NCBI RefSeq assembly: GCF_003334385.1
Contig: NZ_QOWN01000010.1
Origin: Escherichia coli
GTDB lineage: Bacteria > Pseudomonadota > Gammaproteobacteria > Enterobacterales > Enterobacteriaceae
DNA length: 64,000 nucleotides
Direction: 5' to 3' (one strand)
Each line of letters opens with the position of its first letter. Within the stretch, counting starts at the first letter, position 1. Both the position numbers and the translations under genes were made by a program. The notes below the pieces were generated by a model. It ran no database searches. It was not told the origin of the DNA and saw nothing but the letters and a program-made list of their open reading frames with translations. This document shows, in pieces, positions 1-64,000 of this stretch.

Positions 1-10180: not shown

Positions 10181-11221
10181 TTAAGCCTGCGGCTGAGTTA
10201 CAACGTCTTTGATACCTTTAACTTCGATCTCTACGCGACGATCCGGAGCCAGGCAGTCGATCAGTGCAGCACGCTGTTTCACGTTGTCACAGGTGTTGCC
10301 AGTAACCGGGTTGGATTCGCCCATACCACGTGCGGAGATCTTGTCTGCCGGGATACCTTTGGAGATCAGGTAATCAACAACAGACTGAGCACGGCGCTCG
10401 GACAGACCCTGGTTGTAAGCGTCAGAACCGATGCGGTCGGTGTAACCCAGAACAACTACGGAACCGTCTTTCGGATCCAGGTTGCTCAGCTGGCTGTACA
10501 GCTGATCCAGAGCAGCCTGACCTTCCGGTTTCAGGGTTGCTTTGTTGAAGTTGAACAGAACGTCAGACTTCAGAGTGAAGTGCTTGGTCTGTACTTCCGG
10601 TGCCGGAGCTGGAGCCGGAGCAACTACTGGAGCTGCTTCGCCCTGACCGAAACGGTAGGAAACACCCAGGCTCAGCATGCCGTTGTCCGGACGAGTGCCG
10701 ATGGTGTGTGCGTCACCGATGTTGTTGGTCCACTGGTATTCCAGACGGGTAGCGATTTCAGGAGTGATCGCGTACTCAACACCGCCAGCGAAGACCGGAG
10801 AAACGCCGGTGTCGTGGTTTTTACCATAAACGTTGGATTTAGTGTCTGCACGCCATACCATGCCACCCAGACGAGTGTAGATGTCCAGGTCGTCAGTGAT
10901 TGGGTAACCCAGTTTAGCGGTCAGTTGAACGCCCTGAGCTTTGTATGCACCGTTTTCAACGCTGCCTTTGTACGGCATACGACCTAACCAGTCGTAACCC
11001 ATTTCAAAGCCAACATACGGGTTAACCTGGTAACCACCAAAAGCACCAGCGCCCAGTTGGTTTTCATGGGTCGGGCCATTGTTGTTGATGAAACCAGTGT
11101 CATGGTACTGGGACCAGCCCAGTTTAGCACCAGTGTACCAGGTGTTATCTTTCGGAGCGGCCTGCGCTACGGTAGCGAAACCAGCCAGTGCCACTGCAAT
11201 CGCGATAGCTGTCTTTTTCAT
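10181..11221 (-). CDS. ompA: Outer membrane protein A
   Basis: ORF trimmed to [21 protein letters not shown] signal peptide; 346 aa; APAPAPAP hinge and C-terminal OmpA domain. Confidence 0.97.
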
Positions 11222-11354
11222 TTTTTGCGCCTCGTTATCATCCAAAATACGCCATGAATATCTCCAACGAGATAACACGGTTAAATCCTTCACCGGGGGA
11301 TCTGCTCAATATTAACTCTACCGATATCTTCGGCTTATGCCGAGCACCCCTGGC
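11222..11354 (-). promoter_or_regulatory. ompA long 5' UTR (sRNA/Hfq-regulated leader); extent approximate
   Basis: Established knowledge of the ~133-nt ompA leader; boundary not verifiable from sequence alone. Confidence 0.5.
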
Positions 11355-11577
11355 GATGTAAAGTCTACAACGTAGTTGAAAACTTACAAGTGTGAACTCC
11401 GTCAGGCATATGAAAAAAAAGTCTTGTATAAGGTATGTTTAATCTTTTTTGTCAGCGACAATTTACAGAAGAGAATCGCGGAAACCGCTTCAGACAAGCC
11501 TCCGCAAGGAAAATTAGTCACGACTGAAAGCATTGGCTGGGCGACAAAAAAAGTTCCAGGATTAATCCTAAATTTAC

Positions 11578-12087
11578 TTAATGATACAAATTAGAGTGAA
11601 TTTTTAGCCCGGAAAGTTGTCTCGTGGCGTGAGAGGATGCGCTTACCGGACGCATAATAAACCCCATAGCGTTACCTTCATTTGCCGCATCAACAAGTTC
11701 AGCATGCTCTTCTTCAGTCAAATCATCTGCCAACCAACCGATCACCACACTGTAATTGCCCGTGCGTAAAGCGCGAACCATTGACTCCACAGTGTGGCAA
11801 GGGGAGAGCTGGCTAATCTGCATTACTTTCGTTAAGGGTAGCCCAGATGCCTGAACCCATTCCCGACTCAGTTTTTGTTGCGGTGTTAACCAGAGTTGCC
11901 AGCGCGATTGCTGACCGAGTTGCTGTAACAATGGCAACAGTAGAAGTTGCGTCATCATGGGCTGATCTTCGCGATAGACAACTTCACTGATAAGCCCGGC
12001 TGTAGTGTTTTCCGTAGAGACACGCGCAATTTTACTTGCTGCGGATGAGAACGACGAAGAACGATGTGCATAGCCTGAAGTGTACAT
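11578..12087 (-). CDS. sulA: SOS cell-division inhibitor SulA
   Basis: ORF trimmed to [23 protein letters not shown] (169 aa). Confidence 0.95.
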
Positions 12088-12109
12088 AATCAATCCAGCC
12101 CCTGTGAGT

Positions 12110-12129
12110 TACTGTATGGATGTGCAGTA
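12110..12129. promoter_or_regulatory. LexA operator (SOS box) of sulA
   Basis: TACTGTATGGATGTGCAGTA, a CTG-N10-CAG palindrome about 23 bp upstream of the sulA start. Confidence 0.8.
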
Positions 12130-12305
12130 CATCCAGTGACAACAAAGATCAACCCTATTTTCGGAAAGAGCCTCGCAAATTTTGTCGTTGGTGACGGGAA
12201 AACATAAATTAATCTTGCCCCTTAAGAATAAGTTGCCTATTTTCGTAGTTAACGGATCCGTTAATGTGAATCATTCTTTTATGTTATGATTTTAAAAGGA
12301 ATTTT

Positions 12306-12935
12306 ATGAAAAGCCTCTCCTATAAGCGGATCTATAAATCACAAGAATACCTGGCAACGTTGGGCACAATTGAATACCGATCATTGTTTGGCAGTTACAG
12401 CCTGACCGTTGACGACACGGTGTTTGCGATGGTTTCTGATGGTGAGTTGTATCTTCGGGCTTGTGAGCAAAGTGCACAGTACTGTGTAAAACATCCGCCT
12501 GTCTGGCTGACATATAAAAAGTGTGGCCGATCCGTTACCCTCAATTACTATCGGGTTGATGAAAGTCTATGGCGAAATCAACTGAAGCTGGTGCGTCTGT
12601 CGAAATATTCTCTCGATGCAGCGCTGAAAGAGAAAAGCACGCGCAATACCCGGGAAAGACTGAAAGATTTGCCCAATATGTCTTTTCATCTGGAAGCGAT
12701 TCTCGGGGAGGTGGGGATTAAGGATGTACGGGCGTTACGTATACTTGGGGCAAAAATGTGTTGGTTGCGACTGCGGCAGCAAAACAGTCTGGTGACAGAA
12801 AAGATTCTGTTTATGCTTGAAGGTGCCATTATCGGCATTCATGAAGCTGCGCTCCCGGTGGCACGCCGCCAGGAGCTTGCAGAATGGGCTGACTCTCTTA
12901 CGCCGAAACAGGAGTTTCCTGCGGAACTTGAGTAA
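12306..12935 (+). CDS. sxy: Competence regulator Sxy/TfoX
   Basis: 209-aa ORF MKSLSYKRIYKSQEYLATLG...; AT-rich upstream leader. Confidence 0.93.
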   Translation: MKSLSYKRIYKSQEYLATLGTIEYRSLFGSYSLTVDDTVFAMVSDGELYLRACEQSAQYCVKHPPVWLTYKKCGRSVTLNYYRVDESLWRNQLKLVRLSKYSLDAALKEKSTRNTRERLKDLPNMSFHLEAILGEVGIKDVRALRILGAKMCWLRLRQQNSLVTEKILFMLEGAIIGIHEAALPVARRQELAEWADSLTPKQEFPAELE

Positions 12936-15051
12936 TCTGGCGTTGCAGACGACCAATCTCAGGCAGTAATGCAATCAATAATCCAACTTGTTGTACGACC
13001 AGAGGTTCTTTGCTGTCTGCCCGTGGTTCAAGTTGCTGCATCCGCTGTTTCAGGCTAGCTAATGCCTCATTGACGCGTTCTTCATCAGCAGGTTGATGAT
13101 GTAACGCGTCATCAACATAGCAAACTGCGTCATCAAGAAACGCCAGAATTTCAGGATTAGTTAACTGCTCCCGGTGAGCACCGAGGGCTGAGATATAGCT
13201 GGTAAACGTATGGTTAAGGCACAGCAACCGAAACGCGGCTTCGCGAATTTGCGGGGTAACGTTCGGCTCGCTGGACATATTTGATACCACCGACGCCAGC
13301 TCAGCATCACGGTTGTGTGCATCGCGGCGGGCAATACGATACGCCAGACGGTTATCACGCCCCTGATGGTATTGCTCCAGTATGGCATCGAGATACCGAC
13401 AGTTGGCCTCTGTGGCGCGTTCGAGCATGCGCGGCAGATTGCGAAACTGCCAGTCAGGCCAGATGTAGCTCACTGCCGCCCACGCAATGGCACAACCAAT
13501 CAGCGTATCGATTACGCGAGGTAACGCTACTTCAAAACCTTCACCCAGTAAGTTAAAACACAGTAGCACCAAAAGTGTGATGAACATCGTTGCATGAGCG
13601 TATTGCACGTTACGGAAGGCAAAAAAGAGCACGCCGGTAATAACCAGCAGCACCAGCTGCCCTTCCAGTGATGGCACAAACCACAGCACAGGAATACCAA
13701 TGGCGATACCTACCAGCGTACCAATAATCCTTAACTTCAGGCGGTGGCGCGTGGCGTTATAGTTTGGCTGGCAGACAAACAAACTTGTCAGCAAGATCCA
13801 ATACCCGTGATGCATTCCGGTTATCTGAATGATGGCGTAGCCGAAGCACAACACCAGCGACATTCTTACCGCATGACGGAAGAGGGCGGATTCCGGCGTG
13901 AAGTGACGGCTAAGACGCAGCCAGATATCACTCAACCCGTGCGGGCTGTCATCAGCGAGCTCATTTTCGTCATTATTATGGGGTAGTGCCTGGGCCTGTT
14001 CTGATTCAATTGTTGCCAGTTGGGCATCAATGGCGCGTAAATTGTTCAGCAAAAATCCCAGTGTTTTGAGTAAATCGGCGGGTGCGCCGTTATCGCGCAT
14101 CCGCTCCAGCGCAGCATCAATATGCGTAAAAGCGCGCTCAAAATGCGGATCATGTTGATAAGGCTGACGCAACAAAATACAGCGTGACAGTTGCTGGCAC
14201 GCCTGGCCCTGCATCGACATCAGCCGCTGAAAACGGAACAGCACGTCGCTGTGGCGAAAATGTTCACGCAATGTTTGATACTGAATATGAGAAGAGCTGG
14301 CACGCTCGTGAATATCCTGTGCGACAAAGTAATAATGCAGCGTGCGACGCGTTCCCCGTTGACCACGATCGCCACGTAAGCGGGTCAGCAGCGAGAGTTT
14401 CGTCTGATTCAATGTCGCCATCAGCAGACCGTTGGCGAGAGCCAAATCGTACAGCGGTGCCTGGCTTTGATCTTCAATATCAGGATCAAACATGCGCGAC
14501 TTGAGCTCAAGATAACGCGCCAGTTGTTCATAGCAACGCGCCAGGTTGTCCTGCAGCGGGCGGACCGGGAACAGCAGATGACCAATAAGTGTCAGGACGT
14601 TGTACCAGACGGCACCGGCCAGCAGATACATCGGCTGCTGATACCAGTGCTCATACAGTGATGTTCCCAACATAGTGTAAATGGCGATCAGCAATGCACC
14701 GAAGGCAATTGTTGCATAGCGTTGACCCAGACCGCCGAGCAAAATGAAGCCGCTGGTAGAGAGCGTTAAGCCAATCGCAAATAGCCAGGGCCAGGGAAAC
14801 AGCAATTCTACTGAGGCCGAGGCGATAAAAAAGCAGAACAGCGTAATGATGAGGTTACGCAAACGTCCCGCCAGTCGGTCATCGAGATCGGTCAGCGCCG
14901 CTGCCACCATCCCCAGCGTTAGCGGAATCGTCAGTTTTACATCACCCAGCCACCACGGAAACGCTGTGGTTCCACAAAGCGCAATAAAAATACGCGCGTA
15001 ATACAGCCAGGCGCTGTTCCAGGTATAGCGTTTGAGCAAAGGACTTAGCAT
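12898..15051 (-). CDS. yccS: Inner membrane protein YccS (FUSC-like putative transporter)
   Basis: 720-aa ORF trimmed to MLSPLLKRYTW (717 aa, from memory); alternative ATG at 15060; 3' end overlaps the sxy 3' end. Confidence 0.85.
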   Translation of the reverse strand: MLSPLLKRYTWNSAWLYYARIFIALCGTTAFPWWLGDVKLTIPLTLGMVAAALTDLDDRLAGRLRNLIITLFCFFIASASVELLFPWPWLFAIGLTLSTSGFILLGGLGQRYATIAFGALLIAIYTMLGTSLYEHWYQQPMYLLAGAVWYNVLTLIGHLLFPVRPLQDNLARCYEQLARYLELKSRMFDPDIEDQSQAPLYDLALANGLLMATLNQTKLSLLTRLRGDRGQRGTRRTLHYYFVAQDIHERASSSHIQYQTLREHFRHSDVLFRFQRLMSMQGQACQQLSRCILLRQPYQHDPHFERAFTHIDAALERMRDNGAPADLLKTLGFLLNNLRAIDAQLATIESEQAQALPHNNDENELADDSPHGLSDIWLRLSRHFTPESALFRHAVRMSLVLCFGYAIIQITGMHHGYWILLTSLFVCQPNYNATRHRLKLRIIGTLVGIAIGIPVLWFVPSLEGQLVLLVITGVLFFAFRNVQYAHATMFITLLVLLCFNLLGEGFEVALPRVIDTLIGCAIAWAAVSYIWPDWQFRNLPRMLERATEANCRYLDAILEQYHQGRDNRLAYRIARRDAHNRDAELASVVSNMSSEPNVTPQIREAAFRLLCLNHTFTSYISALGAHREQLTNPEILAFLDDAVCYVDDALHHQPADEERVNEALASLKQRMQQLEPRADSKEPLVVQQVGLLIALLPEIGRLQRQITQVPQETPVSA

Positions 15052-15069
15052 AAAGGCCATATTAGTGGA

Positions 15070-15516
15070 TTATTCAAAACGACGACGTGCATTGGCTTCA
15101 CGCGCAGCTTGCGCTGTTTCTACCGATACCACGCGACGACCAACCGGCCATAGTGCAATAGCGGCAATTTTAAAGTTCGCAATGCCGACAGGAATGCCAA
15201 TGATTGAAATACATTGTGCGATGCCCGTTGCAATGTGCATCAGGCATAACCACCAGCCAAAGAAAATCAGCCAGAAAATATTCAATACCGTACCGCCAGT
15301 ATTCAGCAGCACATTTTTGCCAGCCGGGTTCAGTTCATCGACATGAATAGCTTCATTGCCATAAGGCACCAGAGACAGTTTAGTGATCTCCCAGCAGGAT
15401 CGTGTCAGCGGTAAGGTAAAAATCAGCACAATACTGACCAGAGTCGCCAACAGCCAGCCCAGAGTGGTGGCAAATCCGCCAAGCACAAAGTTCAGAATGT
15501 TCAAAACGGTACGCAT
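15070..15516 (-). CDS. yccF: Inner membrane protein YccF
   Basis: 148-aa hydrophobic ORF MRTVLNILNFVLGG...; immediately upstream of yccS. Confidence 0.92.
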   Translation of the reverse strand: MRTVLNILNFVLGGFATTLGWLLATLVSIVLIFTLPLTRSCWEITKLSLVPYGNEAIHVDELNPAGKNVLLNTGGTVLNIFWLIFFGWWLCLMHIATGIAQCISIIGIPVGIANFKIAAIALWPVGRRVVSVETAQAAREANARRRFE

Positions 15517-15638
15517 AAAACCTCGCTTTACTGTGGTTTTCAGTAATGGGCGGCAATTGTAACGTTTTTTTGGGCTGGAGCACGTTTTCTCTGACGGTTA
15601 CACTGATAAGAAATAATTTCGTGTGGATCTACAGAGTC

Positions 15639-17693
15639 ATGGAACTGAAAGCGACAACGCTTGGAAAACGTCTGGCACAGCACCCTTACGATCGGGCGGT
15701 GATCCTCAATGCCGGGATTAAAGTCTCCGGCGATCGCCACGAATACCTTATTCCTTTCAATCAATTACTGGCGATTCACTGTAAGCGCGGTCTGGTATGG
15801 GGCGAGCTGGAATTTGTACTGCCGGACGAAAAAGTGGTGCGTCTGCACGGCACCGAATGGGGCGAGACGCAGCGTTTTTACCATCATCTTGATGCTCACT
15901 GGCGGCGGTGGAGTGGCGAGATGAGCGAAATTGCGTCTGGTGTTTTACGCCAGCAACTGGATTTGATTGCCACGCGCACTGGGGAAAATAAATGGCTGAC
16001 GCGTGAGCAAACCTCTGGCGTGCAGCAACAAATCCGCCAGGCTTTGTCGGCGTTGCCGTTGCCGGTTAACCGACTGGAAGAATTCGATAACTGCCGTGAG
16101 GCGTGGCGTAAATGTCAGGCCTGGTTGAAAGATATTGAAAGCGCTCGGTTGCAGCATAACCAGGCGTATACCGAAGCCATGCTTACCGAGTATGCGGATT
16201 TTTTCCGCCAGGTCGAGTCTTCACCGCTGAATCCGGCGCAGGCCCGGGCAGTCGTTAATGGCGAGCATTCTCTGTTAGTGCTGGCAGGTGCAGGAAGCGG
16301 AAAAACGTCGGTGCTGGTGGCCCGTGCAGGCTGGTTGCTGGCGCGTGGTGAAGCGTCCCCTGAGCAAATTTTATTGCTGGCGTTTGGTCGCAAAGCCGCT
16401 GAAGAGATGGACGAGCGGATTCGCGAACGGCTACATACCGAAGACATTACCGCACGCACGTTTCATGCGCTGGCGCTGCATATTATTCAGCAGGGCAGCA
16501 AAAAAGTTCCGATAGTCAGCAAACTGGAAAATGATACCGCTGCCCGTCATGAACTCGTTATTGCTGAGTGGCGCAAGCAATGCAGCGAAAAGAAAGCGCA
16601 GGCGAAGGGCTGGCGGCAATGGCTGACGGAAGAAATGCAGTGGTCAGTGCCAGAAGGTAACTTCTGGGATGATGAAAAATTACAGCGTCGCCTTGCCTCT
16701 CGCCTCGATCGCTGGGTAAGTCTGATGCGGATGCACGGTGGTGCACAGGCAGAAATGATTGCCAGTGCACCCGAAGAGATTCGCGATCTGTTCAGTAAAC
16801 GTATCAAGTTGATGGCCCCGTTATTAAAAGCCTGGAAAGGTGCGCTGAAGGCAGAAAACGCTGTCGATTTTTCGGGCCTTATTCATCAGGCGATTGTGAT
16901 TCTGGAGAAAGGTCGCTTTATCAGCCCGTGGAAGCATATTCTGGTTGATGAATTTCAGGATATCTCGCCGCAGCGGGCAGCGTTGTTAGCGGCATTACGC
17001 AAGCAAAACAGTCAGACGACGTTGTTCGCTGTTGGTGATGACTGGCAGGCGATTTACCGATTCAGCGGTGCGCAAATGTCGCTCACCACCGCTTTCCATG
17101 AAAACTTTGGTGAAGGCGAACGCTGTGATTTAGACACGACTTACCGTTTTAACAGTCGTATCGGTGAGGTGGCAAACCGGTTTATTCAGCAGAACCCAGG
17201 CCAGCTGAAAAAGCCGCTAAACAGCTTAACCAATGGAGACAAAAAAGCCGTCACGTTATTGGATGAGAGTCAACTTGACGCTTTGCTGGATAAGCTCTCT
17301 GGTTATGCCAAACCGGAAGAGCGCATTCTGATCCTGGCGCGTTACCATCACATGAGGCCTGCCAGCCTGGAAAAAGCGGCAACACGCTGGCCGAAGTTGC
17401 AAATCGACTTTATGACCATTCATGCCAGCAAAGGGCAACAGGCGGATTACGTCATCATCGTTGGCTTGCAGGAGGGAAGTGATGGTTTTCCGGCTGCGGC
17501 GCGGGAGTCGATTATGGAAGAGGCGCTACTGCCACCGGTTGAGGATTTCCCGGACGCTGAAGAACGGCGGTTAATGTACGTGGCGCTGACCCGGGCACGC
17601 CATCGGGTATGGGCACTGTTTAACAAAGAGAATCCCTCTCCCTTTGTGGAAATACTGAAAAATCTGGATGTGCCGGTGGCGAGAAAACCGTAA
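15639..17693 (+). CDS. helD: DNA helicase IV (UvrD-like)
   Basis: ORF trimmed to MELKATTLGKRLAQ (684 aa); Walker A GAGSGKTSV. Confidence 0.93.
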   Translation: MELKATTLGKRLAQHPYDRAVILNAGIKVSGDRHEYLIPFNQLLAIHCKRGLVWGELEFVLPDEKVVRLHGTEWGETQRFYHHLDAHWRRWSGEMSEIASGVLRQQLDLIATRTGENKWLTREQTSGVQQQIRQALSALPLPVNRLEEFDNCREAWRKCQAWLKDIESARLQHNQAYTEAMLTEYADFFRQVESSPLNPAQARAVVNGEHSLLVLAGAGSGKTSVLVARAGWLLARGEASPEQILLLAFGRKAAEEMDERIRERLHTEDITARTFHALALHIIQQGSKKVPIVSKLENDTAARHELVIAEWRKQCSEKKAQAKGWRQWLTEEMQWSVPEGNFWDDEKLQRRLASRLDRWVSLMRMHGGAQAEMIASAPEEIRDLFSKRIKLMAPLLKAWKGALKAENAVDFSGLIHQAIVILEKGRFISPWKHILVDEFQDISPQRAALLAALRKQNSQTTLFAVGDDWQAIYRFSGAQMSLTTAFHENFGEGERCDLDTTYRFNSRIGEVANRFIQQNPGQLKKPLNSLTNGDKKAVTLLDESQLDALLDKLSGYAKPEERILILARYHHMRPASLEKAATRWPKLQIDFMTIHASKGQQADYVIIVGLQEGSDGFPAAARESIMEEALLPPVEDFPDAEERRLMYVALTRARHRVWALFNKENPSPFVEILKNLDVPVARKP

Positions 17694-17695
17694 GA

Positions 17696-17721
17696 AACAG
17701 GTGGCGTTTGCCACCTGTGCA
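17696..17721. terminator. Hairpin between convergent helD and mgsA
   Basis: Palindrome caggtggc-gtttg-gccacctg between the two stops. Confidence 0.55.
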
Positions 17722-17724
17722 ATA

Positions 17725-18183
17725 TTACTTCAGACGGTCCGCGAGATAACGCTGATAATCGGGGATCAGAATATCGACCGCGTCGTTGAAATGCGGCGAC
17801 TGGATTATGAAGTCTGCCGTTGCCACGTTGGTGGCGACCGGAATGTTCCATACCGTCGCCAGACGCAGCAAGGCTTTCACGTCAGGATCGTGCGGCACGG
17901 CATTTAGTGGATCCCAGAAGAAAATCAATACATCAATTTTCCCTTCTGAGATCAATGCGCCAACCTGCTGGTCACCCCCCATTGGGCCACTCAACATCGC
18001 GTTGACGTTCATGCCGGTCGCGCGGGAAATTAAGTTACCGGTAGTGCCTGTTGCATACAGTACGTGTTGTTCCAGTAACGGTTGATGCCGTTCCACCCAG
18101 CTCATCAGCATTTGTTTGCAGTGATCGTGTGCCACCAGCGCAATATGTTTCCGCGCAGGTAAAGTGCGAGTCGTCAGTTCCAT
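17725..18183 (-). CDS. mgsA: Methylglyoxal synthase
   Basis: ORF trimmed to [20 protein letters not shown] (152 aa). Confidence 0.95.
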
Positions 18184-18278
18184 AATGTACATCCGTAGTT
18201 AACTTTCCTACAGATTACTGTAAGCACTTATCGCTGCAAGATAAAGACCGAAAAAGCCTGCGCACAGGCACAAAAATC

Positions 18279-18941
18279 TCAGGAAGATGGTTGTTTTTCC
18301 GCCCACTGCAGGAAAGTATTTCGCGTTTGTGGGTCAGCCAGTTTAAACCAATACTTCAGCCGTTGTTCTGTGAGCACCTGAGACTGCGGTGGAATAGCAT
18401 CCAGCTCGGAAACACCCGAAAGCAGCGTACTGTCATCTGCCATCATCGTGGCAAATTGCGGTAGTGAAGCGCGTTTCGCGGATTTGTTATAGCGTTCAAC
18501 CTCGACCTCATAATCAATCGTTTTTGCCGTTGAGGTAATGGCGAGAATATCCAGCTTTACCGGAATCGGCGTCGCATCGCCATCCAACAATTCAAGGCGC
18601 GGCGCGGCATCAAAATGGTTAGCTTCCCGCTCATTCTCCAGGCGAGGCAGGCGAAAATTGACCTGGTTGATGAGCTGGGTATTAAAACTGACCACCAGCG
18701 GTGGGGAGATATACAGCCGTTCTTCACTATTGGAAAGATGAATCGTCTTCTCAACGCGAAACACTAACTGATGCGGTCCATTATCCAGTTCAATGCTGTC
18801 CGCACCGCGCAGCAGAGAGCTGGAAACCTTCTTGCCGTCGAGTACCAGAAGATCGACATCGGTTGAAAGCCGCAGCGTGGTGGCAAAAACGGATACCGGC
18901 AAACATAATGCAATCAAGGTGGTCACGATGCCGGTTTTCAT
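18279..18941 (-). CDS. yccT: Uncharacterised periplasmic protein YccT
   Basis: 220-aa ORF with N-terminal signal peptide [20 protein letters not shown]. Confidence 0.9.
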
Positions 18942-19113
18942 AGGTAGCTCCTGTCAAAAGACCGCCCGAATAATAATGTGTCAAAATTTTTCTTTAATCA
19001 TACTTACTAACATATAGACATATTTCCCGCTTTTGCTCTCATTCATTCGTATTAGCTGCATGGTTGGCATGTCGGCTTTGTCGTACACTTTGTTAAACAG
19101 TCTGGAGGAAATA

Positions 19114-19527
19114 ATGAAAGAAACCGATATTGCAGGCATTTTAACGTCCACTCACACCATTGCGCTGGTGGGGGCAAGCGACAAACCCGATCGTCCCAGC
19201 TATCGCGTGATGAAATATCTACTCGACCAGGGGTATCACGTCATTCCGGTTTCGCCAAAAGTTGCCGGCAAAACGCTGCTGGGCCAGAAGGGGTATGGCA
19301 CGCTGGCAGACGTTCCGGAAAAAGTCGATATGGTCGATGTTTTCCGTAATTCAGAAGCGGCGTGGGGCGTGGCACAGGAAGCTATTGCCATTGGCGCGAA
19401 AACCCTCTGGATGCAACTGGGGGTGATTAATGAGCAAGCGGCAGTACTGGCACGGGATGCCGGGTTAAATGTGGTGATGGATCGCTGCCCGGCTATTGAG
19501 ATCCCTCGCCTGGGCCTGGCCAAATAA
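19114..19527 (+). CDS. yccU: CoA-binding domain protein YccU
   Basis: ORF trimmed to [12 protein letters not shown] (137 aa); ggagga RBS at 19104..19109. Confidence 0.9.
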
Positions 19528-19565
19528 AAAATCCCCGGAAGGCAAAAACCTTCCGGGGATTTGTT
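19526..19565. terminator. Bidirectional intrinsic terminator between yccU and hspQ
   Basis: A-run, stem atccccggaagg / ccttccggggat, then T-rich tract. Confidence 0.85.
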
Positions 19566-19571
19566 CAGGGA

Positions 19572-19946
<375 letters not shown>

Positions 19947-21137
19947 TTACATGACGCGACAGGCAAACCCTTTCAGATATAGCCCTTCCGGATAGGTAGC
20001 GATCACCGGATGATCGGCTGCCTGACGGAACTGCTCTATAAATTGTACATCACGACCGGCATCAATTGCGGCATCCGCGATGATTTTCTGAAATAAATCG
20101 CTGGTCATCAGACCGGAACAGGAGAAAGTCAGGAGAATACCGCCTTCATTCAGCAGCTGAATCGCCAGCATGTTGATGTCTTTATAACCACGACACGCGC
20201 CCATCAACTGGCTTTTATTCTCAACAAACTTCGGCGGGTCCATCACGATAACGTCAAATTTTTCACCGCGATCGCGATAAGTACGCAGCAATTTAAAGAC
20301 ATCATCACGGACAAACTCAGCCTTGCTCAGATCCAGTTTGTTCAGCTCAACGTTCTGCCGTGCAATATCCAGCGCTTCCTGGGAGGTATCAACGCTGACA
20401 ACCTGGCTGCAACCGCCCATCAGTGCCGATACGGCGAAACCACCGGTATAGGAGAAACAGTTCAGCACACGTTTATTTTCAACGTAGCGGCGGGTAGCCA
20501 GGCGGCTATCACGCTGGTCCAGGTAGTAGCCCGTTTTGTGTCCGTGCTGAATATCCACCAGCAGTTTCATTCCGTGTTCTTCAATCGGCAGCAGGGCAGG
20601 TGGCAACTCGCCGGTGACGGGGCCCTGGGTCAGCTCCATTCCTTCTTTTTTACGTACCGCGACGTCGCTGCGATCGTAAATCGAACATTCCGGGTACAGC
20701 GTTTGCAGGGCACTAATTAATGCCGCGCGCTGATATTCTGCCCCAGCACTCAGCAGTTGCAGCACCAGAAAATTACCGAAACGATCGATAGTAATACCCG
20801 GCAGGCCATCAGATTCTCCGGCGATTAAACGATAGCTGTCGAGGCCATCTTTTTGCGCCAGCCAGTCACGCCATTTTTGTGCTTGTTGCAAACGGCGGGA
20901 AAAAAAAGCAATGTCGATAGACTCAGACGGGTCAAACGTCCAGACGCGCGCCCGGATTTGCGAAGCTGGCGAATAAGCGCCGCGTGCTAACCATTTTCCC
21001 TGATGATCAACAATATCGATGGTTTCACCGAGGCTGGCTTTACCTTCCATGCGGGCAACGGCCCCGGAAAAGACCCACGGATGGCGACGAAGTAATGATT
21101 TTTCGCGCCCTTTGGCTAACACTAAACGTACACTCAT
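19947..21137 (-). CDS. rlmI: 23S rRNA m5C1962 methyltransferase RlmI
   Basis: 396-aa [26 protein letters not shown]... Confidence 0.93.
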
Positions 21138-21231
21138 AATTTACTTTTCTGTCGATGCAAAGAAATGGGCGTCATTGTCCGGAGTTTTCCATGGATTTGC
21201 AACGCGTCCATTAAGGATAAGGAGAGCAGCA

Positions 21232-21510
21232 ATGTCGAAAGTCTGCATAATTGCCTGGGTTTACGGGCGAGTTCAGGGCGTAGGATTTCGCTACACCACA
21301 CAGTACGAAGCGAAAAGACTGGGTTTAACCGGGTACGCCAAAAATCTTGACGATGGCAGCGTGGAAGTGGTTGCTTGCGGTGAAGAAGGGCAGGTGGAAA
21401 AATTAATGCAGTGGTTAAAGAGTGGCGGCCCGCGTTCTGCGCGTGTAGAACGGGTGCTCAGCGAGCCGCATCATCCCTCGGGGGAATTAACCGATTTTCG
21501 TATCCGTTAA
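21232..21510 (+). CDS. yccX: Acylphosphatase
   Basis: ORF trimmed to [21 protein letters not shown] (92 aa); acylphosphatase signature. Confidence 0.92.
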
Positions 21511-21836
21511 ATACATTTTACCGGTTTTGGCAGGCCAGCAATTTTGGTGGCTTGCTTAGCCGGACCTTTCGGAAACAGTCGGTATAAATAGCGGCTGTTA
21601 CCTTTTTCTTCGCCAAATTTATTCGCCATCGCTTTTACCAGCATACGAATCGCCGGAGAAGTATTGAATTCCAGATAGAAATCACGCACAAAACGCACCA
21701 CTTCCCAGTGTTCCGGTGACAGCGAAATCCCTTCGTTCTCTGCAATCACCACAGCCAGCGGCTCACTCCACTGGCTGCTTTCTTTGAGATAGCCTTCGGT
21801 ATCCGTTTCTATCTCTTTACCTTCGAAGATCAGCAT
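21507..21836 (-). CDS. tusE: Sulfurtransferase TusE (DsrC-like)
   Basis: ORF trimmed to [17 protein letters not shown] (109 aa), C-terminal ...PKPVKCI; 4-nt convergent overlap with yccX. Confidence 0.93.
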
Positions 21837-21926
21837 AATTATTACTACCTTAATCAGACTGGCGGCAGTGTAACAAAAAACAAAGCCCCGCATAAAGCGA
21901 GGCTATGAAAGTGTTAGCGGGTGAGA

Positions 21927-22586
21927 TTAATCGCGGCTAGCGAAGCCCAGAATGCTCAGCAGGCTGACGAAGATGTTGTACAGCGAAACATACAGGCTAA
22001 CCGTGGCACGAATATAGTTCGTCTCACCGCCATGAATGATGTTGCTGGTTTCAAACAAGATAGCGCCAGAGGAGATCAGAATGAAGACCGCGCTGATCGC
22101 CAGATGCAGAGCAGGCAGCTGCAGGAAGATATTCGCAACCATACCAATCAGCACCACCACAATACCCGCCATCAGCATACCGCCGAGGAACGACATATCT
22201 TTGCGGGTGGTCAGCACATATGCAGAGCAGCAGAAGAACACTAACGCCGTTCCGCCCAGTGCCATAGCGATTACGTCACCCATTCCGGCAGACAGATAGG
22301 TGTTCAGAATAGGTCCGAGGATATAACCCAGAAAACCGGTAAAGGCGAATGCGGAGATAATCCCGGTCGGCTTATTCGCCGTTTTATAGGTCAGGAACAT
22401 CAAACCATACATACCCACCAGCGTCAGAATCAGACCCGGAGATGGCAGCATCAGCACCGTACTGGCAGTTGCGGTAATCGCCGAAAAGGCCAGCGTCAGG
22501 CTCAGCAGAAAATAGGTATTACGCAGCACCTTATGGGTGCTAAGCAGTGATGTACGGTCATGTGAAGAACTAACAATACGATCCAT
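21927..22586 (-). CDS. yccA: Bax-inhibitor-1-family inner membrane protein YccA (FtsH modulator)
   Basis: 219-aa [31 protein letters not shown]... Confidence 0.95.
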
Positions 22587-22750
22587 TGAGTCACTCTCTA
22601 TGACAGATGTAATTAATTAAGCAGCATAATGATAATGCGTAAGGGCACCCAGAAGTTTTACCCATCTTTACGCATTTGATCTGGAACAGGTTTAACAGCG
22701 GATTATCAGGTCATTAAGCAAATATAACGCCCTGAGAATTTCGACAGGCA

Positions 22751-22782
22751 AAAGAAAAAGGGGTTAGCATTTAGCTAACCCC
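22751..22782 (-). terminator. Intrinsic terminator downstream of serT
   Basis: Stem ggggttagc / gctaacccc followed by a T-run on the minus strand. Confidence 0.8.
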
Positions 22783-22792
22783 TTATCTTATT

Positions 22793-22880
22793 TGGCGGAA
22801 GCGCAGAGATTCGAACTCTGGAACCCTTTCGGGTCGCCGGTTTTCAAGACCGGTGCCTTCAACCGCTCGGCCACACTTCC
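22793..22880 (-). tRNA. serT: tRNA-Ser (UGA anticodon)
   Basis: Reverse complement reads GGAAGTGTGGCCGAGCGGTTGAAGGCACCGGTCTTGAAAACCGG...CGCTTCCGCCA, with long variable arm and CCA end. Confidence 0.95.
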
Positions 22881-23306
22881 AGAATGACGCGCACTATAAA
22901 CATCCCGATGCGGCGTGTAAACCCCTAATTTGTTTGTTTGCCTGAAAAACAGCCAAAAGTGCATTGATAGCGTGAAATAACAGCAGATTGATCATTTCAT
23001 CACCATGAATTCCTTCTCTTTTACTCGTTTAGCAACCGGCTAAACATCCCCACCGCCCGGCCAAAAGAAAAATAGGTCCATTTTTATCGCTAAAAGATAA
23101 ATCCACACAGTTTGTATTGTTTTGTGCAAAAGTTTCACTACGCTTTATTAACAATACTTTCTGGCGACGTGCGCCAGTGCAGAAGGATGAGCTTTCGTTT
23201 TCAGCATCTCACGTGAAGCGATGGTTTGCCTTGCTACAGGGACGTCGCTTGCCGACCATAAGCGCCCGGTGTCCTGCCGGTGTCGCAAGGAGGAGAGACG
23301 TGCGAT

Positions 23307-24425
23307 ATGAATAACGAGGAAACATTTTACCAGGCCATGCGGCGTCAGGGCGTTACCCGGCGCAGCTTTCTCAAATATTGTAGTCTGGCTGCCACGTCGC
23401 TGGGATTAGGCGCGGGAATGGCACCAAAGATTGCCTGGGCGCTGGAGAACAAACCGCGCATTCCGGTGGTATGGATCCACGGTCTGGAATGCACCTGCTG
23501 TACCGAATCTTTTATCCGCTCCGCTCACCCACTGGCGAAGGACGTCATCCTTTCCCTGATTTCCCTCGATTACGACGATACTTTGATGGCTGCCGCCGGA
23601 ACCCAGGCGGAAGAAGTCTTTGAAGACATCATCACGCAATACAATGGCAAATATATCCTCGCAGTAGAAGGTAATCCGCCGCTGGGCGAGCAGGGGATGT
23701 TCTGTATCAGCAGCGGTCGACCGTTTATTGAGAAACTCAAACGTGCCGCTGCCGGAGCCAGCGCGATTATCGCCTGGGGAACCTGCGCGTCCTGGGGCTG
23801 CGTGCAGGCCGCGCGACCCAATCCGACGCAGGCAACGCCTATCGACAAAGTCATCACCGACAAACCCATTATCAAAGTACCTGGCTGCCCGCCGATCCCG
23901 GATGTGATGAGCGCCATCATTACTTACATGGTGACCTTTGATCGCTTGCCAGATGTCGACAGAATGGGCCGTCCGCTGATGTTCTATGGTCAGCGAATCC
24001 ACGATAAATGCTATCGCCGCGCCCACTTCGACGCCGGAGAGTTCGTCCAGAGTTGGGATGATGACGCTGCCCGCAAAGGTTACTGCCTGTACAAAATGGG
24101 CTGCAAAGGGCCTACCACCTATAACGCCTGTTCCTCCACACGCTGGAATGATGGCGTTTCTTTCCCAATCCAGTCTGGTCACGGCTGCCTGGGCTGTGCG
24201 GAAAATGGTTTCTGGGATCGCGGTTCGTTCTACAGCCGCGTGGTCGATATTCCGCAAATGGGTACTCATTCCACCGCCGATACCGTCGGTTTAACCGCGC
24301 TTGGCGTGGTGGCAGCGGCTGTTGGTGTGCACGCAGTCGCCAGCGCCGTTGACCAGCGCAGACGTCATAACCAGCAACCTACAGAAACCGAACATCAGCC
24401 AGGCAATGAGGATAAACAGGCATGA
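23307..24425 (+). CDS. hyaA: Hydrogenase-1 small subunit (Tat signal RRSFLK)
   Basis: ORF trimmed to [24 protein letters not shown] (372 aa); aggaggag RBS upstream. Confidence 0.95.
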
Positions 24426-26215
24426 GCACTCAGTACGAAACTCAGGGATACACCATCAATAATGCCGGACGCCGCCTGGTGGTCGACCCGATTACGCGCA
24501 TCGAAGGCCACATGCGCTGCGAAGTGAATATTAACGATCAGAATGTGATCACCAATGCCGTCTCCTGCGGCACCATGTTTCGCGGGCTGGAGATCATCCT
24601 ACAAGGGCGCGACCCGCGCGATGCGTGGGCGTTCGTTGAACGTATCTGCGGCGTCTGTACTGGCGTACACGCCCTGGCTTCGGTTTACGCCATCGAAGAT
24701 GCTATCGGTATTAAAGTGCCGGACAACGCCAATATCATCCGCAACATTATGCTGGCAACGCTCTGGTGCCACGATCATCTGGTGCACTTCTATCAGCTTG
24801 CCGGGATGGACTGGATCGATGTGTTAGATGCGCTGAAAGCCGACCCGCGGAAAACCTCCGAACTGGCGCAAAGTCTCTCCTCTTGGCCGAAATCATCCCC
24901 TGGCTATTTCTTCGACGTACAAAACCGCCTGAAAAAATTTGTTGAAGGCGGGCAGTTGGGGATCTTCCGCAATGGCTACTGGGGGCACCCGCAGTACAAA
25001 CTGCCGCCAGAAGCTAACCTGATGGGCTTTGCCCACTATCTCGAAGCTCTCGATTTCCAGCGTGAAATTGTCAAAATCCACGCGGTCTTTGGCGGTAAAA
25101 ACCCGCATCCAAACTGGATTGTCGGCGGGATGCCTTGCGCCATCAACATTGACGAAAGCGGCGCGGTCGGGGCAGTCAATATGGAACGCCTGAACCTGGT
25201 GCAGTCAATTATCACCCGCACGGCGGACTTCATTAACAACGTGATGATCCCCGACGCCTTAGCCATCGGTCAGTTCAACAAACCGTGGAGCGAAATCGGC
25301 ACTGGTCTTTCTGATAAATGCGTTCTCAGCTACGGCGCATTCCCGGATATTGCCAACGACTTTGGCGAGAAAAGTCTGCTGATGCCTGGCGGCGCGGTGA
25401 TTAACGGCGACTTCAACAATGTGCTGCCAGTGGATTTGGTTGATCCGCAGCAGGTGCAGGAGTTTGTCGACCACGCCTGGTATCGATATCCCAACGATCA
25501 GGTCGGGCGTCATCCGTTCGATGGCATCACCGACCCGTGGTACAACCCCGGCGATGTCAAAGGCAGCGATACCAACATTCAGCAGCTGAATGAACAGGAA
25601 CGCTACTCGTGGATCAAAGCGCCACGCTGGCGCGGTAACGCGATGGAAGTGGGGCCGCTGGCGCGCACGTTAATCGCTTATCACAAAGGCGATGCTGCGA
25701 CCGTTGAGTCGGTCGATCGCATGATGTCGGCGTTGAACCTGCCGCTTTCCGGTATCCAGTCAACGTTAGGCCGCATTTTGTGCCGCGCGCACGAAGCGCA
25801 GTGGGCCGCAGGTAAGTTGCAGTATTTCTTCGACAAGCTGATGACCAACCTGAAAAACGGCAATCTCGCCACTGCTTCCACGGAAAAATGGGAACCTGCA
25901 ACCTGGCCGACAGAGTGCCGTGGTGTCGGTTTTACCGAAGCGCCGCGCGGGGCGTTAGGCCACTGGGCCGCCATTCGCGATGGCAAGATTGATCTCTACC
26001 AGTGCGTGGTGCCGACCACCTGGAACGCCAGCCCGCGCGATCCCAAAGGGCAGATTGGCGCTTATGAAGCGGCGCTGATGAACACCAAAATGGCGATCCC
26101 CGAGCAACCGCTGGAGATCCTGCGTACTCTGCACAGCTTTGACCCGTGCCTCGCCTGTTCAACACACGTGCTGGGCGACGACGGTAGCGAGCTGATCTCC
26201 GTGCAGGTGCGTTAA
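24422..26215 (+). CDS. hyaB: Hydrogenase-1 large [NiFe] subunit
   Basis: 597-aa ORF with RICGVC N-terminal and DPCLAC C-terminal Ni-binding motifs. Confidence 0.96.
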
Positions 26216-26233
26216 CAGCGAAGGAGAATCATC

Positions 26234-26941
26234 ATGCAACAGAAAAGCGACAACGTTGTCAGCCACTATGTCTTTGAAGCGCCAGTGCGCATCTGGCACT
26301 GGTTGACGGTGTTATGCATGGCGGTGTTGATGGTCACCGGATACTTTATCGGCAAGCCGCTACCTTCCGTCAGCGGCGAGGCGACGTATCTGTTCTATAT
26401 GGGCTACATCAGGTTAATTCACTTCAGCGCCGGGATGGTTTTTACCGTGGTTTTGCTGATGCGGATCTACTGGGCTTTTGTTGGCAATCGATACTCCCGC
26501 GAGCTGTTTATCGTGCCGGTATGGCGTAAAAGCTGGTGGCAGGGCGTGTGGTATGAAATCCGCTGGTATCTGTTTCTGGCAAAACGTCCGAGTGCCGATA
26601 TAGGCCATAATCCCATCGCCCAGGCGGCGATGTTCGGCTATTTCCTGATGTCGGTCTTTATGATCATCACTGGTTTTGCGCTGTACAGCGAACACAGCCA
26701 GTACGCTATTTTTGCGCCGTTCCGTTATGTGGTGGAATTTTTCTACTGGACGGGTGGCAACTCAATGGACATTCACAGCTGGCATCGGCTGGGGATGTGG
26801 CTGATTGGCGCGTTTGTGATCGGTCATGTCTACATGGCGCTGCGTGAAGACATCATGTCCGACGACACGGTGATCTCCACCATGGTCAACGGCTACCGTA
26901 GCCACAAATTTGGCAAAATAAGTAACAAGGAGCGTTCATGA
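26234..26941 (+). CDS. hyaC: Hydrogenase-1 cytochrome b subunit
   Basis: 235-aa hydrophobic ORF; operon position. Confidence 0.95.
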
Positions 26942-27525
26942 GCGAGCAACGCGTGGTGGTCATGGGGCTGGGCAACCTGCTGTGGGCCGATGAAGGCTTC
27001 GGCGTGCGGGTGGCGGAACGGCTGTATGCCCATTACCACTGGCCCGAGTATGTGGAGATTGTCGATGGCGGTACTCAGGGACTGAACTTGCTGGGGTATG
27101 TCGAAAGCGCCAGCCATCTGTTGATTCTCGATGCCATTGACTACGGGCTGGAACCTGGAACGCTGCGAACCTATGCCGGAGAACGCATTCCGGCTTATCT
27201 CAGCGCGAAGAAAATGAGCCTGCATCAGAACAGTTTCTCCGAAGTGTTGGCGCTGGCGGATATCCGCGGACATCTGCCAGCACATATTGCCCTCGTCGGT
27301 CTGCAACCCGCAATGCTCGACGACTACGGCGGTAGCCTGAGCGAACTGGCACGGGAGCAACTGCCCGCTGCGGAACAGGCGGCGCTGGCGCAGCTTGCTG
27401 CGTGGGGAATTGTGCCGCAACCGGCTAATGAATCGCGCTGTCTCAATTATGACTGTCTGTCGATGGAAAATTACGAAGGCGTTCGCTTGCGCCAGTACCG
27501 GATGACACAGGAGGAGCAGGGATGA
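26938..27525 (+). CDS. hyaD: Hydrogenase-1 maturation endopeptidase
   Basis: 195-aa ORF; 4-nt overlap with hyaC. Confidence 0.95.
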
Positions 27526-27920
27526 GCAACGACACGCCATTTGATGCGTTGTGGCAACGAATGCTGGCGCGCGGCTGGACGCCAGTCAGTGAATCCCGTC
27601 TTGACGACTGGCTTACGCAAGCGCCAGACGGCGTGGTGTTATTAAGCAGTGACCCGAAACGCACGCCAGAGGTCAGCGATAATCCGGTAATGATTGGCGA
27701 ATTACTGCGCGAGTTTCCCGACTATACATGGCAGGTGGCGATTGCTGACCTTGAGCAGAGCGAAGCCATCGGCGATCGCTTTGGCGTCTTTCGCTTTCCT
27801 GCCACTTTAGTGTTTACCGGCGGAAACTATCGCGGCGTGCTGAATGGTATTCACCCGTGGGCGGAACTGATAAACCTGATGCGCGGGCTTGTCGAACCGC
27901 AGCAGGAGCGTGCCTCATGA
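27522..27920 (+). CDS. hyaE: Hydrogenase-1 operon chaperone HyaE
   Basis: 132-aa ORF; operon position. Confidence 0.93.
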
Positions 27921-28774
27921 GCGAAACTTTTTTCCATCTGCTGGGGCCAGGAACGCAACCGAACGATGACAGTTTCAGCATGAATCCACTGCCGATCACC
28001 TGTCAGGTGAATGATGAACCGAGTATGGCGGCCCTGGAGCAATGTGCTCACAGCCCGCAGGTGATTGCGCTGTTAAACGAGTTACAACATCAACTAAGCG
28101 AACGCCAACCGCCGTTGGGCGAGGTGCTGGCAGTCGATCTGTTAAATCTCAACGCCGACGATCGTCACTTTATCAATACGCTTCTCGGGGAAGGGGAAGT
28201 GTCAGTGCGCATTCAGCAGGCTGACGACAGTGAAAGTGAAATACAGGAGGCGATCTTCTGCGGATTATGGCGGGTGCGCAGACGTCGCGGCGAAAAGTTG
28301 CTGGAGGACAAACTGGAGGCTGGCTGCGCGCCGCTGGCGTTGTGGCAGGCGGCAACGCAAAATCTCTTGCCGACAGATTCGCTGTTACCGCCGCCCATTG
28401 ATGGCCTGATGAATGGCCTACCGTTGGCGCATGAGTTACTGGCACATGTACGTAACCCCGACGCGCAGCCGCACAGCATTAATCTGACGCAATTACCCAT
28501 CAGCGAGGCTGATCGGCTTTTTCTCTCACGTCTCTGTGGGCCGGGAAATATTCAGATTCGTACCATTGGCTATGGCGAGAGCTATATCAACGCCACGGGG
28601 TTACGCCATGTCTGGCATTTACGCTGTACGGACACCTTAAAAGGCCCGTTACTGGAAAGTTATGAAATCTGCCCAATACCGGAAGTGGTGCTGGCAGCGC
28701 CAGAAGATTTGGTCGACTCTGCGCAGCGGCTTAGCGAGGTATGTCAGTGGCTGGCGGAAGCTGCACCGACGTAA
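27917..28774 (+). CDS. hyaF: Hydrogenase-1 operon protein HyaF
   Basis: ORF trimmed to [12 protein letters not shown] (285 aa); 4-nt overlap with hyaE. Confidence 0.93.
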
Positions 28775-28907
28775 AAAGACGGTAAGTATCGCTTTCAGTC
28801 TTATGAATATCGCAATCGGCGAATACCTCTGGTCGTAGAGTTTCAGGATAAAGAGGGAGATCTACCATTATCGGGTTATTTTTCTCTCTTCGCCTACAGG
28901 AGTGCGC

Positions 28908-30452
28908 ATGTGGGATGTCATTGATTTATCGCGCTGGCAGTTTGCTCTGACCGCGCTGTATCACTTTTTATTTGTACCCCTTACCCTGGGGCTGATTTTT
29001 TTGCTGGCTATTATGGAAACCATTTACGTGGTCACCGGCAAAACAATCTACCGCGATATGACGCGCTTCTGGGGTAAGCTCTTCGGTATCAATTTTGCTC
29101 TTGGCGTGGCTACCGGCCTGACCATGGAGTTTCAGTTTGGTACTAACTGGTCATTCTATTCCAACTATGTGGGCGATATTTTTGGCGCACCGCTGGCGAT
29201 GGAAGCATTAATGGCCTTCTTCCTCGAATCCACCTTTGTCGGGCTGTTCTTCTTCGGCTGGCAACGGCTGAATAAATACCAGCACCTGCTGGTGACGTGG
29301 CTGGTGGCGTTCGGTTCAAATCTCTCTGCGTTGTGGATATTGAATGCCAACGGTTGGATGCAATACCCGACCGGTGCGCATTTTGATATCGACACCCTGC
29401 GTATGGAGATGACCAGCTTCAGCGAGCTGGTCTTTAATCCGGTCAGCCAGGTGAAATTTGTGCACACCGTAATGGCGGGCTACGTGACCGGGGCCATGTT
29501 TATTATGGCGATCAGCGCCTGGTATTTACTGCGCGGACGGGAGCGCGATGTCGCATTACGCTCGTTTGCCATCGGTTCCGTCTTCGGTACTCTGGCGATT
29601 ATCGGTACCCTGCAACTCGGAGACAGTTCTGCGTATGAAGTCGCGCAAGTACAACCGGTAAAACTGGCGGCGATGGAAGGGGAGTGGCAAACGGAACCTG
29701 CACCTGCACCGTTCCATGTGGTTGCCTGGCCGGAACAGGATCAAGAGCGTAACGCCTTTGCCCTCAAAATTCCCGCGCTGCTAGGGATCCTCGCCACTCA
29801 CTCATTAGATAAACCCGTGCCGGGTCTGAAGAATTTGATGGCTGAAACCTACCCACGCTTGCAACGCGGACGTATGGCCTGGCTGTTAATGCAGGAAATA
29901 TCGCAAGGCAATCGTGAGCCGCATGTGTTGCAGGCATTCCGGGGACTGGAAGGTGACCTGGGCTACGGCATGTTGCTCTCCCGCTATGCGCCGGATATGA
30001 ATCATGTCACAGCCGCACAGTACCAGGCGGCGATGCGTGGCGCGATACCTCAGGTTGCGCCGGTATTCTGGAGTTTCCGCATCATGGTGGGCTGTGGTTC
30101 CCTGCTGCTACTGGTGATGCTGATTGCGCTTGTCCAGACGCTGCGTGGCAAAATCGACCAGCATCGCTGGGTGCTGAAAATGGCGCTCTGGAGTTTGCCG
30201 TTGCCGTGGATTGCGATTGAAGCCGGGTGGTTTATGACCGAGTTTGGTCGTCAGCCGTGGGCGATACAGGACATCTTACCGACATACTCCGCGCACTCCG
30301 CTTTAACCACAGGACAACTGGCTTTCTCACTGATCATGATCGTAGGGCTTTACACCCTGTTCTTAATCGCCGAAGTCTACCTGATGCAGAAATATGCCCG
30401 TCTGGGGCCGAGCGCGATGCAGAGTGAACAACCGACGCAGCAACAGGGGTAA
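28908..30452 (+). CDS. appC: Cytochrome bd-II oxidase subunit I
   Basis: ORF trimmed to [12 protein letters not shown] (514 aa); GRQPW Q-loop motif. Confidence 0.95.
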
Positions 30453-30463
30453 AGGAGAAAATC

Positions 30464-31600
30464 ATGTTTGATTATGAAACATTGCGCTTCATCTGGTGGC
30501 TGCTGATTGGCGTGATCCTGGTGGTCTTTATGATCTCCGACGGATTTGACATGGGGATCGGCTGTCTGCTGCCGCTGGTGGCGCGTAATGATGATGAACG
30601 CCGGATAGTGATAAACAGCGTTGGTGCACACTGGGAAGGCAACCAGGTCTGGTTGATCCTCGCTGGTGGGGCATTATTTGCCGCCTGGCCCAGAGTGTAT
30701 GCAGCGGCGTTTTCCGGCTTTTATGTGGCGATGATCCTGGTGCTGTGCTCACTGTTCTTCCGCCCGCTGGCCTTTGATTATCGCGGAAAAATCGCCGATG
30801 CACGCTGGCGTAAAATGTGGGACGCCGGTCTGGTCATCGGCAGTCTGGTGCCGCCGGTAGTCTTCGGTATCGCCTTCGGCAACTTGTTGCTCGGCGTGCC
30901 GTTTGCCTTCACACCGCAATTACGCGTGGAGTATCTCGGCAGCTTCTGGCAACTGCTGACGCCATTCCCTTTATTGTGCGGATTGCTCAGCCTTGGGATG
31001 GTGATTTTGCAAGGTGGCGTCTGGTTACAACTGAAAACTGTTGGTGTGATTCATCTGCGTTCACAGCTGGCGACCAAACGCGCTGCACTGTTGGTGATGC
31101 TGTGCTTTTTGCTGGCGGGTTACTGGCTGTGGGTCGGTATTGATGGCTTTGTACTGCTCGCCCAGGATGCTAACGGTCCTTCCAATCCGTTAATGAAACT
31201 GGTGGCAGTGCTACCTGGTGCCTGGATGAATAATTTTGTCGAGTCGCCCGTTTTGTGGATCTTCCCGCTGCTGGGATTCTTCTGCCCATTGCTGACGGTG
31301 ATGGCGATTTATCGTGGTCGCCCGGGTTGGGGATTTTTGATGGCATCATTGATGCAATTTGGCGTGATTTTCACGGCAGGCATCACGCTGTTCCCCTTTG
31401 TCATGCCGTCAAGCGTGAGTCCGATCTCCAGCCTGACGTTGTGGGACAGTACTTCCAGTCAGCTGACGCTGAGCATTATGTTGGTAATCGTGCTGATATT
31501 TTTGCCCATTGTGTTGCTCTACACTCTCTGGAGCTACTACAAAATGTGGGGGCGCATGACAACAGAAACTCTCCGCCGTAACGAAAACGAGTTGTACTAA
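30464..31600 (+). CDS. appB: Cytochrome bd-II oxidase subunit II
   Basis: 378-aa hydrophobic ORF. Confidence 0.95.
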
Positions 31601-31612
31601 GGAGCAGAAACA

Positions 31613-31705
31613 ATGTGGTATTTACTTTGGTTCGTCGGCATTTTGTTGATGTGTTCGCTCTCCACCCTTGTGTTGGTATGGCTGGACCCGCGTCTGAAAA
31701 GTTAA
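31613..31705 (+). CDS. appX: Cytochrome bd-II small subunit AppX (30 aa)
   Basis: Translation MWYLLWFVGILLMCSLSTLVLVWLDPRLKS after RBS aaggag; below ORF-track cutoff. Confidence 0.88.
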   Translation: MWYLLWFVGILLMCSLSTLVLVWLDPRLKS

Positions 31706-31784
31706 CGAACGTAGGCCTGATGCGGCGCATTAGCATCGCATCAGGCAATCAATAATGTCAGATATGAAAAGCGGAAACATATCG

Positions 31785-33083
31785 ATGAAAGCGATCTTAA
31801 TCCCATTTTTATCTCTTCTGATTCCGTTAACCCCGCAATCTGCATTCGCTCAGAGTGAGCCGGAGCTGAAGCTGGAAAGTGTGGTGATTGTCAGTCGTCA
31901 TGGTGTGCGTGCTCCAACCAAGGCCACGCAACTGATGCAGGATGTCACCCCAGACGCATGGCCAACCTGGCCGGTAAAACTGGGTTGGCTGACACCGCGC
32001 GGTGGTGAGCTAATCGCCTATCTCGGACATTACCAACGCCAGCGTCTGGTAGCCGACGGATTGCTGGCGAAAAAGGGCTGCCCGCAGTCTGGTCAGGTCG
32101 CGATTATTGCTGATGTCGACGAGCGTACCCGTAAAACAGGCGAAGCCTTCGCCGCCGGGCTGGCACCTGACTGTGCAATAACCGTACATACCCAGGCAGA
32201 TACGTCCAGTCCCGATCCGTTATTTAATCCTCTAAAAACTGGCGTTTGCCAACTGGATAACGCGAACGTGACTGACGCGATCCTCAGCAGGGCAGGAGGG
32301 TCAATTGCTGACTTTACCGGGCATCGGCAAACGGCGTTTCGCGAACTGGAACGGGTGCTTAATTTTCCGCAATCAAACTTGTGCCTTAAACGTGAGAAAC
32401 AGGACGAAAGCTGTTCATTAACGCAGGCATTACCATCGGAACTCAAGGTGAGCGCCGACAATGTCTCATTAACCGGTGCGGTAAGCCTCGCATCAATGCT
32501 GACGGAGATATTTCTCCTGCAACAAGCACAGGGAATGCCGGAGCCGGGGTGGGGAAGGATCACCGATTCACACCAGTGGAACACCTTGCTAAGTTTGCAT
32601 AACGCGCAATTTTATTTGCTACAACGCACGCCAGAGGTTGCCCGCAGCCGCGCCACCCCGTTATTAGATTTGATCAAGACAGCGTTGACGCCCCATCCAC
32701 CGCAAAAACAGGCGTATGGTGTGACATTACCCACTTCAGTGCTGTTTATCGCCGGACACGATACTAATCTGGCAAATCTCGGCGGCGCACTGGAGCTCAA
32801 CTGGACGCTTCCCGGTCAGCCGGATAACACGCCGCCAGGTGGTGAACTGGTGTTTGAACGCTGGCGTCGGCTAAGCGATAACAGCCAGTGGATTCAGGTT
32901 TCGCTGGTCTTCCAGACTTTACAGCAGATGCGTGATAAAACGCCGCTGTCATTAAATACGCCGCCCGGAGAGGTGAAACTGACCCTGGCAGGATGTGAAG
33001 AGCGAAATGCGCAGGGCATGTGTTCGTTGGCAGGTTTTACGCAAATCGTGAATGAAGCACGCATACCGGCGTGCAGTTTGTAA
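31785..33083 (+). CDS. appA: Periplasmic acid phosphatase/phytase (histidine acid phosphatase)
   Basis: ORF trimmed to MKAILIPFLSLLIP (432 aa); RHGVRAP active-site motif. Confidence 0.95.
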   Translation: MKAILIPFLSLLIPLTPQSAFAQSEPELKLESVVIVSRHGVRAPTKATQLMQDVTPDAWPTWPVKLGWLTPRGGELIAYLGHYQRQRLVADGLLAKKGCPQSGQVAIIADVDERTRKTGEAFAAGLAPDCAITVHTQADTSSPDPLFNPLKTGVCQLDNANVTDAILSRAGGSIADFTGHRQTAFRELERVLNFPQSNLCLKREKQDESCSLTQALPSELKVSADNVSLTGAVSLASMLTEIFLLQQAQGMPEPGWGRITDSHQWNTLLSLHNAQFYLLQRTPEVARSRATPLLDLIKTALTPHPPQKQAYGVTLPTSVLFIAGHDTNLANLGGALELNWTLPGQPDNTPPGGELVFERWRRLSDNSQWIQVSLVFQTLQQMRDKTPLSLNTPPGEVKLTLAGCEERNAQGMCSLAGFTQIVNEARIPACSL

Positions 33084-33085
33084 TG

Positions 33086-33118
33086 CATAAAAAAGAGCAT
33101 TCAGTTACCTGAATGCTC
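33086..33118. terminator. Hairpin between convergent appA and etk
   Basis: Stem agagcattcag / ctgaatgctct with loop ttac; A-run on the + strand gives a U-run for the minus-strand transcript. Confidence 0.6.
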
Positions 33119-33152
33119 TGAGGCTGATGACAAACGAAGAACTGTCTAATGC

Positions 33153-33187
33153 GTAGACCGGAAAAGGCGTTCACGCCGCATCCGGCC
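33153..33187. repeat. REP element
   Basis: gtagaccggaaaaggcgttcacgccgcatccggcca, the canonical REP palindrome. Confidence 0.7.
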
Positions 33188-33197
33188 ACTTTCAGTT

Positions 33198-35378
33198 TTA
33201 CTCTTTCTCGGAGTAACTATAACCGTAATAGTTATAGCCGTAACTGTAAGCGGTGCTGGCGCGTTTAATCACACCATTGAGGATAGCGCCTTTAATATTG
33301 ACGCCTGCCTGTTCCAGACGCTGCATTGACAAACTCACCTCTTTGGCGGTGTTCAAGCCAAAACGCGCAACCAGCAGGCTGGTGCCAACAGAACGCCCCA
33401 CGACCGCGGCATCACTCACCGCCAGCATCGGCGGCGTATCGACAATCACCAGATCGTAATGGTCGTTCGCCCATTCCAGTAATTGACGCATCCGATCGCG
33501 CATCAGCAGTTCAGACGGGTTAGGTGGCACCTGACCGCGAGTAATCACATCAAAGCCTCCTTTGCCAAAATGCTGGATCACTTTGTTGAGCTCATCTTTA
33601 CCTGCCAGATATTCCGACAAGCCATGTTCATTACTCACGGTAAACAGGTTATGCGAATAACCACGGCGTAAGTCGGCATCAATAAATAACACTTTTTGAT
33701 CGGACTGGGCGATCACCGCTGCCAGAGTTGAACTGACAAACGTTTTACCACTGTCTGGCGTCGCACCGGTGATCATTAGAATGTTATTCTCCGTCTCCAT
33801 CATAGCGAAATGCAGACTGGTTCGTAGCGCACGTACGGCTTCCACAGCAGAATCCGCCGGGTTATCCACCGCCAGGAAGGGGATATTTTTAGTACGATGG
33901 CGCTGCTGATTAGAAAATAAATTTTTCTTACGCAGACGGGTGCGTTTATCCAGCCACTCGGACATTGGGATAGTGGCATAAACGCTGATGCCGTGCTCTT
34001 CCAGTTGTTCCGGGGCTTCTACACCACGACGCAACATCGCACGCGCCAGCACGGCACCCACAGAAATAAACAGGCCAAGAATAAAACCAAGCACCACGTT
34101 CAACGCTTTTTTCGGTTTCACTGGCTGCGGCTGAGTGACTGCCGGGTCGATAATCCGCACGTTACCAATGGCACTGGATTTCGAAATACTCAACTCCTGC
34201 TGGCGGTTAAGTAATTGCAGATATACCGCACGGCCCGCTTCTACGTCACGACTTAAACGCAACACTTCCTGTTGGGTGGAAGGCATTGCCGATACCCGCT
34301 TATTCAGGCGTTTGCGTTCTTGCTCCAGCGTCTGGCGTTTTTCCAGCAGCGCACGATAAGTTGGGTGATCTTTCTTATACAGCTGGGAGATCTCTGCCTC
34401 GCGGAAGGTCAGCTCATTGAGTTGATTATCAACGTTCACAATCTGCTCAAGAACGGCTTTGGCTTCCAGGTTAAGGTCAACCGAATCGCGCTGCTGGCGA
34501 TAAACGTTGAGTTTTTCTTCCGCTTGGTCCAGCTCGCTGCGCACTTCAGGTAACTGGCGCTGTAAGAATTCAAGGCTTTGTGAATCCTGCGCCGCCTGGC
34601 GAGCGATATTCTGTTGCAAATAGTTGTTAGCGATGCTGTTCAGAATACGAGTAATCAACTGGGGATCATCACCAGTCATGGTAAGTTCCAGCATCCCGCT
34701 TTCTTTACTGCGTTCGCTAACGGTAAAGGTTTCCTGCAATGCGTTAATCGCTTCCAGTTCGGTACGCTGGCTCAGGACAAACTGTGTTCCTGGTTTGGCC
34801 TTAATGTCCGCGATAGTCAGCGCAACGCCATCTTTTTCCAGACGCTGGCCGACCATACCATTGACGGTGAACTCTTCACCTTCCAGTGTATAGTGGCCGT
34901 TTTCCCCAACCGTGAGTGTCAGTTGCTGATCCTGACCATTCAGTTGTGGAATATGCATCCAGCTGATCGCCAGCTCACCTGGTTTTTCTTTGGTTAATCT
35001 CGCCCAGCCGCGACCCACAATCGGAAAATACTTCTGCTCAACTATGTCGCGCAGATTCAGTTCAGCAATGGTTTTACCGAGAATCATGCGCGATTGCAGC
35101 AGTTGGATCTCCGGTGCAGACTCGGGCGATGAGTTAGGGATCATATCGCTCAGGCCGCTGAGAATGGCGTTGCCCTGTTTTTGCTCAACCTGGACCAGAG
35201 TATCTGCCTGATAAATTGGTGTGCTTAACAGCGAGTAAGCGACAGCGATCAGCGTGAATAACGCGGTCACGCTGATAATAAACTTACGGTGATCCCATAA
35301 CTCGCCGACCAGACGAAGCAGATCGATCTCATTTTCCTGAGTGCTGCCTGGTGGCGTATTCATATTTTTAGTTGTCAT
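33198..35378 (-). CDS. etk: Tyrosine autokinase Etk (Wzc paralogue)
   Basis: 726-aa ORF; Walker A GATPDSGKT and C-terminal tyrosine cluster YSYGYNYYGYSYSE. Confidence 0.95.
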   Translation of the reverse strand: MTTKNMNTPPGSTQENEIDLLRLVGELWDHRKFIISVTALFTLIAVAYSLLSTPIYQADTLVQVEQKQGNAILSGLSDMIPNSSPESAPEIQLLQSRMILGKTIAELNLRDIVEQKYFPIVGRGWARLTKEKPGELAISWMHIPQLNGQDQQLTLTVGENGHYTLEGEEFTVNGMVGQRLEKDGVALTIADIKAKPGTQFVLSQRTELEAINALQETFTVSERSKESGMLELTMTGDDPQLITRILNSIANNYLQQNIARQAAQDSQSLEFLQRQLPEVRSELDQAEEKLNVYRQQRDSVDLNLEAKAVLEQIVNVDNQLNELTFREAEISQLYKKDHPTYRALLEKRQTLEQERKRLNKRVSAMPSTQQEVLRLSRDVEAGRAVYLQLLNRQQELSISKSSAIGNVRIIDPAVTQPQPVKPKKALNVVLGFILGLFISVGAVLARAMLRRGVEAPEQLEEHGISVYATIPMSEWLDKRTRLRKKNLFSNQQRHRTKNIPFLAVDNPADSAVEAVRALRTSLHFAMMETENNILMITGATPDSGKTFVSSTLAAVIAQSDQKVLFIDADLRRGYSHNLFTVSNEHGLSEYLAGKDELNKVIQHFGKGGFDVITRGQVPPNPSELLMRDRMRQLLEWANDHYDLVIVDTPPMLAVSDAAVVGRSVGTSLLVARFGLNTAKEVSLSMQRLEQAGVNIKGAILNGVIKRASTAYSYGYNYYGYSYSEKE

Positions 35379-35397
35379 CGTATTTTATAAACTCAAA

Positions 35398-35844
35398 TTA
35401 CCGGCTGAGGCGCTTCGCCCATTCCTGACTGGCGCGCTCCAACATACCGTAGACATGTTCAAATGCGTCCTGACTTTTACGATAGGGATCCGGGATCTCT
35501 TTCTGTTCCAGCCATTGCCCAAACAGCATTGTCTTCCCGCGGACCTCGGGAGCAATTGCGGTAACCTGAGCAATATGTTCCGACTCCATTGCCAGAATCA
35601 GATCGTAATTTCGTGCCATCTCAGCAGTGAGCTTACGTCCGGCATGTCCTTCAAGAGATACGCCATGATTAGCGGCAACATCTGCCGCTGTCGCATCTGC
35701 AGGGTGTTTTACCAGACCATGAACACCTGCCGATTTGACTTTTACGCCCGGCAGACGTTTACGCAGCAAGCGCTCGCCAATGGGCGAACGGCAAATGTTG
35801 CCGGTACAAACCACCAGGATTGAGTTAAATTTTAGTTGGGCCAT
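35398..35844 (-). CDS. etp: Low-molecular-weight phosphotyrosine phosphatase Etp
   Basis: ORF trimmed to [21 protein letters not shown] (148 aa); CTGNICRS P-loop. Confidence 0.93.
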
Positions 35845-36971
35845 GTTTGAATCCACCGTGAAGTCTCTGTCAGGTCATGCACCCCGGAAATCGTCGGTAC
35901 CAGCAGAGAAATCACACGGTTCCAACGAGCCAGCGGCGCGGTAGTGACATAAACAATGTCGTAAGGTTCAAGCTGGAATTCCGTTCCGAGTATCATTGCC
36001 GATGCGTCCTTCGCATTCAGCTGATAAATATTGGCGATTTTGCCATTCTGCTTGTTTTGCGTTGCACGAATAACAAAAATCCCCGTCGCATCAGCGACAT
36101 CCTGATTCATACCCTCAGCGTTACCCAGCGCTTCCGCCAGGGTCATACCGCTGCGGTCCATTTTCAGCGTGCTCTGTTTACCCACTTCACCCATCACGAA
36201 GACTTTCAGATCATCGTTGCGCGGAATAAATAAAATATCGCCCGGGTGCAGCAGTTTGTTCTGGCGCAAGTCGCCACGCTGCATCAGCGCATAGAGGTTC
36301 ACTTTGGTCTTTACGCCATTCTGGGTGAGCACCACGTTGCGCCAGTCTGCATCTGCGGTCAGACCGCCCGCGGCGTTAATCGCATCCATGATGGTCAGAG
36401 GAATATTGGTAATCGGCTGCTGACCCGATTTGCTGACTTCGCCGGTGACGTACGCTTTTTGCGATCGGAACGCCGCGACGCTGACATCGACTTGCGGGCT
36501 TTCAATGACTGAATCGAGACGCGCTGTAATCTCGTTGCGTACCTGGGTAAGTGTTTTCCCGGCCACTTTCAGGCGACCAATATAGGGGTAGAAAATCGCA
36601 CCATCGGCGTTAACCCAGTTGCCGGTATCACTGGCGCTACGGTATTGCCCTGCGGGGGTGGTTAGTTCCGGGTGATCCCAGACCGTAACCATCAACACAT
36701 CACCAATCCCGATACGATATTCATAGTTTGCGATTTGCTGCTCCAGCTCCGGGTTAGCCTGCGACATAATCGGTTTGGCGCGCAACTGATCAATCAATCC
36801 TGGCGTGACGGGATAGATATTGACCATTTTGTCCAGGTCATACTGATTGTCAGGTAGTTCAATGACATCCTTGTTACTGGTCGATAAATTCTGACCAGGA
36901 ACAAGGGTACATGCTGTCAAAGACAGAACAGCCAATGTCAGTACCGAAAACTTAAAAATGTTCTTTTTCAT
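35832..36971 (-). CDS. gfcE: Wza-like outer membrane polysaccharide export lipoprotein GfcE
   Basis: ORF trimmed to [21 protein letters not shown] (379 aa). Confidence 0.93.
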
Positions 36972-37016
36972 TGGTTTATATTTATCAGTCAATGTAATGT
37001 TATGAATTACGTCAGG

Positions 37017-39113
37017 TTATTGTCCAACCGGTACTTCTCGCTCTGCCGTCATTGGATAGAGCTGGTATTTGCGTGACAGCATTTGTCCACCATCACGCGT
37101 CAATGGTGTCCACGAAACCACCGCGCGGTTGCGGTTAGGTCCAATGGTCATCAAGTCGAATGGAATCGAGATATAAAAACCTTTACTAAAGCCGCCTTCG
37201 CCGTAGTCATCTTTAGATACGTTACTGATTGCCGCCCATACCCCTACCGCCACGCCGCTGTCAAAGCGTTTGGCGACGTCGATCGTTGCGCCTTTATCTT
37301 TTGCCAGATATTGCCCAACGCTAAGTTTCATCAGTACGCCATTGAGCGTCGGCGGGTTCCAGTAAGCCGTCACGAAACCTGTTGGCGTGGAATAATCGGT
37401 GAAACGCATCATGTTGTCCCAGTCACGTTGCTTCACGTAGTTAACGTCCACACCCAGCGCCCAGCAGGCATCTAGCGGGCGATAAAGCAGCTCGGAACCG
37501 ACACCGGCGTACATCGTTTCCAGATAACCGCCATACACCTGGCCATAGAAACCATTGCCTAAGTCAGCAAAATAGTTCGCCTGCAAGTTGTTGAGATAAA
37601 CGTCATTGCGAACGTAGTCACGGATATGCGTGCGCACGCGGGGCAGGGTAGAGTCCGCGGGCAACAGCGAAGACTTAAACTTGTCGTAGTTGTTGTAAAT
37701 ATTGGTGAAAATACCGCCATCAAGCAGCAGGTGGTCGGTAAACCAGTAGCGGGCACTGGACATCAGCCCCAGCTGGAACATATAGAAATCTTCCGGGCCG
37801 CCCAGCGACTGTGAAAGTGTTGGGTTGAAAGAGTAGCTAAAGCGATCTTCACGAATACGGTAGCCCCGACCAAAGGCAGAAAGATCTTCAGCTTCAACAC
37901 GTTGTTGTTGCAGTGGCTCTGATTGACCAGGCGCTGTACCTGCCAGCTGTTTGCGCAGGCTGGCTACGTCGGTTTCGGTAGTCACCATCGCCATATGCTC
38001 GCGCTTTTGCGTCACGCTAATCTTCTCAACGCCTTGCGGCAGGTTATTCACCAGAATCCGGTTGGCACGATCGACCGCTTCACGAGAGTCACGGTATTTG
38101 TATTGCTGACCAGACATATACAGTGTCTTATCGCGTAGCTGAATTTCTGGCGCGTCAAAGCCCGCGTTATACTTCAGGGCGGTAAGTTGGTTTGCTACCG
38201 TGGTGTACTGCAATCCTTCAGATTCAGGCGCAGGTTGATATGCCGGTTTTGGCGTATCGCGCAGGGCAGGGCGCAGATCGTTGAAATTGGTCCGTAACGT
38301 GAAGCCAAACATCAACGTGTTACCGCGTTCATAACTCAGGTTGAGATCTGCCCAGCTGGCTGCGCGATAAACTGCGCCGACGTTGAAATGGCTTGCCTGA
38401 GGCAGTTTGCCAGCGAAATCATTCTGGTAATTGTTTCCATCGTATTCGAGTTTCAGACGCAGGGGATTCCACGGCGTTTGATACTCAATGCCGCCAAAGA
38501 TGGAAGCCGGGCCACGAAAGATATCGCTAAAGCTGATATCGCCCGCATCGTGAGACTCTGCGCGATGACAATATTTATCGCTCACCCGGCAAAACGGGTT
38601 GGTAATATTGCCCGCATTACCGGCGTAGCCCCATGCCATCCCGAGGGTGAAATCAAATGGCCCCGCTTGCTTGCTGGCCACCAGATACTCACCGTCAAAC
38701 AGACCCGTACCAGCAATATCACGTTTACCAAACGCCACTTGCGGTAGCCAGTAACCTTCTTCCCACAGGCGAAGTTTAAAATCGAATGATTTGTCTTTGT
38801 ATGACTGATCGCCGCTGAAATCTTCCCACTGGCTATATTTGCGTGTGCGCACATCCGTATAACGAATGGTGCCTTCCAGCCATGGGAACAGCGCCACGGA
38901 GGTGGAGTAGAACCGGTATTGATCGTTATCCCGGTAGTTGACGCTGAATTCACCTTCCGGTGCGATGCGCGCATTTGGCATCTGCAACAATCCTGTGCCG
39001 CCAAAGTCTGATTGCGACGAACCCAGCGGATCCGGGTAGGTTAATACTTCAGCATGACAGGCACTGGAGACGGCAATGGCCAGGCAGCTTAAAAGATAAG
39101 AATTCTTCTTCAT
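37017..39113 (-). CDS. gfcD: Outer membrane beta-barrel lipoprotein GfcD
   Basis: 698-aa ORF; operon position. Confidence 0.93.
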
Positions 39114-39859
39114 CAGTCAGGAACACGTTGCGTTAAAACAGACACAATCTGGTCATTTAAATCAGCATATTTTTCGGGCAGTACATGCGCAGAAAAGCCC
39201 AACCAAAGCTGGCTGCCAGGCGGTGGTTCCACATGTCTTTTATTCCACAGGGCAACAGGGGCGACGACAGTCTCACCCTCAGGCGTAATCACCATAACGT
39301 TATTCTTGTCCGCGCCTGCAAGGCGGGGGTGATCTTGCAGATAATCGGTAACGCTACGGCCTGCCTGCCAGGGCAATTGCCCGGCCCCAGAAACCGCACC
39401 CAGCAGAGTAATAGTCACCGGACGCTGTACGGTATAGAGCGTATAGTCCCCGACCAACGGGGGATTGCTGTTCTCATCCACTCGTACAAAATCAGGGTCC
39501 AGTTTGACCGGTAAGCGACCAGTGATATTGAGATTGAGTAACTGCTGGCGCACGGATTTAATCGTTGCCGCCACATCGTCGTCAGCTTCTGCTTCCCAGG
39601 AAGCAAGCTGTGCCATGACATGTTGGTAGTCTTTAAGCGCTTTAGCTTTCGCCGCAGAGTCGGTCAGCAAGGCACCAGGCCACCAGAGGCGATCGCGCAG
39701 TTGCGGTTGTGTCACCAACTGGACAACATTTTCCACGGGGCCAACGGAAAGTGTCTGTTGTTCGCCAGGCAGATAAATAGTCACCGTTCCTTGCGCAAAG
39801 GCATGGGGTGTCATTACGTAAAGTACGCTGGCAATGAAATACGACTGTAATTTATTCAT
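39113..39859 (-). CDS. gfcC: Periplasmic protein GfcC
   Basis: 248-aa ORF with signal peptide. Confidence 0.93.
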
Positions 39860-40500
39860 GGTGCGGGTTTAAGAAACGTCATTTCTACGGGAATAACCCC
39901 TGCGCCTAACATTTGCCGACTTTGACGAACCTGGCCAGTAGCCGAATCGACCCAGAATGTGTTTTGCCACTGTTTTTCTGGCCGCGTGGAAGTCACCTCT
40001 TCCTGCCAGACATTACACAGCACATTGCGACCCGCAATATTCAGCGTCTCTAATCCAGCAAAGGAAAAAGTAGAACTCAGGGTCGCAGAGCGAAAATGGT
40101 TGTCTTCACTCCAGAGAATATCGCGCGTCCAGCGGCTGCCATCTTTTATTGCCAGCGCGTTACGCAGAGGGTCCTGCCCGGAATTTGTCACTTCCAGCAG
40201 ATTATTATTAAGTTTGACGGTTTTTAAAAGACGTCCATTGTGGGTAACCAGCATGGCGTTATCCTGGGATAACCATTTGCTTTGTTCTTGTTCTATATAT
40301 CCCAGTACCACAAAGATTCGTTGCCCTTCATTAAGGCGTAAATACATAGTGGAATAAGGCAACGCCTGGATCTGCTGATCCGCTACGGTGATATCCTGAT
40401 TATCGAAAAGGCTGGCGCGAAATGTATCGACCATACTTTGCTGGCTGTGCGTACATCCCGCAAGAAATAGTGCGAAAATCGATAAAATAAGAGGGCGCAC
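39856..40500 (-). CDS. gfcB: Lipoprotein GfcB
   Basis: 214-aa ORF with lipobox LAGCTHS. Confidence 0.93.
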   Translation of the reverse strand: MRPLILSIFALFLAGCTHSQQSMVDTFRASLFDNQDITVADQQIQALPYSTMYLRLNEGQRIFVVLGYIEQEQSKWLSQDNAMLVTHNGRLLKTVKLNNNLLEVTNSGQDPLRNALAIKDGSRWTRDILWSEDNHFRSATLSSTFSFAGLETLNIAGRNVLCNVWQEEVTSTRPEKQWQNTFWVDSATGQVRQSRQMLGAGVIPVEMTFLKPAP

Positions 40501-40606
40501 CTTTAATCCTTGAAAGGTTAATTAAAAAAATGCAAATCTCTAAAGCCCGGTACGAATATCGCAACCGGGTATCATTTAACTTTAATTTCGACGCGTTAAA
40601 GCAGTA

Positions 40607-40912
40607 TTAGCGTGTAGTGGACGTGGTGGTTGAGGTGTTATGAGAACCGCCATCGCCACTGTCATTTGCTGCAACAACTGCCAACGTCGCCACACCAACA
40701 GCCGTTGCCACACCGACAACTGTCGCCGTGCCGACAGCGCCAGCAGCCACGCCACCAGTGGTAGTAGCAGTCGTGGTTGCGCCGGTAGTGGTCGTTGTGG
40801 TGCCAGTAGTACCCGTCGTTGCCTCGGTCCCGTTTGTTGCTTCAGGGGCAGCAAACGCAGCTGGCGTCGTCAACATGAAGGCCATAAGGATTGCAGAAAG
40901 CTTGTGTTTCAT
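40607..40912 (-). CDS. gfcA: Thr-rich inner membrane protein GfcA
   Basis: ORF trimmed to MKHKLSAILMAFMLTTPAAFA (101 aa); long Thr/Gly/Ala/Val low-complexity tract. Confidence 0.88.
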   Translation of the reverse strand: MKHKLSAILMAFMLTTPAAFAAPEATNGTEATTGTTGTTTTTTGATTTATTTGGVAAGAVGTATVVGVATAVGVATLAVVAANDSGDGGSHNTSTTTSTTR

Positions 40913-41353
40913 AACTTTTCCTTTATTCATCGCATGGACAATACGTACGCTTGAGATCAGGATTGTCTACTTTGAGTATAACATCCTTGTGAAATCTCCC
41001 TTTCCTCATACCGCTTGCACTATATACTGCGGGTAGGAAAGGCGCGCAGAGGGAAATATAAGATTGTTAACTATCCCCCTCTGGAAATACGACTTGTGAG
41101 CATAAGATAAATCTTAGCAAAATACAAATTAAAGATAAGGAAATTGTTACGAAAGCTATTAATTATTGTTGGTAATATAGTTTCAAGTGGTACTATAACT
41201 GGCTGTTAAATGGCATTTATAACTATTAGGTGCAGAGATATTCGCTTAAATGGATTAGTTTCTTTGTGGAAAAGTAACTGATGTTATAATGTATGATGTT
41301 GACTATTGCACTATTCCAATAAAACCAGTCAGCTTTAAACAAGCAGCGTCATA

Positions 41354-41566
41354 TTAAGAGAGATAAACATTTGCCGCTGTTGGTCCTCGCAGGCCATTTA
41401 CGCGGCAAAATTCCACACGTAATCCTGGTATAAGCACTTCTGCGTCGCGGGGAGTGAATGCGGAAATATGGACCTGAACTTCTTTACGACCGTCGGAGGG
41501 GATAATGAATCCTTTGCCGCTTTTGCGATCAAAGGTTTTGACAATTCCTGTCATTTTACGGGACAA
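41354..41566 (-). CDS. cspH: Cold-shock-domain protein CspH
   Basis: 70-aa [26 protein letters not shown]... Confidence 0.93.
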
Positions 41567-41851
41567 ACAAATTCCTTACTGAAAATACTGCGCTGCACTA
41601 TACGGGGTTAATAAAATAAAGCCAGCGATATTTAAGACCGCCGGACGGCTAAAATAAAATTTGCTTAATCTCAATTATCATGCGTTAATAGCTGCGTCGG
41701 TTTGAAAGACAGACAGCATACAAAGTAGTTTACTAAAGCAGTTCTCATTATCAGGCATTATCCCCTTCTTTTGAGTCTCTCTCCTGAACACTAAGTAGTT
41801 TCTGTATTAAAGCCCTGTTTGCCGAAAGGCCCAAAATGAAGGAAGTAAAAT

Positions 41852-42064
41852 ATGTCTAATAAAATGACTGGTTTAGTAAAATGGTTTAACGCAGATAAAG
41901 GTTTTGGCTTTATCACTCCTGATGATGGCAGCAAAGACGTTTTCGTCCATTTCACCGCCATCCAGAGCAATGAATTCCGCACGCTGAACGAAAATCAGAA
42001 AGTTGAATTTTCTATTGAGCAGGGGCAACGTGGCCCCGCGGCAGCGAACGTTGTTACGCTCTAA
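41852..42064 (+). CDS. cspG: Cold shock protein CspG
   Basis: 70-aa [26 protein letters not shown]...; long AT-rich leader. Confidence 0.95.
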
Positions 42065-42263
42065 GGTTGCCATTATTACTCAACATCTCCATTTCCGCTG
42101 TCCATGTTGTCATGGTTCACAGTACCGCACATCGGCATTCGATGTGACGGAGCGAAACCCTTTGGGCGCTAAGTGTATTTTTTGTAAATCGACGATGATC
42201 ACCTTTGATAACGTCGCGCTGCAAATACGCACTGACCATGCGCCGCTGGATTTCACAAAATAA
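42051..42263 (+). CDS. ymcF: Small Cys-rich (zinc-ribbon-like) protein YmcF; start codon uncertain
   Basis: Frame of ORF 42003..42263 encodes ...[11 protein letters not shown]...CIFCKS...; no in-frame ATG before the Cys motifs, so the start must be non-canonical (TTG at 42051 proposed). Confidence 0.5.
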
Positions 42264-42468
42264 TATCAGGCTCCCTCGTGGAGCCTTTTTTATATCTGCC
42301 TTATTTTTCTTCAACGCTGTATGTATAGTAAGCGATAACCTGTTGATTATTGAATCTTTCGGGGAGATGGCTTATAACATTTCTTACCTGACCAGGGTAC
42401 CGGGAACCAACACCTTACTGGCGTGTTGCTGTCTTTTAAGACCAGAAGAGGTTAACAGTGAATATTGA
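42238..42468 (+). CDS. ymcE: Small protein YmcE (Sfa)
   Basis: ORF trimmed to [25 protein letters not shown] (76 aa). Confidence 0.85.
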   Translation: MRRWISQNNIRLPRGAFFISALFFFNAVCIVSDNLLIIESFGEMAYNISYLTRVPGTNTLLACCCLLRPEEVNSEY

Positions 42469-42631
42469 AGAGTTAAAAAAACAAGCCGAAACGGAAATCG
42501 CCGACTTTATCGCGCAAAAAATCGCCGAGCTGAACAAGAATACAGGGAAAGAAGTCTCTGAAATTCGCTTCACCGCACGAGAAAAAATGACCGGGCTTGA
42601 AAGTTATGATGTCAAAATCAAAATAATGTGA
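42458..42631 (+). CDS. gnsA: GnsA (57 aa)
   Basis: GTG start at 42458 gives MNIEELKKQAETEIADFIAQKIAELNKNTGKEVSEIRFTAREKMTGLESYDVKIKIM; start overlaps the ymcE stop. Confidence 0.85.
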   Translation: MNIEELKKQAETEIADFIAQKIAELNKNTGKEVSEIRFTAREKMTGLESYDVKIKIM

Positions 42632-42637
42632 TTTTGT

Positions 42638-42665
42638 GAACATCACCCCGTGCGAGGTGATGTTC
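42638..42665. terminator. Hairpin between convergent gnsA and yccM
   Basis: Stem gaacatcacc / ggtgatgttc; weak flanking U-tract. Confidence 0.45.
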
Positions 42666-42679
42666 CGCTTGTTGCTAAT

Positions 42680-43753
42680 TTAGTGACCAATCATTGGCGC
42701 TTGTGGAATTAAGCGTCGGTACAATTCCTCCGGCACCGGGCTTTGCCATACTCCCGCATACATTGCGTAACCAATCACCGCAAACATAATCCCCAGAACC
42801 AGTAGCGTCATTAACCAGCCAGACAACGCAAAGGCTTTTTTATTTGCCGCAGGTTTTTGCAGTGAAAAGGTCAATGTTGAGGCTACCGGACATGACTCTA
42901 CGCAAGTCATACAGCCGGTACATTCCACTGTTCGTACCTGAATTAATTTATCGACCGGGATCCGTGATGGGCAATTTTTTGCGCATTTGCCACAGTCGAT
43001 ACAACTTTCGGCATTGCGACGAATCTTAAACGGCGACAATAGCGAAACCACGCCCATCAGCGCGCCATATGGGCAAAGATAACGACACCAGGCATGGCGA
43101 ATAAACAGGCTGGCAATCAGCAAAACGGTCACGCTGATTAATGTCGCGGTCCCCATATGACGAAAGAAATCGAGCATTTTAACGTCCATCACCACGCTGT
43201 AGGGCGACAACATAAAATAGTGAATCGCCTGAGCGGGCATCAATAACGCGATATAGATAAAAAAACTCAACAGCAAATACTTCACGCCGCGCAGAGGAAT
43301 ATCCAGCCAGCGGGGAAGGACACATTGCCGACCAAACAGTTTGTTACCGAGATCGCCGATTAATTCAGAAAGCGTACCAACCGGGCATAACCATGAGCAA
43401 AAGGCCTTTTTGAGTAATAGACTGATGACGATAAAAGCGACCAATAACAGCATCGCGGCGGCGTGGACGGACGGTAACTGACCTGTTACAAGGCTATATT
43501 TCAGATTCATCAGCCCGGCAATCGGTAGCCAGCCTTCGATACCTCCCGGTCTGGCGACAAATGTCGTGCTACTTGCCGTTTCGTAATAGCGCACCCAATA
43601 CCAGAACGTGATGGCAATATAAATATTCATTGCCAACAGTAATAATTGCGTCGCTTTACGCCAGGTCGTGGCATTACGCCAGTCATTCCACGGTAATTTG
43701 CCGCCCGTCGTGCCTGGCCGCCGCTGCCAGCGGGTTCTTTTATTCTCTGCCAT
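42680..43753 (-). CDS. yccM: NapH-like membrane polyferredoxin YccM (two 4Fe-4S motifs)
   Basis: 357-aa ORF with CIDCGKCAKNCP and CTGCMTCVESCP plus CSWLCP / CRYLCP motifs and transmembrane segments. Confidence 0.92.
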   Translation of the reverse strand: MAENKRTRWQRRPGTTGGKLPWNDWRNATTWRKATQLLLLAMNIYIAITFWYWVRYYETASSTTFVARPGGIEGWLPIAGLMNLKYSLVTGQLPSVHAAAMLLLVAFIVISLLLKKAFCSWLCPVGTLSELIGDLGNKLFGRQCVLPRWLDIPLRGVKYLLLSFFIYIALLMPAQAIHYFMLSPYSVVMDVKMLDFFRHMGTATLISVTVLLIASLFIRHAWCRYLCPYGALMGVVSLLSPFKIRRNAESCIDCGKCAKNCPSRIPVDKLIQVRTVECTGCMTCVESCPVASTLTFSLQKPAANKKAFALSGWLMTLLVLGIMFAVIGYAMYAGVWQSPVPEELYRRLIPQAPMIGH

Positions 43754-43824
43754 GATTTTGCCAGTCCGTTAAGTTGTATACCAAATGCCACTATTCTAGT
43801 TGTTCTTAACTGGCTGATATTGAT

Positions 43825-64000: not shown

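What the first reader, a model, noticed from the sequence alone, without database searches (positions are those of the whole stretch)
12898..12935. Convergent overlap of sxy and yccS 3' ends
The competence regulator sxy and the membrane-protein gene yccS converge with 38 nt of shared sequence. As with torT/torR, each transcript is antisense to the other's 3' end. Sxy is known to be tightly post-transcriptionally controlled, so antisense interference from yccS is a possible extra layer.
Basis: inference. Interest (0 to 1): 0.25.

Follow-up and report, generated by a model that had tools for sequence, protein, structure and literature searches.

The report
Ordinary sxy–yccS gene-end overlap
The last 38 bases of the E. 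coli competence-regulator gene sxy and of the oppositely oriented membrane-protein gene yccS do overlap, but this is a common, chance-level and already catalogued kind of gene-end overlap with no evidence that it controls Sxy.

Summary
RefSeq annotates the same overlap in MG1655 and in divergent strains, and the region is present in all 5,426 complete E. coli genomes.

The overlap is ordinary. It covers only the unconserved C-terminal tails of both proteins, which lie outside Pfam TfoX_C and outside the TIGR01666 YccS profile. Across 80 enterobacterial species the conserved cores lie 46-56 nt apart where both anchors could be located (68 sequences). Overlap length takes 14 values from 4 to 80 nt, and four species have none. 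The overlapped stretch is the least conserved part of the junction. Shuffling the 55-nt spacer still gives an overlap in 81% of trials (median 95 nt), so 38 nt is no more than chance.

The window holds two more convergent overlaps, torT/torR (28 nt) and yccX/tusE (4 nt). E. coli has about 58.

[quoted passage not shown] Nobody has tested a regulatory effect on Sxy, and nothing here supports one.

Verdict: already known, low interest.

The parts
12306..12935 (+). sxy (tfoX) coding sequence, 209 aa, CRP-S regulon co-activator
   Evidence: ORF. RefSeq annotation. Pfam TfoX_N matches residues 14-106 and TfoX_C residues 116-194.
12898..15060 (-). yccS coding sequence (720 aa in the PGAP annotation; MG1655 annotates a start 9 nt downstream), YccS/YhfK-family putative transporter
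   Evidence: ORF. Annotation. TIGR01666 matches residues 11-709 with 1262 bits. Pfam FUSC-like, FUSC_2 and FUSC domains.
12898..12935 (.). 38-nt tail-to-tail CDS overlap. It encodes Sxy residues about 198-209 (..TPKQEFPAELE*) and YccS residues 710-720 (TQVPQETPVSA*). Codon position 1 of one gene faces position 1 of the other, and positions 2 and 3 face 3 and 2.
   Evidence: Both tails lie outside the family profiles. This is the lowest conservation at the junction across 80 species.
12888..12942 (.). 55-nt variable spacer between the conserved cores. The Sxy core ends at W194 (12885-12887). The YccS motif LLPEIxRLQ ends at 12943.
   Evidence: Alignments A1 and A2. The anchor-to-anchor spacing is 46-56 nt in all 71 sequences where both anchors were found (68 of the 80 scanned loci plus L001, L002 and the window). 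Shuffle test.
15070..15516 (-). yccF, the upstream gene of the yccF-yccS operon whose transcript runs into sxy
   Evidence: ORF. Annotation. The operon is named in PMC4161252.
12664..12793 (-). C-rich, G-poor stretch in the yccS read-through RNA, 105-230 nt past the yccS stop. It is a candidate Rho-utilisation region. This is an inference only.
   Evidence: 78-nt windows show C 0.29-0.40, G 0.12-0.15 and up to 20 YC dimers.
13043..13085 (+). Weak hairpin plus a T-containing tail, 108 nt past the sxy stop and inside yccS. It is the only terminator-like site on the sxy strand near the junction, and it is weak.
   Evidence: Liberal hairpin scan, -9.3 kcal/mol with tail TTCTTCAT. The stricter scan did not find it.

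Best explanation
This is an ordinary convergent (tail-to-tail) coding overlap produced by stop-codon drift at a locus that has almost no intergenic DNA. Since at least the common ancestor of the sampled Enterobacteriaceae, the conserved cores of Sxy and YccS have sat only about 50 nt apart. Each reading frame runs on past its core until it meets a stop codon, so each protein carries a short, poorly constrained C-terminal tail, and the two tails are written on opposite strands of the same ~50 nt. Because there is no spacer, there is no intergenic terminator. Each mRNA must cross at least 38 nt of the other gene and probably ends further inside it. My inference is that the ends come from Rho acting on the untranslated read-through RNA, from weak intragenic hairpins, or from head-on polymerase collisions. 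The two transcripts are therefore complementary at their 3' ends whenever both genes are on. This is the generic state of most convergent E. coli operons and has been catalogued for this pair. Any effect on Sxy output is most likely small and incidental rather than a selected control layer. Shown: the overlap, its evolutionary pattern, the lack of sequence constraint, the chance expectation, and the absence of a strong terminator motif. Inferred: how termination happens and that regulatory impact is negligible.
For: The overlap and its annotation are. Pfam TfoX_C ends at Sxy residue 194 and TIGR01666 ends at YccS residue 709 of 720, so the overlap lies outside both profiles. Sxy residues 195-209 vary in sequence and length; Salmonella Sxy is 201 aa. 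Among 80 species-level genomes, 74 show an overlap, with 14 different lengths from 4 to 80 nt. Two more have a disrupted yccS frame but overlapping homologous sequence, one has abutting stops, one has an 11-nt gap, one has a 249-nt spacer and one has a 2286-nt gap holding two ORFs of 200 and 425 aa. Core-to-core spacing is 46-56 nt. Column conservation is 0.47-0.63 in the bins spanning 12891-12935, against about 0.7-0.9 in the adjoining cores (alignment). Shuffling the spacer gives overlap in 81% of trials with a median of 95 nt. No terminator-like site lies at the junction. The folds are unremarkable, with z = +0.41 on the + strand and -2.27 on the - strand. There is no Rfam match of note. 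E. coli has 58 convergent CDS overlaps, and only 20% of those genes have a predicted rho-independent terminator (PMC2174442). In E. coli, 276 of 370 convergent operons overlap, by 286 nt on average (PMC4161252). sxy-yccS is listed as a convergent excludon (PMC12288877).
Against: The arrangement without a spacer persists in 76 of 80 species, which could reflect selection for transcript overlap rather than neutral compaction. Observed overlaps (4-80 nt) are shorter than the shuffle median of 95 nt, so stop-codon positions are not fully neutral. I read this as selection against long junk tails, but I did not test that. No transcript-end data for this locus were available to me: the Term-seq supplements of PMC7815308 do not mention either gene, and the supplements of the two RNA-seq papers are not held. 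The termination mode is therefore an inference.
Confidence: 0.8

Rival explanations
1. Functional excludon. Transcription of yccF-yccS into sxy, and the reverse, is a selected mutual-repression device. Polymerase collisions truncate the sxy mRNA, or RNase III cuts the 3' duplex, giving stop-less transcripts and lowering Sxy.
For: Overlapping transcripts are documented. The spacer-less arrangement is kept in 76 of 80 species. There is no terminator at the junction. A candidate rut region lies only 105-230 nt inside sxy, so yccS read-through should cover a substantial part of the sxy 3' half. No natural inducing condition for E. coli sxy is known (abstract of PMC3330819), so extra repression is conceivable. 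Excludon pairs as a class show higher synteny than other neighbouring pairs.
Against: No functional test exists for this pair. The overlap sequence is the least conserved part of the junction and its length varies from none to 80 nt. Two species separate the genes by 249 nt and 2286 nt. A chance model already predicts overlap in 81% of cases. 75% of all convergent operons overlap, so the property is generic. p19 dsRNA capture recovered very few 3'-end duplexes in E. coli. The Sxy controls found in the literature act at the promoter, the 5' UTR or the protein.
Confidence: 0.12
2. Annotation or sequence artefact. One of the two tails is not really translated because of a sequencing error or a mis-called gene end, so there is no true coding overlap.
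For: A published survey found that many long convergent overlaps (over 60 bp) are 3'-extension misannotations (PMC2478687).
Against: The 3' ends are fixed by stop codons. The 901-nt query spanning the junction is at least 99% identical in 4934 genomes and present in all 5426. The same overlap is annotated in MG1655, the curated reference. Overlaps occur in 74 of 80 species in independent assemblies. At 38 nt the overlap is below the 60-bp range where that survey found artefacts.
Confidence: 0.02
3. Programmed bidirectional terminator. A shared hairpin within the overlap serves as a two-way intrinsic or collision-positioning terminator for both genes.
For: A 5-bp palindrome, CAGGAGTTTCCTG, lies at 12910-12922 inside the overlap. 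Collision-driven bidirectional termination at convergent pairs requires a stem-loop (bioRxiv 10.1101/2022.10.23.513370).
Against: The palindrome has only 5 bp, no flanking U/A tracts, and did not pass either terminator scan. It is already broken in the closely related Escherichia sp. MOD1 and absent in other genera. The + strand fold is no better than shuffles, with z = +0.41.
Confidence: 0.05

Closest known systems
Convergent (tail-to-tail) overlapping prokaryotic genes arising by stop-codon loss or 3' extension (Rogozin 2002 as cited in PMC2478687; Lillo & Krakauer 2007, PMC2174442)
   Same: Two bona fide genes on opposite strands, each with its stop inside the other. The overlap is confined to weakly constrained C-terminal tails. 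The length is modest (38 nt). E. coli has about 58 such pairs, and convergent overlaps make up about 7% of all overlaps between well-characterised genes.
   Different: Nothing material. The only modest distinction is that the spacer-less state is unusually widespread across the family (76 of 80 species) while the overlap length itself keeps changing.
Convergent excludons / overlapping 3' ends of convergent operons in E. coli (PMC4161252; PMC12288877)
   Same: The sxy and yccF-yccS transcripts converge and overlap, and the pair is named in both catalogues.
   Different: The defining functional property of an excludon is mutually exclusive expression through interference or RNase III. That has not been shown for this pair.
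torT/torR and yccX/tusE in the same window
   Same: Both are convergent CDS overlaps: 28 nt at 47653..47680 and 4 nt at 21507..21510. Both are also in the excludon list.
   Different: torT and torR belong to one regulatory system. sxy and yccS have no known functional link.
Bidirectional intrinsic terminators and collision-driven termination between convergent genes (bioRxiv 10.1101/2022.10.23.513370)
   Same: Convergent transcription units in which polymerases must meet.
   Different: That mechanism needs a defined stem-loop between the gene boundaries. No such conserved element exists here.

Membership tests
Convergent (tail-to-tail) overlapping gene pair | Both partners are real, conserved protein-coding genes on opposite strands | tested here: met
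   Sxy matches Pfam TfoX_N and TfoX_C. YccS matches TIGR01666 at 1262 bits. Orthologues of both were found in 80 species.
Convergent (tail-to-tail) overlapping gene pair | The stop codon of each gene lies within the coding sequence of the other | tested here: met
   The sxy stop is at 12933-12935 and the yccS stop at 12900-12898. The annotations are identical.
Convergent (tail-to-tail) overlapping gene pair | The overlap is found in more than one genome, so it is not a single-genome artefact | tested here: met
   74 of 80 species overlap directly, and 76 of 80 when two disrupted yccS copies are counted.
Convergent excludon | Transcripts of the two units overlap in vivo | not testable with these tools
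   There are no expression data in this toolset. Published evidence exists: PMC4161252 and PMC12288877 (at least 50% of 58 transcriptomes). It also follows logically, because the CDSs overlap.
Convergent excludon | Expression of one partner lowers expression of the other through transcriptional interference or RNase III processing | not testable with these tools
   No study of this pair was found. The p19 dsRNA validation was not feasible for convergent excludons.
Convergent excludon | [quoted passage not shown] | tested here: inconclusive
   Only weak hairpin-plus-U candidates lie inside the partner genes: 13043-13085 on + and 12530-12494 and 12392-12349 on -. The stricter scan found none near the junction.
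Bidirectional intrinsic terminator | A G+C-rich hairpin flanked by an A-tract and a U-tract between the convergent genes, conserved in relatives | tested here: not met
   No such site was found at 12880-12960. The 5-bp palindrome at 12910-12922 lacks the tracts and is not conserved.

The most novel reading that the evidence does not exclude
The near-universal lack of a spacer between sxy and yccS in Enterobacteriaceae is selected because read-through from the yccF-yccS operon damages sxy mRNA 3' ends, through collision-truncated or RNase III-cut stop-less transcripts. That would set a threshold helping to keep the competence regulon silent, and could contribute to the failure to find natural inducing conditions for E. 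coli sxy.
Probability: 0.06. Interest if true: 0.4.

Novelty: already known. Interest (0 to 1): 0.07.

Why it matters
It matters little. If the antisense idea were true it would add a 3'-end layer to Sxy control and give one worked example among the roughly 165 catalogued E. coli convergent excludons, almost none of which has a demonstrated function. As the evidence stands, the locus is a clean textbook example of how convergent overlaps arise. Two conserved cores lie about 50 nt apart, the stop codons drift, and the overlap is expected by chance. It is useful mainly as a negative control when screening for meaningful overlaps.

Tried and rejected
1. Intrinsic or bidirectional terminator at the junction. 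Both the consensus scan and a liberal hairpin-plus-U scan found nothing there, and the folds are not exceptional. Rejected.
2. A conserved RNA element in the overlap. Rfam gave only a sub-threshold snoRNA chance hit, and the multi-species alignment shows a conservation trough. Rejected.
3. Extra constraint from dual coding. I expected higher conservation in the overlap and found the opposite.
4. Published 3'-end maps. The supplements of PMC4161252 and PMC12288877 are not held. The Term-seq supplements of PMC7815308 mention neither gene. This led nowhere.
5. A literature search for any functional study of the pair under either gene name returned only the two catalogues. A whole-word search for 'yccS' mostly returned unrelated acronyms.
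6. Apparent large gaps in L013 and L042 turned out to come from a broken yccS frame, not real spacers.
7. I did not trace the arrangement outside Enterobacteriaceae (Yersinia, Serratia, Klebsiella). The large database scans needed were not justified for a finding this ordinary.

Full report
**What is there.** The window is an E. coli K-12-like chromosome segment. It is 99.96-99.99% identical to MG1655 1008833-1073500 and lacks the IS1D copy. Around the finding the gene order is matP, ompA, sulA, sxy, yccS, yccF, helD. sxy occupies 12306..12935 on the + strand (209 aa). yccS occupies 12898..15060 on the - strand (720 aa). RefSeq annotates the same overlap in strain E2865, in a strain only 91.7% identical here and in MG1655 (sxy 1021138..1021767, yccS 1021730..1023883). 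The region is present in 5426 of 5426 complete E. coli genomes. Because 3' ends are fixed by stop codons, the overlap does not depend on annotation choices.

**Anatomy of the overlap.** The 38 nt encode the last ~12 residues of Sxy (..TPKQEFPAELE) and the last 11 residues of YccS (TQVPQETPVSA). Codon position 1 of one gene faces position 1 of the other, and positions 2 and 3 face 3 and 2.
- Pfam TfoX_C ends at Sxy residue 194.
- The curated TIGR01666 YccS profile ends at residue 709 of 720.
- Both overlapped tails therefore lie outside the family-defining regions.
- In an alignment of 15 Sxy orthologues the last invariant residue is W194. Residues 195-209 vary in sequence and length, and Salmonella Sxy stops at 201.

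**Comparative evidence.** A scan of one genome per species with the Sxy alignment returned 80 loci from Escherichia, Salmonella, Citrobacter, Enterobacter, Lelliottia, Leclercia, Kosakonia, Kluyvera, Buttiauxella, Trabulsiella and others. I located both stop codons in each locus.
- 74 of 80 have a tail-to-tail overlap, with 14 different lengths: 4, 7, 11, 14, 16, 20, 23, 32, 35, 38, 41, 44, 47 and 80 nt.
- Two more (L013, L042) have a disrupted yccS frame whose homologous sequence still overlaps sxy.
- One has abutting stops (L079) and one an 11-nt gap (L075).
- One has a 249-nt spacer containing strong palindromes (L049).
- One has a 2286-nt gap containing two ORFs of 200 and 425 aa (L051).

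The distance between the conserved cores, from Sxy W194 to the YccS motif LLPEIxRLQ, is 46-56 nt in every sequence where both anchors were found. The lack of an intergenic region is therefore old and persistent, while the stop codons wander. Per-column conservation across the 80 sequences is lowest in the overlap: 0.47-0.63 in the bins spanning 12891-12935, against about 0.7-0.9 in the adjoining cores. Alignment A2 shows this directly. There is no sign of the extra constraint that a functional dual-coding or RNA element would impose.

**Is it more than chance?** No. I kept the real flanks and shuffled the 55-nt spacer (12888..12942) 20,000 times. The two frames overlap in 81% of trials and by at least 38 nt in 71%, with a median overlap of 95 nt. 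Given cores this close, overlap is the default. The real overlaps are shorter than the random expectation, which suggests mild selection against long junk tails rather than for overlap. That last point is an inference.

Convergent overlaps are also common locally and genome-wide.
- Three of the 13 convergent CDS pairs in MG1655 1007000..1073500, which contains this window, overlap: sxy/yccS 38 nt, torT/torR 28 nt at 47653..47680, and yccX/tusE 4 nt at 21507..21510.
- E. coli has been reported to contain 58 convergent overlaps, and only 20% of the genes involved have a predicted rho-independent terminator (PMC2174442).
- Origin by stop-codon loss or 3' extension is the standard account (PMC2478687).

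**Transcription.** No terminator-like site lies at the junction, either in the consensus scan or in a more liberal hairpin-plus-U scan.
- The nearest candidates are weak and lie inside the partner genes: 13043-13085 on the + strand, and 12530-12494 and 12392-12349 on the - strand.
- Folding of the sxy 3' region is no better than shuffles (z = +0.41). The yccS 3' region is modestly structured (z = -2.27).
- The only local palindrome, CAGGAGTTTCCTG at 12910-12922, is already broken in a close Escherichia relative.
- Rfam finds nothing of note.
- The yccS read-through RNA has a C-rich, G-poor stretch at 12793..12664, with C up to 0.40 and G as low as 0.12. This is a plausible Rho-utilisation region, but that is an inference.
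- The sxy read-through RNA has no such bias.

I therefore infer that both transcripts run at least 100-300 nt into the partner gene. They would end by Rho, by weak hairpins or by polymerase collision, for which a defined stem-loop is normally required (bioRxiv 10.1101/2022.10.23.513370).

**What is already known.** Conway et al. [quoted passage not shown] They report that 276 of 370 convergent operons overlap, by 286 nt on average. ExcludonFinder (PMC12288877, 2025) lists sxy-yccS, together with torT-torR and yccX-tusE, among 165 convergent excludons seen in at least 50% of 58 MG1655 transcriptomes. That paper also notes that dsRNA validation was not feasible for convergent pairs. The antisense relationship is thus catalogued, but no functional test of this pair exists in the searchable literature.

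[quoted passage not shown] None involves the 3' end.

**Verdict on the interpretation.** The statement that each transcript is antisense to the other's 3' end is true, and it follows directly from the overlap. The suggestion that this forms an extra regulatory layer on Sxy is untested. It is not favoured by the comparative data: a variable and occasionally absent overlap, a conservation trough, and a chance-level expectation. I put about 0.8 on the 'ordinary stop-drift overlap with incidental transcript complementarity' reading. I put about 0.12 on a functional excludon, and a few percent each on a programmed bidirectional terminator or an artefact.

**Novelty and interest.** Already known, ordinary, low interest.

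Noticed in passing
window 47653..47680: torT (46652..47680, +) and torR (47653..48345, -) overlap tail-to-tail by 28 nt. This pair is also in the published excludon list.
   Followed up: partly
window 21507..21510: yccX (ends at 21510, +) and tusE (stop at 21507, -) overlap by 4 nt, the classic shared-stop tetramer type of convergent overlap. This pair is also in the excludon list.
   Followed up: partly
window ~40937..40945: Relative to MG1655, the window lacks the 768-bp IS1D element between gfcA and cspH. It is otherwise 99.96-99.99% identical, so the source is a close K-12 relative rather than MG1655 itself.
   Followed up: no
window 15051..15060: The yccS start differs between annotations. 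PGAP aa (ATG at 15060), while the MG1655 record calls a start 9 nt downstream (717 aa). This is irrelevant to the 3' overlap.
   Followed up: no
window 11578..12093 (sulA): Conway et al. describe a stationary-phase antisense transcript that fully overlaps sulA, the gene next to sxy, citing Cole & Honore 1989. It starts somewhere in or near the sulA-sxy intergenic region and could share promoter space with sxy.
   Followed up: no
window 12664..12793, - strand: The RNA antisense to the sxy 3' half is strongly C-rich and G-poor (C up to 0.40, G down to 0.12). This is a candidate rut site for Rho termination of yccS read-through.
   Followed up: partly
L049 4625..4873: In an uncultured Enterobacteriaceae genome (UBA5654), sxy and yccS are separated by a 249-nt spacer carrying strong palindromes (e.g. 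CCCCTGTATCCC...GGGATACAGGGG). These look like an inserted REP-like or terminator element.
   Followed up: no
L051 4616..6901: In Superficieibacter electus, two ORFs lie between sxy and yccS, both on the yccS strand: a 425-aa hydrophobic one (membrane-protein-like on inspection) and a 200-aa one. The overlap is therefore dispensable.
   Followed up: no

What the first reader, a model, noticed from the sequence alone, without database searches (positions are those of the whole stretch)
40660..40860. Thr/Gly/Ala/Val low-complexity tract in gfcA
GfcA contains a run of roughly 70 residues built almost entirely of T, G, A and V (EATNGTEATTGTTGTTTTTTGATTTATTTGG...). At the DNA level this is a reiterated acc/ggt/gca/gtt tract on the minus strand, a composition prone to slippage and length variation, which could make this capsule-associated protein variable between strains. 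The same bias creates the spurious plus-strand ORFs 40640..40954 and 40728..41036.
Basis: seen in the sequence. Interest (0 to 1): 0.3.

Follow-up and report, generated by a model that had tools for sequence, protein, structure and literature searches.

The report
Threonine-rich tract of capsule protein GfcA
This is the already-described threonine-rich, low-complexity stretch of the small E. coli capsule protein GfcA; its length is almost fixed between strains, with in-frame changes in about 0.2% of genomes, so it is an ordinary, constrained feature and not a variable one.

Summary
The tract is real. gfcA lies at 40607..40912 on the minus strand and encodes 101 aa that are 30% Thr and 71% T/G/A/V. 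Residues 25-82 (58 aa, not about 70) are T/G/A/V with three exceptions.

It has two parts:
- a hydrophilic Thr/Gly segment, residues 25-54;
- a hydrophobic Gly/Ala/Val segment, residues 55-82.

The DNA is not reiterated. All four Thr codons are mixed, the longest exact repeat is 8 nt, and no codon occurs more than twice in a row.

Of 5,426 complete E. coli genomes, about 3,592 carry the gene.
- All in-frame full-length hits in three evenly spread samples had the standard length; one further hit carried a +1 frameshift.
- Among 11 alleles, 22 of 27 polymorphic sites are at third codon positions and only five residues vary.
- Targeted searches found three rare, independent in-frame events, all in residues 34-48: an 18-nt duplication (5 genomes), a 21-nt duplication (1) and a 15-nt deletion (2).

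Strains differ mainly in whether they have the gfc operon at all (absent in about a third) and in IS insertions.

The two plus-strand ORFs exist and are most likely by-products of composition.

The gene and its Thr-richness are already published.

The parts
40607..40912 (-). gfcA (ymcD) coding sequence, 101 aa plus stop. It is the first gene of an intact gfcABCDE-etp-etk operon lying between cspH and appA.
   Evidence: ORF list and translation. 100% identity to RefSeq 'gfcA: threonine-rich inner membrane protein GfcA', including K-12. Downstream ORFs of gfcB, gfcC, gfcD, gfcE, etp and etk size.
40919..40923 (-). Shine-Dalgarno-like AAGGA, 6 nt upstream of the ATG at 40912. It supports the MKHK start over the upstream in-frame ATG at 40930.
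   Evidence: Read directly from the sequence. RefSeq records annotate the 306-nt CDS.
40850..40912 (-). Predicted Sec signal peptide, residues 1-21 (MKHKLSAILMAFMLTTPAAFA, then AP). It has no Cys, so it is not a lipoprotein signal.
   Evidence: The n/h/c-region pattern and A-x-A before AP are read from the sequence. The same AxA/AP junction is present in E. albertii GfcA, P0032 and YjbE. Cleavage is inferred, not shown.
40751..40840 (-). Hydrophilic Thr/Gly-rich sub-tract, residues 25-54 (ATNGTEATTGTTGTTTTTTGATTTATTTGG). This is the part whose length varies between species.
   Evidence: Composition. The E. albertii ortholog has two in-frame deletions here, and P0032 and YjbE have much shorter equivalents.
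40769..40813 (-). Indel hot spot, residues 34-48. It holds the weak 21-nt imperfect repeat and ACCAC microhomologies, and it is the site of all three in-frame length variants found in E. coli.
   Evidence: TRF period 21 at 40763-40810. An 18-nt tandem duplication, a 21-nt tandem duplication and a 15-nt deletion all map here.
40667..40750 (-). Hydrophobic Gly/Ala/Val sub-tract, residues 55-82 (VAAGAVGTATVVGVATAVGVATLAVVAA). It is the candidate membrane-spanning or interaction segment and the best-conserved part of the protein across relatives.
   Evidence: Kyte-Doolittle 19-residue means of 1.6-2.16 over residues 54-84. Low-confidence AF2 helix at 59-83. Only V65A and V74A were seen among E. 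coli alleles. 63% identity to P0032 over residues 57-88.
40685..40738 (-). Three imperfect 18-nt units encoding a hexapeptide repeat (A/V)VG(T/V)AT inside the hydrophobic segment.
   Evidence: the repeat finder family D1: 3 copies, 100/83/72% identity, spacing 18. No length variant was seen here.
40610..40666 (-). Polar C-terminal tail, residues 83-101 (NDSGDGGSHNTSTTTSTTR), with a GDG motif and a second short Thr run shared with YjbE-type proteins.
   Evidence: Alignment A3. R101H and R101P variants occur. IS1 insertions at the extreme 3' end replace the last 1-2 residues in some strains.
40640..40954 (+). Antisense ORF (104 aa) in the codon-aligned antisense frame. Most likely a by-product of composition.
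   Evidence: Listed. Reverse complements of ACN/GCN/GGN/GTN codons cannot be stop codons (read from the code). The frame is equally open in E. albertii, the P0032 locus and yjbE. 12 of 14 substitutions in allele L007 would change its amino acids.
40728..41036 (+). Antisense ORF (102 aa, GTG start) in the antisense frame that shares wobble positions with gfcA. Most likely a by-product of composition.
   Evidence: Listed. The frame is open in all four homologous genes. The substitution pattern cannot separate it from gfcA (3 against 2 amino-acid changes for L007), so this verdict rests on composition and on the evidence that gfcA is the real gene.
40582..40854 (-). Open +1 sense frame (90 aa) overlapping gfcA. 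Frameshifted gfcA variants read into this frame.
   Evidence: Listed. The frameshift products P0008, P0011, P0012 and P0015 end in this frame's sequence.
40937..40945 (.). The 9 bases in front of gfcA where K-12-lineage strains carry IS1. The site is uninterrupted in this window.
   Evidence: K-12-type hits start at query position 36 (or 44) with a second place in the record. K-12 records span 777 extra bases annotated as IS1D.

Best explanation
The feature is the known low-complexity core of GfcA (YmcD), the small first product of the group 4 capsule operon.

**Anatomy (shown).** The protein has four parts in order:
- an A-x-A type signal peptide, residues 1-21;
- a hydrophilic, mildly acidic Thr/Gly segment, residues 25-54;
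- a hydrophobic Gly/Ala/Val segment with a hexapeptide periodicity, residues 55-82;
- a polar GDG...TTT tail.

**How the protein works (inferred).** It is exported by Sec and its signal peptide is removed. The Thr/Gly segment is then a flexible, disordered periplasmic spacer, possibly a glycan-bearing one. The Gly/Ala/Val segment holds the protein in a membrane or against its GfcB/C/D partners.

**How the tract behaves genetically (shown).**
- The amino-acid repetition is encoded with mixed synonymous codons, so the DNA offers almost no repeats for slippage.
- Sequence and length are kept by purifying selection within E. coli.
- Rare replication-slippage events, two tandem duplications and one microhomology deletion, occur in one 45-nt hot spot.
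- Between species the Thr/Gly segment changes length while the hydrophobic core stays.
- Between-strain differences at this locus come mainly from loss of the whole operon and from IS insertions.
For: **Identity and context.**
- The CDS is 100% identical to RefSeq gfcA, including K-12.
- The operon downstream is intact.

**DNA is not repetitive.** Longest exact repeat 8 nt, longest same-codon run 2, one weak TRF array.

**Length is constant in E. coli.**
- 83 of 84 full-length hits have the same span; the other is a +1 frameshift annotated as a pseudogene.
- 59 of 59 full-length hits have the 306-nt span with a CDS-only query.
- Identity bands cap large indels at 27 of 3,592 genomes or fewer.

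**Purifying selection.**
- One protein, WP_001299283.1, is shared by alleles differing at up to 12 synonymous sites.
- dN/dS is 0.06-0.24.
- 22 of 27 polymorphic sites are at third codon positions.
- Only T26A, T50A, V65A, V74A and R101H/P vary.

**Rare slippage products.**
- +18 tandem duplication: 107 aa, 5 genomes, including O169:H41 strains.
- +21 tandem duplication: 108 aa, 1 genome, on a different allelic background.
- -15 deletion between ACCAC repeats: 96 aa, 2 genomes plus one plasmid copy.
- All three map to residues 34-48.

**Between species.**
- The syntenic E. albertii ortholog is 94 aa, with its indels in the Thr segment and C-tail only.
- P0032 and YjbE share the architecture with short or no Thr segment.

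**Operon loss and IS disruption**.

**Literature.**
- gfcA is 30% Thr and predicted to be an inner-membrane or secreted protein (PMC8592465).
- All seven genes of the operon, including ymcD, are required for capsule in EPEC O127 (PMC4368438, citing Peleg 2005).
Against: - The census is not exhaustive. Only up to 60 rows per search are visible, so small (3-9 nt) indels could hide among the 1,069 genomes in the 95-99% identity band. Only about 17 of those were sampled.
- The topology and function steps are untested here. AF2 gave no confident structure (mean pLDDT 44).
- The hydrophobic segment is only marginal as a stop-transfer helix: the simple-sum biological-scale estimate is about +1 kcal/mol, and no positive charges follow it.
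- The paralog YjbE lacks a comparably hydrophobic segment. This weakens the 'inner membrane anchor' part of the statement.
- The observed codon mixing is not significantly more repeat-avoiding than random synonymous recoding: 16-35% of shuffles are as low or lower. Avoidance of repeats is therefore a description, not a demonstrated adaptation.
Confidence: 0.82

Rival explanations
1. One reading: the tract is a slippage-prone, hypervariable region that makes GfcA length differ commonly between strains, in the manner of a contingency locus.
For: In-frame indels typical of slippage do exist, and all fall in one hot spot. The paralog yjbE acquired a +9 bp in-frame insertion in a laboratory evolution experiment (PMC8540638, Table 1). 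Orthologs in other species and genera differ in tract length (bioRxiv 10.1101/391854).
Against: There are no perfect tandem repeats, and the longest exact repeat is 8 nt. Only 8 of about 3,592 genomes carry variants, from three events. None of about 140 sampled full-length hits has an in-frame indel. The protein is nearly invariant despite dS up to 0.15.
Confidence: 0.05
2. A rival for topology: mature GfcA is not an inner-membrane protein. It is fully translocated and acts in the periplasm, at the outer membrane or at the cell surface as a partner or cargo of GfcB/C/D. The Gly/Ala/Val segment would then serve for oligomerisation or partner binding, not as a transmembrane helix.
For: The hydrophobic segment is marginal (about +1 kcal/mol by simple sum), and the C-tail is net acidic with no positive-inside signal. 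YjbE has the same architecture and operon position but replaces much of the segment with Ser. The partners GfcB, GfcC and GfcD are periplasmic or outer-membrane proteins, and the authors themselves say 'inner membrane or secreted' (PMC8592465).
Against: Kyte-Doolittle means up to 2.16 over 19 residues exceed the usual transmembrane threshold. AF2 draws a helix at 59-83, though with low confidence. SOSUI predicts one transmembrane region, and YmcD overexpression changes D-Ala retention, which is compatible with membrane insertion (PMC10299036). RefSeq names it an inner membrane protein, but that name is itself a prediction.
Confidence: 0.35
3. The Thr/Gly segment has no function of its own. Its constancy in E. 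coli would then reflect only recent common ancestry, and it would drift freely in length over longer times.
For: Its length differs between E. coli and E. albertii, and it is nearly absent in P0032 and YjbE. The 96-aa and 107-aa alleles sit in front of intact gfcB genes, so they are tolerated at least for a time.
Against: Alleles with up to 16 nucleotide differences keep the segment's length, and all but two of its residues are unchanged. In the tract dS is 0.18 against dN 0.017. Substitutions stay within the T/A set.
Confidence: 0.15
4. One of the plus-strand ORFs (40640..40954 or 40728..41036) is a real antisense gene overlapping gfcA.
For: Both are over 100 codons. The 40728..41036 frame shares wobble positions with gfcA, so it looks nearly as conserved (3 amino-acid changes against 2), and it stays open in E. 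albertii.
Against: Openness follows from codon composition alone, because two of the three antisense frames of ACN/GCN/GGN/GTN strings cannot contain stops. The same two frames are open in the distant homologs P0032 and yjbE. No RefSeq record annotates them. No promoter-like site was found in the region. The products are Val/Pro/Ala or Cys/Arg/Ser strings.
Confidence: 0.02

Closest known systems
E. coli K-12 GfcA (YmcD, b0987), RefSeq 'threonine-rich inner membrane protein GfcA'
   Same: The coding sequence is identical (100% over 306 nt to K-12 records). The operon position between cspH and gfcB is the same. It has the published 30% Thr content and 101-aa length (PMC8592465).
   Different: K-12 carries IS1 25-33 nt upstream of the start codon. 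This window does not, so the operon here keeps its native upstream region.
E. coli YjbE (b4026; Pfam PF11106 YjbE family), first gene of yjbEFGH
   Same: It is the first small gene ahead of YjbF/GfcC/YjbH-family genes. It has an AxA-AP signal-peptide junction, a Ser/Thr/Ala/Gly low-complexity body, a short hydrophobic AVGVALAA core, a GDG motif and a poly-Thr tail. The literature treats gfcABCD and yjbEFGH as homologous operons (PMC8592465; bioRxiv 10.1101/2023.12.04.565983).
   Different: There is no detectable pairwise similarity (BLASTP none). GfcA does not reach the Pfam YjbE model. YjbE is Ser-rich, not Thr-rich, in its N-terminal part, is 80 aa long, and lacks a segment hydrophobic enough for a transmembrane helix.
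Escherichia albertii GfcA ortholog (P0005 family)
   Same: It is syntenic (torS-yccM-gnsA-ymcE-ymcF-cspG-cspH-gfcA-gfcB-gfcC-gfcD-gfcE). The signal peptide is identical, the hydrophobic core differs at two residues (V66A, T76A) and the tail is nearly identical.
   Different: It is 94 aa from the MKHK start. It has two in-frame deletions and several substitutions in the Thr/Gly segment and one Thr fewer in the tail. This shows where length change is tolerated.
Simple-sequence contingency loci (phase-variable genes with perfect short tandem repeats)
   Same: The coding region is compositionally repetitive, and its rare variants are in-frame duplications or deletions of slippage type.
   Different: There is no perfect repeat array. 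Variants occur in about 0.2% of genomes, not commonly. The events are in-frame changes of 15-21 nt, not on/off frameshifts.
Extracytoplasmic Ser/Thr-rich disordered regions that are O-glycosylated (streptococcal membrane-associated proteins, PMC12041528)
   Same: It is a Thr-rich, probably disordered segment placed outside the cytoplasm next to a hydrophobic segment. O-antigen modification of GfcA has been proposed (PMC8592465).
   Different: There is no evidence of glycosylation for GfcA, and no dedicated O-glycosyltransferase was identified here. This is only a resemblance by analogy.

Membership tests
GfcA (E. coli group 4 capsule operon, first gene) | Sequence identity to reference GfcA | tested here: met
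   100% nucleotide identity over the 306-nt CDS to records annotated gfcA, including K-12 MG1655.
GfcA (E. coli group 4 capsule operon, first gene) | Position as first gene of gfcABCDE-etp-etk, between cspH and appA | tested here: met
   ORFs of the right sizes and order on the minus strand. RefSeq annotation of matching regions lists cspH, gfcA, gfcB, gfcC and gfcD.
GfcA (E. coli group 4 capsule operon, first gene) | Required for group 4 (O-antigen) capsule formation | not testable with these tools
   Literature only: all seven genes are required in EPEC O127 (Peleg 2005, as cited in PMC4368438 and PMC8592465).
Pfam PF11106 (YjbE family) | Match to the family HMM | tested here: not met
   The Pfam scan gave no YjbE hit at E<=10. 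NCBIfam has no specific model either.
Pfam PF11106 (YjbE family) | Small signal-peptide protein encoded directly upstream of YjbF/GfcC/YjbH homologs, linked to members by intermediates | tested here: met
   The context matches. P0032 carries a PF11106 hit, heads a gfc-like operon and matches GfcA by phmmer at E=2.7e-4. The architecture aligns.
Contingency locus / hypervariable simple-sequence repeat | Array of perfect short tandem repeats in the DNA | tested here: not met
   TRF finds one weak 21-nt array, 2.3 copies, 74% matches. Longest exact repeat 8 nt, longest same-codon run 2.
Contingency locus / hypervariable simple-sequence repeat | Frequent length polymorphism among strains | tested here: not met
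   No in-frame indel among about 140 evenly sampled full-length hits. Targeted searches found 8 variant genomes of about 3,592.
Bitopic inner-membrane protein (the RefSeq name) | A hydrophobic segment able to act as a stop-transfer transmembrane helix, with matching flanking charges | tested here: inconclusive
   Kyte-Doolittle means up to 2.16, but a simple-sum biological-scale estimate of about +1 kcal/mol and an acidic C-tail. The AF2 helix at 59-83 has pLDDT<50. The paralog YjbE lacks such a segment.
O-glycosylated Ser/Thr-rich disordered region | Covalent glycan on Ser/Thr of the segment | not testable with these tools
   This is only a published speculation (PMC8592465) and an analogy with streptococcal proteins (PMC12041528).

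The most novel reading that the evidence does not exclude
The Thr/Gly segment of GfcA could be the attachment site or primer for O-antigen polymer. GfcA would then be a glycoprotein carrier or anchor of the group 4 capsule, handed to GfcB/C/D for export. The near-fixed 30-residue length in E. coli would reflect a spacing requirement between the membrane-embedded segment and the export machinery. The rare 96-, 107- and 108-aa natural alleles would then be ready-made tests of that ruler. Nothing found here excludes this; nothing found here supports it beyond purifying selection on the segment.
Probability: 0.1. Interest if true: 0.6.

Novelty: already known. Interest (0 to 1): 0.1.

Why it matters
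It matters little as a discovery. The gene, its 30% threonine content and its unknown role in group 4 capsule export are already published, and variability of gfcA across genera has been described.

The useful outcomes are practical.
- The tract should not be used as, or expected to be, a strain-typing or phase-variable marker in E. coli.
- The real strain differences at this locus are loss of the operon in about a third of genomes and IS insertions.
- Three natural in-frame alleles (96, 107 and 108 aa) and the 94-aa E. albertii form mark where length change is tolerated. They could be used to test whether the Thr segment has a spacing or glycan-acceptor function.
- The antisense ORFs should not be annotated as genes.

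Tried and rejected
- **Family scans.** Pfam gave no family hit, only DUF4781 at E=4.5. NCBIfam gave only sub-threshold noise, WGxxGxxG at 14.5 bits against a cutoff of 35.
- **Solved structures.** A PDB profile search gave no hit.
- **Representative proteins.** phmmer over 1.84 billion representatives returned only 14 hits, mostly Escherichia fragments and frameshift products. The family cannot be widened from this low-complexity query.
- **Exact look-up.** The 101-aa protein, its T26A/T50A variant and the 107-aa long-start form are not in the protein-cluster collection, so cluster membership could not be used for a length census. P0029 also had no encoding contig on record.
- **Paralog comparison.** BLASTP of GfcA against YjbE gave no alignment. 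The relationship rests on architecture, context and an intermediate.
- **Structure prediction.** AF2 with an 8-sequence alignment gave mean pLDDT 44, so no fold search was attempted.
- **Signals and RNA.** The promoter and terminator scan of 40400-41400 found nothing. Rfam found only the cspA-type thermoregulator ahead of cspG.
- **Repeat avoidance.** I tested whether codon order actively avoids repeats. The result was not significant against synonymous shuffles, so I make no such claim.
- **A divergent group of genomes.** I suspected that about 10 genomes with lower identity carried an E. albertii-like allele. They do not. They are SNP-rich alleles of standard length, such as L007 and L031.
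- **Apparent length variants.** Two of them (H238, H240) turned out to be IS1 insertions at the 3' end, not tract indels.
- **Plasmid matches.** Eight of the nine plasmid-collection matches look like chromosomal sequence filed as plasmids, judged from record sizes of up to 4.9 Mb; the ninth is the Enterobacter IncR plasmid.

Full report
**What is there.** The minus strand carries an ORF at 40607..40930. Its RefSeq-style coding sequence is 40607..40912 and encodes MKHKLSAILMAFMLTTPAAFAAPEATNGTEATTGTTGTTTTTTGATTTATTTGGVAAGAVGTATVVGVATAVGVATLAVVAANDSGDGGSHNTSTTTSTTR. An AAGGA sits 6 nt before this ATG. The protein has 30 Thr, 20 Ala, 13 Gly and 9 Val in 101 residues. The longest run made only of T/G/A/V is residues 31-76 (46 aa). 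With three exceptions the tract runs from residue 25 to 82 (58 aa), which is window 40667..40840. A pure run of this length is far beyond chance, about 3e-25 per position using E. coli-like residue frequencies taken from my own knowledge.

**It is gfcA in an intact operon.** A 421-nt query around the gene matches 3,669 of 5,426 complete E. coli genomes, many at 100%. The matched feature is annotated 'gfcA: threonine-rich inner membrane protein GfcA'. K-12 records are 100% identical over the CDS. Downstream on the same strand lie ORFs of the sizes of gfcB, gfcC, gfcD, gfcE, etp and etk, then appA. Upstream lie cspH and cspG. K-12-lineage records carry IS1 at window 40937-40945, 25-33 nt before the start codon; this window does not.

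**The tract is two things, not one.** Residues 25-54 are hydrophilic and mostly Thr and Gly, with two Glu. Residues 55-82 are hydrophobic Gly/Ala/Val. Kyte-Doolittle 19-residue means reach 2.16 there, and the segment has a three-fold 18-nt (hexapeptide) periodicity, (A/V)VG(T/V)AT. Before them is a signal-peptide-like N-terminus ending AFA, followed by AP. After them is a polar tail with a GDG motif and a second short Thr run.

**The DNA is not reiterated.**
- Thr uses ACG 10, ACC 9, ACT 7 and ACA 4; Gly, Ala and Val codons are mixed in the same way.
- Inside the 174-nt tract the longest exact direct repeat is 8 nt, and no codon occurs more than twice running.
- Tandem Repeats Finder reports one weak array at 40763-40810: period 21, 2.3 copies, 74% matches.
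- This is at the low end of what random synonymous recoding gives, but not significantly so: 16-35% of shuffles are as low or lower. I describe the absence of repeats and do not claim it is an adaptation.

**Length across E. coli.**
- Three searches listed hits taken at even steps down the whole ranking.
- With the 421-nt query, 32 of 33 and 51 of 51 full-length hits span exactly 421 nt.
- The single exception has one extra C in a C-run at CDS position 65 and is annotated as a frameshifted pseudogene.
- With the CDS-only query, 59 of 59 full-length hits span 306 nt.
- In total, none of about 140 sampled genomes has an in-frame indel.
- The identity bands (at least 99%: 2,512; 95-99%: 1,069; 90-95%: 26; 80-90%: 1) cap indels of 12 nt or more at 27 genomes.

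**Purifying selection.**
- I fetched eleven standard-length alleles, chosen towards the most divergent. They differ at 27 nucleotide sites, 22 of them third codon positions.
- They give only five variable residues: T26A, T50A, V65A, V74A and R101H/P.
- One protein accession, WP_001299283.1, is shared by alleles that differ from the window at 6 to 14 nucleotides.
- Pairwise dN/dS is 0.06-0.24 for the gene and 0.10-0.31 for the tract, with dS up to 0.18 in the tract.
- The tract is therefore constrained at the amino-acid level, not merely young.

**Rare in-frame variants do exist.** A protein search turned up a shorter E. coli form (P0002). Following its DNA led to three length classes in complete genomes.

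| Variant | Protein | Event | Where found |
|---|---|---|---|
| +18 nt | 107 aa, WP_001717979.1 | perfect tandem duplication of TACTACTGGCACCACAAC | 5 genomes, including O169:H41 strains and one ETEC-labelled isolate |
| +21 nt | 108 aa | tandem duplication of ACTACTGGCACCACAACGACC, on a different allelic background | 1 genome |
| -15 nt | 96 aa, WP_045351198.1 | loss of ACCACTACCGGCGCA between two ACCAC copies | 2 genomes |

- All three events fall in residues 34-48 (window 40769-40813), where TRF saw the weak 21-nt period.
- Their frequency is 8 of about 3,592 genomes, from three events, so it is wrong in degree.

**What does vary.**
- About a third of genomes have no gfcA at all. In them cspH abuts appA, so the whole operon is missing.
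- Others carry IS1 upstream (the K-12 type), IS1-mediated deletions, IS3 or IS5 next to or inside the gene, or IS1 at the extreme 3' end that replaces the last residues.

**Between species.**
- The E. albertii ortholog is fully syntenic and 94 aa long from the same start.
- Its signal peptide is identical and its hydrophobic core differs at two residues (V66A, T76A). Its indels lie in the Thr/Gly segment, plus one Thr in the tail.
- A more distant protein, P0032 (86 aa), heads a complete gfc-like operon and carries a Pfam YjbE hit. It has only a short Thr/Gly stretch but keeps the core (63% identity over residues 57-88) and the GDG...TTT tail.
- E. coli YjbE, the first gene of the paralogous yjbEFGH, has the same layout with Ser in place of much Thr and Val. 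BLASTP sees no similarity, and GfcA itself does not reach the Pfam model.
- The hydrophobic core and tail are therefore the conserved parts. The Thr/Gly segment is the adjustable part over long times, in line with the published finding of high gfcA variability across genera (bioRxiv 10.1101/391854).

**The antisense ORFs.**
- Strings of ACN/GCN/GGN/GTN codons cannot produce stop codons in two of the three antisense frames; this follows from the genetic code.
- Those two frames are open in E. coli, E. albertii, the P0032 locus and yjbE alike, while the third is closed.
- The 40640..40954 ORF would suffer 12 amino-acid changes from the 14 substitutions of allele L007.
- The 40728..41036 ORF shares wobble positions with gfcA. 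The substitution pattern therefore cannot reject it (3 changes against 2).
- I reject that ORF on composition, on the lack of any annotation, and on the evidence that gfcA is the real gene.
- The sense +1 frame is also open (40582..40854). It is the frame that the frameshifted products in the databases read into.

**How it probably works.**
- Shown: the anatomy, the constraint and the operon context.
- Inferred from sequence rules: Sec export and cleavage after A21. The A-x-A/AP junction is conserved in all five relatives.
- Inferred: the Thr/Gly segment is a disordered periplasmic spacer.
- Open: whether the Gly/Ala/Val segment is a true transmembrane helix. Hydropathy says yes. A simple biological-scale sum of about +1 kcal/mol, the acidic C-tail and the weakly hydrophobic YjbE counterpart say maybe not. 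AF2 is uninformative at mean pLDDT 44.
- The literature is equally undecided. It describes gfcA as an 'inner membrane or secreted protein' and speculates that it might be modified by O-antigen and passed to GfcD (PMC8592465). GfcA is called 'entirely uncharacterized' in bioRxiv 10.1101/2023.12.04.565983.

**Verdict.** The feature is the known Thr-rich region of a known gene. The slippage and variability reading holds only as a rare phenomenon. Interest is low.

Noticed in passing
window 33198..40912 (whole gfc-etp-etk operon); comparison genomes: About a third of complete E. coli genomes, including ATCC 25922, lack the entire gfc-etp-etk operon. In them cspH lies directly next to appA. Only 3,644 of the 5,413 genomes that have cspH cover at least 80% of the cspH-gfcC query.
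   Followed up: partly
window 40937..40945: This is the IS1 insertion site of K-12-lineage strains, 25-33 nt upstream of the gfcA start codon with a 9-bp duplication. The window is uninterrupted here, so unlike K-12 it keeps the native region in front of the operon.
   Followed up: partly
L030 (NZ_CP048698.1, Enterobacter hormaechei IncR conjugative plasmid pEclE4-2), locus 1718..4850: The plasmid carries a fragment of the E. coli gfc operon next to IS26: the 96-aa gfcA allele with the 15-nt deletion, plus gfcB and gfcC. Part of the capsule operon has therefore been mobilised into another genus.
   Followed up: no
L025 and L026 (E. coli O9:H10 Res13-Lact-PEB20-37-A and RM9513), 3' end of gfcA = window about 40607..40615: IS1 has inserted independently at two adjacent positions in the last codons of gfcA. 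This replaces the C-terminal TR or TTR with VMTPTY and separates gfcA from gfcB.
   Followed up: partly
window 40913..41353 (cspH-gfcA intergenic region); L012, L006: The intergenic region upstream of gfcA is more variable than the gene. One strain has a 23-nt deletion there, and another shows 55 differences in the 268 nt upstream of the gfcA start. No sigma-70-like promoter was found by the simple scan.
   Followed up: no
window 41696..42118 (+): Rfam finds a cspA-type thermoregulator (RF01766, 159 bits) covering the 5' leader and the start of cspG.
   Followed up: no
window 40607..40912; alleles L007, L031: Synonymous divergence between E. coli gfcA alleles reaches dS of about 0.15-0.18 while the protein stays the same. 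From my own knowledge this seems high for within-species E. coli comparisons, and it may reflect recombination or old allelic lineages at this locus.
   Followed up: no
protein databases: The exact 101-aa GfcA sequence and its common T26A/T50A variant are absent from the large protein-cluster collection, although the gene is in thousands of genomes. What the collection returns are mainly frameshifted, fused or truncated singletons from metagenome or read-archive assemblies.
   Followed up: partly
literature: PMC8540638 Table 1; PMC10299036: The paralog yjbE gained a +9 bp in-frame insertion in a mucoid E. coli clone evolved under Myxococcus predation. Separately, overexpressed YmcD (GfcA) came through a screen for D-alanine export candidates and lowered intracellular D-Ala.
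   Followed up: no
L016 (GCA_013342395.1 contig), locus 1501..3339: In some draft assemblies the 15-nt-deletion allele is fused at codon 88 to unrelated downstream sequence, with gfcE following after about 900 nt. This points to a larger deletion removing gfcB, gfcC and gfcD in that lineage.
   Followed up: partly

What the first reader, a model, noticed from the sequence alone, without database searches (positions are those of the whole stretch)
40913..41353. gfc (group 4 capsule) operon has an uninterrupted upstream region with no IS1
The spacer between the gfcA start (40912) and cspH is 441 bp of AT-rich sequence with no IS1 terminal repeats or insA/insB coding capacity. My memory of the K-12 reference places an IS1 copy here that silences the seven-gene gfcABCDE-etp-etk operon. 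Here all seven genes are intact, so the operon could be expressible and the source is probably not MG1655.
Basis: partly seen in the sequence, partly recalled or inferred. Interest (0 to 1): 0.45.

Follow-up and report, generated by a model that had tools for sequence, protein, structure and literature searches.

The report
Uninterrupted gfc capsule-operon promoter region
The stretch upstream of the E. coli group 4 capsule (gfc) operon lacks the IS1 element that interrupts it in K-12, but this is the common wild-type arrangement and the K-12 insertion was published in 2005, so the finding is correct and ordinary.

Summary
Window 40913..41353 is a 441-bp spacer with 35% GC, lying between the gfcA start codon and the cspH stop codon, both on the minus strand. 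It contains no IS1 ends and no insA/insB coding capacity.

The window is colinear with MG1655 1008833..1073609. It differs by 19 single-base changes and one structural change. MG1655 carries IS1D (768 bp) flanked by a duplicated GACAATACG. The window has one copy of that 9-mer (40937..40945), which is an exact empty site 25 bp upstream of the gfcA ATG.

All seven Gfc/Etp/Etk proteins are identical to the K-12 proteins. Intact genes therefore do not distinguish the two strains; only the IS1 does.

Among 5,426 complete E. coli genomes:
- 3,616 carry this site.
- 3,180 of those have it uninterrupted.
- 414 have the K-12-type gfcA/IS1 junction. These include K-12 and B laboratory lines and some natural isolates.
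- About 1,810 lack the operon altogether.

The source is a phylogroup-A-like natural relative of K-12, not MG1655. The literature already states that IS1 sits in the gfc (ymc) promoter of K-12 but not of pathogenic strains. Whether the operon is expressed or a capsule is made cannot be judged from the window, because the O-antigen locus lies elsewhere. Verdict: already known, low interest.

The parts
33198..35378 (-). etk, protein-tyrosine kinase and last gene of the operon (726 aa)
   Evidence: ORF list. Protein 100% identical to MG1655 b0981.
35398..35844 (-). etp, phosphotyrosine phosphatase (148 aa)
   Evidence: Identical to MG1655 b0982.
35832..36971 (-). gfcE, Wza-like export lipoprotein (379 aa)
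   Evidence: Identical to MG1655 b0983.
37017..39113 (-). gfcD (698 aa)
   Evidence: Protein identical to MG1655 b0984. One synonymous SNP at 38361.
39113..39859 (-). gfcC (248 aa)
   Evidence: Identical to MG1655 b0985.
39856..40500 (-). gfcB, lipoprotein (214 aa, GTG start)
   Evidence: Identical to MG1655 b0986.
40607..40912 (-). gfcA, threonine-rich inner membrane protein and first gene of the operon (101 aa)
   Evidence: Identical to MG1655 b0987. AAGGA Shine-Dalgarno sequence upstream of the ATG at 40912.
40913..41353 (-). Uninterrupted 441-bp AT-rich spacer, comprising the cspH 3' flank and the gfc regulatory region
   Evidence: 35% GC. No IS1 sequence. Colinear with MG1655 apart from IS1D and one SNP at 41308.
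40937..40945 (.). Empty IS1 target site GACAATACG, present as a single copy. In K-12 and B it is duplicated on both sides of IS1D.
   Evidence: The two alignment blocks overlap by exactly these 9 bases. The same site is occupied in E. coli B and in natural isolates.
40975..40983 (-). Candidate extended -10 element TGtTATACT. This is inferred, not demonstrated. The predicted transcription start is near 40968.
   Evidence: It is the only -10-like hexamer with a TG extension in the conserved proximal block. It is invariant in 6 lineages. The standard two-hexamer scan finds no promoter on this strand.
40913..41091 (-). Conserved proximal block of the spacer (179 bp)
   Evidence: 5.6% variable columns, against 24% in the distal 262 bp (17% without the strain C deletion), across 6 E. 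coli lineages. Only 5 differences from O157:H7, none in the first 100 bp upstream of the ATG.
41103..41116 (.). Palindrome TAAGATTTATCTTA that fits the core positions of an RcsAB-box-like motif. This is a lead only.
   Evidence: The pattern TAAGNNNNNTCNTA gave 3 hits in the window against 0.74 expected. Present in 5 of 6 lineages and removed by a 23-bp deletion in strain C.
41354..41566 (-). cspH, the upstream neighbour on the same strand (70 aa, TTG start)
   Evidence: Identical to MG1655 b0989.

Best explanation
This is the native, never-interrupted regulatory region of the gfcABCDE-etp-etk (group 4 / O-antigen capsule export) operon, in a natural E. coli strain closely related to K-12.

Shown:
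- The window carries the empty allele of a 9-bp IS1 target (GACAATACG, 40937..40945) that is occupied by IS1D in K-12 and B.
- The seven genes downstream are intact.
- The 179 bp nearest gfcA are strongly conserved across E. coli lineages.

Inferred:
- Transcription starts from a promoter inside that conserved block. The best candidate is an extended -10 element, TGtTATACT, at 40983..40975, with a start near 40968.
- The transcript runs through a leader of about 55 nt into gfcA and on to etk.
- In K-12 the IS1 sits inside this leader, between the promoter and the ribosome-binding site. There it uncouples the operon from its promoter and imposes the transcriptional polarity for which IS1 insertions are classically known.
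- In this strain that block is absent, so the operon can be transcribed from its own promoter.
- A capsule would form only if the strain also makes a Wzy-dependent O-antigen, which is encoded outside the window.
For: - Colinearity with MG1655 apart from IS1D plus its target-site duplication, and 19 SNPs.
- IS1D is annotated in MG1655 between gfcA and cspH.
- No IS1 DNA or coding capacity anywhere in the window.
- All seven proteins are identical to those of K-12.
- The uninterrupted site is present in 3,180 of the 3,616 genomes that carry the locus. These include an O157:H7 strain (Z1768, L016), whose proximal 100 bp are identical to the window.
- The window allele at 41308 is shared by every non-K-12/B lineage where it could be scored, so MG1655 holds the derived state.
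- All seven genes are required for the capsule in EPEC, and the S. sonnei operon with its own promoter complements a deletion (PMC4368438).
- The proximal block is about 3-fold more conserved than the distal part, and the candidate extended -10 is invariant.
Against: - The promoter position is not demonstrated. The standard -35/-10 scan finds nothing on the gfc strand in the spacer, and the candidate has a poor -35 (2 of 6).
- No expression data exist for this strain.
- AT-rich DNA of this kind is often silenced by nucleoid proteins, so an intact promoter need not mean an active one.
- No convincing intrinsic terminator follows cspH, so some transcription might enter from upstream.
- etk is reported to be expressed in K-12 under some conditions despite the IS1 (PMC2516531), so the IS1 block is not absolute.
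- The primary paper (Peleg et al. 2005) could not be read here. Its content is taken from papers that cite it.
Confidence: 0.9

Rival explanations
1. The operon is structurally intact here but still makes no capsule. It could be silenced, for instance by H-NS-type repression of the AT-rich leader or by lack of an activating signal. Alternatively the strain may lack a usable O-antigen. On this reading, absence of IS1 has no phenotypic consequence.
For: - The spacer is 35% GC in a 51% GC window.
- It has no canonical sigma-70 promoter.
- The mechanisms governing ymc operon expression are described as unknown in PMC2516531.
- The capsule needs the Wzy-dependent O-antigen units encoded elsewhere (PMC4368438), and that locus is not in the window.
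Against: - The proximal 100 bp are identical to the O157:H7 sequence and the whole proximal block is conserved, which argues for a working control region.
- Pathogenic strains with the IS-free arrangement are reported to use the operon (PMC2516531, PMC4368438).
- This reading does not conflict with the structural conclusion. It only limits the word 'expressible'.
Confidence: 0.35
2. The window comes from a K-12 derivative in which IS1D was removed, either by precise excision or by engineering of an IS-free chassis strain.
For: - 99.97% identity to MG1655.
- A scar-free empty site with a single copy of the 9-bp target.
Against: - 19 SNPs in 64 kb, 8 of them nonsynonymous. From general knowledge, not measured here, this is far more than separates K-12 derivatives.
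- At 41308 the window has the allele found in every non-K-12/B lineage where it could be scored, whereas K-12 and B share the derived base.
- The closest complete genomes over 25 kb are natural isolates with fewer mismatches than MG1655.
Confidence: 0.02
3. Assembly artefact: an IS1 is really present in the source genome but was collapsed out of the assembly.
For: IS1 is a multi-copy repeat, and repeats of this kind are commonly mis-assembled (general knowledge, not tested here).
Against: - The junction is a perfect empty site, identical to that of thousands of independent complete genomes. Repeat problems in assembly normally break contigs rather than produce a clean single-copy target.
- There is no partial IS1 end at the site.
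Confidence: 0.02

Closest known systems
gfcABCDE-etp-etk (formerly ymcDCBA-yccZ-etp-etk) group 4 capsule operon of EPEC O127:H6, EHEC O157:H7 and Shigella sonnei, with its native IS-free upstream region
   Same: - Same seven genes in the same order, between appA and cspH.
- Uninterrupted spacer of the same length (441 bp in O157:H7 Z1768).
- The first 100 bp upstream of the ATG are identical, with 5 differences in the proximal 179 bp.
   Different: - The distal half of the spacer differs at 22 positions from O157:H7.
- The coding sequences are of the K-12 type rather than the EPEC or EHEC type.
- Capsule production has not been shown for this strain or its close relatives.
E. coli K-12 MG1655 gfc locus with IS1D (b0987 / IS1D / b0989)
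   Same: - 99.97% identical flanking DNA.
- All seven proteins and CspH are identical.
- Same 9-bp target sequence.
   Different: - MG1655 has the 768-bp IS1D plus a second copy of GACAATACG, 25 to 33 bp upstream of the gfcA ATG. The window does not.
- One further SNP in the spacer at 41308 (G here, T in MG1655 and in E. coli B).
gfc-less arrangement of B2-type strains (for example O25:H4), where appA abuts cspH
   Same: Same flanking genes appA and cspH.
   Different: In those genomes the whole operon and the spacer are absent. This applies to about 1,810 of 5,426 genomes. The window has the full operon.

Membership tests
gfc / group 4 capsule operon (gfcABCDE-etp-etk) | Seven co-oriented genes gfcA, B, C, D, E, etp and etk, all open, located between appA and cspH | tested here: met
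   ORFs at 33198..40912 on the minus strand. Each encodes a protein 100% identical to MG1655 b0981 to b0987.
gfc / group 4 capsule operon (gfcABCDE-etp-etk) | The operon is transcribed and is required for an O-antigen capsule | not testable with these tools
   This needs expression and polysaccharide assays, and the O-antigen (rfb/wzy) locus lies outside the 64-kb window.
IS1 insertion allele of the gfc promoter (K-12 IS1D type) | A 768-bp IS1 with about 23-bp terminal inverted repeats and insA/insB | tested here: not met
   No IS1 DNA (best blastn hit 19 nt). No terminal repeat at up to 3 mismatches. No InsA/InsB similarity.
IS1 insertion allele of the gfc promoter (K-12 IS1D type) | 9-bp direct duplication of the target GACAATACG flanking the element | tested here: not met
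   A single copy at 40937..40945. MG1655 has two copies, on either side of IS1D.
Escherichia coli K-12 MG1655 (identity of the source) | Sequence identical to NC_000913.3 over the region | tested here: not met
   19 SNPs and absence of IS1D over 64 kb.
Sigma-70 promoter (extended -10 class) for gfcA | A TGn plus TATAAT-like hexamer at a suitable distance upstream of a mapped transcription start | tested here: inconclusive
   TGtTATACT at 40983..40975 is invariant in 6 lineages. No start-site data are available, and the two-hexamer scan is negative.
RcsAB-box-regulated polysaccharide promoters | A match to the RcsAB box consensus (TaAGaatatTCctA, recalled from memory) upstream of the promoter, with Rcs-dependent expression | tested here: inconclusive
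   TAAGATTTATCTTA at 41103..41116 fits the core positions (3 hits in the window against 0.74 expected). It is dispensable in strain C, which has it deleted. No binding or expression data exist.

The most novel reading that the evidence does not exclude
The 9-bp site in the gfcA leader, and the roughly 500 bp around it, may be a recurrent IS1 target in natural E. coli populations, with silencing of the group 4 capsule operon repeatedly selected.

Observations consistent with this:
- K-12 and B share one IS1-bearing haplotype.
- Isolates labelled as human, bovine, porcine ETEC, poultry and wastewater carry an IS1 at the identical position.
- At least three other IS1 events lie close by, at 41040..41048, at 40586..40594, and one IS1-linked deletion of 40626..41110.

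On this reading the window shows the 'on-capable' allele of a natural on/off polymorphism rather than simply a non-K-12 state.
Probability: 0.3. Interest if true: 0.3.

Novelty: already known. Interest (0 to 1): 0.1.

Why it matters
It matters only modestly.

- **Provenance.** It marks the source as a wild-type-like relative of K-12 rather than the reference strain.
- **Capsule potential.** The capsule-export operon keeps its native control region. This bears on whether such a strain can make an O-antigen capsule, which has been linked to colonisation and to resistance against host defences in EPEC, EHEC and Shigella sonnei.

The K-12 IS1 insertion and its absence from other strains have been in the literature since 2005. 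The IS-free state is the species norm.

Tried and rejected
- **Hidden IS1 remnants.** I searched with blastn at word size 7, with the terminal repeat at up to 3 mismatches, and with tblastn using InsA and InsB. Nothing was found.
- **Canonical promoter or terminator in the spacer.** The consensus scan found none on the gfc strand.
- **RNA structure.** The predicted leader (40970..40900) and the cspH 3' flank fold no better than shuffled controls, with z-scores of +0.2 and +1.1.
- **Rfam.** Nothing was found in the spacer. The only match reaching its family's gathering score nearby is the cspA-type thermoregulator upstream of cspG, at 41696..42118.
- **Engineered or excised K-12 derivative.** Rejected on SNP count and allele sharing.
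- **IS1 subtype as evidence of independent insertions.** I tried using IS1A versus IS1D type at the shared site. This is not conclusive, because the subtype at this site varies even among K-12 laboratory derivatives in the database.
- **Exact source genome.** None of the 5,426 complete genomes matches perfectly over the 25 kb tested. By my estimate from the bit score, the best match (SCU-104) has about 2 mismatches.
- **Primary paper.** Peleg et al. 2005 (PMC1196049) is not held in the library. I relied on papers that cite it.
- **Cross-species footprinting.** I did not run the costly genome-contig scan, because the finding is ordinary.

Full report
**Observation**

The window region 40400..41800 was read directly and ORFs were listed. 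On the minus strand lie seven genes:
- etk, 33198..35378
- etp, 35398..35844
- gfcE, 35832..36971
- gfcD, 37017..39113
- gfcC, 39113..39859
- gfcB, 39856..40500
- gfcA, 40607..40912

Further upstream on the same strand lies cspH (41354..41566). The spacer 40913..41353 is exactly 441 bp, with 35.1% GC against 51.4% for the window.

**Comparison with K-12**

The MG1655 record (NC_000913.3) annotates IS1D at 1049778..1050545, between gfcA (b0987) and cspH (b0989), with insA and insB transcribed away from gfcA. I assembled MG1655 1005000..1078000 and aligned it to the window. This gave two blocks:
- Window 1..40945 aligns to MG1655 1008833..1049777.
- Window 40937..64000 aligns to MG1655 1050546..1073609.

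The blocks overlap by the nine bases GACAATACG (40937..40945). That sequence occurs once in the window and on both sides of IS1D in MG1655. The window therefore holds the exact empty target site, 25 to 33 bp upstream of the gfcA ATG.

No IS1 sequence exists anywhere in the window:
- The best blastn hit at word size 7 is 19 nt.
- The terminal inverted repeat has no match at up to 3 mismatches.
- InsA and InsB find nothing by tblastn.

Apart from IS1D, the window differs from MG1655 at 19 scattered single bases. Eight are nonsynonymous, seven are synonymous and four are intergenic. All seven operon proteins and CspH are identical to those of MG1655. Gene intactness is therefore shared with K-12 and is not what sets this sequence apart.

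**How common the arrangement is**

Counts come from 5,426 complete E. coli genomes.
- 3,616 contain the 201 bp centred on the target site.
- 3,180 of these have it uninterrupted.
- 414 contain the exact K-12 junction of gfcA flank and IS1.
- About 1,810 lack the site. In an O25:H4 example, appA runs directly into cspH and the operon is absent.

The IS-free state is thus the majority state. At the one spacer SNP (41308), the window has the base found in every other lineage where the position could be scored. MG1655 and E. coli B share the alternative base. This is consistent with the K-12 state being derived.

The best matches to window 28500..53400 are natural isolates and collection strains: SCU-104, FORC 064, NCTC9087 and ETEC H10407. 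None is identical. The source is therefore a natural close relative of K-12, not MG1655 and not an engineered derivative.

**Anatomy of the spacer**

I aligned the spacer from six E. coli lineages: the window, an O157:H7-type strain, strain C, a soil isolate, an avian isolate and a blood isolate.
- The 179 bp nearest gfcA have 5.6% variable columns.
- The distal 262 bp have 24% variable columns, or 17% if the 23-bp deletion in strain C is set aside.
- Against O157:H7 strain Z1768 the spacer has 27 differences. Only 5 fall in the proximal block, and none in the first 100 bp upstream of the ATG.

The consensus scan finds no two-hexamer sigma-70 promoter on the gfc strand. A relaxed scan finds one extended -10 candidate within the conserved block, TGtTATACT at 40983..40975. 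It is invariant in all six lineages.

If that element is the promoter, transcription would start near 40968. The K-12 IS1 would then sit inside the leader, between the promoter and the ribosome-binding site. This part is inference. IS1 insertions are classically polar, which would explain loss of downstream expression.

Other checks gave little:
- The predicted leader and the cspH 3' flank show no structure beyond shuffled controls.
- Rfam finds nothing in the spacer.
- The palindrome TAAGATTTATCTTA (41103..41116) fits the core of an RcsAB-type box. The evidence is weak, and strain C lacks it.

**Literature**

[quoted passage not shown] 2005. It also notes that etk is nevertheless expressed in K-12 under some conditions.
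- PMC4368438 summarises that all seven genes are required for the capsule in EPEC. It also reports that the S. sonnei operon with its own promoter restores the capsule.
- The primary 2005 paper is not held in the library.

**Other IS1 events nearby**

- E. coli B (C3029) has an IS1 at the identical site, in the same orientation and with the same duplication. It differs from IS1D by one base.
- Isolates labelled as human, bovine, porcine ETEC, poultry and wastewater also carry an IS1 colinear at this site.
- PSJ-36 has a divergent IS1 at 41040..41048.
- Strain 98202 has an IS1 with a deletion of 40626..41110.
- B18271 has an IS1 between gfcB and gfcA.

The IS1 subtype at the shared site varies even among K-12 derivatives. 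Subtype therefore cannot separate independent insertions from inheritance.

**Verdict**

Expression and capsule formation cannot be read from this window. The IS-free state is the ordinary wild-type condition. The finding is already known and of low interest. Its main use is as a provenance marker showing that the source is not K-12 or B.

Noticed in passing
window 40937..40945 and 41308; L008 (E. coli B C3029), L001 (MG1655): E. coli B carries an IS1 at exactly the K-12 site, in the same orientation and with the same 9-bp duplication. It differs from IS1D by 1 nt. B also shares the linked derived T at the 41308-equivalent position, whereas every other lineage where the position could be scored has G. 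The two laboratory lineages therefore appear to share one IS1-bearing haplotype.
   Followed up: partly
window 40937..40945; L009 and hits H171..H209: Isolates labelled as human, bovine, porcine ETEC, poultry and wastewater carry an IS1 colinear at the same 9-bp site. The insertion is therefore not confined to laboratory K-12 and B. The IS1 subtype at the site varies even among K-12 derivatives, so independent insertion and inheritance cannot be told apart.
   Followed up: partly
window 41040..41048, 40586..40594 and 40626..41110 (equivalents in L004, L007, L006); L005: Other IS1 events cluster around gfcA. PSJ-36 has a divergent IS1 (94.5% to IS1D) about 130 bp upstream of the ATG. B18271 has an IS1 between gfcB and gfcA. 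Strain 98202 has an IS1 with loss of gfcA and the proximal promoter. 2014C-3011 has an IS1 upstream of cspH.
   Followed up: partly
L017 (O25:H4 CU568-3); window 33198..41353 equivalent: In about 1,810 of 5,426 genomes the site is absent. In the O25:H4 example examined, the whole gfc operon and the spacer are missing and the annotated appA end overlaps the cspH 3' end.
   Followed up: partly
window 41092..41114 (strain C, L012); around 40937 (ET82, L010): Small structural variants occur in the spacer. Strain C has a 23-bp deletion that removes the TAAGATTTATCTTA palindrome. Strain ET82 has about 34 extra bp, apparently a duplication, within the 201-bp stretch around the IS1 target site.
   Followed up: no
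window 40923..41009 (-) and 40930 (-): A 28-codon upstream ORF (MRKGRFHKDVILKVDNPDLKRTYCPCDE) lies inside the conserved proximal block and ends 10 nt before the gfcA ATG. It has no obvious Shine-Dalgarno sequence, and the only variable site within it is synonymous. There is also an in-frame ATG six codons upstream of the annotated gfcA start.
   Followed up: no
window 41696..42118 (+) and 42221..42301 (+): Rfam finds a full-length cspA thermoregulator (159 bits, E 5e-43) covering the cspG leader and the start of cspG. It also finds a sub-threshold match to the Salmonella sRNA STnc220 (34 bits against a gathering score of 60) in the ymcE/gnsA region.
   Followed up: no
window 54689, 55199, 55451 (yccE); 22881 (next to serT): Three of the eight nonsynonymous differences from MG1655 fall in yccE (I88T, A258V, V342A). 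One intergenic difference lies one base outside the annotated 5' end of tRNA-Ser serT.
   Followed up: no
window 41290..41353 (-): No convincing intrinsic terminator follows cspH. The consensus scan is negative and the fold is no better than shuffled sequence. Read-through from cspH into the gfc regulatory region cannot be excluded.
   Followed up: no

Follow-up and report, generated by a model that had tools for sequence, protein, structure and literature searches.

A cold-shock gene cassette of Escherichia coli as a probable domesticated remnant of lambdoid phage cargo, with ymcE most likely not a conserved gene

Within a 64,000-nucleotide stretch of Escherichia coli DNA (hereafter, the window), the block at 41354–42631 is the annotated and well-known E. 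coli cspH / cspG-ymcF / ymcE / gnsA cold-shock locus, bordered by gfcA or appA on one side and by yccM-torS on the other. The locus and its genes are textbook features of E. coli K-12; they were already known, and finding them adds little by itself. The block comprises the following features, the last two of which describe its mosaic structure:

41354–41566, minus strand: cspH coding sequence, 70 amino acids, TTG start, a CspF/CspH-type cold-shock-domain protein (ORF list, RefSeq, NCBIfam)
41567–41851, no strand assigned: divergent control region with the cspH and cspG promoters and the cspG 5′ UTR, of cspB type and not of cspI type (flank identity)
41696–42118, plus strand: predicted cspA-type mRNA thermoregulator over the cspG leader and coding sequence (Rfam RF01766)
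41852–42064, plus strand: cspG coding sequence, 70 amino acids, a hybrid resembling cspB in its 5′ part and cspI in its 3′ part (NCBIfam, identity comparisons)
42075–42263, plus strand: ymcF, 62 amino acids, ATT start, a small CxxC...CxxC protein and paralogue of ynfQ of Qin (RefSeq, tblastn, conserved start)
42238–42468, plus strand: ymcE (sfa; Pfam YmcE_antitoxin, PF15939), a 76-codon ORF as annotated (RefSeq, Pfam, NCBIfam)
42268–42292, plus strand: intrinsic terminator of the cspG-ymcF unit with a 7-bp GC-rich stem, a 5-nt loop and T6, inside annotated ymcE (terminator scan)
42333–42457, plus strand: conserved non-coding-like segment upstream of gnsA with a putative promoter and a leader of ~70 nt (column conservation, motif alignment)
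42458–42631, plus strand: gnsA, 57 amino acids, GTG start, GnsA/GnsB family (PHROG, PDB, nucleotide identity)
41358–41925, no strand assigned: mosaic segment A, homologous to phage cargo between Q and holin (cspF, leader, 5′ part of cspB; blastn, identity matrices)
41926–42290, no strand assigned: mosaic segment B, homologous to phage cargo after Rz (3′ part of cspI, ynfQ, terminator; blastn, identity matrices)

The first-pass annotation had described a roughly 1.3-kb AT-rich block, and with 42.8% GC against a window mean of 51.4% (s.d. 3.8, 1278-nt windows) the block indeed falls among the lowest 3.5% of 1278-nt windows. Small csp genes are generally AT-rich, so composition is not diagnostic of foreign origin, and we dropped low GC as decisive proof of it. 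Of 5426 complete E. coli genomes, 5365 contain at least 80% of the block, and both E. albertii (L007) and an Escherichia genome of ~93% identity (L006) have the cassette at this site too; it is effectively fixed and now core to the species. No phage gene, integrase, att site or other phage remnant was found flanking it, and the nearest tRNA is 19 kb away. The cassette is therefore not inside a prophage today, and is to be read as a phage-derived remnant rather than as a moron of a resident prophage.

A genome-wide gns scan, run with peptide patterns over 100,044 species genomes, yielded only the E. coli-like L006 and E. albertii L007 among the matches listed, the patterns being too degenerate. 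Two further candidates were discarded as divergent relatives: P0004/L070 proved to be an E. coli genome (99.5% identity) that has lost part of yccM by deletion, and P0233/L069 looks like an error-ridden assembly in which the neighbouring genes are all called as short fragments.

At the left end of the block, cspH on the minus strand and cspG on the plus strand form the divergent pair proposed earlier, separated by 285 nt. Both encode proteins of ~70 amino acids with a cold-shock domain that match curated models, placing them in the CspA family: CspG scores 179.2 bits against the NCBIfam equivalog NF007378 (cut-off 144), and CspH 176.1 bits against NF012008 (cut-off 141). Induction upon temperature downshift, a trait of CspA-family genes, is indicated only indirectly, by the RefSeq product names and by the cold induction of the Qin neighbour YnfR. 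Members of the CspF/CspH subfamily, CspH included, are reportedly not cold-inducible. Among Escherichia, substitutions in cspH are concentrated at third codon positions (3/4/26 by codon position, p ≤ 2e-5), and cspG shows the same bias (p ≤ 2e-5). The control region between the two genes is more constrained, with 6.0% of columns variable among seven Escherichia sequences compared with 14–15% in the flanking coding sequences. Long leaders had been proposed for both genes. This stands for cspG, whose leader and coding sequence match the cspA-family thermosensor RF01766 over the full model (positions 1–428; 159.3 bits with a gathering score of 78, E = 5e-43), and is not confirmed for cspH; the cspG leader takes ~156 of the 285 intergenic nucleotides. 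We noted no difference between cspG and the known thermosensor family, which covers the chaperones CspA, CspB, CspG and CspI, whereas CspH belongs to the CspF/CspH subfamily.

Directly downstream lies ymcF ("cold shock small protein YmcF" in RefSeq), a 62-amino-acid CPCC...CxxC protein encoded right after a csp gene, as in the YmcF-like family; the corresponding Pfam label (PF23641, a small zinc-ribbon) was read on a Citrobacter prophage copy, not on YmcF of the window itself. The gene had been taken to start inside the 3′ end of cspG, which applies only to the mechanical ORF opening at TTG 42003. In the curated annotation the gene opens at ATT 42075, 10 nt past the cspG stop, and this ATT, the gap and a Shine-Dalgarno sequence formed by the stop codon plus GG are kept in six of six chromosomal and phage lineages; E. 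coli phage paralogues also carry an in-frame TAG eight codons upstream of the ATT. YmcF homologues sit directly downstream of csp in nine phage records (tblastn), and over the aligned stretch YmcF is 66–84% identical in amino acids to the phage copies, with identical length, ATT start and spacing. Its substitutions (3/2/21 by codon position, p ≤ 2e-5) bear the mark of a coding gene. We consider ymcF to be co-transcribed with cspG and probably coupled to it in translation. The hairpin at 42268–42292 would end this unit, and an equivalent hairpin with a T-run follows the stop codon of the ymcF-like gene in E. albertii, 2H10, mEp460, Qin and a Citrobacter prophage (six lineages including the window).

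The last gene of the block, gnsA, begins within the final codons of annotated ymcE, as the first-pass annotation stated: its GTG at 42458 sits 11 nt inside the ymcE end in RefSeq. GnsA matches PHROG 2301 (E = 1e-33) and PDB entries 4XO1 and 4XO2, which are GnsA (E about 1e-31), and Pfam PF08178 is found on all Gns homologues. It shares 65–67% amino-acid identity with phage GnsB, with 72–75% nucleotide identity to gnsB across 42439–42632, and its substitutions fall at third positions (2/0/14, p ≤ 2e-5). According to a preprint (bioRxiv 10.1101/2024.03.27.586906, citing Sugai 2001), overexpression of gnsA or gnsB leads to more unsaturated fatty acids. The family is very small, with 87 clusters in a set of 5.8 billion proteins, and is limited to Escherichia/Shigella, Citrobacter and Franconibacter. 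Away from the yccM site of Escherichia, gns genes were found in phage genomes, in intact-looking E. coli and Citrobacter prophages and once in Franconibacter, where the surrounding chromosome is not prophage and a faint DUF551 hit lies alongside.

Upstream of gnsA, the segment 42333–42457 shows zero substitutions among five E. coli; among seven Escherichia it has two substituted columns and one 6-nt indel, compared with 9.8% variable columns in gnsA and 14.1% in cspG. It contains a candidate promoter at 42350–42378 with a –35 element TTGAAT (42350–42355), a 17-nt spacer and a –10 element TATAAC (42373–42378), followed by a Shine-Dalgarno sequence, GAGG, at 42448–42451. An automated promoter scan made no gnsA promoter call; the assignment draws on the sequence motif, TTGATTATTG / TTGnnn-17-TAtAAC, which aligns upstream of gnsB in 2H10, Qin and a Citrobacter prophage. 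A structured riboregulator in the putative gnsA leader is not supported, the leader being less stable than shuffled sequences (z = +1.4).

In between, ymcE had been reported to start inside the 3′ end of ymcF. On the RefSeq annotation this is accurate, the two sharing 26 nt up to the end of ymcF at 42263; ymcE itself, however, fails tests for a conserved coding sequence. In E. albertii and L006 the start codon reads AGG instead of ATG; L006 also carries a 6-nt deletion and an in-frame TGA, and the E. albertii YmcE model requires a CTG start. Substitutions are spread over codon positions (8/11/7, p = 0.61), whereas cspH, cspG, ymcF and gnsA are all third-position biased. No match was found by tblastn in 50,697 phage records (E ≤ 1), nor in PHROG, and across most of the ORF (42291–42438) the only similarity to phage is the common promoter-like motif of 21–25 nt. 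The YmcE family comprises 28 protein clusters, all from Escherichia/Shigella, the sole exception being a partial record, labelled Salmonella, from a contig of 532 nt. The E. coli genomes examined carry the ORF intact and annotated, and it has Pfam and NCBIfam models; it spans the cspG-ymcF terminator and the strongly conserved stretch upstream of gnsA. Given the lost ATG, the absence of third-position bias and the lack of a phage homologue, ymcE is probably not a conserved protein-coding gene.

This bears on a current reading of the locus, in which none of the three overlapping small genes is spurious and ymcE and gnsA form a type II toxin-antitoxin module whose overlap provides translational coupling. 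The 11-nt overlap with the upstream ORF first fits the usual antitoxin-toxin layout, and databases follow suit: gnsA appears in RefSeq as a "GnsA/GnsB family addiction module toxin", PF15939 is the "YmcE_antitoxin" family, and YmcE-GnsA is listed as an E. coli type II pair in PMC8484670 (citing Wei 2015). The intact ymcE ORF of E. coli strains would also agree. Like type II modules, the two are small, adjacent, co-oriented ORFs with a short overlap; unlike such modules, they are not both conserved and co-inherited. Besides the missing start codon, the in-frame stop and the flat codon-position pattern described above, the supposed antitoxin ORF holds a conserved intrinsic terminator and a putative gnsA promoter, and no ymcE homologue stands beside any phage or prophage gns, where an unrelated 76-amino-acid ORF is found instead, 170–200 nt upstream. 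Moreover, two O157:H7 strains retain ymcE but carry an A7-to-A6 frameshift in gnsA. Such a module is thus unlikely in our view, and the label "YmcE-GnsA toxin-antitoxin" is doubtful.

The arrangement of csp and gns genes had been likened to modules of lambdoid prophages. This likeness is real at the nucleotide level, with 69–80% identity in both of the modules concerned. In every gns-carrying phage or prophage examined, the order is Q, cspF(–)/cspB(+), holin-lysozyme-Rz, cspI, a ymcF-like gene, the 76-amino-acid ORF and gns, followed by terminase. The K-12 counterparts of the cassette are accordingly cspF-cspB and cspI-ynfQ-ynfR-ynfN-gnsB of Qin, within the order quuQ(ydfT)-ynfS-cspF/cspB ... 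essQ-ydfR-rrrQ-rzpQ-cspI-ynfQ-ynfR-ynfN-gnsB; YnfR, a small protein encoded beside cspI, is cold-induced (PMC6001520). The same two-module layout is found in the functional phages 2H10, mEp460_ev081, Tritos, HannyBb and PhiR42_1, in Citrobacter prophages that also encode terminase, portal and capsid, and in all 48 gns-carrying IMG/VR contigs, none of which has the fused layout or ymcE (0/48 each); the fused layout was observed only at the Escherichia yccM site. In 2H10, where the holin-lysozyme-Rz cassette stands between the modules, the stop codon of cspB and the start codon of cspI are ~3.2 kb apart.

Cassette and Qin/2H10-type phages thus have in common a divergent cspF/H-type and cspB/G-type pair with a common leader; a csp gene with a 62-amino-acid, ATT-initiated CxxC protein encoded 10 nt behind it, and then a hairpin terminator; and the gene families, their order and orientation, and the motif upstream of gns. 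They differ in that the phages have lysis genes between the modules and a 76-amino-acid/ynfN ORF between the ymcF-like gene and gns, whereas the chromosomal cassette has a single hybrid csp, lacks lysis genes and ynfN, and contains the E. coli-specific ymcE ORF. Lambdoid morons (stx between Q and S; bor and lom in lambda) are autonomous late-region cargo with their own promoter and terminator. The phage csp modules resemble them, occupying the classic Q-to-S site and a second site after Rz; in 2H10, mEp460_ev081, the 48 IMG/VR contigs and a Citrobacter prophage, the homologues lie at a defined late-region position with their own leader and terminator. The cassette is likewise AT-rich relative to its host and, unlike morons, has outlived its phage: structural, lysis and integration genes are gone and the cargo is core to the species.

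The two halves of the cassette resemble different phage modules. By blastn, 41358–41966 is 76.4% identical to 2H10 5001–5624, the cspF/cspB pair including its intergenic leader, with cspH showing ~80% nucleotide identity to cspF of phage and Qin; on the other side, 41852–42211 matches cspI and the DNA after it at 74%, the identity is 68–69% over 42064–42290 (69% through 42290 against Qin), and 42439–42618 is 72% identical to gnsB. The flanks of cspG differ in type against each of three phage lineages: the 160 nt upstream are 69–75% identical to the cspB upstream region and 35% to that of cspI, whereas the 225 nt downstream are 63–70% identical to the cspI flank and ~30% to the cspB flank. Inside cspG, the first 75 nt are closer to cspB (89–93% versus 85–88% to cspI) and the last 135 nt to cspI (69–71% versus 56–62% to cspB), and sliding identity places the switch at about 41910–41950. 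An informative-site breakpoint at 41922–41932 within the coding sequence reached a Fisher p of 0.01–0.02, uncorrected over ~45 candidate breakpoints and not convincing by itself, which is why the mosaic claim rests on the flanks and not on this breakpoint. Since the cassette shares only 69–80% nucleotide identity with any phage, no donor phage can be named.

Homology by itself gives no direction, and one may suppose that the Escherichia locus is ancestral and that lambdoid phages took parts of it, either as two morons or as one cassette later split around the lysis genes. The chromosomal copy is old and core, has no flanking phage remnants, and lambdoid phages exchange modules freely, all of which would suit such a transfer. 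Set against it is the distribution: the two-module layout is uniform across E. coli phages, Qin, Citrobacter prophages and the 48 viral contigs, and the Citrobacter loci examined carry gns in prophages only, Citrobacter yccM having no csp/gns neighbour. Phage copies from different host genera are also as diverged from one another (about 75–84%) as from the cassette. Finally, a single direct-repeat deletion would suffice for the fusion, whereas the reverse path from cspG to cspB and cspI would require both a duplication and a lysis cassette inserted inside a gene. On grounds of parsimony and distribution, transfer from phage to chromosome would be the better account, and we regard the opposite course as improbable. 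No empty ancestral site was recovered via yccM orthologues or, among the matches listed, in the gns scan; Citrobacter yccM was rejected as a true empty site, the tor and app synteny not being conserved there.

Ordinary chromosomal paralogy—duplication of cspG/cspH and gnsA within the chromosome, with the prophage likeness reflecting mere csp family membership—might appeal to the nine csp paralogues of E. coli and to csp matches by blast in unrelated phages, those of Listeria and Enterococcus among them, yet it is very improbable and already contradicted by a homology that runs through non-coding leaders, a ymcF-like gene, terminator and gns in phage order and spacing, as well as by Gns and YmcF-like proteins that are essentially confined to these phages and the cspH-gnsA locus.

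Taken together, both homology to prophage csp/gns modules and atypical GC were found, and the proposal of a phage-derived moron now fixed in the chromosome is supported, refined to a fusion of two cargo modules that flank the lysis genes. We think it fairly probable that the cassette is the domesticated remnant of late-region cargo of a Qin/2H10-type lambdoid phage and that ymcE is most likely not a conserved gene. To a more specific version we give about an even chance: cspG would be a hybrid that arose when prophage cspB and cspI recombined with loss of the lysis cassette, and ymcE would be no more than the terminator and gnsA promoter-leader, its toxin-antitoxin listing an artefact. We found no earlier description of a fused-moron origin in the literature, older subscription papers aside.

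Such a history might have unfolded in three steps. A single direct-repeat recombination between cspB and cspI would have deleted the lysis genes, leaving a hybrid cspG—promoter and thermosensing 5′ UTR of cspB type, 3′ end of cspI type—followed by ymcF and the terminator; the ynfN segment would have been lost, and the remaining phage DNA removed right up to where cspH and gnsA end. The cassette would have formed before E. coli and E. albertii split. In its present form, cspG mRNA would be controlled by the cspA-type 5′ UTR thermoregulator, YmcF would be translated from the ATT 10 nt after the cspG stop by means of the Shine-Dalgarno sequence overlapping that stop, and the bicistronic cspG-ymcF transcript would end at the hairpin 42268–42292. 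With cspH read divergently, gnsA may be expressed separately from its conserved promoter and leader (about 42333–42457), its product shifting membrane lipids toward unsaturated fatty acids, and the ymcE ORF would merely happen to cross the terminator and the control sequences of gnsA.

The doubt cast on ymcE matters because lists of E. coli type II toxin-antitoxin systems include ymcE-gnsA, annotation propagates gnsA as an "addiction module toxin", and expression changes credited to ymcE may really reflect the gnsA leader or read-through from cspG-ymcF. As for the phage, loss of the lysis cassette would have disarmed a resident lambdoid prophage while Escherichia kept the fused cold-adaptation cassette. 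The locus would thereby offer a clean, datable example of prophage cargo kept after the phage itself was erased, apparently via recombination between duplicated cargo genes.

We took the layout of the cassette (41354-42631) from the window sequence, the ORF list and RefSeq annotations for E. coli chromosomes nearly identical to the window.

Features of the cassette and its neighbours
40607-40930, minus strand: gfcA, left neighbour
40931-41353: AT-rich spacer between gfcA and cspH, ~420 nt
41354-41566, minus strand: cspH, TTG start
41852-42064, plus strand: cspG
42075-42263, plus strand: ymcF, ATT start, 62 aa
42238-42468, plus strand: ymcE as annotated
42458-42631, plus strand: gnsA, GTG start
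42680-43753, minus strand: yccM, right neighbour

The first-pass annotation, made from the sequence alone, had described this arrangement mostly correctly, the start of ymcF being the exception. Its description of the block as AT-rich was borne out: GC content is 42.8% against a window mean of 51.4% (sd 3.8), placing the block in the lowest 3.5% of equal-sized windows. CspH and CspG score above the cut-off against their own NCBIfam equivalogs, and the Rfam cspA thermoregulator covers the cspG leader and coding region (159 bits; gathering score 78). The spacer at 40931-41353 is very AT-rich (35.7% GC) and without a phage or other match. In some genomes, those of K-12 MG1655 type among them, IS1 or IS3 insertions split the match to 40900-42700, so the window does not represent an MG1655 copy with IS1. 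The lowest GC of the window (down to 34%) lies elsewhere, at 53500-55700, and coincides with a 418-aa ORF (54427-55683, plus strand), presumably yccE by its position; this region may hold another horizontally acquired gene.

Sensitive blastn against 50,697 phage records returned functional lambdoid phages with matching regions, namely 2H10, PhiR42_1, PhiR63_1, HannyBb, Tritos and mEp460_ev081. The annotated phage order is Q, cspF(-)/cspB(+), holin, lysozyme, Rz, a cspG-like gene (cspI), a 76-aa ORF and gnsB; the Qin cryptic prophage of K-12 has the same order, plus the small genes ynfS, ynfQ and ynfR. The earlier proposal that the cassette is phage-derived and resembles prophage csp/gns modules is thus supported and sharpened by nucleotide matches to both phage modules, cspF/cspB before the lysis genes and cspI to gnsB after Rz.

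Phage matches along the cassette
41358-41966: 76% identity, phage cspF/cspB pair including the intergenic leader
41852-42211: 74% identity, phage cspI and ~150 nt downstream
42064-42290: 68-69% identity, ynfQ and hairpin terminator (2H10, Qin)
42439-42632: 71-73% identity, gnsB and 19 nt of leader

The best phage identity to any cassette segment is 74-80%, except over the opening 74 nt of cspG, where it reaches 93%. A sliding identity plot, followed by segment identity matrices against three independent lineages (2H10, Qin and a Citrobacter prophage), placed a switch from cspB-type to cspI-type sequence near 41910-41950.

Identity of cspG segments to the two phage types
160 nt upstream of cspG: cspB-type 69-75%; cspI-type 35% (effectively unalignable)
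First 75 nt of cspG coding sequence: cspB-type 89-93%; cspI-type 85-88%
Last 135 nt of cspG coding sequence: cspB-type 56-62%; cspI-type 69-71%
225 nt downstream of cspG: cspB-type about 30%; cspI-type 63-70%

Judged by its sequence, the cassette is a mosaic of two phage modules. Because an informative-site test within the cspG coding sequence alone was only suggestive (p=0.01-0.02, uncorrected), the case rests on the flanks of cspG. In the simplest history, a resident prophage carried cspB and cspI as direct repeats, and one deletion between them would have removed holin, lysozyme and Rz and created a hybrid cspG, with the ynfN segment and all remaining phage DNA lost later. At the cspH end, phage homology stops no more than 4 nt from the stop codon; at the gnsA end, it stops 1 nt beyond it. 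We infer both the direction of transfer and the single-event deletion from parsimony and distribution; an empty ancestral site, sought by genome scan and among yccM orthologues, was not recovered. In Qin (L004 6806-6976) and the Citrobacter prophages (L012 and L013, both 4521-4691), a conserved small gene on the opposite strand, ynfU, separates cspB from the holin gene; its product is a putative zinc-binding protein (Pfam PF23499). The chromosomal cassette lacks ynfU, which fits a deletion of that interval.

GnsA is a member of PHROG 2301, and the Gns family is small: a set of 5.8 billion proteins contains only 87 clusters of it, which come from Escherichia/Shigella, Citrobacter and Franconibacter. 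Citrobacter gns sits in an intact-looking prophage laid out as in the lambdoid phages, with HNH, terminase, portal, protease and capsid genes downstream; Franconibacter gns is chromosomal, in a setting unlike a prophage and with just a faint DUF551 hit close by. All 48 gns-carrying IMG/VR viral contigs recovered show the two-module layout wherever their sequence suffices, and none has the fused cspH-cspG-ymcF-gns arrangement or encodes a YmcE homologue. The cassette query also matched 96 plasmid places, all via csp. One of them, on E. coli plasmid ECdb0033_p7 (L067 3023-3196), is a truncated 57-aa cold-shock-domain gene with 81% identity to cspG that adjoins an IS3 transposase, so plasmids are a further vehicle for csp genes.

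The exception in the first-pass layout was the claim that ymcF begins inside cspG, which holds only for a mechanical ORF starting at TTG 42003. The curated ATT start lies 10 nt past the cspG stop codon, which together with the following GG forms the ymcF Shine-Dalgarno sequence. Start, spacing and 62-aa length are kept in E. coli, E. albertii, phages 2H10 and mEp460, Qin and a Citrobacter prophage; in the copies from E. coli phages, the frame is closed by a TAG eight codons before the ATT. YmcF and YnfQ are clear paralogues, both with an ATT start, and tblastn found YmcF-like ORFs directly 3′ of csp genes in nine phage records, including one Morganella and one Klebsiella phage. A GC-rich hairpin with a T6 run (42268-42292), 5 nt past the ymcF stop, is a terminator kept after every ymcF-like gene examined; because of its position and conservation, we read cspG-ymcF as a bicistronic unit under a cspA-type leader. 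YmcF and YnfQ were reportedly described as cold-shock proteins by D'Lima et al. in 2017. YnfR, a small Qin protein encoded beside cspI, is cold-induced (PMC6001520). This 21-aa protein (MKAPSGAFLL...; L004 4189-4254) is encoded across the ynfQ terminator hairpin in Qin. Near its N-terminus, YmcE (..RLPRGAFF..) is a same-frame translation of the 3′ arm and T-run of the homologous hairpin (window 42264-42295), and the ynfR position in the window is without an ATG. A sub-threshold Rfam match links the ymcF 3′ end and terminator (42221-42301, plus strand) to the Salmonella sRNA STnc220 (34 bits; gathering score 60; E=0.0017), which raises the possibility that this sRNA is the 3′-terminal part of a Salmonella transcript homologous to the csp-ymcF type.

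Several results argue against ymcE as a conserved gene. The annotated frame starts inside ymcF, crosses the terminator hairpin and the putative gnsA promoter and leader, and runs into gnsA. Its ATG (42238) is AGG in E. albertii and in L006, a ~93%-identical Escherichia genome that also has an in-frame TGA, and the E. albertii YmcE database protein needs a CTG start.

Substitutions by codon position in seven Escherichia sequences
cspH: 3/4/26, p<=2e-5
cspG: 4/4/22, p<=2e-5
ymcF: 3/2/21, p<=2e-5
gnsA: 2/0/14, p<=2e-5
ymcE: 8/11/7, p=0.61

With tblastn, YmcE matched nothing in phages at E<=1, and it has no PHROG. It forms only 28 clusters, several with altered N-termini, confined to Escherichia and Shigella plus a single partial entry, labelled Salmonella, on a contig of 532 nt. 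The ymcE/ymcF and gnsA/ymcE overlaps noted at first pass stand as annotated, but ymcE itself, with its ATG lost in sister lineages and its 8/11/7 pattern, is probably not a conserved gene. Pfam labels the family "YmcE_antitoxin" and RefSeq calls gnsA an "addiction module toxin"; ymcE-gnsA also appears among the type II toxin-antitoxin systems listed in PMC8484670. Unlike such a module, ymcE-gnsA does not appear to be a conserved pair.

The 125-nt stretch upstream of gnsA (42333-42457) is more conserved than any cassette coding sequence. It is almost invariant, with no substitutions in five diverse E. coli and, in seven Escherichia sequences, two substituted columns and one 6-nt indel, against 10-15% variable columns in the adjoining coding sequences. 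It holds TTGAAT, a 17-nt spacer and TATAAC, which align with the sequence ahead of gnsB in three phage lineages and would constitute a gnsA promoter with a leader of ~70 nt; an automated promoter scan did not call this motif. No unusual RNA structure was predicted in the putative leader, which is less structured than shuffled controls (z=+1.4), and promoter and leader may not fully account for the conservation. According to a preprint (bioRxiv 10.1101/2024.03.27.586906, citing Sugai et al. 2001), overexpressing either gnsA or gnsB increases unsaturated fatty acids and rescues growth defects at low temperature. GnsA structures have been solved (PDB 4XO1 and 4XO2). Two independent O157:H7 genomes, from USA and UK bovine isolates (L064 and L068), have gnsA annotated as frameshifted and ymcE still as intact. 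Alignment places a 1-nt deletion in the gnsA A7 run of the US strain (window 42475, codon 6), the UK case being known by annotation flag only; gnsA may be a pseudogene across the O157:H7 lineage.

Of 5426 complete E. coli genomes, 5365 contain at least 80% of the cassette, and in nearly all records the best match reaches at least 95% identity. E. albertii is collinear with window 33192-52628 at 90% identity, and L006 carries the cassette directly beside appA. The fusion event would therefore be older than the E. coli/E. albertii split. The 8.3-kb group-4-capsule block gfc-etp-etk is absent from an ST131 genome (L005) and L006, and E. albertii has the gfc form (compared: window 33076-41351, covering etk-etp-gfcEDCBA and the AT-rich spacer; L005 3990-4015; L006 8895-8901). 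The junction coincides exactly with the cspH stop codon, and the final cspH codons are synonymously recoded between the two forms (TAT CTC TCT TAA versus TAT TTG TCT TGA). In ST131, appA as annotated shares its last 13 nt with the 3′ end of cspH. In about one-third of complete E. coli genomes, the match begins only at about 41353.

The locus is already known, all its genes having been named and studied in K-12. The paralogy of cspB/cspF to cspG/cspH, reportedly described by Yamanaka et al. in 1998, and that of gnsA/gnsB, reportedly described by Sugai et al. in 2001, have long been known. The literature searched, which covered little of the older work, yielded no prior account of a fused-moron origin or of doubt about ymcE. 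What is added here is a firmer and more precise reading of the phage origin of the cassette, together with the correction of two "overlapping gene" details.

Follow-up and report, generated by a model that had tools for sequence, protein, structure and literature searches.

The feature at positions 42075–42263 on the + strand of the window (the 64,000-nucleotide stretch of Escherichia coli DNA analyzed here) is the known gene ymcF (b4723), and the gene, its AUU start and its protein family are already present in RefSeq and Pfam. To this annotation, our analysis adds a comparative argument that fixes the initiation codon at AUU 42075, together with a pattern in which the choice between AUU/AUC and AUG at this position is tied to the presence of csp. 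We consider it probable that ymcF is carried on a bicistronic mRNA with cspG, starts at AUU and is partly fed by ribosomes terminating on cspG. An earlier sequence-only reading of this DNA was right in its sequence facts, but its start-site proposal and the overlap of the gene with cspG were wrong.

In RefSeq, the ymcF coding sequence is the equivalent of window positions 42075–42263, encoding a 62-residue protein (WP_071524879.1) that starts at ATT, 10 nt past the cspG stop codon (two records), and terminates at the TAA codon at 42261–42263. In MG1655, b4723 lies at 1051684–1051872, also 10 nt after cspG. The window gene and its MG1655 counterpart share the same coordinates, length, ATT start and csp context; they differ at 42072, where the window strain has ATT, not GTT. 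A 901-nt query spanning cspG, ymcF and gnsA was recovered at a coverage of at least 80% in 5394 of 5426 complete E. coli genomes, and the RefSeq feature bears the name "cold shock small protein YmcF". The name ymcF given in the sequence-only reading is therefore correct by the RefSeq and MG1655 annotation and by Pfam. The 86-codon ORF that it described, running from TTG to the stop codon at 42003–42263 on the + strand, is likewise present in the sequence and the ORF list, with the reported translation. The Pfam YmcF-like model (PF23641) matches residues 25–86 of this 86-residue ORF, covering model positions 1–62 of 62 (E = 5.5e-49, 164.7 bits), which lies well outside what chance would give, and the 140 homologues retrieved in a homologue search are mostly 62 residues long. 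The match stands in a csp context, with the cspG stop 10 nt upstream, and 38 genome and 78 viral loci likewise have a csp gene there.

The surrounding features are those of a cold-shock transcript. The Rfam cspA thermoregulator model (RF01766) matches 41696–42118 with 159 bits against a gathering score of 78, and since the match begins there, the 5' end of the cold-shock mRNA is placed at about 41696. On the + strand, the 5' untranslated leader of cspG, a cspA-type cold-shock thermoregulator, would thus extend over 41696–41851. It is followed by the cspG coding sequence (41852–42064; 70 residues, WP_000066490.1), which is present in the ORF list and ends with a TAA stop at 42062–42064. A terminator scan located an intrinsic terminator, consisting of a 7-bp G+C-rich stem and a T run, at 42268–42292 (+), 5 nt past the ymcF stop. 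Salmonella, Citrobacter, Kosakonia and the E. coli prophage paralogue each have a hairpin with a T run in the corresponding position, and its stem sequence differs among them. Given the thermoregulator match and the recurring hairpin and T run after ymcF, the unit of leader, cspG, ymcF and terminator is conserved. This architecture suggests that cspG and ymcF are co-transcribed as one cold-inducible bicistronic mRNA. In agreement with co-transcription, ymcF changes alongside cspG, ymcE, cspI and ynfQ in transcriptome lists.

Several other observations concern the same region. The Rfam family STnc220, a Salmonella sRNA candidate, matches 42221–42301, which comprises the last ~40 nt of ymcF and the terminator; its score is 34 bits in E. 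coli (gathering score, 60) and 102 bits in Salmonella diarizonae (locus L012, 1647–1726). STnc220 looks like a 3'-terminal fragment of the csp–ymcF mRNA. The annotated ymcE (42238–42468) begins inside ymcF and reads through the terminator hairpin at 42268–42292. Its ATG is not conserved in Salmonella, Citrobacter and Kosakonia, and the 76-residue ORF found at the ymcE position in the prophage modules has no similarity to ymcE. The start of ymcE, or the origin of its transcript, may deserve a second look. In addition, the window strain lacks an IS1D element between gfcA and cspH (~40700–41350), unlike MG1655 (1049778–1050545), so that the DNA does not come from K-12 MG1655.

To locate the start of ymcF by comparison, 80 loci were fetched from species-representative genomes, and the conserved ymcF motif was located in 77 of them. 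Within ymcF proper, dN/dS against other genera is 0.03–0.11 with saturated synonymous sites, and the variable sites number 20, 13 and 46 at the first, second and third codon positions, so that the third position varies in 46 of 47 codons. The comparison indicates strong purifying selection on ymcF. The 60 nt inside csp that lie upstream of ymcF show a different pattern: the variable sites at the three codon positions number 8, 20 and 10 when the ymcF frame is read and 10, 8 and 20 in the csp frame. Read in the ymcF frame, the segment 42003–42074 is interrupted by stop codons in 12 of 17 orthologues. This 5' extension (+ strand), which the sequence-only reading had counted as part of the gene, lies beyond the Pfam model and outside the gene; judged from these comparisons, it evolves in the cspG frame, and the lack of ymcF-frame stops within it in this strain is only incidental.

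The sequence-only reading had also noted the absence of an in-frame ATG upstream of the Cys motifs. This is the case, GTG is absent as well, and the first in-frame ATG corresponds to Met41 of the 62-residue form, past all four Cys residues. The need for a non-canonical start that it had deduced is borne out by the missing ATG and by a conserved ATT or ATC at the start position. Its candidates, the TTG codons at 42051 and 42003, do exist in frame. As start codons they do not stand up, because neither is preceded by a Shine–Dalgarno sequence on inspection and neither is a TTG in E. albertii, where the codon equivalent to 42051 is TCG and that equivalent to 42003 is a stop. The in-frame ATT codons at 42072 and 42075, both downstream of the cspG stop, were missing from its candidates. 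As for the proposed overlap with the 3' end of cspG, the open frame does overlap it by 62 nt, but the gene at 42075–42263 begins downstream of the cspG stop and has no overlap.

The position of the start is further defined by the orthologues. The codon equivalent to 42075 is ATG in Klebsiella, Raoultella, Enterobacter, Leclercia, Lelliottia and Silvania, and ATT or ATC in Escherichia, Citrobacter, Salmonella, Kosakonia, Trabulsiella, Yokenella, Siccibacter, Pluralibacter and others, whereas the neighboring ATT at 42072 is GTT in other Escherichia. In the Kosakonia-type loci, the csp stop lies in the ymcF frame, 3 codons upstream of the conserved ATT, and the stretch from the nearest preceding stop to the Cys motif contains no in-frame ATG, GTG or TTG. 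Since this in-frame stop is only 3 codons away, an upstream ymcF start is impossible in these loci. Across 43 distinct junctions, the sequence T(A/G)AGG, made up of the stop codon and GG, is invariant, while the 7 nt at −8 to −2 vary freely. The start codon of these junctions is ATT in 37, ATC in 5 and ATG in 1 (C. sedlakii, where csp has been lost), with A and T invariant at its first two positions. In the window, the corresponding Shine–Dalgarno sequence, UAAGG at 42062–42066 (+), overlaps the cspG stop and lies 8 nt upstream of the ATT codon at 42075–42077 (+). This ATT is the only conserved initiation-capable codon, and it is the start annotated in RefSeq and MG1655. The selection on ymcF, the csp-frame evolution of the upstream stretch, the position-equivalent ATG, the conservation of the junction and the GTT at 42072 together pin the start to 42075 and rule out TTG 42003 and TTG 42051. 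From this comparative evidence, ymcF most likely starts at the rare AUU codon 42075, ten bases past the end of cspG.

The identity of the start codon follows the presence of csp, whose adjacency was scored by tblastn with CspG. The genome loci with an intact adjacent csp (n = 38, including the window) have ATT in 35 cases and ATC in 3, and never ATG. Their distance from the csp stop to the ymcF start is 9–10 nt in 37 of the 38 and 29 nt in the remaining one; it is 10 nt in most loci, and 9 nt, in frame, in the Kosakonia-type loci. On the other hand, the loci with ATG (n = 31), which come from several lineages, all lack an adjacent csp. YmcF relatives are also encoded at 182 loci on viral contigs, 79 of which were analyzable. 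In this independent set, all 78 csp-adjacent loci have ATT or ATC, with no ATG. Thus, AUU or AUC is kept in all 116 csp-adjacent loci, 38 from genomes and 78 from viral contigs.

Traces of csp are found at several of the loci with ATG. Klebsiella and Raoultella retain recognizable remnants of the csp 3' end, and Raoultella also retains the csp 5' leader. A 29-codon csp remnant is left in Atlantibacter, where ATT ATG stands at the start. In Enterobacter, Leclercia and Lelliottia, a leader that can be partly aligned to csp 5' untranslated regions is joined directly to AGGAG-N6-ATG-ymcF. A csp-like leader before ymcF in these Enterobacter-type loci is proposed tentatively, on the strength of a 24-nt block and a co-linear alignment; the Rfam cspA model gave no match upstream of ymcF there at E ≤ 0.01. 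In one group of loci, an ATG lies three codons further upstream. In C. sedlakii (L021, 1297–1686), which is nested among ATT-bearing Citrobacter, an in-frame ORF of 130 residues fuses a cold-shock domain (CSD) to YmcF and carries ATG at the ymcF start; its csp portion has lost the stop and the last strand, and three aromatic RNA-binding residues are changed (W11E, H33P and F34S). The exceptions to the pattern are two loci that keep ATT without an adjacent csp (L041 and L075) and one that keeps ATT with a truncated csp (L020). As the loci belong to related lineages and would represent about 5–6 independent events, the association between csp and AUU is suggestive and is not a statistical proof.

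One of the exceptional loci has a peculiarity of its own. In the csp-less L041, a single locus from a MAG, ATT ATT is kept, and an 8-codon mini-ORF, ATG AAA AAA GGA TAC TAT TAT TAC TAA, ends just across the ymcF start (1470–1505). This mini-ORF may be a substitute upstream ORF or a product of chance.

Three other accounts of how YmcF could arise, or fail to arise, were weighed against a start at AUU 42075. In the model of the sequence-only reading, translation would begin at TTG 42051 or 42003 inside cspG and yield a protein of 70 or 86 residues whose gene overlaps the 3' end of cspG. Both codons are in frame, and in this strain no stop separates them from ymcF; some Citrobacter proteins are annotated with 70–71 residues from an in-frame upstream ATG, but that ATG arises incidentally from the csp codons AAT GTT. 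With the interrupted upstream frame of the orthologues, the csp-frame periodicity, the missing Shine–Dalgarno sequences and a Pfam model that begins only at residue 25, the comparison largely refutes this model, and we regard it as very improbable. A recoding event is hardly more attractive: ribosomes shifting by +1 at the stop of cspG (CUC U AAG), or reading through it, would produce a CspG–YmcF fusion with no separate start. The ymcF frame is indeed +1 relative to cspG, skipping the U of UAA enters it exactly, and CSD–YmcF fusion proteins of 115–143 residues exist in databases, and a fusion is fixed in C. sedlakii. However, the frame relation is not conserved, the gap being 10 or 9 nt, and the last csp codon varies (CTC, CTT, GTA, CGC, CAC and CTG) with neither a slippery site nor an upstream stimulator, a situation unlike that of a programmed, prfB-like +1 frameshift. 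Each fusion from E. coli is an isolated sequence of the kind that indels would produce, and the C. sedlakii fusion, with W11, H33, F34 and the last strand lost and an ATG at the ymcF start, looks like csp decay. Recoding is accordingly given very little credence. For the same reasons, namely that the E. coli fusions are singletons and the C. sedlakii CSD is degenerate, the fusions were rejected as evidence of a functional interaction between the two proteins. It is just as hard to believe that E. coli ymcF is a silent relic with a dead ATT start that makes no protein. The gene does lack a canonical start, and no protein-level evidence was found in the literature searched, but dN/dS is 0.03–0.11 among genera that all have ATT or ATC, the Shine–Dalgarno sequence and the ATT are invariant while the spacer between them varies, and the region is present in nearly all of the complete E. 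coli genomes mentioned above.

With the start placed at AUU 42075, the question becomes how ribosomes reach it. We infer that this AUU would initiate YmcF, and that a substantial share of the initiation would come from ribosomes that have just terminated on cspG, by termination–reinitiation, beside Shine–Dalgarno-directed de novo initiation. Reinitiation would yield a small, fixed amount of YmcF per CspG. The evolutionary trace of this mechanism is that AUU or AUC has been retained where a translated csp ends 9–10 nt upstream, and that AUG, often with a stronger AGGAG Shine–Dalgarno sequence, has taken its place in lineages whose csp has been deleted, has decayed or has been fused. The arrangement is that of a coupled gene pair, with a short, conserved distance from stop to start and a Shine–Dalgarno sequence overlapping the upstream stop. 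At the infC junction (UAA GGU AUU), reporter measurements assigned about half of the translation to reinitiation and a roughly equal share to de novo initiation (PMC3592434), and reinitiation falls with distance, being still ~40% at 20 nt (PMC3592434). On the basis of this published reporter work and the contrast between csp-adjacent AUU and csp-less AUG, we put the chance that coupling to cspG translation is important at about even. The sequence-only reading had suggested translational coupling to cspG; a link to cspG translation is plausible. The full-text searches covered the literature on ymcF, ynfQ, ynfR and b4723 and retrieved no dedicated study of ymcF, which occurs there in transcriptome lists only, and no direct experimental evidence that YmcF is made, where its N-terminus lies or that it depends on cspG translation; a microproteome preprint mentions neither csp nor AUU.

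Two neighboring readings differ from this mixed model in how much they ask of cspG. According to the first, AUU initiation is purely Shine–Dalgarno-directed and de novo, an IF3-sensitive throttle like those of infC and pcnB, and YmcF would follow IF3 independently of cspG translation. The Shine–Dalgarno sequence is conserved at a functional spacing, AUU is the codon most repressed by IF3 (PMC5499595), and L041 and L075 keep ATT without an adjacent csp. No significant or conserved RNA structure was found at the cspG–ymcF junction (z = +1.2, no consensus pairs), and since the junction is unstructured, de novo initiation at ymcF is unblocked. For the same reason, the idea that translation of cspG exposes an otherwise masked ymcF start was dropped, as both the junction and the start region are unstructured. 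Nevertheless, a purely de novo start leaves unexplained why ATG replaced ATT in the lineages that lost csp and why the distance from stop to start has been held at 9–10 nt in more than 100 loci. Furthermore, mRNAs with AUU are the most cold-sensitive and the most repressed by IF3, and the ratio of initiation factors to ribosomes rises under cold stress (PMC5499595). They compete worst at low temperature and high IF3, precisely when the cspG–ymcF mRNA is made, and AUU initiation that is purely de novo should thus fare poorly in the cold, when this mRNA is abundant. We consider the purely de novo account unlikely, although de novo initiation and termination–reinitiation are mutually compatible. 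The rationale that AUU serves to keep YmcF low is weakened because the Enterobacter-type ymcF has a strong Shine–Dalgarno sequence and ATG, so that high YmcF is tolerated. At the opposite extreme, AUU could be a conserved coupling device that makes YmcF strictly dependent on csp-terminating ribosomes and IF3-sensitive during cold acclimation, and that is exchanged for AUG after every loss of csp. This strict form is a possibility that we hold to be doubtful. If true, it would represent a natural, repeatedly replayed choice of start codon set by operon position, in a module spread by lambdoid prophages.

The encoded protein is defined by two Cys pairs, which the sequence-only reading had recognized: CPCC (C9-P-C-C12) at 42099–42110 and CIFC (C34-I-F-C37) at 42174–42185, both on the + strand, with 25 residues from the first Cys of one to the first Cys of the other. 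The second pair lies in an invariant GAKCIFCK block. The proposed Cys4 (CxxC...CxxC), zinc-ribbon-like arrangement is upheld, as C9, C12, C34 and C37 are invariant in 19 orthologues and in the distant members. Loss of the Cys residues in orthologues, which that reading had named as evidence against it, is not observed: the four ligand Cys are among the 23 columns that are invariant in the 19 orthologues. The conserved core, which begins [FL][RK]CP.C.GSQYR.S.FD, is present and is kept in distant members. In these distant members, the outer Cys of each pair is preserved, while C11 gives way to other residues (CPKC, CPTC, CPAC, CPSC and others) and S, Q, L or G stands in place of His13. Because the outer Cys are kept and the middle Cys and His13 are not, a Cys4 site fits. 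A profile search of 1.84 billion representative proteins gave 42 clusters at E ≤ 0.001, and the YmcF-like family, as delimited by this search, is narrow and restricted to Enterobacteriaceae and prophages.

AlphaFold2 models calculated with 19 sequences have a mean pLDDT of 70.8, with 80–87 in the core; they contain short strands flanking the knuckles and a helix that spans residues 44–53. The best structural matches of the predicted model are the zinc fingers of TFIIE-alpha. YmcF would probably adopt the fold of a Cys4 zinc ribbon that ends in a short helix. It shares with the Cys4 zinc ribbons of TFIIE-alpha, TFIIB and the ribosomal zinc-ribbon proteins two CxxC knuckles ~21 residues apart and short predicted strands. 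YmcF is probably a small metal-binding protein, with zinc as the probable metal; iron, in a rubredoxin-like site, is also compatible with the sequence. As the sequence-only reading had stated, no function can be assigned to the protein beyond the generic one of a Cys4 zinc ribbon. Given its fold class and its setting, one may guess that YmcF binds a nucleic acid or a protein partner, such as the ribosome or polymerase, in cold acclimation.

Searches for better-characterized relatives were mostly negative. A sequence search of the PDB with YmcF returned no solved homologue, and only chance-level look-alikes among Rieske proteins and UvrA. The Rieske similarity is to box II (CPCHGS) of the [2Fe-2S] site, a 13-residue local look-alike at 42096–42122 (E = 0.02–0.04, b6f Rieske); it was rejected, as His13 is not conserved, and the likeness to CPCHGS.Y is probably a coincidence. 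No NCBIfam family was matched at its cut-off. NF047912 (ECs_2282 family, putative zinc-binding protein), which like YmcF is a small enterobacterial CxxC protein, gave a weak profile match of 17.4 bits (E = 0.003) against a curated cut-off of 37, and YmcF is not a member. PHROGs contained no match for YmcF, probably because its non-ATG start hides the gene from gene callers.

E. coli has a paralogue of ymcF with the same layout. The start of ynfQ (b4724) is an ATT 10 nt past the stop of cspI, reading TGAGG, 8 nt and ATT. In the cspI–ynfQ unit (L166, 889–1145, in the MG1655 Qin prophage; L083, 3190–3230), a 21-residue ORF, ynfR (MKAPSGAFLL...), starts 2–3 nt past the stop of ynfQ, with the terminator hairpin itself as its coding sequence. 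The tagged ynfR product is reported to be strongly induced by cold shock (PMC6001520), which implies that ribosomes reach the end of the cspI–ynfQ mRNA. In lambdoid prophages (L083; L084, 859–6189), a module of csp, a ymcF-like gene, a 76-residue ORF and GnsAB is located between the lysis cassette (holin, lysozyme and an Rz-like gene) and the terminase. The chromosomal cspG–ymcF–ymcE–gnsA locus looks like a relic of such a lambdoid prophage module.

Among the known AUU starts of E. coli, infC, encoding IF3, is the closest to ymcF. Its AUU lies 3 nt after the thrS stop (UAA GGU AUU), and the two genes share a conserved AUU or AUC shortly behind the stop of a translated gene, with GG following that stop. 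They differ in that the gap of ymcF is 10 nt, its upstream gene is a cold-shock gene, and no feedback by YmcF is apparent. The AUU of infC is a sensor for autoregulation by IF3. Like ymcF, pcnB has a rare AUU start. It is not directly behind the stop of another ORF, and its AUU is a simple limitation of expression. The features expected of an AUU gene are found in ymcF, which has no canonical in-frame start in loci such as those of Kosakonia and shows phylogenetic conservation of AUU/AUC. Only infC and pcnB were listed as E. coli AUU genes in a 2017 paper (PMC5499595), and the current annotation adds ymcF and ynfQ to them. If the dependence on cspG is true, ymcF and ynfQ would, like infC, be cases in E. 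coli of an AUU start just behind the stop of another gene, and they would be an easy system for separating reinitiation from de novo initiation at low temperature. The YmcF protein itself is conserved, linked to cold shock, uncharacterized and common in prophages.

What the first reader, a model, noticed from the sequence alone, without database searches (positions are those of the whole stretch)
42680..43753. Orphan NapH-like polyferredoxin yccM beside the tor locus
YccM has two ferredoxin-type CxxCxxCxxxCP motifs (CIDCGKCAKNCP, CTGCMTCVESCP) plus two CxxxCP motifs and several transmembrane segments, the NapH/MauN architecture. No nap or other redox partner gene is adjacent; it sits alone between gnsA and torS on the same strand as torS. 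Its electron donor and acceptor are undefined, and coupling to the TMAO respiratory system is a hypothesis.
Basis: partly seen in the sequence, partly recalled or inferred. Interest (0 to 1): 0.35.

Follow-up and report, generated by a model that had tools for sequence, protein, structure and literature searches.

The report
NO-stress membrane polyferredoxin YccM
The gene is E. coli yccM, a real but uncharacterised membrane iron-sulfur electron carrier. Its control sequences and its neighbours in distant bacteria tie it to defence against nitric oxide, not to the TMAO respiration genes beside it.

Summary
Window 42680-43753 (-) encodes the 357-aa YccM, with five predicted membrane helices, two CxxxCP motifs and two CxxCxxCxxxCP motifs; all 12 cysteines are invariant in 87 homologues. 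It resembles NapH but scores below every curated cut-off (NapH, NapH/MauN, NosR, CcoG) and has an extra fifth helix and a conserved periplasmic tail.

The TMAO idea is not supported. torS adjacency occurs only in Escherichia, one Escherichia lineage deleted the tor genes but kept yccM, and TorR boxes occur only at torC.

yccM has its own promoter carrying an NsrR (nitric-oxide repressor) operator. This is the best NsrR-like site in the 64-kb window, and 41 of 48 Enterobacterales orthologues keep such a site in at least six different genomic contexts. NsrR binding in vivo is already published.

In Acidobacteria, homologues lie beside RIC/YtfE, hemerythrins, Hcp and qNOR, and share a Crp/Fnr-type box with them. 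In another clade they follow Rrf2 regulators and sit next to qNOR.

Best reading: a nitrosative-stress electron-transfer protein, possibly the missing reductant of di-iron YtfE/hemerythrin proteins. That last step is inferred only.

The parts
42680..43753 (-). yccM coding sequence (357 aa plus stop): five-TM membrane polyferredoxin
   Evidence: ORF; annotated yccM in E. coli genomes; Pfam 2x Fer4_5 plus a dicluster domain; AlphaFold pLDDT 94.2
43382..43399 (-). first CX3CP motif, CSWLCP (residues 119-124), cytoplasmic end of TM2
   Evidence: Cys119 and Cys123 invariant in 87 homologues
43070..43087 (-). second CX3CP motif, CRYLCP (residues 223-228), cytoplasmic end of TM4
   Evidence: Cys223 and Cys227 invariant
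42968..43003 (-). first [4Fe-4S] ferredoxin motif, CIDCGKCAKNCP (residues 251-262)
   Evidence: invariant cysteines; matches solved ferredoxin domains
42887..42922 (-). second [4Fe-4S] ferredoxin motif, CTGCMTCVESCP (residues 278-289)
   Evidence: invariant cysteines
42683..42820 (-). YccM-specific C-terminal extension absent from NapH: fifth TM helix (about residues 312-333) and a 24-residue periplasmic tail ending in a conserved His (often His-Pro in homologues)
   Evidence: the NapH profile stops at residue 299; helices 312-333 and 342-354 in the model; W336, P341, P350 and H357 invariant among 14 orthologues; the ...H-P ending recurs in distant representatives
43771..43793 (.). NsrR-type 11-1-11 operator; reads TAGTGGCATTTGGTATACAACTT on the minus strand and ends 17 nt before the yccM ATG
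   Evidence: 18.7 bits with a matrix built from 9 other NsrR sites; the single best site in the 64-kb window, next best 11.5. Conserved upstream of orthologues. Published NsrR ChIP-seq/ChIP-chip peak here (PMC5320621)
43793..43798 (-). candidate -10 hexamer TAGAAT abutting the NsrR operator
   Evidence: read from the sequence. The same position holds TAGAAT, TAGCAT, TACAAT or TAGGAT in Escherichia, Citrobacter, Intestinirhabdus and Providencia. The generic promoter scan did not call it, and the transcription start is not mapped here
43820..43833 (.). conserved FNR-like box GCGATTTGAATCAA (xxGAT-N4-ATCAA), 21 nt upstream of the -10 and overlapping the torS stop codon; binding factor unproven
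   Evidence: same box at the same distance in Escherichia, several Citrobacter, Intestinirhabdus and Providencia (GTGATGCAAATCAA); background 0.15 per 200 nt. Against it: no FNR ChIP peak, predicted FNR site or fnr-dependence for yccM in Myers 2013

Best explanation
YccM is a stand-alone inner-membrane polyferredoxin of the NapH/NosR/RdhC/CcoG superfamily that belongs to the nitric-oxide (nitrosative) stress response, not to TMAO respiration.

Shown or strongly supported: it has five TM helices. All of its redox cysteines face the cytoplasm, namely two CX3CP motifs at the membrane surface and a 2x[4Fe-4S] ferredoxin domain. It is transcribed from its own promoter, whose start region is covered by an operator for NsrR, the NO-sensing [4Fe-4S] repressor, so NO damage to NsrR should derepress it. 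It is about 3-fold higher anaerobically.

Inferred: the membrane module exchanges electrons with the quinol pool, as proposed for NapH. The Fe-S chain then passes them to a soluble cytoplasmic acceptor. The acceptor I think most likely is a hemerythrin-type di-iron protein: YtfE/RIC in E. coli, and RIC or single-domain hemerythrins elsewhere. YccM would keep that protein in the di-ferrous state it needs for nitrite/NO chemistry or iron donation during Fe-S repair.

My estimates for the separate steps: NO-stress regulon membership about 0.8; generic membrane-to-cytoplasm electron transfer about 0.75; di-iron protein as the acceptor about 0.3.
For: Regulation in Enterobacterales:
- The NsrR-type operator at 43771-43793 scores 18.7 bits with a matrix that excludes yccM. 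It is the best site in 64 kb.
- 41 of 48 Enterobacterales orthologue loci have a site of >=13 bits within the 330 nt upstream window, against a background of 0.011 per window. In 42 of 48 it is the best site in the ~13-kb locus.
- This holds in at least six unrelated contexts: torS, cbpM, a GGDEF gene, rnpB, icd-side and mgtE.
- NsrR binds here in vivo in CFT073 and K-12 (PMC5320621).
- yccM is about 2.9x higher anaerobically, similar to hcp-hcr (PMC3688515 Table S12).

Acidobacteria, which use a different regulator family:
- 11 of 24 loci carry RIC, hemerythrin, Hcp or qNOR within 6 kb.
- Identities: RIC 232-239 bits against a cut-off of 204.7; Hcp 779 against 367; qNOR 814 bits to solved qNOR; hemerythrin by Pfam PF01814.
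- A GTGAC-N4-GTCAC box lies upstream of yccM in 13 of 24 loci. The same box lies upstream of RIC, hcp and the adjacent Crp/Fnr gene.

Other clades:
- In a distant metagenomic clade, an Rrf2 regulator lies within 1 kb upstream in 9 of 61 loci.
- There are rrf2-yccM-methyltransferase-qNOR and rrf2/hemerythrin-yccM-qNOR arrangements, and hemerythrins in four loci.
- One locus has an rrf2-yccM operon with overlapping start and stop.
- In Providencia sp. UBA10704, ytfE lies 173 bp downstream.

Background from papers:
- The physiological reductant of YtfE is unknown and 'likely a ferredoxin' (PMC9052748).
- NapH's first Cys motif is needed to interact with the cytoplasmic Fe-S protein NapF, a precedent for a cytoplasmic partner (PMC5928378).
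Against: - The CFT073 ChIP-seq peak is weak (2.24-fold). yccM is not among the 19 NsrR targets whose expression changed more than 1.5-fold with nitrate-derived NO.
- Most homologue loci show no informative neighbour: 13 of 24 acidobacterial loci and 41 of 51 metagenomic loci of at least 5 kb.
- No Salmonella, Klebsiella, Enterobacter or Yersinia orthologue appears among the best 120 protein clusters or the best 80 genome loci. By my own recollection, not checked here, those genera have ytfE/hcp/hmp. If so, YccM cannot be an obligatory YtfE partner.
- The published knockout phenotypes are heat, blue-light and multi-stress sensitivity, not NO-specific.
- Quinol oxidation by this module and the chemistry of the CX3CP motifs are unproven even for NapH/NosR.
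- No interaction or activity data exist.
Confidence: 0.55

Rival explanations
1. General Fe-S or redox-homeostasis electron carrier. YccM would be an Rrf2-controlled membrane ferredoxin that supplies or drains electrons for repair of damaged metal centres under many stresses (heat, oxidants, light). NO would be only one inducer, and there would be no dedicated di-iron partner.
For: The adjacent Rrf2 regulators pass only the superfamily model and score similarly against the IscR, SufR, RirA and NsrR models. Keio yccM mutants are thermosensitive, with plasmid complementation, and are hypersensitive to blue light and several oxidative stressors. Most loci are solitary.
Against: The enterobacterial operator matches the NsrR 11-1-11 consensus specifically and is bound by NsrR in vivo. 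The recurrent non-regulatory neighbours are NO-specific enzymes: qNOR, Hcp and RIC.
Confidence: 0.15
2. CcoG-like metal reductase. YccM would use its cytoplasmic Fe-S clusters to reduce Cu(II) to Cu(I), or another metal ion, for export or cofactor supply, as shown for CcoG of Rhodobacter.
For: A review names YccM as a CcoG homologue lacking the periplasmic Ig-like domain (PMC7558416). Both have five TM helices, cytoplasmic clusters and a C-terminus outside. The predicted periplasmic loop 3 holds 5 Met and 2 His, and the tail ends in a conserved His.
Against: The CcoG model scores only 33.9 bits against a cut-off of 316.7, and only over the membrane module. The neighbour survey of about 170 loci found no recurrent copper-homeostasis or cbb3-oxidase family among the gene families it clustered and annotated. 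Most of the Met and His residues in loop 3 are not conserved.
Confidence: 0.12
3. NapH-like quinol dehydrogenase serving a periplasmic partner encoded elsewhere, for example a NapG-like ferredoxin or the Nrf/Nap systems.
For: NapH is the best family match, 93.5 bits over residues 30-299. The periplasmic loop GWLPIAGLMN and the C-terminal tail are highly conserved, which suggests a functional periplasmic face.
Against: The scores are far below the NapH and NapH/MauN cut-offs. The neighbour clustering found no recurrent NapG-like or nap family next to the gene. All redox cysteines are predicted to be cytoplasmic. By my own recollection, not checked here, E. coli has its own napGH.
Confidence: 0.1
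4. One reading: YccM is an accessory electron-transfer component of the TorCAD TMAO respiratory system.
For: It lies 71 bp downstream of torS on the same strand, with no terminator-like hairpin on that strand between them. torS, torT and yccM all rise about 2-3x anaerobically.
Against: Adjacency is found only in Escherichia. The tor genes were deleted while yccM was kept in Escherichia sp. E1V33. Citrobacter, Providencia, Pectobacterium, Pragia and others have yccM without neighbouring tor genes. TorR boxes lie only at torC. yccM has its own NsrR-controlled promoter. The annotated tor locus already includes the pentahaem cytochrome TorC, which by my own knowledge is the electron donor to TorA.
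Confidence: 0.03
5. Component of the sulfur-relay / tRNA 2-thiolation system, a database label repeated in one paper.
For: PMC5828445 lists yccM under 'sulfur relay system' and notes thermosensitivity like that of tus mutants.
Against: No experimental link is given there. The neighbour clustering found no recurrent tus, mnmA or iscS family. The family relatives are respiratory or redox membrane proteins.
Confidence: 0.02

Closest known systems
NapH (quinol dehydrogenase ferredoxin subunit of periplasmic nitrate reductase; NF007013, TIGR02163 NapH/MauN)
   Same: Four-TM membrane module with two CX3CP motifs, followed by a cytoplasmic domain with two CxxCxxCxxxCP [4Fe-4S] motifs. It is the best-scoring curated family, aligning over residues 30-299.
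   Different: The scores are 93.5 and 87.4 bits against cut-offs of 234 and 213. YccM adds a conserved basic N-terminal segment, a fifth TM helix and a conserved periplasmic tail. It is never found in a nap operon or beside napG. It is regulated by NsrR rather than as part of nap.
CcoG/FixG/RdxA cupric reductase (TIGR02745)
   Same: Five TM helices, cytoplasmic 2x[4Fe-4S], CX3CP-type module and a C-terminus outside. It acts on a small cytoplasmic-side substrate rather than within a fixed respiratory complex. A review calls YccM a CcoG homologue.
   Different: 33.9 bits against a cut-off of 316.7. YccM lacks the periplasmic Ig-like domain. The neighbour survey found no recurrent cco/cop family.
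NosR / RdhC (PceC) membrane flavo-Fe-S proteins
   Same: They share the 4-TM plus 2x CX3CP module, and NosR also has the C-terminal polyferredoxin. NosR serves a nitrogen-oxide reductase.
   Different: 75 bits against a cut-off of 1000 for NosR. YccM has no periplasmic FMN-binding domain and is half the size.
Hcr and FrdX, the dedicated reductases or ferredoxins of the hybrid cluster protein in NO regulons
   Same: This is the closest analogy for how YccM may work: an NsrR- or HcpR-controlled electron donor encoded with, or co-regulated with, an NO-stress metalloenzyme (PMC1274295).
   Different: By their descriptions in that paper (an NADH oxidoreductase and a ferredoxin-like protein) they are unrelated soluble proteins. 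YccM is membrane-integral and usually unlinked to its presumed partner. I did not compare their sequences here.

Membership tests
NapH / NapH-MauN family | Membrane module with two CX3CP motifs plus two C-terminal 4Fe-4S ferredoxin motifs | tested here: met
   Motifs at residues 119, 223, 251 and 278; Pfam 2x Fer4_5 plus a dicluster domain
NapH / NapH-MauN family | Score at or above the curated NCBIfam cut-off (NF007013: 234; TIGR02163: 213.05) | tested here: not met
   93.5 and 87.4 bits
NapH / NapH-MauN family | Encoded with napG / a nap or mau operon | tested here: not met
   No nap or mau genes within 12 kb in E. coli. The neighbour clustering of about 170 homologue loci found no recurrent nap/mau family
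NapH / NapH-MauN family | Four TM helices with both termini cytoplasmic | tested here: not met
   Five TM helices and a predicted periplasmic C-terminus. The NapH topology itself is taken from the literature cited
CcoG/FixG/RdxA cupric reductase | Score at or above the curated cut-off (316.7) | tested here: not met
   33.9 bits, membrane module only
CcoG/FixG/RdxA cupric reductase | C-terminal periplasmic Ig-like domain | tested here: not met
   Only 24 residues follow TM5; the review says the same
CcoG/FixG/RdxA cupric reductase | Cu(II) reductase activity | not testable with these tools
   Needs purified protein
NosR | Curated cut-off (1000 bits) and an N-terminal periplasmic FMN-binding domain | tested here: not met
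   75.2 bits over the shared module only; no FMN-binding domain in Pfam
NsrR regulon (Enterobacterales) | 11-1-11 NsrR operator in the promoter, conserved in orthologues | tested here: met
   18.7 bits and best in the window; 41 of 48 orthologue loci at >=13 bits against 0.011 expected
NsrR regulon (Enterobacterales) | NsrR occupancy in vivo | not testable with these tools
   Published: a ChIP-seq peak centred at -36 of yccM in CFT073, also found by K-12 ChIP-chip (PMC5320621). Enrichment was modest, 2.24x
NsrR regulon (Enterobacterales) | Derepression by NO or in an nsrR mutant | not testable with these tools
   Not found in the searchable literature. yccM is absent from the list of targets changed more than 1.5x by nitrate-derived NO in CFT073
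TorR regulon / TMAO respiratory system | TorR boxes (CTGTTCATAT repeats) upstream | tested here: not met
   Exact boxes only at 48364-48426, before torC; none near yccM
TorR regulon / TMAO respiratory system | Conserved linkage with tor genes | tested here: not met
   Only 4 of 5 Escherichia loci; absent from all other genera; tor deleted in E1V33
YccM-type polyferredoxins (uncharacterised 'electron transporter YccM' group) | Full-length similarity: 12 invariant Cys, conserved periplasmic loop 1, fifth TM and a C-terminal W...H(P) tail | tested here: met
   AFDB50 neighbours with TM 0.85-0.97 are all unnamed or 'YccM'

The most novel reading that the evidence does not exclude
YccM-type proteins are a widespread, previously unassigned class of membrane-anchored reductases for hemerythrin-type di-iron proteins. 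They would draw electrons from the quinol pool to re-reduce YtfE/RIC and single-domain hemerythrins during nitrosative stress. In E. coli, YccM would then be the long-sought physiological electron donor of YtfE.
Probability: 0.3. Interest if true: 0.7.

Novelty: new variant of a known kind. Interest (0 to 1): 0.5.

Why it matters
yccM is present in essentially every E. coli genome and still has no assigned function. Thousands of homologues across phyla are equally unnamed, and no member of the whole NapH/NosR/CcoG membrane module has a solved structure.

Placing YccM in NO-stress regulons gives it a concrete physiological setting. Those regulons are run by three different kinds of regulator: NsrR, Crp/Fnr-type and other Rrf2 proteins.

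It also makes an open question directly testable with a few E. coli mutants and one reconstitution assay: what supplies electrons to YtfE/RIC, whose reductant was described as unknown in 2022.

Finally, it removes a tempting but false guilt-by-association link to TMAO respiration.

Tried and rejected
- **TMAO coupling.** Rejected on synteny, the tor deletion in E1V33 and the absence of TorR boxes.
- **First AlphaFold run.** With 14 sequences it was useless (pLDDT 43.7). It had to be repeated with 87 sequences.
- **Context of the 50%-identity representatives.** Most sit on contigs of 1-3 kb and gave nothing. Longer ones were mostly solitary genes in housekeeping neighbourhoods.
- **The acidobacterial membrane protein F34.** I guessed it was NnrS, but neither NCBIfam nor Pfam matches it. 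I dropped the guess.
- **FNR activation.** A conserved FNR-like box exists. The Myers 2013 supplements list no FNR ChIP peak, predicted site or fnr-dependence for yccM. It is kept only as an unexplained conserved element.
- **Expression data in nsrR mutants.** The Filenko 2007 and Partridge 2009 papers are not held, and two supplements held nothing.
- **Burkholderiales MAG loci.** They show only parB and atp neighbours.
- **The generic promoter/terminator scan.** It did not call the yccM promoter.
- **CRP-type TGTGA-N6-TCACA search.** It was not informative beyond one locus. The GTGAC-N4-GTCAC form was the informative one.
Full report
**1. The observation**

The ORF at 42680..43753 (-) encodes 357 aa. 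It contains CSWLCP (119), CRYLCP (223), CIDCGKCAKNCP (251) and CTGCMTCVESCP (278). The region is present in 5408 of 5426 complete E. coli genomes and is annotated yccM, '4Fe-4S binding protein'. The annotated gene order around it is cspG-ymcF-ymcE-gnsA, then yccM, then torS-torT-torR-torCAD-cbpM-cbpA. Pfam finds two Fer4_5 modules and a dicluster ferredoxin domain.

**2. What kind of protein it is**

The best NCBIfam matches are all far below their curated cut-offs:

| Family | Score (bits) | Cut-off (bits) |
|---|---|---|
| NapH | 93.5 | 234 |
| NapH/MauN | 87.4 | 213 |
| NosR | 75 | 1000 |
| CcoG | 34 | 317 |

YccM therefore shares the superfamily module but is not a member of any characterised family.

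More than 7900 proteins match at E<=1e-10. In a library clustered at 50% identity, 491 clusters match at E<=1e-30. In an 87-sequence alignment reaching down to 29% identity, the 12 motif cysteines, P77, G126, R224, P228 and G230 are invariant.

Among orthologues, three further features are conserved. They are the periplasmic loop GWLPIAGLMN (74-83), a basic N-terminal segment, and a C-terminal tail with W336, P341, P350 and H357. The terminal His-Pro recurs in distant representatives.

AlphaFold with the deep alignment gives pLDDT 94.2 and pTM 0.91, with five long TM helices. K+R counts are 9, 5 and 12 on one side against 2, 2 and 2 on the other. This places the N-terminus and all conserved cysteines in the cytoplasm and the C-terminal tail in the periplasm.

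No solved structure matches beyond the ferredoxin domain. AFDB50 neighbours with TM 0.85-0.97 are all unnamed or labelled 'YccM'.

**3. The tor neighbourhood is incidental**

- torS lies upstream of yccM only in four of five Escherichia species loci.
- Several Citrobacter species and Intestinirhabdus have cbpA-cbpM directly upstream of yccM with no tor genes.
- Escherichia sp. E1V33 retains only a frameshifted torD remnant between cbpM and yccM. It keeps yccM and a promoter-region sequence closely similar to the window's.
- Providencia (rnpB upstream), Pectobacterium, Pragia/Budvicia/Limnobaculum (mgtE) and the C. freundii group (a GGDEF gene) each place yccM in a different context.
- Exact TorR boxes occur only at 48364-48426, before torC.

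**4. The promoter**

A paper search showed that NsrR ChIP-seq in CFT073 and ChIP-chip in K-12 place a peak in the yccM-torS intergenic region, with an 11-1-11 site (PMC5320621).

I built a matrix from nine other NsrR sites. With it, the window site at 43771-43793 scores 18.7 bits and is the best in all 64 kb; the next best scores 11.5. Across 48 Enterobacterales orthologue loci, 41 have a site of at least 13 bits in the 330-nt upstream window, against a background of 0.011 per window. In 42 loci it is the top site of the ~13-kb locus.

In Escherichia, several Citrobacter, Intestinirhabdus and Providencia the architecture is the same:

1. an xxGAT-N4-ATCAA box;
2. a 21-22 nt spacer;
3. a TAnnAT hexamer;
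4. the NsrR operator;
5. 16-19 nt to the ATG.

The FNR-like box is a conserved element without a proven factor. The Myers 2013 supplements list yccM only as about 2.9x higher anaerobically (ratio 0.34, compared with 0.43 for hcp). They do not list it as FNR-bound or fnr-dependent.

One caveat applies. The ChIP enrichment is modest (2.24x), and yccM was not among the targets changed more than 1.5x by nitrate-derived NO in CFT073.

**5. Homologues in other phyla point the same way**

*Acidobacteria.* In 24 acidobacterial loci, 11 carry NO-stress genes within 6 kb. Four arrangements recur:

- yccM - Crp/Fnr - Hcp - RIC
- qNOR ... yccM - Crp/Fnr - RIC
- Crp/Fnr - yccM - cysE - qNOR - membrane protein - RIC
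- yccM - hemerythrin - radical SAM - Crp/Fnr - RIC

The identities rest on curated cut-offs for RIC and Hcp, on solved qNOR structures for qNOR (814 bits), and on Pfam for hemerythrin.

A GTGAC-N4-GTCAC box (at most one mismatch; 40 hits in 251 kb) lies 40-230 nt upstream of yccM in 13 of 24 loci. The same box precedes RIC, hcp, the Crp/Fnr gene and a conserved membrane protein. There, yccM is thus co-regulated with RIC and hcp by a different regulator family.

*A distant metagenomic clade.* These loci are 39-53% identical to P0161; P0161 itself is 39% identical to E. coli YccM. An Rrf2 regulator lies within 1 kb upstream in 9 of 61 assessable loci. qNOR is adjacent in two loci, and hemerythrins appear in four. 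A separate locus has an overlapping rrf2-yccM operon.

*Providencia.* One Providencia genome has ytfE 173 bp downstream of yccM.

Most loci, however, are solitary.

**6. Mechanism**

The shared module is thought to oxidise quinol in NapH. NapH's first Cys motif is needed to hold the cytoplasmic Fe-S protein NapF (PMC5928378). With all YccM clusters on the cytoplasmic side, the simplest model is electron flow from the quinol pool to Fe-S clusters to a soluble cytoplasmic acceptor.

The most recurrent non-regulatory neighbours are hemerythrin-type di-iron proteins. E. coli YtfE, a major NsrR target, has an unknown reductant that is 'likely a ferredoxin' (PMC9052748). I therefore propose YtfE/RIC-type proteins as the acceptor. 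This step is inference only.

The rivals are ranked in the rival-explanations section: a general Fe-S/redox carrier, a CcoG-like metal reductase, a NapH-like donor to a periplasmic partner, TMAO coupling, and sulfur relay.

**7. Novelty**

The gene, its motifs and NsrR binding are already on record. The 2005 comparative reconstruction of NO regulons does not mention yccM. Across the 28 papers that mention yccM, I found no function assigned beyond database labels.

Three things appear to be new here. The first is the cross-genus conservation of the operator. The second is the independent association with NO-stress genes and regulators in two other lineages. The third is the specific reductant hypothesis.

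I rate this a new variant of a known kind, of moderate interest.

Noticed in passing
L066:5032-6369 (+); L078:6976-8427 (-); L082:10606-11991 (+): A conserved polytopic membrane protein of 445-483 aa sits next to RIC or qNOR in acidobacterial yccM loci. In L082 it is preceded by the same GTGAC-N4-GTCAC-type box (one mismatch). It has no NCBIfam or Pfam match, so it may be an unnamed NO-regulon membrane protein.
   Followed up: partly
window 43820-43833: An FNR-like box (GCGATTTGAATCAA) overlaps the torS stop codon. It is conserved at the same distance from the -10 in Escherichia, Citrobacter, Intestinirhabdus and Providencia, where it reads GTGATGCAAATCAA. Published FNR ChIP-seq in K-12 reports no peak here, so the binding factor is unknown.
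   Followed up: partly
L007:5460-5899: Escherichia sp. E1V33 carries only a frameshifted torD remnant between cbpM and yccM. The tor locus, from torS into torD, has been deleted in this lineage.
   Followed up: yes
L148:2326-7106; also L108, L116, L139, L149: A class I SAM-dependent methyltransferase lies immediately downstream of the YccM homologue on the same strand in five metagenomic loci. In L148 the order is rrf2 - yccM - methyltransferase - qNOR. Its best NCBIfam match, a glycine/sarcosine N-methyltransferase model, scores 106 bits against a cut-off of 350, so its role is unknown.
   Followed up: partly
L066:2300-3565 (-); also L065, L071, L072, L082, L137, L164: A TIGR04053-family radical SAM/SPASM protein (487 bits against a cut-off of 395), related to the haem b synthase AhbD, recurs beside the hemerythrin gene and the YccM homologue.
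   Followed up: partly
window 43150-43240 (YccM residues 172-202) and 42683-42754 (residues 334-357): The predicted periplasmic loop 3 holds 5 Met and 2 His in 31 residues. D190 and M193 are nearly invariant family-wide, as are H97 and W336, and the protein ends in a conserved His. A periplasm-facing site for metal, quinone or a partner protein is possible but untested.
   Followed up: no
L001:7299-7672: In Providencia the gene upstream of yccM is the RNase P RNA (Rfam RF00010, 333 bits). This shows how unrelated the orthologue contexts are.
   Followed up: yes
L012:4344-5783 and the C. freundii-group loci L014-L024, L058: A 479-aa GGDEF diguanylate cyclase with an unassigned N-terminal sensor region lies directly upstream of yccM on the same strand. 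In this group the NsrR-like box sits at about -76 and overlaps the FNR-like box.
   Followed up: no
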